Assembly (NCBI GenBank): GCA_030430425.1
Contig: JAUIFS010000003.1
Location: 1-38,317 of the forward strand
From: a bacterium
Lineage (GTDB): Bacteria; Patescibacteriota; Minisyncoccia; Phycocordibacterales; UBA918
Direction of reading: 5' to 3'
DNA length: 38,317 bases
Shown: positions 1 through 38,317 of the stretch, piece by piece
Layout: each line of letters starts with the position of its first letter
Numbering within the stretch: the stretch's first letter is position 1
The notes under the pieces: model-generated
Database searches by the model: none
The model's input: the letters and a program-made list of their open reading frames with translations, nothing else
What the model was told of the DNA's origin: nothing
Position numbers and translations under genes: made by a program

Positions 1-2
1 TT

Positions 3-500
3 GTTGATTTTGGGAAAACTCGAACAGGTATCGGCATTGTGTACCAAGGTGCACTTATGTACACCTCAACAATAGATATTGGTGGGGCAGATCTCTCAGC
101 TGCGCTACGGCGTCAGATTGGCGATAAAGCCGAGTCTGAACTAACAGAACTTAAAAACACACAAGGACTTGTTCGTGCTGTGGAAAGTTCTGATGTGCAC
201 GATGCACTATTGCCGACCATGTCAGCTATTATTGATGAAATAAATACGCGTATGAATTATTGGAATATGCGTGATGCTTCAAGAGGAGCGCGGCAGATAG
301 GCTCAATTATTTTGTGTGGTGGGAGTGTCAATATGAAAGGTCTCCCGGAGTATTTTACAGAAATGCTCGGTGTGTCTGCGCAGCGCGCAGATATCTGGCA
401 GAATGCTTTTTCGTTTGATAGGCATGTGCCAGAAATTTCACGTCGATATTCCTACGGATACGCTACTGCGGTAGGGCTTGCATTGGCACCATTTATGTAA
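3..500 (+). CDS. pilM: Type IV pilus assembly protein PilM, C-terminal part (5' truncated by window)
   Basis: Frame open from window start (VDFGKTRTGI); actin-like motifs ILCGGSVNMKGL and YATAVGLAL; followed by a PilN-like gene. Confidence 0.85.
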   Translation, partial: VDFGKTRTGIGIVYQGALMYTSTIDIGGADLSAALRRQIGDKAESELTELKNTQGLVRAVESSDVHDALLPTMSAIIDEINTRMNYWNMRDASRGARQIGSIILCGGSVNMKGLPEYFTEMLGVSAQRADIWQNAFSFDRHVPEISRRYSYGYATAVGLALAPFM

Positions 501-505
501 ACATT

Positions 506-1051
506 ATGATTAATCTCATCCCTCCACATGCACGAAAGGAAGTGAAACACGAGTACTGGATACGTGTTGTTACAGTATGGTTTTTCCTCTGCATAACTGC
601 AATGGGCATTGTCGCGTTACTGTATATTCCGGTATATGTACTGATTCAATCACAAATAGCTGCATATGAAGAGACATATCAAAGAGCAGTGCAAAATGAT
701 AGTTCCTATAAAGAAATTCAGTCTACACTCACTCAAACCAATGCAACTGCACAGCAACTTCTACAAGGAGCTGATACGCAGTCATTTTCAGAGATTATTG
801 ATGCGTTAGAGCGTATTGCAGGGACTGCGGTGGTTATAGAAGAAATTTCGTCGCAGCGAAATGATGAAGGCTATATTGAAACCGTGCGTGTGCAGGGTAT
901 TGCTGCAACACGAGAAGAACTCGCATCGTTTCGAGACATGATCGAAGCGGCTTCTCTGTTTGCAAGTGCTGAGTTGCCAATTTCAAACCTAGCAAAAGAC
1001 AAAGACGCCTCTTTTGCGATTACCGTGAGAGTACAAGCTGATGAAATATAA
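506..1051 (+). CDS. PilN-like type IV pilus assembly protein
   Basis: N-terminal INLIPP motif, one TM helix, coiled coil, VQGIAATRE segment; directly after pilM. Confidence 0.75.
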   Translation: MINLIPPHARKEVKHEYWIRVVTVWFFLCITAMGIVALLYIPVYVLIQSQIAAYEETYQRAVQNDSSYKEIQSTLTQTNATAQQLLQGADTQSFSEIIDALERIAGTAVVIEEISSQRNDEGYIETVRVQGIAATREELASFRDMIEAASLFASAELPISNLAKDKDASFAITVRVQADEI

Positions 1052-1056
1052 TCAAT

Positions 1057-1587
1057 ATGCACATTACTAAAAAAACAAAATTATATTTTATTATTGCAAG
1101 TGTGCTGCTGGTGCTTTGTATTGGTTTTTCGTTCTTTATACACCGTCATATAGCGCATCGTGGAGGGGAGCTGCTTGCGTATATAAAAACAGTTGCTGAG
1201 TACACCGACCGTGAACAAAAATACTCAGAACTTTCTCGATTGATTGCTGCAACACAAGAAGATCGAGAGGAGTTACATACCTATATACTCAAACGTTCTG
1301 AAACGATTGATTTTTTAGCAGAGGTTGAGGAGATTGCAAAAGCCAAGCAGGTAGAACTAAGCACAGATCGTCTTGAAGAAGAAGTGACAGATACACAGTT
1401 TGATACACTGGTGGTCACATTTGCCTTACGGGGCACAGACAAAAATGTGCGTGACATGATCCGCATCTTTGAAACAGTGCCGTATCATAGTACCGTCACA
1501 AGTATTGTAATTACTGAGAAGGGTGCTACTCAGGAAGAAGACATAGACGCAGTCATTGAATTAGTGGTAAGTCTCAACAACGTATGA
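1057..1587 (+). CDS. PilO-like type IV pilus assembly protein
   Basis: N-terminal TM, coiled coil, C-terminal LRGT..NV..MIRIFETVPY pattern; third gene of operon. Confidence 0.6.
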   Translation: MHITKKTKLYFIIASVLLVLCIGFSFFIHRHIAHRGGELLAYIKTVAEYTDREQKYSELSRLIAATQEDREELHTYILKRSETIDFLAEVEEIAKAKQVELSTDRLEEEVTDTQFDTLVVTFALRGTDKNVRDMIRIFETVPYHSTVTSIVITEKGATQEEDIDAVIELVVSLNNV

Positions 1588-2048
1588 TTGATAAAAAAAG
1601 TATCATAGCAATGTCAGAGCATGTGTTTAAAAAGGGGAAAGGGTATCCCGATCGTCGTTTGATGCATCCACGCCGAGAGTGGGTGCTCGGCGTGATGATG
1701 TTTCTGACTGTTATATTCGTCGGAGGTGTTTTAGCTGCGCAGGCATATGTACAGTATCGAGACATAGAGGCACTTGAAGAAGTTGCACTACAACAAGTCC
1801 CACAGTACAACGATGTTGCAGTACAGAACGTGCTTACTTTATTTCGAGAACGGAATACGATATACGAAGATCTGACATACATGGAGCCGGCACCTGTGAC
1901 CCCAGTTACGCTTGAGGAGACTGTTGGTAGCACTACAGCACAAGATATGGTGTCGGAAGCTGAGACAGATGAATCAGTTATAGAAACTGAAGATGTAATA
2001 GATGCAGAACTAGAAACACAAGAAGGAGGGGAGTTGTTGTTTGAATAA
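1584..2048 (+). CDS. Hypothetical membrane-anchored protein with acidic tail (pil operon)
   Basis: Overlaps the stop of the previous gene by 4 nt; single TM. Confidence 0.6.
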   Translation: MIDKKSIIAMSEHVFKKGKGYPDRRLMHPRREWVLGVMMFLTVIFVGGVLAAQAYVQYRDIEALEEVALQQVPQYNDVAVQNVLTLFRERNTIYEDLTYMEPAPVTPVTLEETVGSTTAQDMVSEAETDESVIETEDVIDAELETQEGGELLFE

Positions 2049-2071
2049 GGGAGCTCGTAGTAAGGTTTATA

Positions 2072-2102
2072 GTAAAAACCGGACACGAAGTCTGGTTTTT
2101 AC
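2072..2102. terminator. Intrinsic terminator hairpin, probably bidirectional
   Basis: GTAAAAACCGGAC...GTCTGGTTTTTAC after the pil operon. Confidence 0.6.
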
Positions 2103-2106
2103 ATAA

Positions 2107-2299
2107 GGTGCCCCGGGAGGAATGATCCTGACGGTTTCTAAATTCGTCATACTTCCTCATTAAGAACCGCGGGACACGTCTCGCTTGTTCGTAAACTCAC
2201 ATCGCTCCGACGGTTCGATTCCTCAAAAGGTGCATTAGCACCTTTTTTCTGCGGGCACAAACAAAAATGGCACACCGAGGAGTGCTCATTTTTGTACTC
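2107..2299. repeat. tRNA-Arg-trailing element, copy a
   Basis: Direct tRNA 3'-end copy 2107-2123; inverted T-arm GGTTCGATTCCTC 2212-2224, hairpin 2225-2246, GGGCAC; closing hairpin 2261-2295. Confidence 0.75.
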
Positions 2300-2506
2300 G
2301 TGCCCCCGGGAGGAATCGAAGCTTACTTTTAAACGATACGAGCAAAATGGAAATTTATTTACATTTTTGAGTGAGTGAAGAAAGAAATTTATTTACAGCT
2401 TCAGTACAGGTTGTCACCATTTTCTTTGGAAAATGCTAGGCAACCTTTTCGATTCCGTGGACCAATTTAAAAAGCTGCCAGCAAGAAGCTGACAACTTTT
2501 TAAATC
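2300..2506. repeat. tRNA-Arg-trailing element, copy b
   Basis: Direct copy GTGCCCCCGGGAGGAATCGAA 2300-2320; inverted TTCGATTCC 2448-2456; closing hairpin before tRNA. Confidence 0.75.
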
Positions 2507-2508
2507 GG

Positions 2509-2580
2509 TGCCCCCGGGAGGAATCGAACCCCCATCTAAAGCTTAGAAGTCTCCTGTTTTATCCATTAAACTACAGGGGC
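2509..2580 (-). tRNA. tRNA-Arg (UCU)
   Basis: Acceptor GCCCCTG/CGGGGGC, anticodon loop CTTCTAA, T-loop TTCGATT; weak anticodon stem. Confidence 0.85.
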
Positions 2581-2814
2581 AAGTGAGAAAATAAGCAGAA
2601 ATGTGTCTCTATTTATTTTTCGAATAATGTTCCTGAAAGAAATTTTGTTGAAACGTTAGTGGAAACAAAAGTTTCTTACAGAAGGATCGTCATACAATAG
2701 CAAATTATTTAAATATAGAAAACAAAAAAGCGGCCCAGACAATCTCAAATTTTAAAAAATGAATATGATTGAAGATGTTGGGCGCGCTCTATGTTGTGTG
2801 TGATACCGTTCTTG

Positions 2815-2934
2815 CTACACTGATGCAAAATCGGTAATCAATTTTTTGCTCGGCGGTTGCCAAGGACAGCGTCCGAGAAAGTGGTGAGCAGCTGCAATGG
2901 CGCGTTTCACCATGTTTTGTTTTTCACGAGACAC
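2815..2934 (-). CDS. Possible 39-aa small protein or gene remnant (MSREKQNMVKRAIAAAHH...)
   Basis: AGAAAGGAG 6 nt before a GTG start; no recognisable homology. Confidence 0.25.
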   Translation of the reverse strand: MSREKQNMVKRAIAAAHHFLGRCPWQPPSKKLITDFASV

Positions 2935-3085
2935 AAGGTGCTCCTTTCTGTCACCATGTTGTGGTGACCTTATTTCACTATACCCCTATACACTAGAGGA
3001 AAATGTGGTGTGATGTGGATAAGTATCTCAGGACCTATAAATAGGAGTACAATAAAAGTAGATTACAAGATAATTTCACATATAT

Positions 3086-3325
3086 ATGGAATTAGTTTAT
3101 TTCGTGCTCGTTGGAGCAGCCGCTGGGTGGCTTGCGAGTATGCTCATGAATATCAATGCGAGCCTCGTACTGACAATCGTGCTCGGTATTGTAGGAGGTT
3201 TTGTTGGTGGATGGGGTCTGGGTCAACTGGGTGTTATGCTGCCGTGGGGAGTTGTAGGAGAAATTATTACCGCAGCAATCGGCGCGGTGGTACTTATCTT
3301 CCTCTATAAGTTGGTGACAAAGTAA
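3086..3325 (+). CDS. GlsB/YeaQ/YmgE family (transglycosylase-associated) membrane protein
   Basis: GAAAGWLA, LGIVGGFVGG and AIGAVVL glycine-rich TM pattern. Confidence 0.85.
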   Translation: MELVYFVLVGAAAGWLASMLMNINASLVLTIVLGIVGGFVGGWGLGQLGVMLPWGVVGEIITAAIGAVVLIFLYKLVTK

Positions 3326-3466
3326 TGACTAACGATCCTGTTTAATTAAAAGAACCGTAGCCTAGGCTACGGTTCTTTTATGATGAGTTTATAATCTGCT
3401 TCCGAAACGTGTACTGAGTTACAATAGTCACTTATTTTAAAATAATGGCAGTGTATAATTCCAATT

Positions 3467-3742
3467 ATGATTGATTTAATTTCAGGTCTATATTTGCTCA
3501 ATGCAGCAATAGTAATCGTGGCTTATGTGCCGCAAATTATTAAACTAAAAGCAATCAAGGAAAAGCCTAAAAATTTCTCTCTCCCAAGCTGGACGTTGTG
3601 GACGTATACTTCTATTGTTGCTTTTTTGTATGCAGTCTTTGTTATACAAGACACTATCTTAATTTTTGTTAATGCTTTGGCGTTGTTGAGCGTTTCGCTC
3701 GTTTTTATAATTGTTTTGTATAAGCATAGGAAATATTGCTAG
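3467..3742 (+). CDS. PQ-loop / SemiSWEET-like 3-TM protein
   Basis: AYVPQIIK PQ motif, three hydrophobic helices. Confidence 0.75.
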   Translation: MIDLISGLYLLNAAIVIVAYVPQIIKLKAIKEKPKNFSLPSWTLWTYTSIVAFLYAVFVIQDTILIFVNALALLSVSLVFIIVLYKHRKYC

Positions 3743-3805
3743 AATTTTTATATATATTTTGAAATGAATGTATAAACTAAGTGTGTAATTGGTATACTGA
3801 AAGGT

Positions 3806-4093
3806 ATGAGCACAATACAAGAACAAAAACTACGGGTAGAAACAGAGATCAGCAAATTGGAAGAAATGGGAGGTTCTCTAACAGGGAAAGCAAAGCGCAT
3901 GAGAGATACCGCGTTCACACGTTTCCCTGTTGTTTTTGCACTTCTCACTACTTTTGGACTTGTTGCTACATTTTATGGATTTGAAAAAGTTATTGATGAG
4001 ATTGCCTTTTTTTCAGAAAATCCAGTGACCGTGTTATCAGCAGGTTTGTTGGTTTTAGCATTAACCGGCACGTTGTATAAAAAACTTACGTAG
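3806..4093 (+). CDS. Hypothetical small membrane protein
   Basis: Two TM segments; TATACT -10 box just upstream of ATG. Confidence 0.65.
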   Translation: MSTIQEQKLRVETEISKLEEMGGSLTGKAKRMRDTAFTRFPVVFALLTTFGLVATFYGFEKVIDEIAFFSENPVTVLSAGLLVLALTGTLYKKLT

Positions 4094-4141
4094 TGAGGGG
4101 AGGATGGTGGGTTTTTATAAAATAAAAAAAGTGCCTGCCCT

Positions 4142-4305
4142 CGATGAGAGACTTTCTCGTTACAGGACCGGTACACCTTTTGGGTATTTCTGTTCGTTCC
4201 TCCAGAAATTCCGCAAAAGCTTTTCAAGTCTCCCGTAACAGTGCCTTTGCACTGTTACTTCATCGCGCACAAAAAGAAAAACGCCCCGGAGGGCGTCTTC
4301 TTTTT
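4142..4305. repeat. tRNA-Val-trailing element
   Basis: Direct copy CGATGAGAGACTT 4142-4154; inverted TTCAAGTCTC 4223-4232, hairpin 4235-4258, TCATCGCGCACA 4260-4271; closing hairpin. Confidence 0.8.
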
Positions 4306-4306
4306 G

Positions 4307-4379
4307 TGCGCGATGAGAGACTTGAACTCCCGACCTTCGCAGTGTAAATGCGCTGCTCTACCAACTGAGCTAATCGCGC
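4307..4379 (-). tRNA. tRNA-Val (UAC)
   Basis: GCGCGAT acceptor, AGCTCAGTTGGTAGAGC D-arm, loop TTTACAC, T-loop TTCAAGT. Confidence 0.92.
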
Positions 4380-4475
4380 GTAGTGTGTAATGTCTTACAT
4401 ACTCGCTATTTGGTATAAATGTCGTTTGCGCATTCCCATGTGTAAATGGTTCAAAGATATCCCATACCTCCTCAC

Positions 4476-4499
4476 CTCTACAACTGAGCTAATCGCGCG
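4476..4499 (-). repeat. Duplicate of the tRNA-Val 5' end
   Basis: CTCTACAACTGAGCTAATCGCGCG matches 4356-4380 with a 1-nt deletion. Confidence 0.8.
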
Positions 4500-4616
4500 A
4501 ACGATTATCTAAATACAAAATATCTGTATTCAGGTACGCAACATAGTATCGTTTTTTAAAAAAAAATCAATAGGTTTCATGGACGAATACATATTGCACG
4601 GTATACTACGTTCACT

Positions 4617-4892
4617 ATGATGGAAATGAATTGTGTTATTACGGGAAACGTACAGGGAGTTGCATACCGTGCGTACGCACAAGACTCTGCTGATACACTT
4701 GGATTGTGTGGTTGGGTCAAGAATGCTGCCGATGGCTCTGTACTCGTGTGTGCACAAGGAACACCAGACATGCTTAAAGAATATGTTGAGTATCTGCACG
4801 AAGGTTCATTACGTGCAGAGGTTGCGAGTGTATCAGTGGAATGGCAGTCACCCAAAAAAGTATTTACTGAATTTTCGATTATTCATATATGA
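4617..4892 (+). CDS. acyP: Acylphosphatase
   Basis: GNVQGVAYR and GWVKNAADGSV motifs. Confidence 0.9.
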   Translation: MMEMNCVITGNVQGVAYRAYAQDSADTLGLCGWVKNAADGSVLVCAQGTPDMLKEYVEYLHEGSLRAEVASVSVEWQSPKKVFTEFSIIHI

Positions 4893-4900
4893 GAAGAACT

Positions 4901-5683
4901 ATGTTTGGTTTTGGAAAAGAAAAAAAAGAAGACATTGAGATCGAGATCCTTTTTGAAAATGATGCTGTGTTGGTGATTAATAAGCCTGCAGGAATTATGG
5001 TGCATCCTGACGGTCATCATGAAGGAGTCACGGTTGTTGATTGGTTTTTGGAGAGGTGTCCCGAGGCAAAGGGAGTAGGGGAACCACAAAACAATAATAA
5101 AGGAGAACCGCTTGAGCGGTCAGGAGTGGTGCATCGCCTCGATACAGAAACTTCAGGGGTGCTTGTGCTTGCCAAAACGCAAGCATCGTTTGCACACTTA
5201 AAACGTCAGTTCCATGACCGGTTCGCAAAGAAAGAATATCGTGCGTTTGTGTATGGTCCGGTGCGTGAACGGTGGGGAACCATAGACAAGCCGATTGGTC
5301 GGAGTCCAAAGGACTTTAGAAAGCGTCTTGCGTCACAGGGGGCAAAAGGAAACTTGCGTGAAGCTGCTACTGACTGGGAATGTATTGGGCAGGGGAGATA
5401 CAACGATGAAGATTTCTCATATATGAAACTAAAGCCACGCACCGGACGGACGCATCAGATTCGCGTACATTTGCGTGCCATTGATCGTCCGGTTGTGGGA
5501 GATGTGCTCTATGCAGATTATTTGATGGAAAAGTCTAACAACCTTGACCTCAAGCGTATGGCACTGCATGCCCACACACTTGAGCTACTCCTTCCAGACG
5601 GTTCGGAAGAACGCTTTATCGCACCACTTCCGCTATGCTTTGAGGAGGCCGCGGAAAAAATTGCAGAAGAAGTAGGGGAATAA
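4901..5683 (+). CDS. RluA/RluD family RNA pseudouridine synthase
   Basis: NKPAG, VHRLDTETSG, TGRTHQIRVH, LHA motifs; start may be 4889. Confidence 0.93.
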   Translation: MFGFGKEKKEDIEIEILFENDAVLVINKPAGIMVHPDGHHEGVTVVDWFLERCPEAKGVGEPQNNNKGEPLERSGVVHRLDTETSGVLVLAKTQASFAHLKRQFHDRFAKKEYRAFVYGPVRERWGTIDKPIGRSPKDFRKRLASQGAKGNLREAATDWECIGQGRYNDEDFSYMKLKPRTGRTHQIRVHLRAIDRPVVGDVLYADYLMEKSNNLDLKRMALHAHTLELLLPDGSEERFIAPLPLCFEEAAEKIAEEVGE

Positions 5684-5775
5684 TGTTGCAGGGACTTCCT
5701 TTTTTTAAACTGTTGTGGTAGATTAGGGCACGTTTTATTGCGGCTTCTTAAGCATTTAATAAAGAAATAATTATT

Positions 5776-6417
5776 ATGAACACAGTAACAACAGGTGTAG
5801 CGGTCTCTCCCGTAAATATGGAAGATCGAAAGAGCATCGGCATTCGTGCGGGTGACACGGTACGCGTACACCAGAAAATTCAAGATAAAGGTAAGACACG
5901 TATTCAAGTTTTTGAAGGTGTGGTACTTGCGCGAAAACACGGAAACGAAGCAGGAGCTACGTTTACCGTACGAAAGGTAGCGAGTGGAGTAGGAGTGGAG
6001 AAAATCTTCCCACTGTACTCACCAAATATCGATAAAATCGAGATTGTGAAGCGAGCAAAGGTTCGACGAGCGAAGCTCTACTTCATCCGAGAGAAGGTAG
6101 CGCGACAAATCAAGCGACAGATGCGTCGTATGCGACTTGTATCTATTGCTTCTGAGTCTGAAGCAGAAGCTGCAGTTAAGGCTGAAGCAGAAGCAGCTGA
6201 AGCAGCTGCTAAAGCTGAGGAAGAAGCAGCAAAGGCTGCTGAGGAAGCAAAGAAGGCTGAAGAAGCAGAAGCAGCAAAGGCTGAAGCTGAAACAGCTACA
6301 GAAGACGCACCAGAAGCTGAAGTATCTGAAGAAGAGACTCCTGCTGAGGACACTCCTGAAGAAACTGCGACTGAAGAAGCTGCAGAAGAGGCATCTGAAG
6401 AAGAAAAGAAAGACTAA
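5776..6417 (+). CDS. rplS: 50S ribosomal protein L19 with long Ala/Glu-rich C-terminal extension
   Basis: [38 protein letters not shown]. Confidence 0.96.
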
Positions 6418-6426
6418 CTTTCTTAC

Positions 6427-6462
6427 ACAAAAAACGCATCGGCATACCGATGCGTTTTTTGT
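6427..6462 (+). terminator. Intrinsic terminator after rplS
   Basis: 16-bp stem with 4-nt loop and T tract. Confidence 0.75.
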
Positions 6463-6510
6463 TTATCTGCAAAAGGATATATTAATTGGTAGACATGATA
6501 TAGTAGAGGT

Positions 6511-7170
6511 GTGGGAAAGCGTGGCCCAAAACCAAAGGGAAGGGTAGATACAATGTGGCGACCAGAGTTAGCATATGCACTGGGTCTCATTACTGCTGAC
6601 GGCTCTTTATCAAAAAATGGACGCCATATTGATTTCACTTCAAAGGATATTGCTCAATTAGAGACTTACAGAAGCTGCCTTGGGATAGAAGAGATAAAAA
6701 TTGGTTCTAAACGTAGTACGCACAAGAATAATGTTTTGTACTACAGAGTTCAGTTTGGTGACGTATTGTTTTATCAGTGGCTCGTAGACAGAGGTCTGTC
6801 ACCCAATAAGTCTAAAATAATACAAAAAGTTGATGTACCAGGTAAATACTTTTTTGATTTTGTACGCGGTGAATGGGATGGAGACGGAACAATATATTGT
6901 TCAGAAGATAAACGTTGGAAAAACAGCTATGTTGTTAGTATTGCTTTTGCAAGTGGAAGTTTGGAGTTTTTGCAATGGTTGCAAAAAGAAATTAATAGAA
7001 GAATTGGCACTACTGGACATATTCAAGAAAATGTACGAGCAATGCAGCTACGTTATGCGCGAAAAGATTCAAAAAAACTTTTTGATGCTATGTTTTATGA
7101 CGATGATCTACCACACCTCTCAAGAAAGTTTGCAAAAGCTGAAAAAATCTTTAAAATGACGGGACTCTGA
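6511..7170 (+). CDS. Free-standing two-motif LAGLIDADG endonuclease-like protein
   Basis: AYALGLITADGS and FVRGEWDGDG motifs; no intein or intron flanks seen. Confidence 0.85.
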   Translation: MGKRGPKPKGRVDTMWRPELAYALGLITADGSLSKNGRHIDFTSKDIAQLETYRSCLGIEEIKIGSKRSTHKNNVLYYRVQFGDVLFYQWLVDRGLSPNKSKIIQKVDVPGKYFFDFVRGEWDGDGTIYCSEDKRWKNSYVVSIAFASGSLEFLQWLQKEINRRIGTTGHIQENVRAMQLRYARKDSKKLFDAMFYDDDLPHLSRKFAKAEKIFKMTGL

Positions 7171-7181
7171 AGGATAGAGAT

Positions 7182-7266
7182 GCCCAGGTGGCGAAATTGG
7201 TAAACGCGTACGCTTGAGGGGCGTATGACTTCGGTCTTGCTGGTTCAACTCCAGTCCTGGGCACCA
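7182..7266 (+). tRNA. tRNA-Leu (GAG)
   Basis: GCCCAGG/CCTGGGC acceptor, TACGC-TTGAGGG-GCGTA anticodon arm, long variable arm, encoded CCA. Confidence 0.95.
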
Positions 7267-7306
7267 AAAGAAAAAGTTCGAGGTTCAGCCTCGAACTTTT
7301 TCTTTT
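7266..7306 (+). terminator. Terminator after tRNA-Leu
   Basis: AAAAGAAAAAGTTCGAGG...CCTCGAACTTTTTCTTTT hairpin. Confidence 0.75.
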
Positions 7307-7320
7307 GCTATACTACAAAC

Positions 7321-7767
7321 ATGGAAACAATTAATGACTATTCATTCGGTGTGGTGCCTGTTCAAAAGGTAGGAGATGCATGGAAAGTGTTTCTTATACA
7401 TCAAATACCACGAAGAGGATCTCTCTTTTGGACCTTCCCAAAAGGACACCCAGAAGAAGGGGAAAGTCATGAAGAGACAGCGTTACGTGAGTTGCGTGAA
7501 GAGACAGGGCTTGTTCCTGATATTTTTAAGAAAGATGTAACGTTCACACAAGAGTACACCTTTATACATGATGGTCAGAGTATAGAAAAAAAAGTTGTCT
7601 ATTATTTGGGCGTTATTTCTACTGCAGAGTTTCAAATACAAATTGATGAAATCCATGAAGCGAAGTGGTGTACATTTGCCGAGGCAAGAGTATTATTAAC
7701 TCATGACATCGCGAAGCAGCTTCTGGATGAAGTTGCAGCGTATTTAGCAGATAACAATTCAGTATGA
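7321..7767 (+). CDS. NUDIX hydrolase (Ap4A hydrolase-like)
   Basis: Nudix box FPKGHPEEGESHEETALRELREETGL; start set at METIND after a TATACT box. Confidence 0.9.
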   Translation: METINDYSFGVVPVQKVGDAWKVFLIHQIPRRGSLFWTFPKGHPEEGESHEETALRELREETGLVPDIFKKDVTFTQEYTFIHDGQSIEKKVVYYLGVISTAEFQIQIDEIHEAKWCTFAEARVLLTHDIAKQLLDEVAAYLADNNSV

Positions 7768-7952
7768 AAACAATCACATGCTACGACTGTGAGAGCTCGT
7801 TTCAAGCAGAAACACGCGAAGAGATTCTTGATATTCTCTACGAGCACTATATGAAAAATCATCATAGTGTTATTACTGGCGCTTCAGACGAAGCAAAAAA
7901 ACAGTGGATGGAACAGTTTGAGAAAGACTGGTCTGCAGCTGAAGAAGTGTAA
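7764..7952 (+). CDS. Small metal-binding protein (DUF1059-like)
   Basis: CxxC...AETREE...H...H pattern; coupled to the Nudix stop. Confidence 0.55.
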   Translation: MKTITCYDCESSFQAETREEILDILYEHYMKNHHSVITGASDEAKKQWMEQFEKDWSAAEEV

Positions 7953-7961
7953 AAAAATAAT

Positions 7962-8570
7962 ATGAATACAAAAATAGTAGTACTAATAGGGGTGGCAGTA
8001 GTGGTACTTGGCGGAGGGTATATGCTAATGCAGTCATCAGACACTTCTGGTGGAGATGTCGCAAACAATACAGCACAGGAATCTCTTTCAGAACAGAACA
8101 GCGGCAGTGGTTCATTCCGGTCGCTTATGCAACGAGGTGAAAATATCACATGTACTTTTTCTTCCACTGCAGAAGGATCAGTCTCTAACGGAACATTCTA
8201 CTACGGCGACGGTATGTACCGTGTTGAAGCTGAGACAGAAACAGACGGGGTAACCTTTGTCTCAAACATGATTGGTCTTGCAGATAAATCATACATATGG
8301 GGCGGTACACCAGCAGGTGAGATGGCAGTCGTTATTGCAAATGATACGACTGAGATGGACGAGTCGGTACATGATTTTGCTGATACTCAGCAGGGGAGTG
8401 CGGTTGATCTGGAAGCAGGTGTAGAGTATGAGTGTGATGCATGGCGACCAGTTCCATCAATGTTTGTGCCGCCGAGTGACATTGAGTTTCTTGATATGCA
8501 GGCTATGATGCAAAACATGCCTGGTATGCCTGAAGGGTTTGCATTGCCTGCAGATATGCAAACACCGTAA
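7962..8570 (+). CDS. Hypothetical membrane-anchored exported protein
   Basis: N-terminal TM, CTF...C..W.P..SMFVPP.DIEF pattern. Confidence 0.7.
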   Translation: MNTKIVVLIGVAVVVLGGGYMLMQSSDTSGGDVANNTAQESLSEQNSGSGSFRSLMQRGENITCTFSSTAEGSVSNGTFYYGDGMYRVEAETETDGVTFVSNMIGLADKSYIWGGTPAGEMAVVIANDTTEMDESVHDFADTQQGSAVDLEAGVEYECDAWRPVPSMFVPPSDIEFLDMQAMMQNMPGMPEGFALPADMQTP

Positions 8571-8582
8571 CACTAAACTATT

Positions 8583-8644
8583 CCACGTACCTAAGCGGCA
8601 AAAATGGACGCAATTGCGTCCATTTTTGCCGCTTAGGTACGTGG
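8583..8644. repeat. Perfect 62-bp palindrome between convergent genes
   Basis: 31-nt arm CCACGTACCTAAGCGGCAAAAATGGACGCAA followed directly by its exact reverse complement. Confidence 0.9.
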
Positions 8645-8657
8645 GTTTTGGTATATG

Positions 8658-9065
8658 TTACGAAAATAGTATCGTGCCGAGTAGATAACTGATGGCAGCA
8701 ACGGTAGCAGTGAGTACGGTACCCCAGACGATATCGACAAGTGTGAGTAACAGTGGCCAGTTTCGTATTGTTGCAAGATTGGTTAGGTCGTAGGTTGCGT
8801 ATGCAAAGAATCCAAACAGTGCTCCCCAGAGCACCGCTTTCATGAACGATTGTGCTTCGAGCGCAGGTTGCACCGCAAAGATGATGATACCAACGATGTA
8901 TAAGAGGTAAAAAATAATTGCTGCCGCCCAGTTCACTGGTCCCAGCAAGAAACCAAGTTGTGATTGGTAGAACTTGTTAGCAATGAGACCCAGCCAGAGC
9001 ATATCGATAATAAAAAAGACGGGAATAGTTATGAGGTAGAGATAGGTACGTTGTATGAGTGTCAT
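8658..9065 (-). CDS. DUF2177 family membrane protein
   Basis: IDMLWLG, YATYDLTNLAT, DIVWG motifs. Confidence 0.85.
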   Translation of the reverse strand: MTLIQRTYLYLITIPVFFIIDMLWLGLIANKFYQSQLGFLLGPVNWAAAIIFYLLYIVGIIIFAVQPALEAQSFMKAVLWGALFGFFAYATYDLTNLATIRNWPLLLTLVDIVWGTVLTATVAAISYLLGTILFS

Positions 9066-9067
9066 AG

Positions 9068-9463
9068 CTATATATTAAGATACGTGATTGTTAGTTGAAG
9101 CACCGTTGCAAAGGATACCCATGCTACATACGGTATGTTTATGTACGTCACGAAAGGAACATAGGGATATATTACATACAGTGCCCAAAGCAGTGTTGCT
9201 AACACCAAGCATATATCTATTGCCGCAAGTGTATTATTTTGGAGTCCAAACTGCAGGGGTGTAAACGCAAAATTACATAACAGATTAAGGATAAAAGGGA
9301 GTAGTACTACAAAGGGAATGGTCCCTTTAAAATATAAATAGAAAACGTACCCAAAAGAAACGGCTATGATAGCGTACAGCACACCCCATACTGGTCCAAA
9401 AAGCCATGCTGGTGGTGCCCACGCAGGCTTTATGAGTGTTTGATACCAAGTGTATTGATCCAT
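9068..9463 (-). CDS. tspO: TspO/MBR tryptophan-rich sensory protein
   Basis: WY..LIKPAWAPPAWLFGPVW and PYVAWVSFATVL; start set at MDQYTW. Confidence 0.9.
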   Translation of the reverse strand: MDQYTWYQTLIKPAWAPPAWLFGPVWGVLYAIIAVSFGYVFYLYFKGTIPFVVLLPFILNLLCNFAFTPLQFGLQNNTLAAIDICLVLATLLWALYVIYPYVPFVTYINIPYVAWVSFATVLQLTITYLNI

Positions 9464-9591
9464 TCTTTTTAGTGTAGCATTGTAGGTAGAAAATTTTTCA
9501 ATTTTGAACATCTGGTAGGGAAAAGAAAACACCTCGCATTGTTTGATATACAGTATCTTCATTGCGAGGTGTAGTTGCAGAATATTTGTTT

Positions 9592-10101
9592 TTAGTACGC
9601 ACTTCCACGCATATCACGAGCGGCGTGGTAGGCAGCATTTAATGGCTGCAGAATCAACAGCACACAATAGATTAACCCAGGGAGCGCGACAAACCATAAC
9701 CACTGCGAGTTGTCAGGCTGTTGCTGTCGCAAGAGTTCTATGAGCGCCCTAATGGTAGTAAACGCGCTTTCATGCAGAAAATTTGCCGCTATTTGACTAG
9801 CAAAGTGAGTGCCAAAACTCTCTCCAATGATTAAGAGTACTGCAACCCAGTAGATTATCGGCGCAAGAAGCCCGTACAAGAACGTAAAATTAAAAGCGTC
9901 CCTCCCGTGGCGTTGTGCTGCTGGCTCAGTATGAATAAACCAAAAAAGGAACGGTATTACATACCAAACAATAATAACAAATCCTGCTGTAGCCAAGCTT
10001 GAACCCGTAGGAGTAAAAATAACAACTGCAGATCCCAGAGCAACTAAAAGGTGCATAAGGGCAACGAGTGATGATCTTTGAGTATTTTTGTTACTGGACA
10101 T
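9592..10101 (-). CDS. Hypothetical membrane protein (DUF4870-like)
   Basis: ALMHL, HGRDAFNF motif, several TMs; AAGGAG SD. Confidence 0.55.
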   Translation of the reverse strand: MSSNKNTQRSSLVALMHLLVALGSAVVIFTPTGSSLATAGFVIIVWYVIPFLFWFIHTEPAAQRHGRDAFNFTFLYGLLAPIIYWVAVLLIIGESFGTHFASQIAANFLHESAFTTIRALIELLRQQQPDNSQWLWFVALPGLIYCVLLILQPLNAAYHAARDMRGSAY

Positions 10102-10278
10102 CGCGAAGTCTCCTTGTCAGATGTGAGGTGCTCAATGAACTTTCGTGAGAAAGACCGTTTAAGTTCTAGTCGAACAATACTGAAATATAATATAATGTCA
10201 ACAGAGGAGGGAGAATGAATATTTTGATGATTTTAATGATCAGAAATGGCGGTTTTTTTGTTTGTACTGGCACTTATA

Positions 10279-10392
10279 GGACTGTGTGATATATTCCTCA
10301 CATCAGTCCGCCGTTCGATTCCGGACGAAAGCTATACGCTTTCTTAGTCACCCAAAACACAAAAGACCCCAGAAGGGGTCCGTGTGTTTTGG
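10279..10392. repeat. Relic tRNA-His-type element, distal end of array
   Basis: GTTCGATTCCGG, hairpin 10327-10343, TAGTCACCCA, closing hairpin 10352-10392. Confidence 0.7.
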
Positions 10393-10527
10393 ACACGTAC
10401 TGTCTCTCGAGTGGAGCCAATTTGAAGAATTGTGTCTTGCTTAGCTAAGCGACGCCAGGGTTTGTTTCAGGTGATGAGGGAGAAAGTGGTTCCATTGGGT
10501 CGGTGGGTATGGTGAAGAAGAATACAT

Positions 10528-10556
10528 TTGCTTAATTTTGTACAATATGTACAATA
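10528..10556 (+). promoter_or_regulatory. TA promoter/operator with tandem TGTACA palindromes
   Basis: TTGCTT-16nt-TACAAT; TGTACAATA repeated twice over the -10. Confidence 0.6.
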
Positions 10557-10561
10557 TAGGT

Positions 10562-10813
10562 ATGAAAACTATCACTACTACCAATGCTCGTAAACAAATC
10601 GCACAGCTTATTAATGCTGTGAGGGATACGGGGGATGTGTTTGCAATAGGGCGTCGTAATCGTCCAGAAGTGCTCCTCATAAAATTTCCTGCTGAGTACA
10701 ACAGCGAATTAAATGATATTACAAACGTGAACACCTATTCAGAGAGCTTTTCGTTTTTAGAGAATGAACCAGAGACATATTCAGTAAATGATTTAAAGAA
10801 ACGATATGTATAA
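10562..10813 (+). CDS. Phd/YefM-family antitoxin
   Basis: MKTITTTNARKQIAQLINAV...IGRRNRPEVLL; overlaps the toxin start. Confidence 0.8.
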   Translation: MKTITTTNARKQIAQLINAVRDTGDVFAIGRRNRPEVLLIKFPAEYNSELNDITNVNTYSESFSFLENEPETYSVNDLKKRYV

Positions 10814-11132
10814 GAAAGGGACTATTGTGTTGGTCCCTTTTCCGTTTACCGATTTGTCAGGTAGCAAAGTGCGACCAGCGGTGATTGTTTCTGATGGAAA
10901 GGTTGGGTCTGACGTTGTACTTTTGTTTATCACTTCACAGTTAAAATTAAAAGGGAGACATATTGTCCAAGTCGTTCCAGATCAAGAAAATGGCATAAAA
11001 ACCAAGTCTAAAATAGTTTGTTCTAAAATTGCCACTTTGGAAGCAAAAATCATACTCGGTGAGTTAGGGGTGCTGGCACCACCAGTTTTAAAAAGTATTG
11101 ATATTGAGCTCAAAAAAGTCTTGGGCCTATAA
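10806..11132 (+). CDS. PemK/MazF-family toxin
   Basis: GTIVLVPFPFTDLSGSKVRPAVIVS...ITS motif. Confidence 0.9.
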   Translation: MYKKGTIVLVPFPFTDLSGSKVRPAVIVSDGKVGSDVVLLFITSQLKLKGRHIVQVVPDQENGIKTKSKIVCSKIATLEAKIILGELGVLAPPVLKSIDIELKKVLGL

Positions 11133-11142
11133 CTTTTTATCG

Positions 11143-12023
11143 GGGCGACGTCGTAGATTGAGAAAGTGCGGGGCACTTTTGCAAGAGGTTGCCAGCTGCG
11201 CCTGCAGCGACAACCTGAACAGTCTCTGTATAGAGATGTTCGAACTGTGTTTGAGTAATTACAGGATGAAACTGTTTACATTCCAGTTTTATCTAACTAA
11301 ATTACTTCTGATGATTCAGCAATCTCAAGCATTTCTCTTACGTCTTCATCTTTCAAACACTCCTCTACGTTACTCCATAGTTCAAGGTTAACCTTTGCCC
11401 ATTTTAGGTACGACTGCTTTGCTTTATCAGTGTAGAAATATATTCCACTTTCCATAAGGTGTGTTTGTTCATCACATATTTTATGGGCAAGTTTAGCAAC
11501 ATCTACGTTGTTCTCCTCAATATACTTACTGGCAAATAATATCGGAGTCACTGGCAATGCTTTAAAAAGAGTATCAGCATCACTCAATGCTTTTGACTCT
11601 AGAGAAATATCACCATGTCGATTAGTCGTGCATTCGTCCATTATGATTTTTTCAATTTTCTCTATTTCTTCTGATGAGTAACCAGCTTTTGAAAGAATCT
11701 CCTCTCGCAGACCTTTCCCTGCTTCTGGTTTAGAGTTAGATTCGACAATGTAATTCAAATCATGTACCAAAGCGGCCGACTGAACGAGAAACTCGTTCGC
11801 TCCCAATTCCTTAGCAAATACAATGCTTTTGTTTGTAACAAAAGTGATGTGATGCCATCCATGAAACAACAGTCCATCCTGATGTTGTTGGTATAAGGTC
11901 ACAAGTTGACTTCGCAATTGGTTAATTTTTTCTGTTTCAGACATGATAAGAGTATATCAGTTCGAGCTTCCCATTAGGGTAGCTGTGAGAGCGCTATAAA
12001 TATACTTCAAAATGTTGGGCGAC
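11143..12023. mobile_element. Putative integrase-less cassette A (HD gene) bounded by GGGCGAC cores
   Basis: Cores at 11143-11149 and 12017-12023; both ends homologous to cassette B. Confidence 0.65.
11297..11944 (-). CDS. HD-domain phosphohydrolase
   Basis: FHGWHH, ALVHD, LSDADTL motifs. Confidence 0.85.
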   Translation of the reverse strand: MSETEKINQLRSQLVTLYQQHQDGLLFHGWHHITFVTNKSIVFAKELGANEFLVQSAALVHDLNYIVESNSKPEAGKGLREEILSKAGYSSEEIEKIEKIIMDECTTNRHGDISLESKALSDADTLFKALPVTPILFASKYIEENNVDVAKLAHKICDEQTHLMESGIYFYTDKAKQSYLKWAKVNLELWSNVEECLKDEDVREMLEIAESSEVI

Positions 12024-12192
12024 TACCGGGGTAATCTTTCATTACATGAACTGTACACCTTTTGGCTAGATTGTTTCGCTATGCTCACAATCTATCTCAA
12101 AAGCTTTTCGATTCGCGCAACGCTTTTCAGAGAAAAGTTGCGCCCAGTAGTCGCCCAAATGCAAAAAACTCCCGAAGGAGTTTCTGCATTCA
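12017..12192. repeat. tRNA-His-trailing element between cassettes
   Basis: GGGCGACTACCGGG; inverted TTCGATTC, hairpin 12115-12143, CCAGTAGTCGCCCA; closing hairpin 12158-12190. Confidence 0.8.
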
Positions 12193-12876
12193 GGGCGACG
12201 TCGTAGAGGACGTTCGAACTGTTTTTGAAGAGAGGAATGATACGACTGTCTTTATCCCATTACTGCATAAGGTTGTTTAACTTTCGAACAGTGTTTACAT
12301 TACGAACTGTCATATTCTTATAAATCTCTGTACCAATTATGTCGTTCATCTTGCTTTTTCCATAATCTTTCTTTTTCAAATGCCAGACCACTGCACCGTC
12401 AATATAGAGCAGTGTGTCTACCTTGGGATTTGTAACAATTTTCTTGAGCGTACCTCGGTTTGCAAAACTGTTCCAAAGAAACATAACATCGGTCTTGTAT
12501 TCTTTGTCGTTGATCCAGTCGGCTGGTATCTCCTTATTTACCTTATCTATGCTTTTTTTGCCACGGAGCACAACAGGGATATCAAGTTCAAAATTTTTCT
12601 TGATGGCTCTTTCAATCTCATTAGCTATCTTCGTGGTGTCACTTTTCTTAGTTTCAAAGATTACATTCCCTGAATTTATATAGGTAGCGACATTGGTGTA
12701 CCCAAGTGACTCAAAGCAAATTTTGAGTCTAGCCATTTCTATCTTATTGTTACCGCCAACGTTGATTCCACGAAGAAGTGCGACGTACTTTTGCATACTA
12801 AAAGTATACCAGTTCTACCTTCTCGGTATGGTATCTAGAAAACCCTTATGATACTTACTTCAAAATGCTGGGCGGC
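12193..12876. mobile_element. Putative integrase-less cassette B (DUF1697 gene)
   Basis: GGGCGAC 12193-12199 and GGGCGGC 12870-12876; ends homologous to cassette A. Confidence 0.65.
12260..12796 (-). CDS. DUF1697 family protein
   Basis: YVALLRGINVGG.NKI.M, TYINSGNVIF, T.RN.NTV.KL. Confidence 0.9.
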   Translation of the reverse strand: MQKYVALLRGINVGGNNKIEMARLKICFESLGYTNVATYINSGNVIFETKKSDTTKIANEIERAIKKNFELDIPVVLRGKKSIDKVNKEIPADWINDKEYKTDVMFLWNSFANRGTLKKIVTNPKVDTLLYIDGAVVWHLKKKDYGKSKMNDIIGTEIYKNMTVRNVNTVRKLNNLMQ

Positions 12877-13068
12877 TACTGGGAAGTTCGGTCACGAATC
12901 ACTAAGTATATTGGTTCGTCTTCGACTCCAAATCTACTAAGTGTTCTCGACCCCGACTCATTCGCGGCAAGGCCGCATCATTCCGTCTTTCGATTCCCGG
13001 ACAGAAGCAAAGCAGTTTGCTTCTTTAGCCGCCCCATACGCAAAAATCCCCGAAAGGGGATTTTGCTT
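12869..13068. repeat. tRNA-His-trailing element, proximal
   Basis: TGGGCGGCTACTGGGAA; inverted TTCGATTCCCGG 12989-13000, hairpin 13003-13024, TAGCCGCCCCA; closing hairpin 13040-13066. Confidence 0.8.
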
Positions 13069-13070
13069 TG

Positions 13071-13143
13071 GGCGACTACCGGGAATCGAACCCGAACTTC
13101 CGGTACCACAAACCGGAGCACTAACCGTTATACTATAGTCGCC
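13071..13143 (-). tRNA. tRNA-His (GUG)
   Basis: G-1:C73, GCGACTA/TAGTCGC acceptor, CCGGT-TTGTGGT-ACCGG arm, TTCGATT loop. Confidence 0.95.
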
Positions 13144-13240
13144 ATACAGCAGTATATAAAATACCGTGTGCGCATATTTATACCTATTTTTAGTACAAAT
13201 GTCGAGTATTTTCTTGTGTGAATGCGCTACAATATTGTAG

Positions 13241-13330
13241 ATGCAAGGCGAAGGACTACAAGCAGCGATATTCCTCACATTTCTGTTAGGATGTGGTGTT
13301 GGTTTTTATCTTGCTAAGTTTATTCTTTAA
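13241..13330 (+). CDS. Possible 29-aa single-TM small protein
   Basis: MQGEGLQAAIFLTFLLGCGVGFYLAKFIL; TACAAT 7 nt before ATG. Confidence 0.35.
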   Translation: MQGEGLQAAIFLTFLLGCGVGFYLAKFIL

Positions 13331-13445
13331 ATGTATCCGCTTAAGCGGTATCTTGACAGCATAAAAAGTTATTATGTCGCTCTAGAGAGCGATTTTTTGT
13401 AGTATACTCAAATAAATTTATTTATATAATAATTTGCATATTTTT

Positions 13446-13835
13446 ATGAAAGGATTTATCGAAGAGTTCAAAGCGTTTGCGGTAAAAGGAAACGTGATCG
13501 ATCTCGCCGTAGCAGTAGTTATTGGAGCTGCATTTGGGAAGATTGTTTCTTCTCTTGTTGAGAACATCATCATGCCATTGGTGGGTGTGCTCCTGGGAGG
13601 AGTGAGTTTTGCTGGTATGACCTACCAGGTAGGTGATGCGATGATCACCTACGGCGTGTTCATCCAAGCTGTTGTAGACTTTGTTATTGTTGCGTTTGTT
13701 ATCTTCATGGTAGTGAAGGCACTCAATAAAATGCAAGAAGTAGGGAAGGAAGATGAGGCTACAGACGATACTCCTGAAGAACCTTCAGAAGAAGTGAAGC
13801 TGCTACGAGAGATTCGCGACAACCTTCGCCGATAG
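13446..13835 (+). CDS. mscL: Large-conductance mechanosensitive channel
   Basis: EFKAFAVKGNVIDLAVAVVIGAAFGKIV, LLREIRD. Confidence 0.96.
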   Translation: MKGFIEEFKAFAVKGNVIDLAVAVVIGAAFGKIVSSLVENIIMPLVGVLLGGVSFAGMTYQVGDAMITYGVFIQAVVDFVIVAFVIFMVVKALNKMQEVGKEDEATDDTPEEPSEEVKLLREIRDNLRR

Positions 13836-13875
13836 GCACACTGTAGGCGTAATAAAGAAAGGCTGTGACGTTTCG

Positions 13876-14379
13876 TCACAGCCTTTTCAGCTCCGGTGGA
13901 AGCTTTTTTGTGGTGAGCGCCTCTTCAACCAATCCATATACTGTCGAGTCGGGAAGCTCCATAATAAGAGAAAGCTCGTCAACCAAACGTGCGGTTGCTT
14001 CTTCAGCAAGCTGTAGGTTGGCGTACGATCGCTCCTCTCCCTCAGGGACGAATAGGTTGCACACAAGCTGTGTCAGCTCACTGATCACACCACTGGTGAG
14101 TTTTGCATTGTGGAAGCGCTGTACTTGGTGCGGATACCCACGCACTTTCTTGCGATTTGCAATGAGTTTTTGCAGCGCCTGTTCCATCGCTTTCTTTGTG
14201 GTGATCTCACGGAGAGACTGATTGTCTAGTGGTACGTGTACGGTCATCTGTTGTCGCGCAAACCAGATGCGATACATTGGTTGCACGGCTCCGTTAACGG
14301 TACTTGTTTCAATTGATTGAACGGTGCCAACCCCATGAGCAGGGTAGATCACCGTATCTCCAGGTGAAAAAGGTCTCAT
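13876..14379 (-). CDS. CarD/CdnL-like transcription regulator, divergent
   Basis: F.PGD.VIYPAHGVG.V..IE N-terminus; AAGGAG SD before ATG 14379. Confidence 0.8.
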   Translation of the reverse strand: MRPFSPGDTVIYPAHGVGTVQSIETSTVNGAVQPMYRIWFARQQMTVHVPLDNQSLREITTKKAMEQALQKLIANRKKVRGYPHQVQRFHNAKLTSGVISELTQLVCNLFVPEGEERSYANLQLAEEATARLVDELSLIMELPDSTVYGLVEEALTTKKLPPELKRL

Positions 14380-14483
14380 GGGACATCTCCTTTCTATTGG
14401 CAACTATGCATTTTTGTTGTAAGAAAAGCAAGTTTTTCACTACACAATTAACTGGCACCCTTGCGCAAGAGACAAGAAAATTG

Positions 14484-14659
14484 CTATCCACAGGTGCGTT
14501 TGCTCTGGCACTTTCTCACCTTCGAAATATGAGGCTTAGTTTGCACTGTATTTTTGTTAATTCATAAATTATTTATCCACAATATCCATAGTTTCAGGGG
14601 TATTTTACAAATTCACGCTGGAGGGTTACTATCTAAATATCACTCGTTGATACTCCACA
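14484..14659 (+). promoter_or_regulatory. Cluster of DnaA-box-like sites upstream of nrdA
   Basis: Perfect TTATCCACA 14573-14581; CTATCCACA 14484-14492; weaker ATATCCATA and TACTCCACA. Confidence 0.5.
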
Positions 14660-14882
14660 AATCGAGTGTGTTTGGAGGACGAACACGCGATATTTCGCGC
14701 CATGTATTACCATACATGGTTATATCAGTGACTCCTCAATATGATCTTTCTTAGAAATAGTTGCCACAGCTTTAGCCAGCTGTATACAAACACACCATAC
14801 AATTATTTTTGTGAGAGATCTCCCATATGCCGCAACGGACTGGAGGTAGTCCGGGTGGTTTAGTAGCCCCTAAAAATTGAAT

Positions 14883-17768
14883 ATGTTTACGGAAATTACG
14901 AAGCGAAATGGTACAACCGTACCGTTTGATCAAAATAAAATCGTCGTCGCGATGCGAAAAGCTTTTTCGCAGGAGAATACACCTGTTACTGACGATGTAC
15001 TACAGCAAATGGCTGATCGCGTCTTTGCAAAGCTTGAGGGTGTCTGTGAAAACATTACCGAAGGTCCTTGTCCTACCGTTGAGCAAGTACAAGACCTTGT
15101 GGAGGAAACACTCATGGAGCGTGGATACTTTGTGGTTGCAAAGCACTACATCCTCTACCGATTCCAACAAACCGAAGAGCGAAAAGAAGAAGTAGTAAAA
15201 GAGATTGAAGAGAATCGTTTGATGATCAAGACTGCAGACGGCGAAGAGCAGTTTTCTCGAGACAGTGTTCGCGATTATGTTGCAAAATTCACCCATGATC
15301 TTGAAAAAGACATTGATCTCGATGGTGTTGTGAATCAAATTGAACGAGAAGTGTACGATGGTATTACCACAAAAGAGCTCACCAAATTGGTGACACTCGT
15401 ACTGCGCTCAAAGATCGAGCTCGATCCTGCGTATTCACAAGTAGCTGCGCGACAGCTCTGTGGACGCATTTATGAAGAAGCAATTATCAAAGATATCGAT
15501 GTCACCGCTGCTGATTTCACAAAGAAGTATCAAGACGCGTTTGTGCGAAATATCAAGCAAGGTATTGCCGACAAGAAGTATGCTGAAGAAATGGGAGCAT
15601 TTGACCTTACCGCGATCAGTGCAGCGATCAAGCCAGAACGAGATGACCTGTTTCGCTATCTTGGTGCAGAGACACTGAATGATCGATACTTCGTACGTGC
15701 TGCCGATGGGCATATTCTTGAGACACCACAGTACATGTGGATGCGTATCGCAATGGGGCTTGCGATCAATGAAGAGGACAAAACAGCACGTGTGCTTGAG
15801 TTCTACGAAATTATGTCAACGTTACGCTTTGTGCCATCTACTCCGACGCTGTTTCACTCAGGAACACCACACCCACAACTTTCGTCATGTTACCTCAACG
15901 TGGTGGAAGACGACCTTAACCATATCTTCAAAGTGTTTGGAGACAATGCACAGCTCTCTAAGTGGGCTGGAGGTATTGGGACTGCATGGACGAAGCTTCG
16001 TGCAACGGGTGCGCTGATCAAGACTGCAGGCATCACCTCACAAGGAACCATTCCATTTCTAAAAATCTCAAACGATGTAACGGTTGCGATCAACCGTTCA
16101 GGGCGTCGGCGTGGTGCGACGTGTGTTTATATGGAAAACTGGCACTATGACTTTCCTGACTTCCTAGAGCTCCGTAAGAACACGGGAGACGAGCGACGGC
16201 GAACCCACGACATGAATACCGCAGCATGGATTTCTGACCTATTCATGAAGCGCGTGAAGGAAAATGGTGAATGGACACTTTTCTCACCAGACGAAACACC
16301 TGAACTTACCGAAACGTTTGGGAAAGAATTTGAAGAACTCTATACAAAGTATGAAGAAATGGCAGATCGTGGAGAAATCAAACTCTTCAAAAAGATGAAG
16401 GCAGTAGATCTTTGGAAGAAGCACATTGGTATGCTCTTTGAAACAGGGCATCCATGGATCACGTTTAAAGACCCTTCAAATGTGCGTTCACCACAGGACC
16501 ACGCAGGTGTGGTACACAGTTCAAACCTGTGTACCGAGATCACACTCAATACCTCAGCGACAGAAACTGCAGTGTGTAACTTGGGATCGGTACACTTCCA
16601 TAAGCACATTACCGACGGCAAGTTTGATGAAGCACTTGCGCGAGAAACAACAACAGTAGCGATGCGTATGCTCGACAACGTCATCGATATAAACTTCTAT
16701 CCAACAAAAGAGGCGCGAAACTCAAACATGAAGCATCGTCCTGTTGGACTTGGTATTGCAGGCTTCCAAGACGCACTCTATGCAATGAACATTAACTTCG
16801 ACTCTGAAGCATGTGTGCAGTTTGCAGACCGTTCGATGGAGGTTATCTCGCATGCAGCAATTGCTGCGTCGAGTAACCTTGCACGCGAGCGTGGTGCATA
16901 CGAAAGCTTCGCAGGAAGTAAGTGGGATCGCGGCATTCTGCCGGTAGACACCATTAAGCTCCTTGAGGAAAACCGTGGCATGAGTACCGGTGTAGACACC
17001 AGCGAATCACTCGACTGGTCTGCAGTGCGAGACTCTATTAAGAAGTACGGTATGCGCAACAGTAACTGTATGGCAATTGCACCAACTGCAACAACCGCAA
17101 ACATTTCTGGTGCGATTCCAGGTATTGAACCTATCTACAAGAATATCTATGTAAAGGCGAATATCTCCGGTGACTTCATTATTGTGAACACTGCGTTGGT
17201 GAACGATCTGAAGAAGCAAGGGTTGTGGAGTAAAGATATGCTTGACGCATTGAAATACAATGATGGGTCAGTTGCAAACATTGCCGAAATTCCTGCTGAG
17301 TTAAAAGCAAAATACAAAGAAACGTTTGAGATTGACATGCGCTGGCTCGTGAAGGCAGCTGCTGCACGTGGGAAGTGGATCGATCAGTCGCAGTCACTCA
17401 ACATCTTCTACTCAGGAACGTCAGGTAAAGACATTAGTGATCTTTATCAGTACGCATGGGAAGCGGGGGTGAAGACAACATACTATCTCCGCTCACTTGC
17501 AGCGTCACAGGTTGAGAAATCAACTATTGCCACTTCAGGGACACAGATTCGAAAGAAGAAAGAGTCATCAACACAACCAGCAGAACCTGCGGTTGCTACA
17601 GATGCACCTGCAGACCAGCCAGTGCCATCACCAATGGCAACGCCATCACCTATTCAGAAGGCACACATCGACGCTGCAAAGGTATCAGAGAAAATCGCTG
17701 CAAAACCAACAGGGCAAGTAAAACTACATGTCGCAGCAGACTCAGTGTGTGAGTCATGTGAAGGTTAA
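14883..17768 (+). CDS. nrdA: Class I ribonucleotide reductase alpha subunit with N-terminal ATP-cone(s)
   Basis: KRNG ATP cone, QLSSCY, SNLCTEI, VCNLGS, APTAT, KTTYY, C-terminal CESC. Confidence 0.96.
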   Translation: MFTEITKRNGTTVPFDQNKIVVAMRKAFSQENTPVTDDVLQQMADRVFAKLEGVCENITEGPCPTVEQVQDLVEETLMERGYFVVAKHYILYRFQQTEERKEEVVKEIEENRLMIKTADGEEQFSRDSVRDYVAKFTHDLEKDIDLDGVVNQIEREVYDGITTKELTKLVTLVLRSKIELDPAYSQVAARQLCGRIYEEAIIKDIDVTAADFTKKYQDAFVRNIKQGIADKKYAEEMGAFDLTAISAAIKPERDDLFRYLGAETLNDRYFVRAADGHILETPQYMWMRIAMGLAINEEDKTARVLEFYEIMSTLRFVPSTPTLFHSGTPHPQLSSCYLNVVEDDLNHIFKVFGDNAQLSKWAGGIGTAWTKLRATGALIKTAGITSQGTIPFLKISNDVTVAINRSGRRRGATCVYMENWHYDFPDFLELRKNTGDERRRTHDMNTAAWISDLFMKRVKENGEWTLFSPDETPELTETFGKEFEELYTKYEEMADRGEIKLFKKMKAVDLWKKHIGMLFETGHPWITFKDPSNVRSPQDHAGVVHSSNLCTEITLNTSATETAVCNLGSVHFHKHITDGKFDEALARETTTVAMRMLDNVIDINFYPTKEARNSNMKHRPVGLGIAGFQDALYAMNINFDSEACVQFADRSMEVISHAAIAASSNLARERGAYESFAGSKWDRGILPVDTIKLLEENRGMSTGVDTSESLDWSAVRDSIKKYGMRNSNCMAIAPTATTANISGAIPGIEPIYKNIYVKANISGDFIIVNTALVNDLKKQGLWSKDMLDALKYNDGSVANIAEIPAELKAKYKETFEIDMRWLVKAAAARGKWIDQSQSLNIFYSGTSGKDISDLYQYAWEAGVKTTYYLRSLAASQVEKSTIATSGTQIRKKKESSTQPAEPAVATDAPADQPVPSPMATPSPIQKAHIDAAKVSEKIAAKPTGQVKLHVAADSVCESCEG

Positions 17769-18163
17769 AAAGTTCTGGGAGACCTTTTTAGGGCCTTGCC
17801 TGGTATTTCTTGAAAACTTAGAAAGAAATATCGACAAGATTGAAACTGGGAGTTTCAGAAGGTTGCCAGCTGCGAATGCAGTGACAATCTCTACTGAACT
17901 TGTAAAGTTTTTAGTCCCTCTAATAAGGGAAACTAAGTTTTCTACAGGTGTCACGTAATACTCTTTGAGGATACGGTATACTGGTAAACATACGAGAAAG
18001 AGGTATCTATCCGGGATTGTGAGACGCGACTTGCAGTCCCCGCTAGGTACCTCTTTTTCTATCTCTGTAGGTTGCAGGAGGTAACGGTGTACACTTGGCA
18101 TTTTTTCAGACAAGAGTACAATAACCACACAAAATAATTACAATCGTTTAAGGAATCATTACT

Positions 18164-19174
18164 ATGAACAAAACAGGAATCATCAACAATAGTTCAACCG
18201 ACCCAAATAAAATTCTTCCCATGAAGTACAAGTGGGCGCGTGAACACTACAAAGCAGGAGTAAACAACAACTGGGTACCAGAAGAGATTTCAATGCAGCT
18301 CGACATTGAGCTCTGGAAAAAAACAGGAGAGGGAGCACTTTCAGAAGAAGAGCGCCGTATGATTCTTTGGAACCTCGGCTTTTTCTCAACTGCAGAGTCG
18401 CTTACCGCAAACAACCTGGTACTTGCTGTATACAACCACGTGACCAATCCAGAGTCACGGCAGTACTTGTTGCGACAGGCATATGAAGAGGCGATCCACA
18501 CCGATACATTTATCTACTGTTGTGACTCACTAGGGCTTGATCCAGACGAGATCTACAACATGTACGAGACGATTCCTTCAATTAAGGCGAAAGATGATTT
18601 TGTAGTTGATTTCACGAAGTCAGTATTTGATCCAAACTTCAAAACAGACTCAATTGAGAATATTCAGCGGTTTGTACATGATCTCATTGGGTTCTATGTG
18701 ATCATGGAAGGTATTTTCTTCTATGCAGGATTTGCCATGATTCTTTCAATGAAGCGACAAAATAAGATGGTAGGTGTGGGAGACCAATTCCAGTATATTC
18801 TCCGTGACGAATCCATTCACCTTGCATTTGGTATCGATCTTATCAATACCATTAAGGACGAAAACCCAGAGATTTGGACTGATGCATTCCAGGCCGATAT
18901 TCGGGAAAAGATCAAGAAAGCAGTTGAGCTTGAGATGGATTATGTAGATGATGCGATGCCTAACGGCTTCCTTGGACTCAATCCACAAACGGTGAAGGAC
19001 TATGTGGAACACATTGCTGACCGCCGGTTTGAGCGACTCGGTATGGAGACTGAGTATGGGAAAGACAACCCATTCCCGTGGATGAGTGAAATAGCCGATG
19101 TATCAAAAGAAAAGAACTTTTTTGAAACACAGGTTACTGAGTATCAGAACAGTGGTTCACTCGACTGGGACTAG
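18164..19174 (+). CDS. nrdB: Ribonucleotide reductase beta subunit, class Ic (Mn/Fe)-type signature
   Basis: FFSTAESL, EEAIHTDTF, MEGIFF, RDESIH, NFFE. Confidence 0.93.
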   Translation: MNKTGIINNSSTDPNKILPMKYKWAREHYKAGVNNNWVPEEISMQLDIELWKKTGEGALSEEERRMILWNLGFFSTAESLTANNLVLAVYNHVTNPESRQYLLRQAYEEAIHTDTFIYCCDSLGLDPDEIYNMYETIPSIKAKDDFVVDFTKSVFDPNFKTDSIENIQRFVHDLIGFYVIMEGIFFYAGFAMILSMKRQNKMVGVGDQFQYILRDESIHLAFGIDLINTIKDENPEIWTDAFQADIREKIKKAVELEMDYVDDAMPNGFLGLNPQTVKDYVEHIADRRFERLGMETEYGKDNPFPWMSEIADVSKEKNFFETQVTEYQNSGSLDWD

Positions 19175-19185
19175 CATTTCCCTCT

Positions 19186-19290
19186 AAAATCATCCAGTCT
19201 ACTTCGTTAAGCTGCGAAAAATAATTTCCATCGTACCGCTAAGTACGCTCCAATTATTTTTTTTGCTTGCCTCGTATCTCAAGCGATTTT
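19186..19290. repeat. REP-like ~105-bp imperfect palindrome, copy 1
   Basis: Homologous to 22500-22605; apex CGTACCGCTAAGTACG. Confidence 0.75.
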
Positions 19291-19391
19291 CTTGCAAAAA
19301 TAGAGATGCGGAGCAGAACAATTGAAAAACAGCACGGCGCCCAAAGGGCGCCGTGCTGTTTTTTGTTGTGACAAATTGCTAGAATGTATTC

Positions 19392-20330
19392 ATGCGAAGT
19401 GGGTTTATCGTTAGTTTGATTGCAACACTGCTGTTCACGGGCGGGTATTTTTACTACGTCGCAGAAGCAGTGTGTCCTGCACCGCTTGCGTACTCCATAG
19501 GGCAGCTTGATGAGGAATTCGGTCTTTCGTTTGATGAAGCAAAACTTGCAATCGCTGAAGCAGAAAGTGTCTGGGAAGATGCCACTGGACAAAATTTATT
19601 TACCTACGAAACTGATGCACCATTTACCATTAATTTTATATATGATGAACGGCAGGCGGTAGCAGATGCGGAGGATACATTTAAAGCACAGCTCGACCAA
19701 ACACAGAGTGCCAGTGACGCTATAAATGAAGCATATGAAACCCTTGTTACTGAATATAACAAGTTGCAGATTGAATACAGCAAACAGGCAAAGCGGTATG
19801 AAACAAACCTTGCTGCCTATAATGCGCAAGTTGGATCACTCAATGCGCAAGGAGGCGCAGACGAGAGTGAGTACGCGGTTTTGCAAGAGCGTAAAGAAGA
19901 GCTGGACGCAGAGCGTGTGCAGCTTAACGCACGCTCTGAGGAGCTCAATGCCCTCGTGGTTGAGATCAATGATATCAGTGAACGAGGAAATAAAATCGTG
20001 GAGACTTACAACCGAGGAGTAGAAGAATACAACGACACCTTTGGAGAAAAGCGCGAGTTTACCCAAGGTACGTACAGTACAGATGGGCGTATTGATATTT
20101 TTGCATTTTCCGATAGTCAGGAGCTGCGTATAGTGCTTGCGCATGAGCTTGGGCATGCACTTTCGCTTGACCATGTTGCGAATGAATCTTCCGTCATGTA
20201 CTTCCTTATTGGTGATCAGCCGGAAGAGCTTGTGGTTTCAGAGGAAGATATTGCAGAGTTTGTACGTGTTTGCAGTAACAGAAGTGTATGGGATACAATA
20301 CAGTTATCAATCAATAATTTTATACTATAG
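19392..20330 (+). CDS. Matrixin (M10-like) zinc metalloprotease with coiled-coil insert
   Basis: HELGHALSLDH and SVM Met-turn; N-terminal TM. Confidence 0.85.
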   Translation: MRSGFIVSLIATLLFTGGYFYYVAEAVCPAPLAYSIGQLDEEFGLSFDEAKLAIAEAESVWEDATGQNLFTYETDAPFTINFIYDERQAVADAEDTFKAQLDQTQSASDAINEAYETLVTEYNKLQIEYSKQAKRYETNLAAYNAQVGSLNAQGGADESEYAVLQERKEELDAERVQLNARSEELNALVVEINDISERGNKIVETYNRGVEEYNDTFGEKREFTQGTYSTDGRIDIFAFSDSQELRIVLAHELGHALSLDHVANESSVMYFLIGDQPEELVVSEEDIAEFVRVCSNRSVWDTIQLSINNFIL

Positions 20331-20333
20331 TTT

Positions 20334-21134
20334 ATGGATACTTTATTTTCTTATCGATACATGCGGATTATCATTGCAACACTTGGTGTGATGGCAATTC
20401 TTGCGGTGGCAGGCGCAGTGGCACACATGCTTAACCTTATTTCGTATGAGCCAAACTACACGACTATCAATGTAGAAGGTGTAGCGGAAGTGACTGCCAC
20501 ACCAGACATAGGATCATTTCGTTTTACCGTAGAGGCTGAGGCTGCAGACGTTGCAGAAGCACAGAAGCTCTCCGGAGAAAAGATCAATGACATTATGAGC
20601 TATCTTAAGAATGAAGGTGGTGTAGAAGAAAAAGATATTAAAACTACAGGATACAACGCACAGCCACGGTATGAATGGGAGCGTGAAAATTGCTTAAGTG
20701 GTTTTGGTTGTGAAAGTGAACGCGTGCTGAGAGGATATGTGGTGACACAAAATGTACAAGTGAAGGTACGCAATACTGCAAAAGCCGGAGAACTTATTGG
20801 GGGTGTTGGGGGGCGTGGTGCAACGAACATGAGCGGACTCTCGTTTGAGGTGGATGATATTGAAGCACTCAAAGAAGAAGCACGTCTCCTTGCAACTGCA
20901 GATGCTAAAGAAAAGGCAGAGCGCCTGGCAGATGAACTTGAGGTGCGACTGGGTGACGTGGTGAGTTTTAATGATGGTGGCGGGCGATACCCAATGCCGA
21001 TGATGGAAAGCCGCGCGGTGATGATGGACGCTGCGTATGGTGGAGATATGGAAGAAGAGGCGTTCGCACCTGACATTGCAGTAGGGGAGGATACTATTAC
21101 TGCTCGCGTCACCATTACCTATCAAATAAAGTAG
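20334..21134 (+). CDS. SIMPL (DUF541) domain protein
   Basis: INVEGVAEVTATPD, DIKTTGY, DAKEKAE.LA, VTITYQI. Confidence 0.9.
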   Translation: MDTLFSYRYMRIIIATLGVMAILAVAGAVAHMLNLISYEPNYTTINVEGVAEVTATPDIGSFRFTVEAEAADVAEAQKLSGEKINDIMSYLKNEGGVEEKDIKTTGYNAQPRYEWERENCLSGFGCESERVLRGYVVTQNVQVKVRNTAKAGELIGGVGGRGATNMSGLSFEVDDIEALKEEARLLATADAKEKAERLADELEVRLGDVVSFNDGGGRYPMPMMESRAVMMDAAYGGDMEEEAFAPDIAVGEDTITARVTITYQIK

Positions 21135-21327
21135 TAAAATTACTTAGTCTACTTTGTTAGACTGCAAAAAAAGACCCTCGCTGGGCACGTGCCCCACTCG
21201 GGTCTTTTTTCTTGTCTGCCTTGTATCCTAAGCAATTTTACTACTTTATTAATTACAATGTCCTGCATGTTTGCTTTTTATTATTTTTATGATATTTTTC
21301 AAAATAATATGATCTTTGGAGGCTATA

Positions 21328-21636
21328 ATGACAAAACGAACGACACTTACTGTTTCCAAAGCCGTGCCAAAGGAAGTGGCAAGGTTGCTTGAGAAGCATA
21401 TTGATGTTCAGGAGACTAATGAGTCTTCCGATCATTCTGCTTTTAATTGTGTGCATCGAGATTTTGAAGGAGACGGAGTTCCTGAGGTATATAACCGAAT
21501 TGACGATGCTGCGCTCGCTGCAGGAGTTGACCCGGATGCAGTACCTGTTGAACCAGGTGCTGAGTGCCCGCAAGTTGCACTGGAGGATGATCCTCTATGC
21601 GCACATATCATCGAACAAAAAATGAAGAAGCTGTGA
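21328..21636 (+). CDS. Hypothetical acidic protein
   Basis: GGAGG SD 5 nt before ATG 21328. Confidence 0.5.
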   Translation: MTKRTTLTVSKAVPKEVARLLEKHIDVQETNESSDHSAFNCVHRDFEGDGVPEVYNRIDDAALAAGVDPDAVPVEPGAECPQVALEDDPLCAHIIEQKMKKL

Positions 21637-21755
21637 TGTCTGCTATCCGGCGGCACTTTGTGCCGCCGGACTTTACTTTTTTTAAAACAGGAGTATCATT
21701 GTGTGTATCAAGTCCAGCGGGGCTTTTTATTTTACCCAACTATATCTATATCATT

Positions 21756-21938
21756 ATGAGTCGACTAGGAAACTACTTCCGTGACACTGCTGCAGAAATG
21801 AAGCATGTATCATGGCCAACACAAACACAGGCGTTTGTCTATACACTGCTTGTTATCGCGGTGTCAGGTATCGTTGCACTTTTCTTAGGTGCGTTTGATT
21901 ACCTCTTTACACAAATTCTTGACAAGTTACTTGGCTAA
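21756..21938 (+). CDS. secE: Preprotein translocase subunit SecE
   Basis: EMKHVSWPT...T..VI...F.GAFD; directly before nusG. Confidence 0.93.
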   Translation: MSRLGNYFRDTAAEMKHVSWPTQTQAFVYTLLVIAVSGIVALFLGAFDYLFTQILDKLLG

Positions 21939-21949
21939 CAACTTTTATT

Positions 21950-22501
21950 ATGTCAATGCAAAAACAACAAACAGGTGGTGAGCGCCACTGGTACGCAATT
22001 CACACCTACTCAGGGTATGAAAACGCGGTAGCACGAAATCTTAAGCAGCGTATGGAGTCTTTAAACATGCAAGACCAGATTTTCGACGTGGTAGTACCAA
22101 CAGAAAAGAAGGTGCGTGTTAAGGGTGGAAAGCGTGTCACTGAAGAAGAGAAGATGTATCCAGGATACGTATTGGTAGATATGATTGTAAATGATGAGTC
22201 GTGGTACGTCGTACGAAACACGCCGCGCGTAACCGGTTTTGTTGGAAGTGGAACACAGCCAGTACCCCTGTCGCCAACAGAGTACGAAGCACTCATGAAC
22301 ATCATGTCTGATGAGACGGTGAAGCATAAAGTAGATCTTGCAATCGACGATATGGTGATGATCACTGACGGACCGTTCAAGGAACTTGAAGGAAAGATTG
22401 GTGAAGTAGATGAGGTAAGTGGTAAGGTAAAAGTGCTCGTGTCTATGTTTGGGCGGGAGACACCCGTTGAACTCGACTTTCTCCAGGTCAAAAAGGTTTA
22501 A
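21950..22501 (+). CDS. nusG: Transcription factor NusG
   Basis: WYAIHTYSGYE, PGYVLV, RNTPRVTGFVG, DGPF, MFGRETPVEL. Confidence 0.97.
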   Translation: MSMQKQQTGGERHWYAIHTYSGYENAVARNLKQRMESLNMQDQIFDVVVPTEKKVRVKGGKRVTEEEKMYPGYVLVDMIVNDESWYVVRNTPRVTGFVGSGTQPVPLSPTEYEALMNIMSDETVKHKVDLAIDDMVMITDGPFKELEGKIGEVDEVSGKVKVLVSMFGRETPVELDFLQVKKV

Positions 22502-22605
22502 AATCACTTCATCTGCGTCGTTGCCGTGCGAAAAATTTTTCTCACCGTACCACTAAGTACGACTCGAAAAATTTTTTGCTAGCGCCTCGCACCTAAAGCA
22601 ATTTT
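22500..22605. repeat. REP-like imperfect palindrome, copy 2
   Basis: Homologous to 19186-19290; apex CGTACCACTAAGTACG. Confidence 0.75.
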
Positions 22606-22863
22606 AAACCTTTTTAGGCAACAAGAAGCAAAACAAAACCTCGTGTAACCATGAGGTTTTGTTTTTTTGACAGAGTGATGAAGGGTGTAGTTTTTTTGCT
22701 CCTCATCGTTCTTTATTTCGTTGTCACTTTCTTTTGAAGCTTTTGGAATAAGGTGTTTTCTCTTGCCAAAGTGATAAAAATTCTGTATTCTACGCGAGCT
22801 TCTATTGATATTCAGTAGCTATGGACTAGTGGGTATCTATAACAAACTTTTAAACAAAAAAGC

Positions 22864-23286
22864 ATGGCAAAACAAGTATTAAACAAAATTAAAGTACAAG
22901 CAATTGGAGGAAAGGCTACACCAGCGCCACCTCTTGGACCAGTGCTTGGACAGGCTGGTATTAACATTGGTGAATTCGTAAACCAATTCAACGACCAGAC
23001 ACGTGAGCGAATGGGGGAAGTGGTTCCAACAATCATTACAGTATATGACGATCGATCATTTACGTTTGAGTGTAAGACAGCTCCAGCATCACGCATGATC
23101 CTGAAGGCTATTGGTAAAGACAAAGGCTCTGGAAAGAACCTTGTTTCAAAAGCAGGGGAAATCACAAAGGCGCAGATTCGAGAAATTTCTGAAGCGAAGA
23201 TGCAAGATCTTAATGCAGCTTCACTTGAAGCAGCTGACAAGATCATTGAAGGTACGTGTAAAAGCATGGGGGTAAAGGTCATCTAA
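22864..23286 (+). CDS. rplK: 50S ribosomal protein L11
   Basis: GKATPAPPLGPVLG, VY.DRSFTF, KM.DLNA, GT.KSMG. Confidence 0.97.
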   Translation: MAKQVLNKIKVQAIGGKATPAPPLGPVLGQAGINIGEFVNQFNDQTRERMGEVVPTIITVYDDRSFTFECKTAPASRMILKAIGKDKGSGKNLVSKAGEITKAQIREISEAKMQDLNAASLEAADKIIEGTCKSMGVKVI

Positions 23287-23492
23287 ACGACCTTTACCGA
23301 GCTTTTGAGGCAGGTTCGACCGGAGGGAGAAATATGTCCAAAAGGTACACAGTCTCTGTAAGAAGTTAAAGCGATACAGACCATAATCCAAACAAAGCCT
23401 CTCGTTAGTTGACGGGAGGCTTTGTTTTTTGGTATAACAGCTACTGGAAATCATTCCAGGCATTGTTCACTTGACAGAAAGGAAGGTCTTCT

Positions 23493-24098
23493 ATGGCACC
23501 ACGCTTGCAGAAGCAGAAAAGTTTTTTTACTCCTCATGGAGGAAGCTCGTCACAGTTTGCGGTCGACGCAAACAGAAAGTATCCGCATCTACAGAAAAGT
23601 GTTGCTGTAATCGGTGTGCGCAAGAACGGAAAAGAGATGTGTCTGCTGCATCCCAGGAAAGCTGCTGAAGACATGCGTATCCCTCCACAGGGGAGGATTC
23701 AAAATCCTCAAGGAGATATGAGGCGTGAAGCACAACGAATCGTGAATGAAAAAGCTGGTCTTATGATTAACCTGGATCAGTTTTACTACCTTGGCTACGC
23801 ATTTACCGACCGGCATCATGCCAACGGTGATGTCACCAACAACGGTAAGCTGGTGCATTGGCTCTGTGCAGGGTTTGGTGATGATCCAAAGCTTGAACAA
23901 ACATACAGCAAGAATGAGTACGCTGATATTGTTGAATGGTGGCATGTGAAAGGTGTTCTTGGTCAAATGGCTGATCTGGATATGATGAGCGCACGAAAGC
24001 TTTACATGCTCGAGTCAGCAATCATTGAGATGCCTGACTATCATCCAGGCTTCAAGGCGAAGGTATTCCAAGACCATGCTATTTCAGTCGATGCATAA
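23493..24098 (+). CDS. Hypothetical protein, possibly degenerate Nudix fold
   Basis: PPQGRI...EAQRIVNEKAGL; purine-rich SD. Confidence 0.5.
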   Translation: MAPRLQKQKSFFTPHGGSSSQFAVDANRKYPHLQKSVAVIGVRKNGKEMCLLHPRKAAEDMRIPPQGRIQNPQGDMRREAQRIVNEKAGLMINLDQFYYLGYAFTDRHHANGDVTNNGKLVHWLCAGFGDDPKLEQTYSKNEYADIVEWWHVKGVLGQMADLDMMSARKLYMLESAIIEMPDYHPGFKAKVFQDHAISVDA

Positions 24099-24155
24099 TG
24101 TAGACACGTCCCGGAATTTTCCGGGGCGTTTTTTCTGTGCTACCATTGCGCCATT

Positions 24156-24866
24156 ATGCAGCTTATACCAGTGAAAACCAGACGTGTTGAACTCCCAAAG
24201 GACGACCTCTTTGCAGTACTTGACGAGTCTTTATCTTCTGTTCAAGAGAAGGATGTGGTGCTCATTTCTTCAAAGATCGTTGCTATTGGGGAAGGGAGGA
24301 CGGTGGAAGCATCAATGGTGAATAAACAGGAGCTTGTAGAAGCGGAAGCTACACTCTGTATTCCACGTGCATACTGGAAGTCACCTTTAACTGTAGTTGC
24401 CAACGCGTTTATTGGTACCTCGGGAATTGATGAAAGTAATGCTGATGGATATCTTGTGATGCTCCCGGAAGCCCCGTTTAAAAGTGCAAAAGAAATTCAT
24501 GCGTACATAAAGAATCGTTTCGCTCTAGAAAAAGTTGGTGTGGTCATTACTGATAGTCACTCACAGCCACTACGTCGCGGAGCGTCTGGTATCTCAATTG
24601 GTTTCTGGGGTTTTGAGCCAGTAGTGGATCATGTTGGTAAAAAGGATTTGTTCGGAAGAAAGATACAAATAGAGCAGTCAAATCTCGTTGATGGGCTCGC
24701 TGCTGCAGCTACGGTTGTGATGGGTGAAGTTGATGAGTGCCAGCCAGTGGTGATTGCACGCGATGTGCCTAGTCTGCAGTTTACTGAAGAAAACCGCAAA
24801 GATATTGCATATGTTTCACCCGAGAACGATACATTCCGGGTGTTGTACGAACGATTTTTAAAATAG
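24156..24866 (+). CDS. CofE-like gamma-glutamyl ligase (probable folate polyglutamylation)
   Basis: SSKIV..GEGR, GIDESN, VVITDSH..PLRRG, VMGE..E.QP; next to folA. Confidence 0.85.
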   Translation: MQLIPVKTRRVELPKDDLFAVLDESLSSVQEKDVVLISSKIVAIGEGRTVEASMVNKQELVEAEATLCIPRAYWKSPLTVVANAFIGTSGIDESNADGYLVMLPEAPFKSAKEIHAYIKNRFALEKVGVVITDSHSQPLRRGASGISIGFWGFEPVVDHVGKKDLFGRKIQIEQSNLVDGLAAAATVVMGEVDECQPVVIARDVPSLQFTEENRKDIAYVSPENDTFRVLYERFLK

Positions 24867-24892
24867 AAACCTTTCAATCGATTGAAAGGTTT
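24867..24892. terminator. Palindromic hairpin between convergent genes
   Basis: AAACCTTTCAATCGATTGAAAGGTTT. Confidence 0.6.
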
Positions 24893-25402
24893 TTATTTTC
24901 GTATGTAGTCTATCCACTGATACTTTAGTCCGTTGTGTTCAGCTACAGGATGCTCTGTTACCACTTCAAAGTCTTCTTCAAATATAGGGAAGTGCGTGTC
25001 GCCCTCTGTGTCGTCGTCGAAAAAAGTAAGATGCAGTTTTGAGACATAAGGAAGTGCGAGTTTGTATAGTTCTGCACCACCACCAATGTGTATTTCTTCG
25101 GGGTCTTCAGCTTGTGCTCTGGCAAGCGCATCTACAAAAGAGTGTTCAATAATAGCTCCTTCATGGGCGTAGGATTCGTCCCGTGTGACTACAATATTGG
25201 TACGTCCCGGTAGTGGTTTGCCGAGTATTTCAAGAATGGACTCAAATGTTTTTCTCCCCATGATAATTGGATGCCCGACGGTGAGCTGTTTAAAGCGCTT
25301 CAGGTCTTCCGGCACATGCCACAAAAGACCATTGTCTTTACCAATAGCGCGCGTTTGCTTGCTCATCCCAGCAACGATTACAACAGGTACTTTCTTTGTC
25401 AT
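24893..25402 (-). CDS. folA: Dihydrofolate reductase
   Basis: IGKDN.L.W.VPEDLKRFK.LT, IMGRKTFES, PLPGR.NIV, IGGAELY, GDTHFP. Confidence 0.95.
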   Translation of the reverse strand: MTKKVPVVIVAGMSKQTRAIGKDNGLLWHVPEDLKRFKQLTVGHPIIMGRKTFESILEILGKPLPGRTNIVVTRDESYAHEGAIIEHSFVDALARAQAEDPEEIHIGGGAELYKLALPYVSKLHLTFFDDDTEGDTHFPIFEEDFEVVTEHPVAEHNGLKYQWIDYIRK

Positions 25403-25443
25403 ATCCTCTGCAGTATACTATGATTCACGATAACGATATAGAT

Positions 25444-25968
25444 ATGGCTATTAACGCAGGAATTTTTGGAGACCGAACCGCTTTTGAAGATCGATATATT
25501 GAAGATCATGAAAAGCTACGGGAGCTGGTGGGGTATTGGAAAAACCTAGGTTTAAAAATTGTACTTACCTCAGGAACGTTTGACCTCTTTCATATTGGAC
25601 ATGCGCAGTACTTAGAAAAGGCGAAAGAGCTCGGTGACATTCTTATTGTTGGAGTTGATAGCGACGAGAAAGTGAAAGCGCGGAAGGGTCCTGATCGACC
25701 GGTGGTGCCAGAAAATGAACGTGTACTCATTCTTGCACACATGCGTCACGCAGATGTGATCACACTTAAGCATCTTGATGATGGTAGTAACAATCTAATT
25801 AAAGTGGTTTCGCCTGACATTTTAGTAGTGTCAAAGTCGACAAAGCATAAAGAGGGTGAGGTGGACGAGAAGGCGCAGTATTGCAAAGAGATTGTGCTCA
25901 TGGAGCCGCAGTCAGAAACAAGCACAAGCGCCAAGCTACGACTAATTCAAATCAAAAAAGATGCATAA
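25444..25968 (+). CDS. Cytidylyltransferase-like (TagD/RfaE-II family) nucleotidyltransferase
   Basis: TSGTFDLFHIGH, LIVGVDSD, KGPDRP, STS; start 25444 or 25420. Confidence 0.88.
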   Translation: MAINAGIFGDRTAFEDRYIEDHEKLRELVGYWKNLGLKIVLTSGTFDLFHIGHAQYLEKAKELGDILIVGVDSDEKVKARKGPDRPVVPENERVLILAHMRHADVITLKHLDDGSNNLIKVVSPDILVVSKSTKHKEGEVDEKAQYCKEIVLMEPQSETSTSAKLRLIQIKKDA

Positions 25969-26809
25969 AAAAATTGGTGTTGCGTATATTCCTGTACTAC
26001 ACAAAGGATATATCGATTTCTTAGAATCGCTCATACAAGAGAGTGTAGAGAAATTGTACTTGGTTGGTGACGAGATACTGGAAGCTCATGAAGAGCTTGA
26101 CTACATCAACCGAAAAGATCGCTTGCGTGCAGTTCCGGTTGAAACAATGAAAGCTTCATTGGAAGCGACAACAAATTTTGATATAGAGATACTCACACCT
26201 ACTACTGTTGTTTCTGCAGAGACGATCGTGACACCACGAGAAGATATTGGTGAAGTGATTGTGCAAACGTACTTTACAGACAAAGTTATTGAGTACCGCA
26301 ATGTATTTGTACGACGCGACAAACACACTATCGGAGAGGAGTCACATCCGGAAGCAGCTGAAATTATTTCAATGGACAGTTTTTCAAAAGAGATATGGGA
26401 TGACGTGCTTGCAGAAGCTGAAAAAAGTGCTGATTGGTATCGGCGCGTAGGTGCAGCGTTGGTGAAAGATGGAAAAGTTGTATACGTGACCCATAACGAG
26501 CATATGCCGGAAGAGCAATTACCCAACATTGAAGGGGATGCGCGCGCATTATTTAAGAAAGGGGTACATATCAATTATGTAACTGCTGCACACGCAGAAG
26601 TGGCAGCAATTGGAGCAGCAGCAAGAGAGGGGATTGCGACAGAGGGAGCAGAATTGTTTGTGACTGACTTCCCGTGCCCATACTGTGCGCGACTGATTGC
26701 AAAAGCGGGTATTGCAAAAGTGTATTTCCTGAAAGGGTATGCAGTGCTAGAGGGAGACGTTTTCCTTAAAGAAGCAAATGTTGAGGTGATCAAAGTTTCA
26801 CTCACGTAA
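25961..26809 (+). CDS. dCMP/cytidine deaminase-family protein with extra N-terminal domain
   Basis: HAE and PCPYC zinc motifs in C-terminal half. Confidence 0.85.
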   Translation: MHKKIGVAYIPVLHKGYIDFLESLIQESVEKLYLVGDEILEAHEELDYINRKDRLRAVPVETMKASLEATTNFDIEILTPTTVVSAETIVTPREDIGEVIVQTYFTDKVIEYRNVFVRRDKHTIGEESHPEAAEIISMDSFSKEIWDDVLAEAEKSADWYRRVGAALVKDGKVVYVTHNEHMPEEQLPNIEGDARALFKKGVHINYVTAAHAEVAAIGAAAREGIATEGAELFVTDFPCPYCARLIAKAGIAKVYFLKGYAVLEGDVFLKEANVEVIKVSLT

Positions 26810-26846
26810 AAAAGCCCAGCAGTGGATGCGGGGCTTTTGTATATAC

Positions 26847-27287
26847 CTATAACAACTTCAGGTGTGGTGTTTGTTTTTTTAAATCGTATGCGTGTAGCAA
26901 ATCAGACCAAGGTTCTGACATTTGTTGCGTGTACACTTCTGCATACATATCGACTGTGTCGATGGTGCCTTCAATGTCAGGAAGACCTCCCCATATCATG
27001 TCTCTTTTGGAGTGATACGTATTGAAGTATTGCATGCAATCTTGGAAGTATATTTCACGGTTGCTGCTATGTACATCTTGTACAGCAATGATAGGTCCTG
27101 GCGCCACGATTCTTTTTTCCGGGCGCTGCACCATAAGGTGCCAGAATTTGAGATACTCAAGTACGAGTGTCTCAATTTTTTCAACAAGCTTTCTAGAGCT
27201 TTTGTGTGAAGGGTATGTTGCAAGAACTTCTTGTGTGAGCCATGCATGATTAATTGCATGGTTGTGATACCAGAGAACATCTGTCAT
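26847..27287 (-). CDS. Hypothetical protein (weak resemblance to glycine-rich-domain/DUF1399-like family)
   Basis: EYLKF...P...H...Y..DC..YF pattern; AAGGAGG SD. Confidence 0.5.
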   Translation of the reverse strand: MTDVLWYHNHAINHAWLTQEVLATYPSHKSSRKLVEKIETLVLEYLKFWHLMVQRPEKRIVAPGPIIAVQDVHSSNREIYFQDCMQYFNTYHSKRDMIWGGLPDIEGTIDTVDMYAEVYTQQMSEPWSDLLHAYDLKKQTPHLKLL

Positions 27288-27367
27288 TTTTAATCCTCCT
27301 TAACTCTTTTGTGAATATATCGTAGAAGGTGCAATGAGACAAGTTGTATTTGTTGTATAGTGAGCAG

Positions 27368-27706
27368 ATGGCAGTTTCTGAAGAATATCTAGCATACATA
27401 CAGGAAATGCTGGAGGGTGTTGGTCTCCTTGAGTGCACGCGTTTGTTTGGCGGAGTGCTTTTTAAAGTAGATGGGGTGCAACTGGGAGTTATCCTGGATG
27501 AGGAGTTATATTTTACAGTTACTGATACGGCGCTACAGAAATGTTTTGCAGAGGAGGATTCTGTGCAGTTTACGTATGACCGTAAAGATAGATCACAGCC
27601 CGTGATTATTAAAAAGTGGTGGAAAGTGCCAGAGCGGTATCTTGATGATACAGTCTTGTTGCAACAGCTGGCACAGAAGGTGCTTGCACAAGAAAACACC
27701 GCATGA
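27368..27706 (+). CDS. TfoX/Sxy N-terminal domain protein
   Basis: RLFGG...DG...GVI....LYF; WWKVP...LDD. Confidence 0.8.
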   Translation: MAVSEEYLAYIQEMLEGVGLLECTRLFGGVLFKVDGVQLGVILDEELYFTVTDTALQKCFAEEDSVQFTYDRKDRSQPVIIKKWWKVPERYLDDTVLLQQLAQKVLAQENTA

Positions 27707-27721
27707 TCCATGCGGTGTTTT

Positions 27722-28753
27722 TTATTGACCTCGTCCGTAGATATTCTTTAGTTTTTCTACATGTCCTTCGTAGTCAGATGAACAATAGAGGTCTCCATGG
27801 TCATCGTGGAAATAAAAAAGACAGTCTGAGTCTTGCGGGTTAAGTGCAGCAAGCACTGCTGCAGCAGAAGGGTTTGCAATCGGTGTAGGAGGAAGCCCTT
27901 TGTGTTGGTAGGTGTTGTAGGGTGAGTCAATGTATTTATCATCAGGAACAACCGGTGGCCACCAGCGTGTTGCATAGGGTTCTGATCCTCGTGCGTATTG
28001 CAGTGTTGCATCAAGTTGGAGTTTCATGTCGTTAAAAAGTCTGTTCCAAACTACTCCCGAAATAATACGCATATCTGCAAATGTGTACGCTTCGCGCTGC
28101 AATAGAGACGCAACGATAAGTGCTTGGGCTGCGGGAACTTTGCTTGCCACTTCTGCATTGTATCGCCGCATGATATTTTCGGTAAAGCGATCGGTAACTA
28201 GTTTTGCAACTGTTTCGGGGGATGCTTTCTTTTCTACAATATATTTTCCAGGAGCAAAGACGCCTTCAGGAAACTCTGGATATGCAATAGAAACACTCAG
28301 CGCAAACACCGCGCGCTGGGTATCATCCCATCCCATGATGTCTCCAAAAGCATCCACCACTTCTTCTTGCCGTTGTCCTGCGTATATCATCAGAACGCGA
28401 CTGTGTGGTGAGGCGAGGTTTTGGTACCATGCCAGTGCAAGAAGTTCTTTTTGAATACGTTGCAGGAAGCTTGTTTTTATTGAGGCTTCCTCTTGCGCAA
28501 AGTGTGTTGAAAGATACGTAGCAACTCCATGTTGTTCAGTGATCGTTTTGTTTTGCGGATTAACCCCAACAGGAAAGGGAAGAATTTCTTCGCTGACTTC
28601 TGTTTGAGAGGTTTTGGTAAACATGAGTTCTTTTGATTGCAATACAAACACAAACCCCGCACTGACGATGATGAGTAGCAGCAACACTGCCCCCGCAACT
28701 ACTCGTGAATAGAAAAGAAGATTTGTTGCAAAACTATACTGCACTTTTTTCAT
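27722..28753 (-). CDS. mltG: Endolytic transglycosylase MltG (YceG family)
   Basis: ASLLQREA, NRL..M.LQ.DAT, SPYNTY...GLPPTPIANP. Confidence 0.9.
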   Translation of the reverse strand: MKKVQYSFATNLLFYSRVVAGAVLLLLIIVSAGFVFVLQSKELMFTKTSQTEVSEEILPFPVGVNPQNKTITEQHGVATYLSTHFAQEEASIKTSFLQRIQKELLALAWYQNLASPHSRVLMIYAGQRQEEVVDAFGDIMGWDDTQRAVFALSVSIAYPEFPEGVFAPGKYIVEKKASPETVAKLVTDRFTENIMRRYNAEVASKVPAAQALIVASLLQREAYTFADMRIISGVVWNRLFNDMKLQLDATLQYARGSEPYATRWWPPVVPDDKYIDSPYNTYQHKGLPPTPIANPSAAAVLAALNPQDSDCLFYFHDDHGDLYCSSDYEGHVEKLKNIYGRGQ

Positions 28754-28804
28754 ACTTGTATTATTGCATAGAAAACAGCAGCCGACTCCGGCTGCTGCTT
28801 GTTT

Positions 28805-29326
28805 TTATGTTGGAATTTCACCAGTTTCGTAACGCTCGGAAAATCTCGTGGCACGAATTTTGTTGTCGCTTCTTCCAGAAGGGTCTTTAAACACTGGAAT
28901 GCGTACTTCACCCGTCTCATTCACTTCAAAAACATTGATATGCAGATGGTCAACAGTTCCAGCATTTTTGTTCATAGGGCCTTCACGAACATGCGAGAGA
29001 CCCCCGGTGTATCCAAGTTCGTTGCGAACAAATTGTTTTGCATGATGAATGTCTAAAGCTTCCGCCTCGCTGAGGTCGGCTTCAAACCGTACGTGTCGAA
29101 CGGGCACAATAAGCGCGTGCAGCTTAAGAGTATCTCTCAGATATTCCTCTGGTACTTTCCAAACCATCACATGTTCAGTTTCAAAAATAACTTTGTTAAA
29201 TGTCCGATCGAGATTGCAGAAAGCGCAATGGTCCTCTTCAAAACCTTTTCGCATTTTGTAGTACTGCTTGTATGAACGGCATCCTTCTAGGCAAAAAAGG
29301 TGTTCTTCAGAAAGTGTACAGGTCAT
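28805..29326 (-). CDS. HIT-superfamily protein (HxHxN)
   Basis: CAFC, HALIVPVRH, AGTVDHLHIN. Confidence 0.75.
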   Translation of the reverse strand: MTCTLSEEHLFCLEGCRSYKQYYKMRKGFEEDHCAFCNLDRTFNKVIFETEHVMVWKVPEEYLRDTLKLHALIVPVRHVRFEADLSEAEALDIHHAKQFVRNELGYTGGLSHVREGPMNKNAGTVDHLHINVFEVNETGEVRIPVFKDPSGRSDNKIRATRFSERYETGEIPT

Positions 29327-29415
29327 TTGGACCTCCTTTGTTGATTTCTTCCACCATACTGCAGTATTGCGTACACAAAAGCAAGAAAAAAGCCTGCGAG
29401 AATCGCAGGCTTTTT

Positions 29416-29877
29416 CTATTTCTTTTTGTATCCGAGTTTTACTTTCAAACCTTCTGTTTCTTCGGACTTCTGCTCTCCAACAACAAGCTGTGCATGGAGA
29501 TGTTCGACGCTGCTACCATTGTACCCACCTTCACCAAAGCGCATGAAGAATCCGCCACCAGGTATATTATGCTCAGTCACTATTTCTGAAACGAGTGAAA
29601 AGAGTTCAGCACTAGCCTCTGGAGTTACGTCGCTGGGATTGTTGGTGTGTATTGGCTTGTACACAAACAAGAAGTGTTGCGTTGTCCCTTCGTACGGACT
29701 CATGTTTGTGGTTACAAACCAGTTGTTAGTTTCTTTGAGAATTGGTTTTGGGTGGTACTTCGCAAAGTGTTCAGCACAAAAGGGACAGACGCCGTCTGCT
29801 TCGATCTGCGCCATGAGCTTTTTTTGCTCGTCAGTCCGCGCTTCGTTGTGATCAAGTCCTGCTTTTGAAAACGACAT
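29416..29877 (-). CDS. HIT-superfamily protein (HxHxQ)
   Basis: CPFC, N..PY....H.L, SVEHLHAQ; begins 1 nt after thyA stop. Confidence 0.8.
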   Translation of the reverse strand: MSFSKAGLDHNEARTDEQKKLMAQIEADGVCPFCAEHFAKYHPKPILKETNNWFVTTNMSPYEGTTQHFLFVYKPIHTNNPSDVTPEASAELFSLVSEIVTEHNIPGGGFFMRFGEGGYNGSSVEHLHAQLVVGEQKSEETEGLKVKLGYKKK

Positions 29878-29878
29878 A

Positions 29879-30796
29879 CTAGATTGCTACGGGGATGTCT
29901 TTAATCGGCGCACCTCGTTCGTAATCGTCACCAAGCTCGAAGTCTTCTACACGGTAGCTCCAGAAGTCGGTACTGTCATTATTGAAGTGCATGGTAGGGA
30001 ATGGGAGTGTGTCTCGCTCAATGATTTCCTTAACTGCGTCGATCTGATCTACATATATATGTGCGTCGGAGATAGTGTGGACATACTCACCTGGTTCGTA
30101 GCCTGTTGCTTTACTGAGCATCATCAGGAGTGCTGCGTACTGCATCATGTTTGACGGAACACCAATAGGAACGTCACCCGAACGTTGGTACATGTGCATA
30201 TGCAGTTTGTTGTTCAGTACTCGTAAGTGTAACCATCCGTGACACGGACATACCACCACTTTTTGTTGCTTGCCCTCGCCGCGAATAGTGTATTGTGGGA
30301 CCCATGGAGAGATGAAGTGGGTCTTCAGGTGTGGCTTAAATGCGATTTGTTCGATGATGTTTTGGAATTGGTTGAATGAGTCACCTTCTGCAGTGGGGAA
30401 GTCATGGAATGCCGCACCATACGAACCAGGTCCAAGGTCACCAGGCTCGAGTCCTCGTTTCGCACATTTCTCAGGAGTGATGAAGTTTGTCCAAAACTTA
30501 CACCCGTATGACTCGAGCTCTTCGAGCGTGCGTGCACCATTGGCAAAGCCGATGATTTCTCCAACAGCCTGCTTCCAGAAGCCTTTCACACTACGCTCCG
30601 TAATCATTGGGAAACCGTTACTGAGGTCAAAGCGCATCGGTGTTGCGCCTAAGAGTGTTATGCAGTCGGTGCCTTCAGGGTTTTCTTTGGTTGTCCCAGC
30701 TTGTGACTGAGAGCGAATGCCTTTTTCGAGGATCTCTTTGAGGAGATTTTTGTATTGTTCGTTTGGAGTGCGTTCTTCGTATGGTTTGTAGTGCAT
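29879..30796 (-). CDS. thyA: Thymidylate synthase ThyA, divergent
   Basis: RFDLSNGFP, LGP.YG, PCH, YQRSGD..GVP.N, DAHIY. Confidence 0.88.
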   Translation of the reverse strand: MHYKPYEERTPNEQYKNLLKEILEKGIRSQSQAGTTKENPEGTDCITLLGATPMRFDLSNGFPMITERSVKGFWKQAVGEIIGFANGARTLEELESYGCKFWTNFITPEKCAKRGLEPGDLGPGSYGAAFHDFPTAEGDSFNQFQNIIEQIAFKPHLKTHFISPWVPQYTIRGEGKQQKVVVCPCHGWLHLRVLNNKLHMHMYQRSGDVPIGVPSNMMQYAALLMMLSKATGYEPGEYVHTISDAHIYVDQIDAVKEIIERDTLPFPTMHFNNDSTDFWSYRVEDFELGDDYERGAPIKDIPVAI

Positions 30797-30987
30797 AGGT
30801 CAATTGCTTAGATAAGTAATGTGTATCAATAATACAACATCATATATATGACAGACAGAGGAGAATACAACTATGCAATAAAAAGTATACCTGTGCTCTG
30901 TACGATATGCAGAATATGTTTTCTAAATAAACTGACGTGTCCTCAGAGTGCTACACTAGTACTACTTAGAAGATAGCTAGAGTTGGT

Positions 30988-31329
30988 ATGGATTTTCAAG
31001 AATATCAAGAGAAGTCACGCGTGACCGCAAAATACCCCGACGTGGGAGATACATTTACGTACCCAACACTCGGGCTTGTGGGCGAGGCTGGTGAAGTGGC
31101 AGATAAGTTTAAGAAACATATGCGGGACAATGGTATTGCGCGACCTAGCCAGCTTTCTGAAGAGCAAAAACAAGAACTCGTAAAAGAGTTTGGGGACGTG
31201 TTGTGGTATATAGCACAGCTGTGTTCAGAATGCAGTCTGTCGCTCGCAGATGTTGCGCAGATGAACATCGATAAACTGTATTCACGTATGGATCGTGGGG
31301 TGCTTGGTGGTAGTGGAGATAATCGATAG
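30988..31329 (+). CDS. MazG-like nucleoside triphosphate pyrophosphohydrolase
   Basis: LGLVGEAGEVADK, KEFGDVLWY, N..KL.SR..RG...GSGD.R. Confidence 0.9.
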   Translation: MDFQEYQEKSRVTAKYPDVGDTFTYPTLGLVGEAGEVADKFKKHMRDNGIARPSQLSEEQKQELVKEFGDVLWYIAQLCSECSLSLADVAQMNIDKLYSRMDRGVLGGSGDNR

Positions 31330-31333
31330 TAGT

Positions 31334-32008
31334 ATGGAACAGCAATCAAAAATAATTGTCATTGAGGGAGGAGATAGTGTGGGGAAGGCAACACAGGTTG
31401 AGTTGCTCATGAAGCGATTGCAAGCAGAAGGTATTCCCGTTGCAACCATGGATTTCCCACGCTACACACAAAATGCATTCGGTGCACTGCTTCGAGAATG
31501 TCTCGATGGAAAACATGGTGACTTCATGCAGCTTGACCCAAAAATTGCTGCGACACTCTACGCTGCAGATCGATTTGAATCAAGAAAAGAACTAGAATCA
31601 CTCTTGGCTGAGGGTAAAATAGTGATCCTTGACCGCTATGTCAGTGCAAACCTGATGCATCAAGGTGCAAAAATAGCAGACTTGCAAGAACGCGAAGCTT
31701 TTGTAGGTTGGCTCGACCATATTGAACATGGCGTGTTTGGCTGCCCACGACCTGACTTGACGGTGTACCTCGATGTGCCACCTGAAAAGAGCAAGGTGTT
31801 ACTCGACTACATGGTCAGCACGGGCAAAAAAACTGCTGATGTAGCTGAGCAAAACCGAGAGCATCAAGAACATGCAGCAACGTGTGCACAGTATCTTGCA
31901 AATACACAAGATGGTTGGGAGTCCGTGATGTGCATGGAGGGTGATGCACTACGCACCCGAGAAGATATCCACGAAGAGATATATACTATAGTACTGAAGT
32001 ATTTATAA
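31334..32008 (+). CDS. tmk: Thymidylate kinase
   Basis: IVIEGGDSVGKATQ, LYAADR, ILDRY, PDL..YLDV. Confidence 0.92.
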   Translation: MEQQSKIIVIEGGDSVGKATQVELLMKRLQAEGIPVATMDFPRYTQNAFGALLRECLDGKHGDFMQLDPKIAATLYAADRFESRKELESLLAEGKIVILDRYVSANLMHQGAKIADLQEREAFVGWLDHIEHGVFGCPRPDLTVYLDVPPEKSKVLLDYMVSTGKKTADVAEQNREHQEHAATCAQYLANTQDGWESVMCMEGDALRTREDIHEEIYTIVLKYL

Positions 32009-32098
32009 ACGTATGTTGTATCCATCTGACCACATGAAACGATTTATTGAAGAAGCACGTGGTTGCGGACTGATTTTATAATTGATAACGATATACCT

Positions 32099-33367
32099 AT
32101 GAACGAATATAACTATATAAAGAAACAAGATGCAGAAATCTACGAAGCAATTATGGGCGAAGAGGCACGTGAGGCCTCAGGACTGGAACTTATTCCAAGT
32201 GAGAATTATGTGTCGCGAGCCGTTCGCGAAGCGAACGGCTCTGTGCTGACCAACAAATACTCAGAAGGGTACCCCGGGCGCCGGTATTATGGAGGACAGG
32301 ACTACACTGATGCAGTAGAACAACTTGCTATTGATCGAGCCTGTGAGCTGTTTGGGTGTACGTATGCAAACGTGCAGCCGCTTTCGGGTGCACCTGCAAA
32401 CGTGGCGATGTACTTTGCGCTTATGGAACCGGGCGACACCGTACTTGGTATGGATCTCTCGCACGGGGGACATCTCACCCATGGACATCCAACCACAAGT
32501 ATCAACAAAGTATTCAACTTCGTGCGGTACAAAATGAAGGATGTCGATACTGGTGAAATTGACTACGACGAACTTCGGGAGGTTGCACTAGAGCACAAGC
32601 CAAAAATTATCCTTGCGGGGTTTTCAGCATATTCGCGAGAGCTCGACTATCAGAAGTTTGTCGACATAGCACGAGAGGTGGGCGCGTACGCAGTTGCAGA
32701 TATGGCGCATATTGCTGGGTTGATTGCAGGCGGCGTTGTACAAAATCCGTTCGACTACGGGTTTGATGTAATCACCTCAACTACACACAAAACCATGCGT
32801 GGTCCACGTGGTGGAATGATTCTTATTCGTGAAGACAAAGAGATTGCACAGAAGATCAACAAAGCGGTATTCCCAGGACTACAGGGTGGTCCACATATGA
32901 ACCTGATTGCTGGGAAGGCGGTTGCATTTGGCGAAGCGTTACGTCCTGAGTTTAAAGAATACTGTCAGCAAGTATTGAAGAATGCAAAAGCAATGGAAAA
33001 GGTGTTTCTTGAAAAAGAGGTGCGATTGCTTGGTGGCGGAACGGATAACCATTTATTGCTTGCAGACGTCTATGGCTCACTTGGGGTAACCGGGCAAGAG
33101 GCAGAAACAGTACTCGATGAAATCGGTATTACACTCAACAAAAACATGATTGCCGATGAGTCACGCACCGCCATGGATCCTTCGGGTATTCGGTTTGGTA
33201 CGCCAGCAATGACCACGCGCGGTATGAAAGAAACTGAGGCAACACGACTTGCAGAGATTATGATTGAGGTATTGAAAGACAAAGATAATCAACAACTGAA
33301 AGATGCGCTCAAGGCTGAAGTTGAAGCGTTGTGCACATCGTTTCCGGTACCTGAGTCTTTTGTGTAG
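32099..33367 (+). CDS. glyA: Serine hydroxymethyltransferase
   Basis: LIPSENY, NKYSEGYPG.RYYGG, GGHLTHG, DMAH, TTHKT.RGPRGG. Confidence 0.97.
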   Translation: MNEYNYIKKQDAEIYEAIMGEEAREASGLELIPSENYVSRAVREANGSVLTNKYSEGYPGRRYYGGQDYTDAVEQLAIDRACELFGCTYANVQPLSGAPANVAMYFALMEPGDTVLGMDLSHGGHLTHGHPTTSINKVFNFVRYKMKDVDTGEIDYDELREVALEHKPKIILAGFSAYSRELDYQKFVDIAREVGAYAVADMAHIAGLIAGGVVQNPFDYGFDVITSTTHKTMRGPRGGMILIREDKEIAQKINKAVFPGLQGGPHMNLIAGKAVAFGEALRPEFKEYCQQVLKNAKAMEKVFLEKEVRLLGGGTDNHLLLADVYGSLGVTGQEAETVLDEIGITLNKNMIADESRTAMDPSGIRFGTPAMTTRGMKETEATRLAEIMIEVLKDKDNQQLKDALKAEVEALCTSFPVPESFV

Positions 33368-33558
33368 AGCTGAAGAAAACTTTTAAAAAGCACAAGCGCA
33401 TGCGCTTGTGCTTTTTAATAAACTGCGTATAGTAGAAGTGATTCAGTAGACATTTCCCTTTGTCCCCAATCCGTGTCTGCTGAACGACAGCCCTGTGCGT
33501 ATCGCACAGGGCTTTTTCTTTTGTACATTCTTCGATGCCTCTTGTACAATACCTACAC

Positions 33559-34674
33559 ATGGAAGCAGAGCAAACACCGCAAGAAAAGACTTCGCGTGTA
33601 CCACGAAAGTCCCTCTCAAAAGTAAAGCGTCACTGGATGACGCTCTCGTTTGTGTTCGGGTTTATTATCGACAACATTACGCTTAATCGCGTGGATCAGC
33701 TGTTTGATAACTTTATTCTTGCATCATATGTACTGCTTGCAATGATTGCGCTGTTGCTCCTCTATGCTTCAGCGTCACATAAGATTCAGGGCAGAAAAGG
33801 TGAGCTTGCACGGAAATATGCTCCGTTGTTAGTGCAGTTTGCGTTTGGTGGGCTCCTCTCAGGAATGCTCATCTTTTACGGACGCTCTGGTGCATGGGCG
33901 CAGACGTGGCCATTTATGACGGTGATCCTCCTTGCTATTTATGGAAACGAAACCATTAAAGACCGCGCTTCACGTCTGATCTACAACCTTGCCATTTTGT
34001 TTATTGGTCTCTTTTCGTACACCGTTCTTGTGATCCCAGTGTTTACCGGTTGGATGGGACCATGGGTGTTTGTCGGGAGTGGATTGTTGGCGCTGTTTGT
34101 GATGTATCAGTTTGTGCAGCTGTTGCTGCGTATTGTGCCAAACTTTATGGCGATGCAAATGCGTTCCATTGTGTTTACGCTCGGAACAATTTTCTGCACA
34201 TTCAATTTTCTCTACTTTGCAAATATCATCCCGCCGATACCGCTTTCTTTGAAAGACGTTGGTATTTATCACAGTGTCGTGCGCATTGGCGACAGTATCT
34301 ATGAACTAAAGTACGAAGCGGGTCGCTGGTTTGAACCGTTTAAAAACTCAGACGATACCTATCATGCACAAGCAAATGATCAGATATTCTGTTTTGCGCA
34401 GGTATTTGCACCAACAAAGCTCGCAACGGACATTGTGCATGTATGGGAGTTTAAAAACCCCGACACCGGCGAGTGGGAAGAACATGCAAGTCTTCCGTAT
34501 AGTATTTCAGGTGGTCGTAGTGACGGGTTCCGCGGGTACACACTTATAAAAAACTATACAGACGGAAAGTGGCGCTGTTCGGTAGAAACTACGAGGGGAC
34601 AGGTGCTTGGTCGCGAGACGTTTGTTATCGACAGTACACAGGCGCCACGAGAACTTGTCACACAAGAGCGCTAA
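33559..34674 (+). CDS. DUF2914 domain membrane protein
   Basis: Multi-TM N-terminus, IPPIPLSL, GGR..GFRGYT, G.WRC.VET..GQV.GR. Confidence 0.8.
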   Translation: MEAEQTPQEKTSRVPRKSLSKVKRHWMTLSFVFGFIIDNITLNRVDQLFDNFILASYVLLAMIALLLLYASASHKIQGRKGELARKYAPLLVQFAFGGLLSGMLIFYGRSGAWAQTWPFMTVILLAIYGNETIKDRASRLIYNLAILFIGLFSYTVLVIPVFTGWMGPWVFVGSGLLALFVMYQFVQLLLRIVPNFMAMQMRSIVFTLGTIFCTFNFLYFANIIPPIPLSLKDVGIYHSVVRIGDSIYELKYEAGRWFEPFKNSDDTYHAQANDQIFCFAQVFAPTKLATDIVHVWEFKNPDTGEWEEHASLPYSISGGRSDGFRGYTLIKNYTDGKWRCSVETTRGQVLGRETFVIDSTQAPRELVTQER

Positions 34675-34699
34675 GGCTATAGTAGCCACACACATATAT

Positions 34700-36373
34700 A
34701 TGAAGGAACAGATACAGCAGAAGATACAAACAGTGCTTGATGAACTTGGCGTTACCGACGTCCCTTTTACCGTGGAGCATCCAGCCGATCTTTCGCATGG
34801 CGACTACGCAAGTAATGTTGCACTTGTTGCATCGAAGCAGCTTGGGAAAAATCCGCGCGAACTCGCGGAGGAAATTGTGTCTAAACTCGACGAGTTTGAA
34901 ACAACTATTGCAGGTCCTGGGTTTATTAACGTCCACGCACCACGGAGTTTTTTTGTAGACCATGTTGCGCAAAGTATTGCTGCTGGAACAAACTGGGGCA
35001 AGAGTGAATTGTTGGCAGGAAAGAAGTATGTAGTTGAGTACACTGACCCAAACCCATTCAAGGAGTTTCATGTTGGGCACCTTTTTACTAACTCTGTAGG
35101 TGAATCTGTTTCTCGGCTTATAGAGTTTGCAGGTGCTGATACGAAGCGACTGTGCTACCAAGGTGATGTAGGCATGCATGTCGCCCATGCAGTATGGGGG
35201 ATGCAACAAATGGGACTTACCCCTGAAAGTAATTTTACCGCTGGTGACCTTGGAAAAGCCTACGCACTTGGCGCCACGGCATATAAAGAAGATGAGCGTG
35301 CGCAGACAGCTATCAAAGCTTTAAATAAAAAAATATACGAACGTTCAGATGAGGTAGTGAATGCCTTGTATGACAAAGGTCGTGAAGTATCACTGGCGTA
35401 CTTCGAAACTATCTACGCAATTGTTGGTACGCACTTTGATGAGTATTTCTTTGAAAGTGAAGCAGGACCAAAAGGAAAAGAGCTTGTGTTGGGTAATCCA
35501 AAGGTTTTTTCAGATAGTGACGGTGCAAAGGTATTTGAGGGAGAGCAGTATGGGCTGCATACTCGAGTTTTTCTTAACTCGGAAGGTTTGCCGACTTATG
35601 AAGCAAAAGAGCTTGCATTGGCTCAGATGAAAGAAGATCGTCTTGGTGTATATGACCACTCAATTATTTCTACATCAAATGAAATTGTTGCATACTTTAA
35701 GGTACTTAAGAAAGCAATGAGCTTTGTATATCCAGAGTTGGAAAAGAAGACAGAACATATCGGTCACGGTACGGTACGCCTCACAACAGGGAAGATGTCT
35801 TCACGGACAGGGGAGGTGATTGCAGCAATTGATTTCATTGAAGAAATAACAGATACAGCACAAGAGCGCATTGCAAGCGCAACACCCGAGCTTGCGCAGG
35901 ACAGAGCGCTAGCACAGCAAATTGCGCTTGGGGCTATTAAGTATGCGACTCTCAAAGGGAACATGCTACAAGATATGGTATTTGATAAGGAGGCAGCACT
36001 TTCTTTTGAAGGAGCATCAGGTCCGTACTTGCAGTACACGCATGCGCGTATTTGCTCAGTGCTTGCAAAAGCTGCTGATGCGGGAATAGTGCCTAGTACA
36101 GATGCAGCACCAGAAGAAGCATATGCTCTTGAGAAGATACTCTATCGATTTCCTGAAGTGGTAGAAGAAGCGATGCTGCACCGTGCACCGCACAAAGTTG
36201 CACAGTATCTCACAGAGCTTGCAGGTATGTTTAACTCATTCTATGCACAAGAAAAAATTGCCGATCCGTCTGATCCTCACGCACCCTATAAAGCACGTGT
36301 TGCACAGTCAGTTGCGCAGACTTTGAAGAATGGCTTGTGGTTGCTTGGAATAGAGGCACCAGAGCGCATGTAA
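34700..36373 (+). CDS. argS: Arginine--tRNA ligase
   Basis: HGDYASN, AGPGFIN, PNPFK.FHVGH, KMSSR.G, GPYLQY.HAR, PERM C-terminus. Confidence 0.96.
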   Translation: MKEQIQQKIQTVLDELGVTDVPFTVEHPADLSHGDYASNVALVASKQLGKNPRELAEEIVSKLDEFETTIAGPGFINVHAPRSFFVDHVAQSIAAGTNWGKSELLAGKKYVVEYTDPNPFKEFHVGHLFTNSVGESVSRLIEFAGADTKRLCYQGDVGMHVAHAVWGMQQMGLTPESNFTAGDLGKAYALGATAYKEDERAQTAIKALNKKIYERSDEVVNALYDKGREVSLAYFETIYAIVGTHFDEYFFESEAGPKGKELVLGNPKVFSDSDGAKVFEGEQYGLHTRVFLNSEGLPTYEAKELALAQMKEDRLGVYDHSIISTSNEIVAYFKVLKKAMSFVYPELEKKTEHIGHGTVRLTTGKMSSRTGEVIAAIDFIEEITDTAQERIASATPELAQDRALAQQIALGAIKYATLKGNMLQDMVFDKEAALSFEGASGPYLQYTHARICSVLAKAADAGIVPSTDAAPEEAYALEKILYRFPEVVEEAMLHRAPHKVAQYLTELAGMFNSFYAQEKIADPSDPHAPYKARVAQSVAQTLKNGLWLLGIEAPERM

Positions 36374-36395
36374 AGTGAACAAATGCCGCAGGGCA

Positions 36396-36718
36396 TATTG
36401 TGAACTTTCACAGGACAGTTCAGGTGTATTTGAGGTCCTAGCGAAAATACACCGAACTGGTATCGGGAAAAGGAATATAAAAACATCACTATGTTCCAGT
36501 GATGTTTTTTAACTTCTTTCTATCTTCACTCACTCGGAAATGAATAAACTAACGTTATATTCATTTTTCTCGTATCGCTCGATAGTAATCTGAACAAAGG
36601 AGCAAAGCGACTATTGTGAAGGTTCACAGGACAGTTTCGGCAGATTCGAGCCTTCCTAGCGAAAATCTACCAAACTGGTATCGGGAAATGAGCAAAGGAG
36701 TGTAACGACTATTGTGAA
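36396..36718. repeat. Two ~75-bp structured direct repeats plus a partial third
   Basis: 36396-36470 vs 36612-36688 share TATTGTGAA, TTCACAGGACAGTT, CCTAGCGAAAAT, AACTGGTATCGGGAAA. Confidence 0.8.
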
Positions 36719-36869
36719 TTTTGTTCCCGATTTGTTCTGCCTTTGGGCAAATCGCTGGAACTCGAAGTAGAAAATGATCACTCTGACTGATGGTCTTTCT
36801 GGACATTGACTCTATGCATTTGTATGGTATTTTTCAATATAAAGAGATCTTTAGAGAAAGGGTTGTACT

Positions 36870-37256
36870 ATGTTTTCGAATGTAGTTATTGCTTCTGGGT
36901 ACGGCATACTATGGATGGTATTCGCGCTGAATGCGCCGTCTGTGTATAGTGAGAGTTGGCGTGTTACGAGTTATCGTTGTGGCATCGTTGTCGTTGCTGG
37001 AGTTGCTGGCTTTTGTGCCTGGCAGTATGAGCTCACTAGTATTGTGATGGTCATCCCTTGGGTTGCGCTAGGATATCTTTACGTGTCTCTCTGTTTCCAG
37101 TGGCCTTCATTTGTCCCAAAGGGATGCCCCTACGCAACCTTTGCAGTTCGGGCAACAAAGACGACGTCTGTACCCGCGCGAAAATTGTTTCACCAGCACC
37201 AGCGTGCTGTGGCAAAACCAACACTTATTGTTGACAACACACAGGCAGGGAGATAA
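36870..37256 (+). CDS. Hypothetical membrane protein
   Basis: Three hydrophobic segments; purine-rich SD. Confidence 0.5.
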   Translation: MFSNVVIASGYGILWMVFALNAPSVYSESWRVTSYRCGIVVVAGVAGFCAWQYELTSIVMVIPWVALGYLYVSLCFQWPSFVPKGCPYATFAVRATKTTSVPARKLFHQHQRAVAKPTLIVDNTQAGR

Positions 37257-37258
37257 TC

Positions 37259-37450
37259 ATGGAAACAACTATTGCCTATGTACGAGATATGCTTTTTATG
37301 GCGGACCTCGGCGCATGGCAGGTGTGGCAGCATCTAGAGTTTAAACGAATGCTCGCAGAAGGATACGATGGAGAACCACCGAATGATGGTGGAGGACTAA
37401 ACATACTAACGGCGCTCTTAGCGCCGTTTTTCTTTGACAAAGTATTTTAA
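37259..37450 (+). CDS. Hypothetical small protein
   Basis: Starts 2 nt after previous stop; GGGAG SD. Confidence 0.35.
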   Translation: METTIAYVRDMLFMADLGAWQVWQHLEFKRMLAEGYDGEPPNDGGGLNILTALLAPFFFDKVF

Positions 37451-37497
37451 TTCAGGTACATATACACACAGATACAAGAAACAACGGGAGAAGTGCT

Positions 37498-37803
37498 ATG
37501 TTTGAACAGCTGTGGGTAGTTGATTTTCTGACGTTTGCAACCGTAATGCTTTTGCTTCTTGCGGTGCGTGATGCTGTTGAGGATTTTCGGCAACTTTCCT
37601 TGCCAAAGGACGCCGTGGTGATACTGCTTGACCCCCTTGTTGGGGGACGAGTGTTGGGAGTTATTACTGTGTGGTTGCTGTACGCAACCGGACATCTCTT
37701 GCTGATGTTTTTGTTCCTTGGCGGGATCGTTGGTGTACCAATGGTCTGGCGTTTGATTGCGTGTGAATCATTTTTACATGCATCCCGAAAGCGATTTCGG
37801 TGA
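37498..37803 (+). CDS. Hypothetical membrane protein
   Basis: Three hydrophobic segments; GGGAG SD. Confidence 0.45.
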   Translation: MFEQLWVVDFLTFATVMLLLLAVRDAVEDFRQLSLPKDAVVILLDPLVGGRVLGVITVWLLYATGHLLLMFLFLGGIVGVPMVWRLIACESFLHASRKRFR

Positions 37804-37939
37804 GTACGAAAAGACTGCGCATGTGCGTGGTCTTTTTCTTTGCAAAATAAATAGCGAGTGCTAGTATGCAAAGGCAGGCCTGATACGTCTGCTTCGGCAG
37901 GTGCCGGAATTACTATGTCTGATATACATATCATAAAAT

Positions 37940-38317
37940 ATGAATACAAAAAAAGAGGAGAACGCTACTCCTGAAAAAAGTGACGTTGCGTTGCGTGAAG
38001 AGGCGATATTGTCCTTTTGGCAACAGCACGATATTTTTAATAAAACATTGGAGCAAGACGCTCCAAACGGTGAGTTTATTTTTTACGATGGGCCACCGTT
38101 TGCAACCGGATTGCCGCACTATGGGCACATTCTTGCGGGGACGATAAAAGACGCTATTCCGCGTTTTTGGACGATGAATGGATACCGCGTGCCGCGCAAG
38201 TGGGGCTGGGACTGCCATGGTTTGCCACTGGAGAACTTGATTGAGAAGAAGCTCGGACTTGCGACAAAACGAGACATCGAAGCATACGGTATCCAAAACT
38301 TTAACGAAGCTGCTCGT
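37940..38317 (+). CDS. ileS: Isoleucine--tRNA ligase, type 2-like (3' truncated; absent from the ORF track)
   Basis: Manual translation: FYDGPPFATGLPHYGHILAGTIKD and GWDCHGLPLE. Confidence 0.93.
   Translation, partial: MNTKKEENATPEKSDVALREEAILSFWQQHDIFNKTLEQDAPNGEFIFYDGPPFATGLPHYGHILAGTIKDAIPRFWTMNGYRVPRKWGWDCHGLPLENLIEKKLGLATKRDIEAYGIQNFNEAAR

Follow-up and report, generated by a model that had tools for sequence, protein, structure and literature searches.

Hairpin-core units that trail tRNA genes in a Patescibacteria genome: a possible family of protein-less T-loop insertion modules

Introduction

In MITEs the terminal inverted repeats belong to the element itself, and insertion duplicates a short target stretch of fixed length as a direct repeat. 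REP/REPIN sequences with RAYT are short, extragenic, hairpin-forming, multi-copy and strand-specific, often lie just after genes, and have a constant REP sequence that flanks its RAYT gene. Integron attC and CTX-phage attP(+) are folded single-strand recombination sites, TnpB omega-RNA and IS110 bridge RNA combine an invariant scaffold with an adjoining segment that matches the flanking target, and the double-hairpin elements (DHEs) of fungal mitochondria are small protein-less hairpin modules in the spacers of compact genomes. The repetitive hairpin-forming elements (RHE) of sponge mitochondria are reported to be protein-less small hairpin modules in the intergenic spacers of compact genomes (PMC2800124). 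At tRNA genes, a regenerated gene with a displaced fragment is the classical signature of integration (PMC4383910), and a T-loop attB is known, for example, for mycobacteriophage Ms6 (PMC1762012). The present analysis concerns a 38,317-nt stretch of a 726-kb Patescibacteria genome (the window), in which six elements trailing tRNA-Arg, tRNA-Val and tRNA-His genes had been predicted, from the letters of the window, to represent one retargetable element or guide-like RNA.

Results

All six elements are present on the minus strand with the layout first described. The direct copies of each tRNA 3' end lie where they had been placed, and a small hairpin interrupts the inverted arm in five of the six, the exception being the first tRNA-Arg unit (Arg-1), whose arm is degenerate. 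The layout is shared, but the cores are of two unrelated types, designated A/A' and B.

Downstream of the regenerated tRNA-Arg(TCT) gene (2507-2580), which ends at the discriminator and does not encode the full CCA, two units form a tandem pair. Arg-1 (2300-2506; type A; match to covariance model R1 at 2376-2454, 62.3 bits) comprises a terminator hairpin (2464-2506), the degenerate inverted arm (2447-2463), hairpin H2 with the start of H3 (2397-2446), a type C module nested in the H3 loop directly after GTAA (2321-2396) and a direct copy of the tRNA-Arg 3' end (2300-2320; 21/21 match, tRNA positions 54-73). Arg-2 (2107-2299; type B), the older outer member, has a terminator (2258-2299), an inverted acceptor piece (2250-2257), hairpin H1 (2222-2249), an inverted T-loop piece (2211-2221), the B core (2125-2210) and a direct copy that has lost one C (2107-2124, with the match at 2111-2123), beyond which lies the original terminator (2067-2106). 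The regenerated tRNA-Val(TAC) gene (4306-4379) is followed by one type A' unit (4142-4305; R1 match 4143-4229) with a terminator (4270-4305), inverted acceptor (4259-4269), H1 (4235-4258), inverted T-arm (4222-4234), core (4156-4221) and direct copy (4142-4155, with the match at 4142-4154).

The regenerated tRNA-His(GTG) gene (13070-13142) adjoins unit His-1 (12869-13069, first listed as 12869-13068; type B), which is built of a terminator (13037-13069), inverted acceptor (13025-13036), H1 (13003-13024), inverted T-arm (12987-13002), B core (12890-12986) and direct copy (12870-12889, with the match at 12868-12883), and which has an acceptor variant (C/G) that is common to both arms and absent from tRNA-His. 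Unit His-2 (12017-12192; type A'; R1 match 12025-12113) shows the same order, with its terminator at 12160-12192, inverted acceptor at 12143-12159, H1 at 12117-12142, inverted T-loop at 12106-12116, core at 12033-12105 and direct copy at 12017-12032 (with the match at 12017-12030). The relic (10279-10392) is a type B unit cut short: its inverted arm, interrupted by a hairpin, and its terminator remain, but it no longer adjoins a tRNA end. The reported sharing of core sequence between units with different ends holds, GTACACCTTTTGG being exact at 4171 and 12053 (2 matches versus 0.07 expected) and CAAAAGCTTTTC at 4214 and 12098 in the Val and His-2 units, as does the co-variation of the His ends (GGGCGACTA/TAGTCGCCC versus GGGCGGCTA/TAGCCGCCC). 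Terminator-like hairpins are likewise present, but a simple terminator scan of the minus strand flags only those of the Val unit and the relic; the remaining unit-end hairpins are A/T-flanked and fall outside the rule of that scan.

Further cores lie on the plus strand of the window. A type A2 core (H1-H2-H3, 11139-11250; R1 match 11178-11249) sits inside a block resembling the His 3' end, GGGGCGACGTCGTAGA...GTTCGAACTGTG, an arrangement also seen in two other genomes (L053, L091), and a core-less twin of this block, GGGCGACGTCGTAGAG-GAC-GTTCGAAC (12190-12225), represents an 'empty' version of the same site. The 3' spacer of a ribonucleotide reductase gene holds two co-oriented cores (17794-17922), one partial and A'-like (17794-17838) and one of type A (17852-17922); the orthologous spacer in G052 (about 110 nt) has no core. 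An A'-type core (23292-23378) lies just past the stop codon of a co-oriented plus-strand reading frame, as read by eye.

Across genomes, a unit starts with the rebuilt tRNA 3' end, followed by a hairpin terminator of its own, tRNA positions 54-73 in inverted orientation, the core and finally the displaced original 3' end; it measures 130-210 nt with no gene inside. Besides a new copy of positions 54-73, the inserted block brings the terminator, the same 20 nt in reverse complement, and the core; the original 3' end (CCA and flank), moved downstream, pairs with the inverted copy and closes the core, which forms the tip of a hairpin with a locus-specific stem. An insertion polymorphism at tRNA-Glu captures both states. 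The congeners G006 and G018 are empty and end in ...CACCA and flank, the flank in G018 being AAGAGAGAGCTGG. G007 and G002 are filled, the working tRNA stopping at the discriminator before the unit's terminator, and their last direct copy (with CCA kept in G007) is followed by the same AAGAGAGAGCTGG flank. In a mirror form, which five other genomes show at their tRNA-Arg and tRNA-Gln genes, tRNA positions 1-53 are displaced upstream and a TATAAT-like box is supplied before the rebuilt tRNA. The displaced 3' end with CCA and flank, as seen against empty sites, and the mirror 5' form therefore place the breakpoint at tRNA genes in the T-loop, between positions 53 and 54.

The original prediction reasonably holds that att duplications produce direct repeats only, yet the pattern of rebuilt gene and displaced fragment is itself a classical mark of integration into tRNA genes (PMC4383910). 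The units could be relics or micro-islands of tyrosine-integrase integration at the tRNA T-loop, each a remnant or a mobilisable miniature with a conserved attP arm as its core; the rebuilt tRNA, a displaced fragment that spans T-loop to discriminator, tandem arrays in which the outermost unit is oldest and supplied terminators or promoters are known hallmarks (PMC4383910 and, for the T-loop attB, PMC1762012). Real cargo genes also lie between the His 3'-end copies of the window (a DUF1697 gene, 12260-12796; an HD-domain gene, 11297-11944; a Phd/PemK-like pair, 10538-11132), and the genome has one PF00589 recombinase gene. This reading is nevertheless unlikely: one 60-90-nt core occurs at at least 14 isotypes in uniform register, A2 cores elsewhere are flanked by arbitrary inverted arms at non-tRNA sites, the sole recombinase gene is on another contig (C25), far from the elements, a search of 2.9 million viral contigs with the core pattern gave no match, and one unit has no BLAST match in phage and plasmid collections. 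We also know of no attP site that contains a 20-nt inverted copy.

In type A/A' cores the long hairpin H2 has an internal loop conserved as CCN/GA and is joined by a G(U/A)AC(U/A)G linker to H3, a hairpin of 5 bp with a GUA triloop. The unrelated type B core occupies the same slot. In the main core alignment 97.2% of cells are paired versus 75.6% in shuffles, 20/20 core pairs show compensatory changes, and the covariation score is 0.538 versus 0.145 in shuffles (reached by 0/500; slid controls ≤0.10), as counted on a model-fitted alignment in which part of the core is fixed by the search pattern. The fold fits the tRNA-sense strand (65 G.U versus 14 A.C). Covariation in the main core is strong, and the reading of the elements as non-coding, with a structured scaffold that stays constant, is supported; no Rfam family matches the elements, and the family matches no catalogued RNA family and nothing found in the literature searched.

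At least 14 nt of the gene's own 3' end are copied within 700 nt downstream of 15/31 tRNAs. The layout is found after at least 15 of the 31 tRNAs of this genome, and it recurs in many Patescibacteria genomes. The genome holds about 39 type A/A' and 13 type B cores, with 36 matches to R1. The main core is present in 18/18 congeners (4-73 copies each) and 7/12 other families of the order (2-8 copies), and in 0/150 genomes drawn evenly across the phylum. The core pattern recovers at least 117 stretches in GTDB genomes, the first matches being labelled Candidatus Saccharibacteria and other Patescibacteria and the first 80 nearly all Patescibacteria, and a Paceibacteria MAG contains a copy that shares 93% identity with one core. 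The tRNA-Glu units are orthologous across four congeners, with the frame kept and the hairpin tips swapped; orthologous sites are vacant, occupied by an A, A' or B core, or occupied twice, and an A2 core is nested within a B-like unit, much as the type C module is in an H3 loop. The swapped tips and the nesting, with the arbitrary arms around A2 cores, speak for targeting of hairpin tips. The counts and the identity across lineages are best read as those of a multi-copy family, probably mobile and horizontally shared among scattered Patescibacteria.

An alternative is a cis-acting RNA module that benefits the host in 3' trailers and 3' UTRs (for end protection, processing or termination/insulation), duplicated to many loci and with a closing stem selected to pair with the adjoining tRNA-derived sequence. 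Compensatory change conserves the structure, and every unit has a terminator. The G.U excess on the sense strand, the co-orientation of non-tRNA copies with the upstream ORF (46 versus 18) and the concerted change in G004, where the tRNA, the inverted arm and the direct copy all carry one T-stem change and a G.U is tolerated in the arm, would fit such an RNA equally well. An essential function, however, would not be missing from most relatives, and the patchy distribution across the phylum, the 18-fold spread of copy number among congeners, the changing occupancy of orthologous sites and the nesting of insertions make this explanation improbable.

The ends match whichever tRNA precedes them far beyond chance. 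In a set of 57 units linked to tRNAs of 14 isotypes, drawn from several genomes including this one, an isotype-specific 16 nt is repeated directly downstream of the core in 40/57 (versus 1/285 wrong-tRNA controls) and inverted upstream of it in 28/57 (versus 2/285). The inverted arm is a Watson-Crick complement templated on the displaced 3' strand: it follows the complement at 6/6 informative G.U positions, and in 21/32 units the discriminator's complement precedes it. The direct arm is the tRNA gene's own 3' end, displaced together with CCA and flank. The matching is therefore accounted for by copying from the target, during insertion or later, and guide-like retargetable arms are not borne out, the more so as the same cores lie between arbitrary arms elsewhere. 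A programmable guide, whose inverted arm would pair with the tRNA gene or tRNA and direct a nuclease or recombinase, the 20-nt duplication being a staggered-cut footprint at the ends of the guide-target duplex, is very unlikely. It draws on the constant scaffold with its adjoining 20-nt antisense segment, on a duplicated block that is as long as this segment and ends exactly at the discriminator, and on the 21/32 units in which the antisense arm reaches 1-2 nt past the acceptor. Yet 25/57 tRNA-linked units have no recognisable inverted acceptor piece, only 28/57 score as inverted copies, the mirror form duplicates 53 nt with no antisense arm for that part, rewriting for a new tRNA has no explanation, and no effector was found in a search that covered TnpB, RT and recurrent neighbour proteins. 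Nothing in the results points to an arm that selects its target.

Recombinase, transposase and reverse transcriptase genes were looked for as companions, and none tracks the core. The genome has neither RT nor TnpB, and the 25 largest neighbour-ORF clusters around 114 loci, read by eye from the first 70 residues of one example per cluster, gave no recurrent recombinase or transposase and no recognisable integrase-like family. The genome encodes two PF01797 proteins, one IS200-like (144 aa, on C36) and one RAYT-like (235 aa, on C44). The RAYT-like gene lies between inverted palindromes that differ from the core and occur at only 8 sites in the genome. Congeners with a Y1 match carry a median of 17 cores (n=13) versus 5.5 (n=6) in those without, kin not being independent; ten genomes have cores and no Y1 match, and G028 has 4 Y1 matches and no core. 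A scan of five other Y1 loci (IS200-like of G007, G009, G015 and G017; 224-aa Y1 of G002) with the core pattern found no core, and the hairpins beside the gene in G007, G009 and G017 have TTCAG/TTAAG-type loops. REP/REPIN-like or PATE-like repeats moved in trans by these Y1 (HUH) transposases, enzymes that do use single-strand, strand-specific hairpins, are a very unlikely source, all the more as the arms here are locus-specific and REP sequences are not.

Discussion

Of the first reading, the non-coding family, the constant scaffold and the tRNA-matched ends stand, and the programmable guide is not supported. We give a probability of about one half to a protein-less, horizontally spreading family of hairpin-tip and T-loop insertion modules. 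Such modules would enter hairpins at their tips (T-loops of tRNA genes, terminator-like hairpins, or the loops of other modules) in the form of single-stranded RNA or DNA of sense polarity, relying on host functions, and only insertions that regenerate an essential single-copy tRNA would survive. The arms would be copied from the target, so that they track each tRNA; whole units could pass between genomes by recombination within conserved tRNA sequence, and ectopic recombination could swap cores among units. This mechanism of movement is inferred; neither a transposition or excision event nor a free form or transcript came to light, and the DNA contigs compared gave no informative joint. In-situ template-switch models predict that the unit terminator equals the original one, and the two differ. 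The origin, at a new isotype, of a 20-nt inverted copy with a new, unrelated terminator fits no mechanism that we were able to devise. The regenerated gene with its displaced fragment is a tyrosine-integrase signature that counts against the modular reading, and the genome has one such gene.

Compared with known systems, the units resemble MITEs, which are likewise small, non-autonomous repeats present in many copies, with inverted ends and polymorphic insertion sites, but here the inverted ends are target copies and the duplicated block, of 20 nt or in the mirror form 53 nt, runs to the tRNA end. The general traits of REP/REPIN recur (short, extragenic, hairpin-forming, multi-copy, strand-specific, often post-gene), as does a RAYT-like gene in the genome, but the stems are locus-specific, that gene has another palindrome, and carriers without Y1 exist. 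TnpB omega-RNA and IS110 bridge RNA share the constant scaffold beside a target-matching segment, whereas here TnpB is absent, the matching 3' segment is displaced target and the antisense segment is often missing. Like attC and attP(+), the units have two inverted segments about 60-100 nt apart, one strand folds, and the fold would recreate the duplex of the chromosomal target; no IntI-type or dedicated recombinase was found, however, the core sequence is unrelated, and the attC R/L box pattern was not seen by eye. Mitochondrial RHE and DHE are alike as small protein-less hairpin modules that invade spacers by a mechanism not known, but they have other hosts and no sequence relation, and tRNA regeneration and target-templated arms are not known for them. 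The genomic islands that tyrosine integrases insert into tRNA/tmRNA genes, as catalogued in Islander, share a target split and rebuilt by the insert, a displaced fragment at the far end, a T-loop breakpoint, tandem arrays and 3'- and 5'-displacing forms. The units described here differ in being 130-210 nt long, with no gene or integrase and one core for at least 14 isotypes, and they add an inverted copy of the displaced fragment and cores that also occupy non-tRNA hairpins.

Layout and cores of the units in the window

The window, contig C40, belongs to a genome of 726,046 bp in 48 contigs, with a GC content of 44% and 95% completeness. Its tRNA-Arg(TCT), tRNA-Val(TAC) and tRNA-His(GTG) genes lie on the minus strand and, read along each tRNA, the elements that follow them present the same order: a hairpin terminator, an inverted copy of the acceptor 3' strand and T-arm, a conserved core, and a direct copy of tRNA positions ~54-73. 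The inverted arm is usually interrupted by a small variable hairpin, H1. The common layout that the original prediction assigned to six elements is therefore upheld, its motif positions were exact and the co-variation that it described between two pairs of His ends was confirmed, but the six carry two unrelated cores: type A/A', made up of hairpins H2 and H3, in Arg-1 (2300-2506), Val (4142-4305) and His-2 (12017-12192), and type B in Arg-2 (2107-2299), His-1 (12869-13069) and a relic (10279-10392). Successive copies of the tRNA-His 3' end are separated by small cargo genes (10538-12796), namely a Phd/YefM-PemK/MazF-like pair (10538-11132), an HD-domain gene (11297-11944) and a DUF1697 gene (12260-12796). 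The tRNA-His direct copy is present twice together with 12 nt of flank, at 12003-12030 and 12856-12883.

Origin of the arms

A regular-expression scan of the window genome and 117 further loci returned 164 cores, a number that still includes three matches (L044, L069 and L090) that look like chance matches within coding sequence and were left out of the co-orientation count, the neighbor-ORF clustering, the core-identity comparison and the covariance-model search. In 77 of the 164 cores, designated class A1, the T-loop complement lies immediately 5' of H2, and 57 of these 77 have a tRNA on the same strand within 300 nt upstream. Another 42 cores form class A2, 38 of them with no tRNA nearby. 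The 57 tRNA-linked units span 14 isotypes. The isotype-specific last 16 nt of the tRNA are repeated downstream of the core in 40 of them (versus 1/285 wrong-tRNA controls), and the same 16 nt occur inverted upstream of the core in 28 (versus 2/285), in agreement with the claim that the element ends match each host tRNA. A match of the inverted arm to the adjacent tRNA in every case, which had been put forward as a check, was not obtained, since only those 28 of the 57 scored.

The key comparison was the tRNA-Glu locus in eleven relatives, which is polymorphic for insertion. In two congeners (G006 and G018) the site is empty, with the gene ending in ...CACCA and then the flank, which in G018 is AAGAGAGAGCTGG. 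The same locus is filled with one unit in G007 and with two in G002; in both, the AAGAGAGAGCTGG flank follows directly after the last direct copy, and the CCA is kept in G007. In the filled alleles the working tRNA stops at the discriminator and continues into the terminator of the unit. The flank and CCA common to empty and filled alleles therefore identify the direct arm as the original 3' end of the gene, displaced by an insert that supplied its replacement. Five other genomes have a mirror form at tRNA-Arg and tRNA-Gln, in which a copy of positions 1 to ~53 is followed by H1-H2-H3, a TATAAT-like box and the intact tRNA. In both the 3' and the mirror forms the breakpoint lies in the T-loop.

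At all six informative G.U positions, G3.U70 of tRNA-Ala among them, the inverted arm has the base that forms a Watson-Crick pair with the 3' strand, and the complement of the discriminator lies 5' of the inverted arm in 21 of 32 units. The arm is therefore templated on the 3' segment, and the same six positions rule out a copy of the tRNA 5' strand. Among 155 tRNAs scanned, no inverted and direct pair lacking a core was detected; both copies were present at 9, with a smallest gap of 99 nt (measurable in 7), which argues against cores having fallen into a pre-existing palindrome. An in-situ origin by simple fold-back or template switching was likewise rejected, because the unit terminators are unlike the original ones.

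The A core as a structured single strand

In the fold obtained with RNAalifold from 36 core copies, a conserved CCN/GA internal loop separates the outer helix (AGGUUG/CAACCU) from an inner stem of 8 bp, and a G(U/A)AC(U/A)G linker leads to a 5-bp hairpin with a GUA triloop. Across 149 matches to R1, a covariance model of the A core, 97.2% of paired cells are complementary as against 75.6% in shuffles, and double changes occur in 20 of 20 pairs. The original prediction had named a lack of covariation across isotypes as evidence against it; the covariation score was 0.538 versus 0.145, with none of 500 shuffles reaching it and slid controls at or below 0.10, on an alignment fitted to the model and with the outer H2 helix partly fixed by the search pattern. 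The independent covariation signal is carried by the inner stem and H3. On the tRNA-sense strand, G.U pairs outnumber A.C pairs 65 to 14. Compensatory changes and this strand asymmetry of wobble pairs, taken on the model-fitted alignment, indicate a structured single-stranded nucleic acid, either RNA or ssDNA. Copies away from tRNAs are co-oriented with the upstream ORF in 46 cases versus 18, based on a crude ORF call, and A2 copies fold into a closing stem of locus-specific arms together with H1, H2 and H3.

Two structural candidates were discarded. Hammerhead and other known small ribozymes do not fit on inspection of junction order and core nucleotides, and returned no Rfam match. H3 is not a mimic of the T-loop motif, since its closing pair covaries, leaving a GUA triloop.

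Copy number and distribution

In the window genome, a stringent rule (a 14-mer with at most one mismatch within 700 nt downstream) finds the tRNA's own 3' end repeated behind 15 of 31 tRNAs, and several more have cores or split arms when judged by eye. Approximately 39 A/A' and 13 B cores were identified in this genome with nhmmer, and 36 matches with R1; about half of its cores are not beside tRNAs. A degenerate A-core pattern matched at least 117 stretches in a species-level genome collection and, among the 80 titles inspected, nearly all were Patescibacteria (Saccharibacteria and Kaiser-, Nomura-, Pacei-, Parcu- and Campbellbacteria). The distribution is multi-copy and patchy: all 18 congeners gave R1 matches (4 to 73 copies each), as did 7 of 12 further families in the order (2-8 copies), while none was obtained in 150 genomes sampled evenly across the phylum, using stricter filters and 31 candidates scored per genome, under which the window genome still gave 27 matches. 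A Paceibacteria MAG holds a copy with 93% identity to one of the window cores, and cores of the window genome have their nearest neighbors mostly at other isotypes. The family behaves as a mobile, horizontally shared repeat.

Complete units also occur on different contigs of a MAG labelled Acidimicrobiales (L029, L058, L067) and of one labelled Patiriisocius (L031, L052, L063, L084, L100), which could reflect either genuine transfer or Patescibacteria contigs placed in the wrong bin. Contigs from four DNA runs yielded only fragments that were short, of low depth and identical to the window, along with joints between repeats, and no presence/absence joint was among them. Of 13 sequencing runs listed, none was an RNA run containing the stretch.

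Exchange and nesting of modules

The tRNA-Glu units of four congeners keep a common frame, consisting of the terminator base, both inverted pieces, the H1 base, the direct copy and the flank, and differ in their hairpin tips and H2 stem sequence. In G004 the tRNA shares a T-stem change with both the inverted arm and the direct copy. Modules are also nested at hairpin tips: Arg-1 holds a further module, type C, within its H3 loop, immediately after GTAA. One A2 core is nested in a B-like unit and another within a block resembling the His 3' end, which has a core-less twin 1 kb away in the window. The orthologous RNR-nrdB spacer of G052 was too diverged to define insertion boundaries. Two more repeat modules lie away from tRNA loci, at 36267-36841 of the window and at C2:9264-9796 of the same genome; one is type C (..TCACTCACTC..TCGTATCGCT..) and the second is a GGACAGTT..AACTGGTATCGGGAAA block.

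Search for partner proteins and known families

Searching the window against Rfam 15 at the gathering threshold returned its four tRNAs only, so that a match to a known Rfam family, raised earlier as an objection, was not encountered at that threshold. In E-value mode, the regions 2050-4400 and 10200-13200 gave no unit match near its threshold; the best non-tRNA match (34.8 bits against a threshold of 52) overlaps tRNA-His. No core pattern was found in IMG/VR contigs, one unit had no BLAST match in phage or plasmid collections, and no description of the family was found in the literature, supplementary files being outside the search.

A recombinase, transposase or reverse transcriptase co-occurring with the units had been suggested as a further check, and none tracks them. 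The 95%-complete genome has no match to reverse transcriptase (PF00078) or TnpB (PF07282), and its lone tyrosine recombinase gene (PF00589) is on another contig, C25, away from any unit. No integrase, recombinase or transposase was recognized in the 25 largest clusters of neighboring ORFs from 114 loci, judged by eye from 70-residue starts.

Two genes of the Y1 (HUH) transposase family PF01797 are present. One encodes an IS200-like TnpA of 144 aa (C36:3751-4185; L002:1468-1902) that adjoins a tRNA-Asn array; just upstream of the gene are hairpins, one with a TTCAG loop by eye, and hairpins with TTCAG/TTAAG loops were seen at the three IS200-like loci inspected. The other Y1 protein is RAYT-like in size (235 aa; C44:28300-29100; L003:1300-2007) and is flanked on both sides by its own inverted palindromes based on CCAAGGGTAGCCCTTGG, which have only 8 sites in the genome. 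The IS200-like TnpA was rejected as a partner because ten genomes carry cores with no Y1 match, one genome has four Y1 matches and no core, and the core pattern is absent from five other Y1 loci scanned; the core near the IS200-like copy is part of the tRNA-Asn array. The tRNA-Asn(GTT) gene itself (C36:2844-3173, minus strand; L181:1694-1933) contains a 255-nt anticodon-loop insert matching an Rfam group I intron (77.2 bits), and upstream of it the tRNA 5' end is partially copied twice, with an A2 core after one of the copies.

Proposed origin and alternatives

We propose that each unit is a mobile module, complete in itself and without a protein, which would invade hairpin tips as sense-strand nucleic acid. 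At tRNA genes, only insertions that rebuild the gene would survive. Transfer between genomes may proceed by recombination inside the tRNA sequence, a route hinted at by the acceptor variant that both arms of His-1 carry and the resident tRNA lacks, and cores would be exchanged among units by ectopic recombination. The most far-reaching form of this reading sees them as a class of protein-less parasites of Patescibacteria, made of nucleic acid alone, that would home to hairpin tips, chiefly the T-loop of tRNA genes, rebuild the split gene, re-template the closing stem from the target and rewire tRNA ends (with a new terminator or promoter and loss of the encoded CCA). Their spread between distant lineages would need nothing beyond the host's own replication and recombination machinery and a tRNA sequence that is conserved universally. 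We give this far-reaching form roughly one chance in four.

Two alternatives are live. The units may be relics of classical integrase-mediated insertion, with which they share a regenerated tRNA and a displaced fragment, and from which they depart in having no recognized integrase beside them; or they may be trailer RNAs useful to the host. The guide-like arms of the original prediction are superfluous, since arm-tRNA matching is explained without a guide, and no effector (TnpB, reverse transcriptase, or recurrent neighboring recombinase or transposase) was found.

Consequences for tRNA genes and their annotation

Modules have replaced the 3' ends of about half or more of the tRNA genes in this 726-kb genome, and an element that is selfish or semi-domesticated would thereby be turning over gene ends that are usually regarded as fixed (the terminator, the encoded CCA and sometimes the promoter). 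CCA is encoded by only 3 of its 31 tRNA genes (Gly-GCC, Ala-TGC and Leu-GAG). Because the empty tRNA-Glu alleles of two congeners encode CCA and the filled ones do not, the insertion of a unit may be one way in which CCA is lost. Highly structured and absent from Rfam, the family is widespread within parts of the Candidate Phyla Radiation. It provides a tractable case of a non-coding element whose target gene, essential and universally conserved, survives the insertion, and it may also account for the passage of such elements between deep lineages. In annotation, units yield false partial tRNAs, and in MAGs of this kind they may break assemblies where tRNA genes lie. Should a host protein prove to bind the GUA hairpin or the invariant internal loop of H2, this would reveal a new activity, in recombination or RNA processing, in a group for which very few mobile-element enzymes are known.

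Comparison with known systems

Retroelements (retrons, group II introns and SINE-like elements) need a reverse transcriptase, and TnpB/omega-RNA systems combine TnpB with a scaffold RNA at the element end; neither protein is matched in this genome. IS200/IS605-derived PATEs have ends resembling the subterminal hairpins of a resident element, whereas the other Y1 loci scanned here hold no core. REP/REPIN-RAYT systems pair a constant palindrome, flanking and co-occurring with the RAYT gene, with that gene; here the RAYT-like gene has a different palindrome, and cores persist in genomes with no PF01797 match. MITEs possess terminal inverted repeats of their own and a short direct duplication of fixed length, whereas the arms described here are locus-specific and copied from the target, and the duplicated stretch extends from the breakpoint as far as the end of the tRNA. 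Islands inserted in tRNA genes by tyrosine integrases carry the integrase inside or beside them, and none was recognized in the largest clusters of ORFs neighboring these units, but a regenerated target with a displaced fragment is the signature that PMC4383910 ascribes to such islands, and the units have both, with direct repeats and with empty sites that keep the CCA and the same flank.

Follow-up and report, generated by a model that had tools for sequence, protein, structure and literature searches.

How do unrelated genes come to be stacked, one behind another, at the end of a tRNA gene in a member of the Patescibacteria? Few routes of gene gain are supposed for the ultra-small genomes of CPR/Patescibacteria. 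In the window (the whole stretch of DNA analyzed, 38,317 nucleotides of contig JAUIFS010000003.1), reading the sequence reveals a tRNA-His 3' end followed by stacked units of 874 and 677 bp with folded, gene-less elements between them. A preliminary description of this locus gave the order relic element, toxin-antitoxin pair, unit A, element E1, unit B, element E2, tRNA-His, and this order is borne out (Table 1). So are the unit lengths, measured core to core from 11143 to 12017 (874 bp) and from 12193 to 12870 (677 bp). We consider it probable that the locus is an array that grew by accretion, as elements of a large serine recombinase (LSR) family inserted site-specifically, again and again, at the final bases of tRNA-His.

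Table 1. Features of the tRNA-His locus, in window coordinates.
Feature	Position	Strand	Remarks
Relic E-type module	10301..10389	.	Right end alone survives; inverted tRNA-His-end copy with inserted hairpin, 10301-10354; bidirectional terminator hairpin, 10355-10389
Possible third degenerate core and left arm	10390..10440	+	TGGACAC, then tail-like ..FEE..; tentative
Type II toxin-antitoxin pair	10562..11132	+	Phd/YefM, 10562-10813; PemK/MazF, 10806-11132; read as cargo of the oldest unit
Core GGGCGAC, unit A	11143..11149	.	Putative crossover region; matches tRNA-His acceptor 3' end, reverse complement
Left arm A	11150..11291	+	LSR C-terminal coding tail, putatively displaced (GDVV.. / ..DVRTVFE*LQDETVYIPVL)
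Cargo gene A	11297..11944	-	ORF, 215 aa, weakly HD-like
Right arm A ("F" type)	11945..12016	.	AGTATATC, CAGTTCGAGC..TAGGGTA, ..CTTCAAAATGTTG
Element E1	12016..12192	.	Pseudo tRNA-His 3' end, 12016-12031; conserved core hairpin, ~12035-12118; inverted tRNA-end copy, 12143-12157; terminator hairpin, 12160-12189
Core GGGCGAC and left arm B	12193..12280	+	Core, 12193-12199; LSR tail GDVVEDVRTVFEERNDTTVFIPLLHKVV*; overlaps gene B 3' end
Cargo gene B, DUF1697	12260..12796	-	178 aa; Pfam 1.2e-41
Right arm B ("F" type)	12797..12868	.	TATACT 6 nt upstream of gene B ATG
Element E2	12869..13066	.	Pseudo tRNA-His end TGGGCGGCTACTGGG, 12869-12883; core, ~12888-12959; inverted end copy, 13026-13036; terminator hairpin, 13040-13066
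tRNA-His (GTG)	13070..13142	-	Putative attB; last bases are the core; ARAGORN, Rfam 57.1 bits

The two unrelated genes do have homologous ends, set on the tRNA-His 3' end. The left arm is an 18-nt repeat of 94% identity (11140-11157 and 12190-12207), and the right arm is a 28-nt repeat of 89% (12003-12030 and 12856-12883) that lies in a longer stretch of ~85 nt with 73% identity (11947-12030 versus 12799-12883). The tRNA-His 3' end itself, 16 nt in reverse complement, occurs in three copies at 12015, 12868 (81%), and 13068. The arm repeats exceed chance: the right-arm pattern has 2 genome matches against 0 for a reversed control, while the left-arm pattern has 64 matches, spread over 33 of the 128 genus genomes, against 2 for its control. 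Of the gene annotations, DUF1697 is secure, whereas the HD assignment is weaker than had been claimed (21.1 bits, E 3.9e-4, below the Pfam cut-off of 22). The toxin-antitoxin pair matches PhdYeFM_antitox (2.1e-7) and PemK_toxin (1.5e-11). A 71%-identical counterpart of unit A adjoins tRNA-His in genome G024, and unit B is also present in G020, with a shortened left arm.

What is the left arm? Judged by sequence comparison, it is the last ~30 codons of an LSR gene, with attP inside that gene's own 3' end. In G022, a 553-aa ORF with Resolvase, Recombinase, and zinc-ribbon domains, all three also found in the LSR inside the G129 array, extends into tRNA-His in antisense (..LILTWGD|YRESNPN..); its closest relative of solved structure is the A118 integrase. 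A 97-aa LSR fragment in G014 reads uninterrupted across the core, ..LILSWGD|VVEDVRTVFEERND.., so that LSR gene 3' ends exist in an integrated form, ..WGD|YRESNP.. (tRNA antisense), and an uninterrupted one, ..WGD|VVEDVRTVFE... Five of 32 database LSRs end in the left-arm tail (four of 559-568 aa and one of 447 aa). The overlap of attP with the recombinase gene 3' end is thus found here, and the left arms of the window encode the exchanged tail. With tblastn, the LSR C-terminal fragment matches left arm A at 11235-11291 and left arm B with 83% over 24 residues, the latter peptide being the end of a plus-strand ORF (12062..12280). Left arm A is interrupted at 11158-11234 by a 77-nt structured insert of a dispersed family, present at 7 genomic places. 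Over its first ~35 nt the left arm hardly varies, even at wobble positions.

Since attP lies inside the LSR 3' end and full-length LSRs carry the left-arm tail, the left arms would be distal scars of insertions at the core TGGGCGAC. The far ends of islands in G022 (~14.5 kb) and G001 (~10.6 kb) likewise bear the LSR tail. The core TGGGCG(A/G)C is the tRNA-His end, a short sequence shared with the 3' part of the tRNA; GGGCGAC, described earlier as the tRNA acceptor 3' end, is both that and the apparent recombination core. The A of GGCGAC always stays with the left arm, even where the tRNA reads GGCGGC, and the crossover would therefore fall within TGGGCG. The arms had been presented as an abstract cassette site and the system as integron-like. 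With the left arm read as LSR coding sequence, the recombinase becomes identifiable and the system groups with serine-recombinase islands instead of integrons.

A possible third, degenerate core was also considered. At 10390..10440 the agreement with the LSR tail is ~6 of 13 residues in a by-eye comparison (ORF 10286..10444), tblastn with the LSR C-terminal fragment gave no match there, and 10398-10494 is 83.5% identical to part of the G001 array.

How widely does this recombinase meet tRNA ends? Orthologues of at least 70% identity run antisense into tRNA-His in 4 of the 61 genus genomes searched. Among wider relatives (at least 53% identity), tRNA-His lies at the LSR end in 20 of 23 loci, and among more distant ones, a tRNA or tmRNA does so in 16 of 27. 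One LSR relative abuts a tmRNA gene, and a 39%-identical relative comes from a Dehalococcoidaceae record. Signs of decay are found as well: two stops in the G001 LSR and fragments in G014 and G043. The genome studied here has no match to PF00239, PF07508, or the G022 LSR, so the array would now be fixed, and the window units are at most recombinase-less members of LSR islands. The earlier label "integrase-less" consequently stands for the units and the genome, neither of which has a Resolvase or Recombinase domain, but not for the array as independent of a recombinase, given that the left arm is LSR coding sequence.

How would such an array grow? The proposed agent of insertion is the LSR-element family of this Patescibacteria genus. 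As the junctions compare, a crossover in TGGGCG(A/G)C would join the LSR body to the tRNA in antisense and at the same time move the last ~30 LSR codons, which form the left arm, to the distal side of the insert. Every GGGCGAC-GTCGTAGAGGAYGTTCGAAC.. of the window would then be the distal scar of one such insertion. Because new inserts enter beside the tRNA, the order from oldest to newest would be toxin-antitoxin pair, HD unit, DUF1697 unit. The window units would be recombinase-less derivatives that still have core, LSR tail, and a conserved right arm, much like SCC or ssrA islands without a recombinase; most likely they descend from islands of 10-15 kb that lost the LSR and other genes, and an LSR, where present, might still move them. 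Between LSR events, E1, E2, and the relic would have inserted at the tRNA end, each bringing a terminator and leaving a 16-nt pseudo tRNA end.

These gene-less modules had been suggested as working parts of the cassette system. Their sequences and distribution indicate that E1, E2, and the relic instead belong, independently of the cassettes, to a family of inserts dispersed behind many tRNAs. All three fit one plan: the tRNA 3' end is copied in direct and in inverted orientation, and a folded core and a terminator complete the module. E1 contains the inverted repeat I1/I2 and the direct repeat D1, and E2 contains D1, I4, I6, and I10. The relic shares a 22-nt repeat of 86% identity with E2 (10301-10322 versus 12976-12997) and has a terminator-like hairpin predicted on both strands (10364-10381). 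The 16-nt repeats at 12015 and 12868 are part of the E modules and not of the cassettes. The E core is present eight times in the genome, and some of these copies follow other tRNAs, their ends then matching the tRNA in question; the E2 core occurs at many places per genome across the genus (85-97% identity), with further copies in other contexts on metagenome contigs as loose ends. Covariation in the E1 hairpin extends to 10 of 21 pairs with at least two Watson-Crick types. G-U pairs, 4 versus 3, are uninformative as to the strand of the E core, and no Rfam family matches the structured elements, whether at the gathering score or at E<=5.

The right arm is a different matter. F-type arms, sorted by eye, occur at ~12 of 37 junctions, are 75-85% alike by a by-eye estimate, and have a fixed boundary beside different cargo. 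That one identical boundary stands beside at least 7 unrelated genes makes independent deletions a poor explanation, which counts against an origin by decay. What, then, could F be? In pairwise local alignments of flanks with LSR 3' ends, 3 of 39 reach z>=3.2, all of the hairpin/"ATTCTC" type, and some right arms end ..ATTCTCnnTAG, resembling LSR ..ATTCTCACTTGG; these hint weakly that some right arms are decayed LSR gene 3' ends. The F-type arms reach z<=2.7, which is not significant, and F beside the core differs from all 15 LSR-His alleles read. The largest open frame for the F-encoded peptide is 127 aa in 128 genomes, and a database search, itself weak evidence, returned no longer protein with the F-encoded C terminus. 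That F might be a remnant of an LSR is a by-eye lead, from the shared GTACCCAGAA and GTTCG. A search for recombinases with the same arms, as had been proposed, thus succeeded for the left-arm tail and found none with the F right arm. The right arm as an inverted repeat of the left was rejected as a general rule, being significant in just 4 of 44 flanks (p<=0.01).

Right arms may also have a function. TATACT, read directly from the sequence, lies 6 nt upstream of both ATGs, as part of TGnTATACT (an extended -10 box) on the minus strand in right arm A, and a -10 box stands at a constant offset upstream of minus-strand cargo in arrays of relatives too. A sigma-70 consensus scan requiring both hexamers did not call the right-arm boxes and found 5 sites against 6.8 expected. 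The spacing reported earlier holds, and the cargo genes are probably transcribed from the extended -10 box of the right arm as leaderless mRNAs, the promoter role being inferred.

Searched for in relatives, the arms surround numerous other cargo genes, again in arrays with tRNA-His as the anchor. Genomes of the genus have arrays of 2-9 cores on one strand, in which tandem accretion downstream of the target includes recombinase-less members. The 31 units measured span 0.6-8.2 kb, and 14 of them hold a single ORF and no recombinase. Cargo is diverse, with Pfam matches to unrelated families for 16 of 30 proteins, and includes purine/pyrimidine enzymes, transporters, Fic, nucleotidyltransferases, sigma factors, and toxin-antitoxin pairs. 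It is almost never common to two species. One unit shared by G127 and G049 is 93% identical over 2.0 kb; the alignment begins ~6 nt before the core GGCGAC and all further left differs. The two copies keep left arm and cargo and have different right ends. In G022, G001, and G128 the latest inserts are full islands and older inserts are short; in G129 the newer side of the LSR gene is occupied by recombinase-less units. By our reading, tail types and right-arm types do not covary within units.

Could the units be true cassettes? An LSR-run, integron-like system, in which circles of left arm, gene, and right arm are caught singly at the tRNA-His core by an LSR acting in trans, with right arm-core-left arm as the cassette recombination site and the promoter supplied by the right arm, is possible, though we doubt it. 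It would suit the fixed boundary of the F arms beside differing cargo, the near-invariant start of the left arm, the single gene as the modal unit, the rarity of shared cargo, the position of the G129 units, and the fact that an F-type end was found on no LSR, whether in the 128 genomes, the database proteins, or the 15 LSR-His alleles. The G127/G049 unit, however, was not moved whole with both arms, F beside the core is unlike the LSR's own P arm, the newest inserts are full islands, and tails and right arms vary independently. A predicted circle junction had been offered as diagnostic; the right arm-core-left arm joint is an ordinary chromosomal one between adjacent units, e.g., in G129, G087, and G014, and reads across it do not prove circles. 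A search of sequencing runs turned up 11 DNA runs in 4 studies and no RNA run. Contigs of 4 runs (2 studies) over 9000-14000 reproduce the window junctions (geneA-F-E1, E1-left arm B-geneB, geneB-F-E2) and hold no circle or empty-site joints, at a depth of ~3 where contigs cannot reveal rare forms. More tentative still is a broader version, a serine-recombinase counterpart of the integron in Patescibacteria: an LSR superfamily, each clade tuned to one tRNA or tmRNA 3' end, would capture single-gene circles by a site that is a miniaturized LSR 3' end (right arm, core, tail) and stockpile them behind the tRNA with cassette-borne leaderless promoters, the gene-less tRNA-end modules being the empty form.

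Accretion by LSR insertion has difficulties of its own. Canonical LSRs do not recombine attP with hybrid sites, and arrays need repeated use of the tRNA end whatever adjoins it, which counts against this explanation, as do the G129 units newer than their LSR gene. Islands carrying a copy of tRNA-His, followed by homologous deletion, were considered and set aside; no second tRNA-His was present in the stretches scanned (the first ~6 kb from tRNA-His of the G022 island, L027, and the piece of the G001 contig with the island far end, L028). It is very improbable that the cassettes are integrase independent and recognized by GGGCGAC alone, with the structured elements rebuilding the terminator or target after insertion. 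E modules do put a terminator directly behind tRNA-His and leave a tRNA-end copy, and by our count an E right end with terminator precedes 9 of 37 cores, but 28 of 37 cassette junctions have no E, E cores are dispersed to cassette-free sites and to other tRNAs with matching ends, and a left arm made of recombinase coding sequence already contradicts such independence. We give least credence of all to a classical tRNA-island array run by a tyrosine integrase or Xer-type enzyme with the arms as its att sites. The genome has one Phage_integrase-domain gene (contig C25), and the 16-17-nt direct tRNA-end repeat of the E modules is typical of tyrosine-integrase islands; the cassette units, though, share an 8-nt core with the tRNA and no long 3'-end repeat, none of the arrays examined has a tyrosine recombinase while LSR genes are present there, and the LSR gene accounts for the junctions base for base.

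How do the arrays compare with known systems? By our comparison, the closest are the Dehalococcoides ssrA islands (DsiB) and SCC elements. SCC elements of staphylococci and enterococci, moved by Ccr serine recombinases, range from kb to tens of kb and target rlmH (orfX), a protein gene; their attP is outside the recombinase gene, and a pseudo-SCC that lacks a recombinase can be mobilized, within a composite island, by the enzyme of a neighbor. Insertion by an LSR at the 3' end of a conserved gene, tandem composites, and recombinase-less members are common to both, whereas here the target is a tRNA, attP appears to lie inside the LSR gene, and single-gene units have common arms, for which we know of no SCC equivalent. 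Integrons, for their part, use the tyrosine recombinase IntI, an attI anchor, folded attC sites, and promoter-poor cassettes that rely on Pc. They resemble the present arrays in having mostly single, unrelated genes, a recurring recombination element, the newest member beside the anchor, diverse cargo, and cases without a recombinase. They differ in that the enzyme here would be a serine recombinase, the anchor a tRNA 3' end, the sequence between cassettes LSR coding sequence rather than attC, and the promoter, as predicted for the minus-strand cassettes, their own rather than Pc. No IntI-type recombinase lies beside the array or in the arrays examined, the sole Phage_integrase-domain gene being on another contig; no attC was found between units, which are separated by LSR tail and right arm (inverse in the few flanks noted above) without an Rfam match. 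Nor do the cassette units, with their 8 nt, have the displaced tRNA 3'-end direct repeat of Islander-type islands, typically at least 15 nt. The tycheposons of Prochlorococcus are, like the present units, integrative elements anchored on tRNAs in streamlined genomes, and they pile up in arrays that include cargo-only remnants. They run to several kb and bring replication genes and recombinases of various kinds; to our knowledge, neither a shared recombinase-tail scar nor a single-gene format has been described for them. They are the subject of a preprint (bioRxiv 10.1101/2020.12.28.424599).

The DsiB islands are nearer. In McMurdie et al. (2011; PMC3146451), a CcrB-like LSR of ~540 aa is at the island edge, and the 3' end of its gene overlaps attP/attL, so that after integration the gene runs on into the target. 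A tRNA-like gene receives the insert in its 3' part, with a 20-bp direct repeat, and islands stand in tandem downstream of the target, some ("cis-mobilizable") without an integration module; the authors' idea is that the recombinase is complete just on the circle or via the 3' fragment of a neighboring island (PMC3146451). The likeness extends to the edge LSR overlapping attP, the tRNA-like 3' target, the tandem islands, and the recombinase-less members, and the differences are the host (Patescibacteria), the target (tRNA-His, other tRNAs in sister clades), and an 8-nt core instead of the 20-bp repeat. Here, moreover, many units measure 0.6-1 kb and contain one gene, their right arm being conserved and bearing a putative promoter, gene-less tRNA-end modules are interleaved, and inspection of the genes beside the G022 LSR, without Pfam assignments, revealed no six-gene integration module (DsiA, ParB, Mom).

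A literature search of main texts, supplements aside, found no paper on serine-recombinase cassette arrays in Patescibacteria. What does the locus mean for these bacteria? It would be a hot spot at which unrelated accessory genes are added one by one behind a tRNA, with the responsible enzyme family now named. The recombinase-tail scar offers a simple, searchable marker for such arrays and their cargo, present in 33 of 128 genomes of one genus. The LSR superfamily abuts many other tRNAs and the tmRNA, and is accordingly a candidate mover for tRNA-end arrays and modules. If the single-gene units are mobile, they would constitute a second, mechanistically independent platform for cassette capture, and the origin of cassettes would be open to experiment.

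The array beside tRNA-His consists of two single-gene units, A and B, interleaved with gene-less structured elements. The preliminary description of it as a tRNA-anchored array of recombinase-less units is confirmed as an observation and only partly right as an interpretation. The unit lengths (874 and 677 bp) and the consensus strings of both arms are exact, as is the TATACT box placed 6 nt ahead of each ATG, and the window's own genome, G000, carries no serine recombinase. The arm repeats exceed chance: the left-arm pattern has 64 matches in 33 of the 128 genus genomes (2 control matches), and the right-arm pattern has 2 in G000 (none in the control). The arms were expected to recur around other cargo and in these 33 genomes they do, with diverse genes between them.

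Layout of the array in the window, read from tRNA-His toward lower coordinates
Feature	Position (nt)	Strand	Remark
tRNA-His(GTG)	13070-13142	minus	array anchor
Terminator hairpin			directly downstream of tRNA-His
Folded element E2			next after terminator hairpin; pseudo tRNA end at 12869
Right arm B			between E2 and DUF1697 gene
DUF1697 gene	12260-12796	minus	
Left arm B with core GGGCGAC			core at 12193
Terminator			between left arm B core and E1
Element E1			pseudo tRNA end at 12016
Right arm A			between E1 and HD-like gene
Weakly HD-like gene	11297-11944	minus	
Left arm A with core			core at 11143; interrupted by 77-nt structured insert
Phd/MazF pair		plus	beyond left arm A
Truncated E-type relic	10301-10389		

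Two identical 13-nt direct copies of ATATTCCTCACAT flank the entire array, one at the relic's left border (10291-10303) and one just upstream of tRNA-His (13268-13280). This may be chance, as a rough estimate puts the expectation at ~0.1 such pair in 3.4 kb. The distance from tRNA-Leu(GAG) to tRNA-His is 5.8 kb in the window (7182-13142), 1.3 kb in one relative (G004, locus L029), and 10.5 kb in another (G020). Given this variable spacing, everything between the two tRNAs may be accreted material predating the recognizable scars, the DUF2177, TspO, and membrane-protein genes (8658-10101) included.

What, then, is the left arm? Its nature needs correcting, because it is coding sequence, the C-terminal part of a large serine recombinase (LSR) gene. 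Translated on the plus strand, it reads GDVVEDVRTVFEERNDTTVFIPLLHKVV followed by a stop, and the same peptide occurs in a 97-aa open reading frame (ORF) of the relative G014, after ..NAQYAELILSW. The N-terminal part of that frame is matched by tblastn in G022, where it passes directly into the tRNA-His gene in antisense. The G022 ORF encodes 553 aa with Resolvase, Recombinase, and zinc-ribbon domains, and among solved structures the A118 serine integrase is closest to it. Of 32 LSRs retrieved from the database with the 97-aa fragment, five (four of 559-568 aa, one of 447 aa) contain the tail, as ..LILSWGDVVEDVRTVFEKLNDTTIYIPEF.. Among 61 genomes of the genus that were searched, four (G022, G072, G063, and G001, the last with two stop codons) have an orthologue of at least 70% identity that likewise abuts tRNA-His. 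In a wider collection (LSR identity of at least 53%), tRNA-His lies on the opposite strand at the end of the LSR gene in 20 of 23 loci, and all 15 readable ends at tRNA-His terminate at the core as ..W followed by G.

Since integrated LSRs run into antisense tRNA-His while full-length LSRs keep the left-arm tail, attP lies inside the LSR gene. Upon integration, the part before the core remains beside the tRNA, and the last ~30 codons move to the distal end of the insert. The islands of G022 (~14.5 kb) and G001 (~10.6 kb) carry the LSR tail at their far ends; the products of the former, read by eye only, include a DNA methyltransferase, an ABC efflux set, and a TetR-type regulator. When the G022 enzyme (L027 5891-7552) is compared with the database LSRs P0002-P0008, a conserved tail of ~30 residues (..DVVEDVRTVFE..IYIP.F..) is replaced upon integration by 15-17 residues from tRNA-His antisense. 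The protein thus differs between its free and integrated states, a possible built-in switch.

The sequence left of GGG changes with the neighbor, and the A of GGCGAC stays with the tail throughout, including where the tRNA has GGCGGC, so the exchange takes place inside TGGGCG. A unit with an ECF sigma factor and a DUF5667 protein as cargo is common to G127 and G049, at 93% identity across 2.0 kb, and gives direct evidence, by comparison, of insertion at the core: the alignment starts ~6 nt before the core GGCGAC, and the loci are unrelated further upstream.

The structured elements had been proposed as working parts of the system. They are instead independent inserts caught between LSR events: they are dispersed, they carry tRNA-matched ends behind other tRNAs, and they insert cleanly with duplication of the tRNA end. 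The E1 and E2 cores match 8 and 2 places, respectively, in G000; across the genus there are many matching sites per genome, with identities reaching 97%. Behind other tRNAs, the copies bear the 3' end of the respective tRNA twice, once direct and once inverted. Comparing G019 or G014, which lack the element, with G020 or the window reveals a clean ~175-nt insertion with a 16- to 17-nt duplication. In the core hairpin, 10 of 21 pairs have at least two Watson-Crick types among eight copies; G-U counts were uninformative on strand, and Rfam gave no match. The pseudo tRNA end of E2 (12869-12883) and its inverted copy read GGCGGC, as tRNA-His does in other species, G019 for one, whereas the window's tRNA-His (13069-13083) and E1 have GGCGAC; E2 therefore probably originated in a lineage with the other allele.

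The insert in left arm A (11158-11234) belongs to a third small family, consisting of a hairpin, GCAAGAGGTTGCC..GACAACCTGAACAG, and a second hairpin, ..CTGTAAG.., and immediately precedes that arm's GTTCGAAC. It has the same direct and inverted copies of tRNA 3' ends and is also found behind tRNA-Leu in G004. Further copies lie at 17860-17890 and on G000 contigs C42, C8, C38, C36 (after a tRNA 5' fragment), and C27 (flanked by a tRNA and a second copy of its segment from T loop to 3' end); Rfam has no match to the family in the window. The single tyrosine recombinase of G000, a presumably Xer-like 317-aa open frame with a Phage_integrase domain (C25:27590-28111), is the only remaining site-specific recombinase there that could act on such gene-less modules.

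How do the units look in relatives? In nine further arrays, the 37 cores share a single orientation within each locus, with a maximum of nine in G129. Sorted by eye, the sequence before the core is an E-module right end with terminator in 9, the right arm of the window (type F, the commonest) in 12, a hairpin-bearing arm in 13, the LSR ORF itself in 1, and something else in 2; several of the hairpin-bearing arms end in ..ATTCTCnnTAG, resembling the LSR's ..ATTCTCACTTGG. Among 31 measurable units, 25 are shorter than 2.3 kb, 14 have one ORF, and the largest is 8.2 kb. Pfam matched 16 of 30 cargo proteins and left 14 without a match; the types are PurD, PyrF, TauE, EamA, VTT/DedA, Fic, aminoglycoside-nucleotidyltransferase-like, GNAT, DUF4419, ECF sigma with DUF5667, EEP nuclease, FAD oxidase, and DUF3800, plus two weak matches. 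Cargo is almost never common to different species. The HD unit of the window does recur beside tRNA-His in G024 (71% identity). G020 has the DUF1697 unit with its left arm shortened, and the G021 array includes a related DUF1697 gene (65% identity).

Are the small units shortened islands that decayed in place, or genuine cassettes mobilized in trans? Decay alone has, in our judgment, a little under an even chance. In G022, G001, and G128, a full island occupies the newest, tRNA-proximal position and older inserts are short. Unit sizes grade into each other, LSR genes are found with stops or as fragments, and G000 lacks the enzyme altogether. The right ends of the unit common to G127 and G049 differ between these genomes, and some right arms resemble LSR 3' ends, weakly (z of ~3-4 in 3 of 39 flanks). 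Movement in trans, which we consider rather unlikely as the sole explanation, would fit the fixed boundary of the F arm beside at least seven unrelated minus-strand genes, each with its ATG 6-9 nt from the same TGnTATACT, and the near invariance, wobble positions included, of the initial ~35 nt of the left arm. In G129, moreover, an LSR gene has recombinase-less units on its newer side. A search for recombinases with the same arms had been suggested, and it succeeded for the left arm; also on the side of movement in trans, the F arm was contained in no long ORF and no database protein found, and its core-adjacent sequence is unlike every LSR allele read. The predicted circle junction does exist, but as the ordinary chromosomal right arm-core-left arm joint wherever two units abut, so alone it is not a test of circles; no excision product was seen in the low-depth contigs. 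Mixtures of decay and mobilization take up the remaining probability.

Among known systems, SCC elements are one close analogue of the tRNA-His array, the other being the ssrA islands of Dehalococcoides. The published account (PMC3146451), which also mentions SCC elements, describes islands lying in tandem behind the tmRNA gene, some of them lacking an integration module, and a CcrB-like recombinase, DsiB, with a 3' end that overlaps attP/attL. Its authors suggest that an intact dsiB gene exists only on the circle or next to a fragment from a neighbor (PMC3146451). Our literature search, supplements excluded, found no account of such arrays in Patescibacteria.

What is new here is 4-fold. (i) tRNA-His is a target in Patescibacteria. 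(ii) Units are miniaturized to single genes with shared arms and what appears to be a built-in promoter of leaderless type. (iii) They are interleaved with gene-less tRNA-end modules. (iv) The LSR superfamily is broad: 16 of 27 distant relatives (31-43% identity, loci L078-L107) end at another opposite-strand tRNA or tmRNA gene, the tRNAs being Asn (in eight), Gln, Ser, Ala, Gly, Trp, and Tyr, and a closer relative, L073, ends at tRNA-Glu. These enzymes constitute a superfamily that targets tRNA ends and carries attP within its own 3' end, with records mostly from Patescibacteria.
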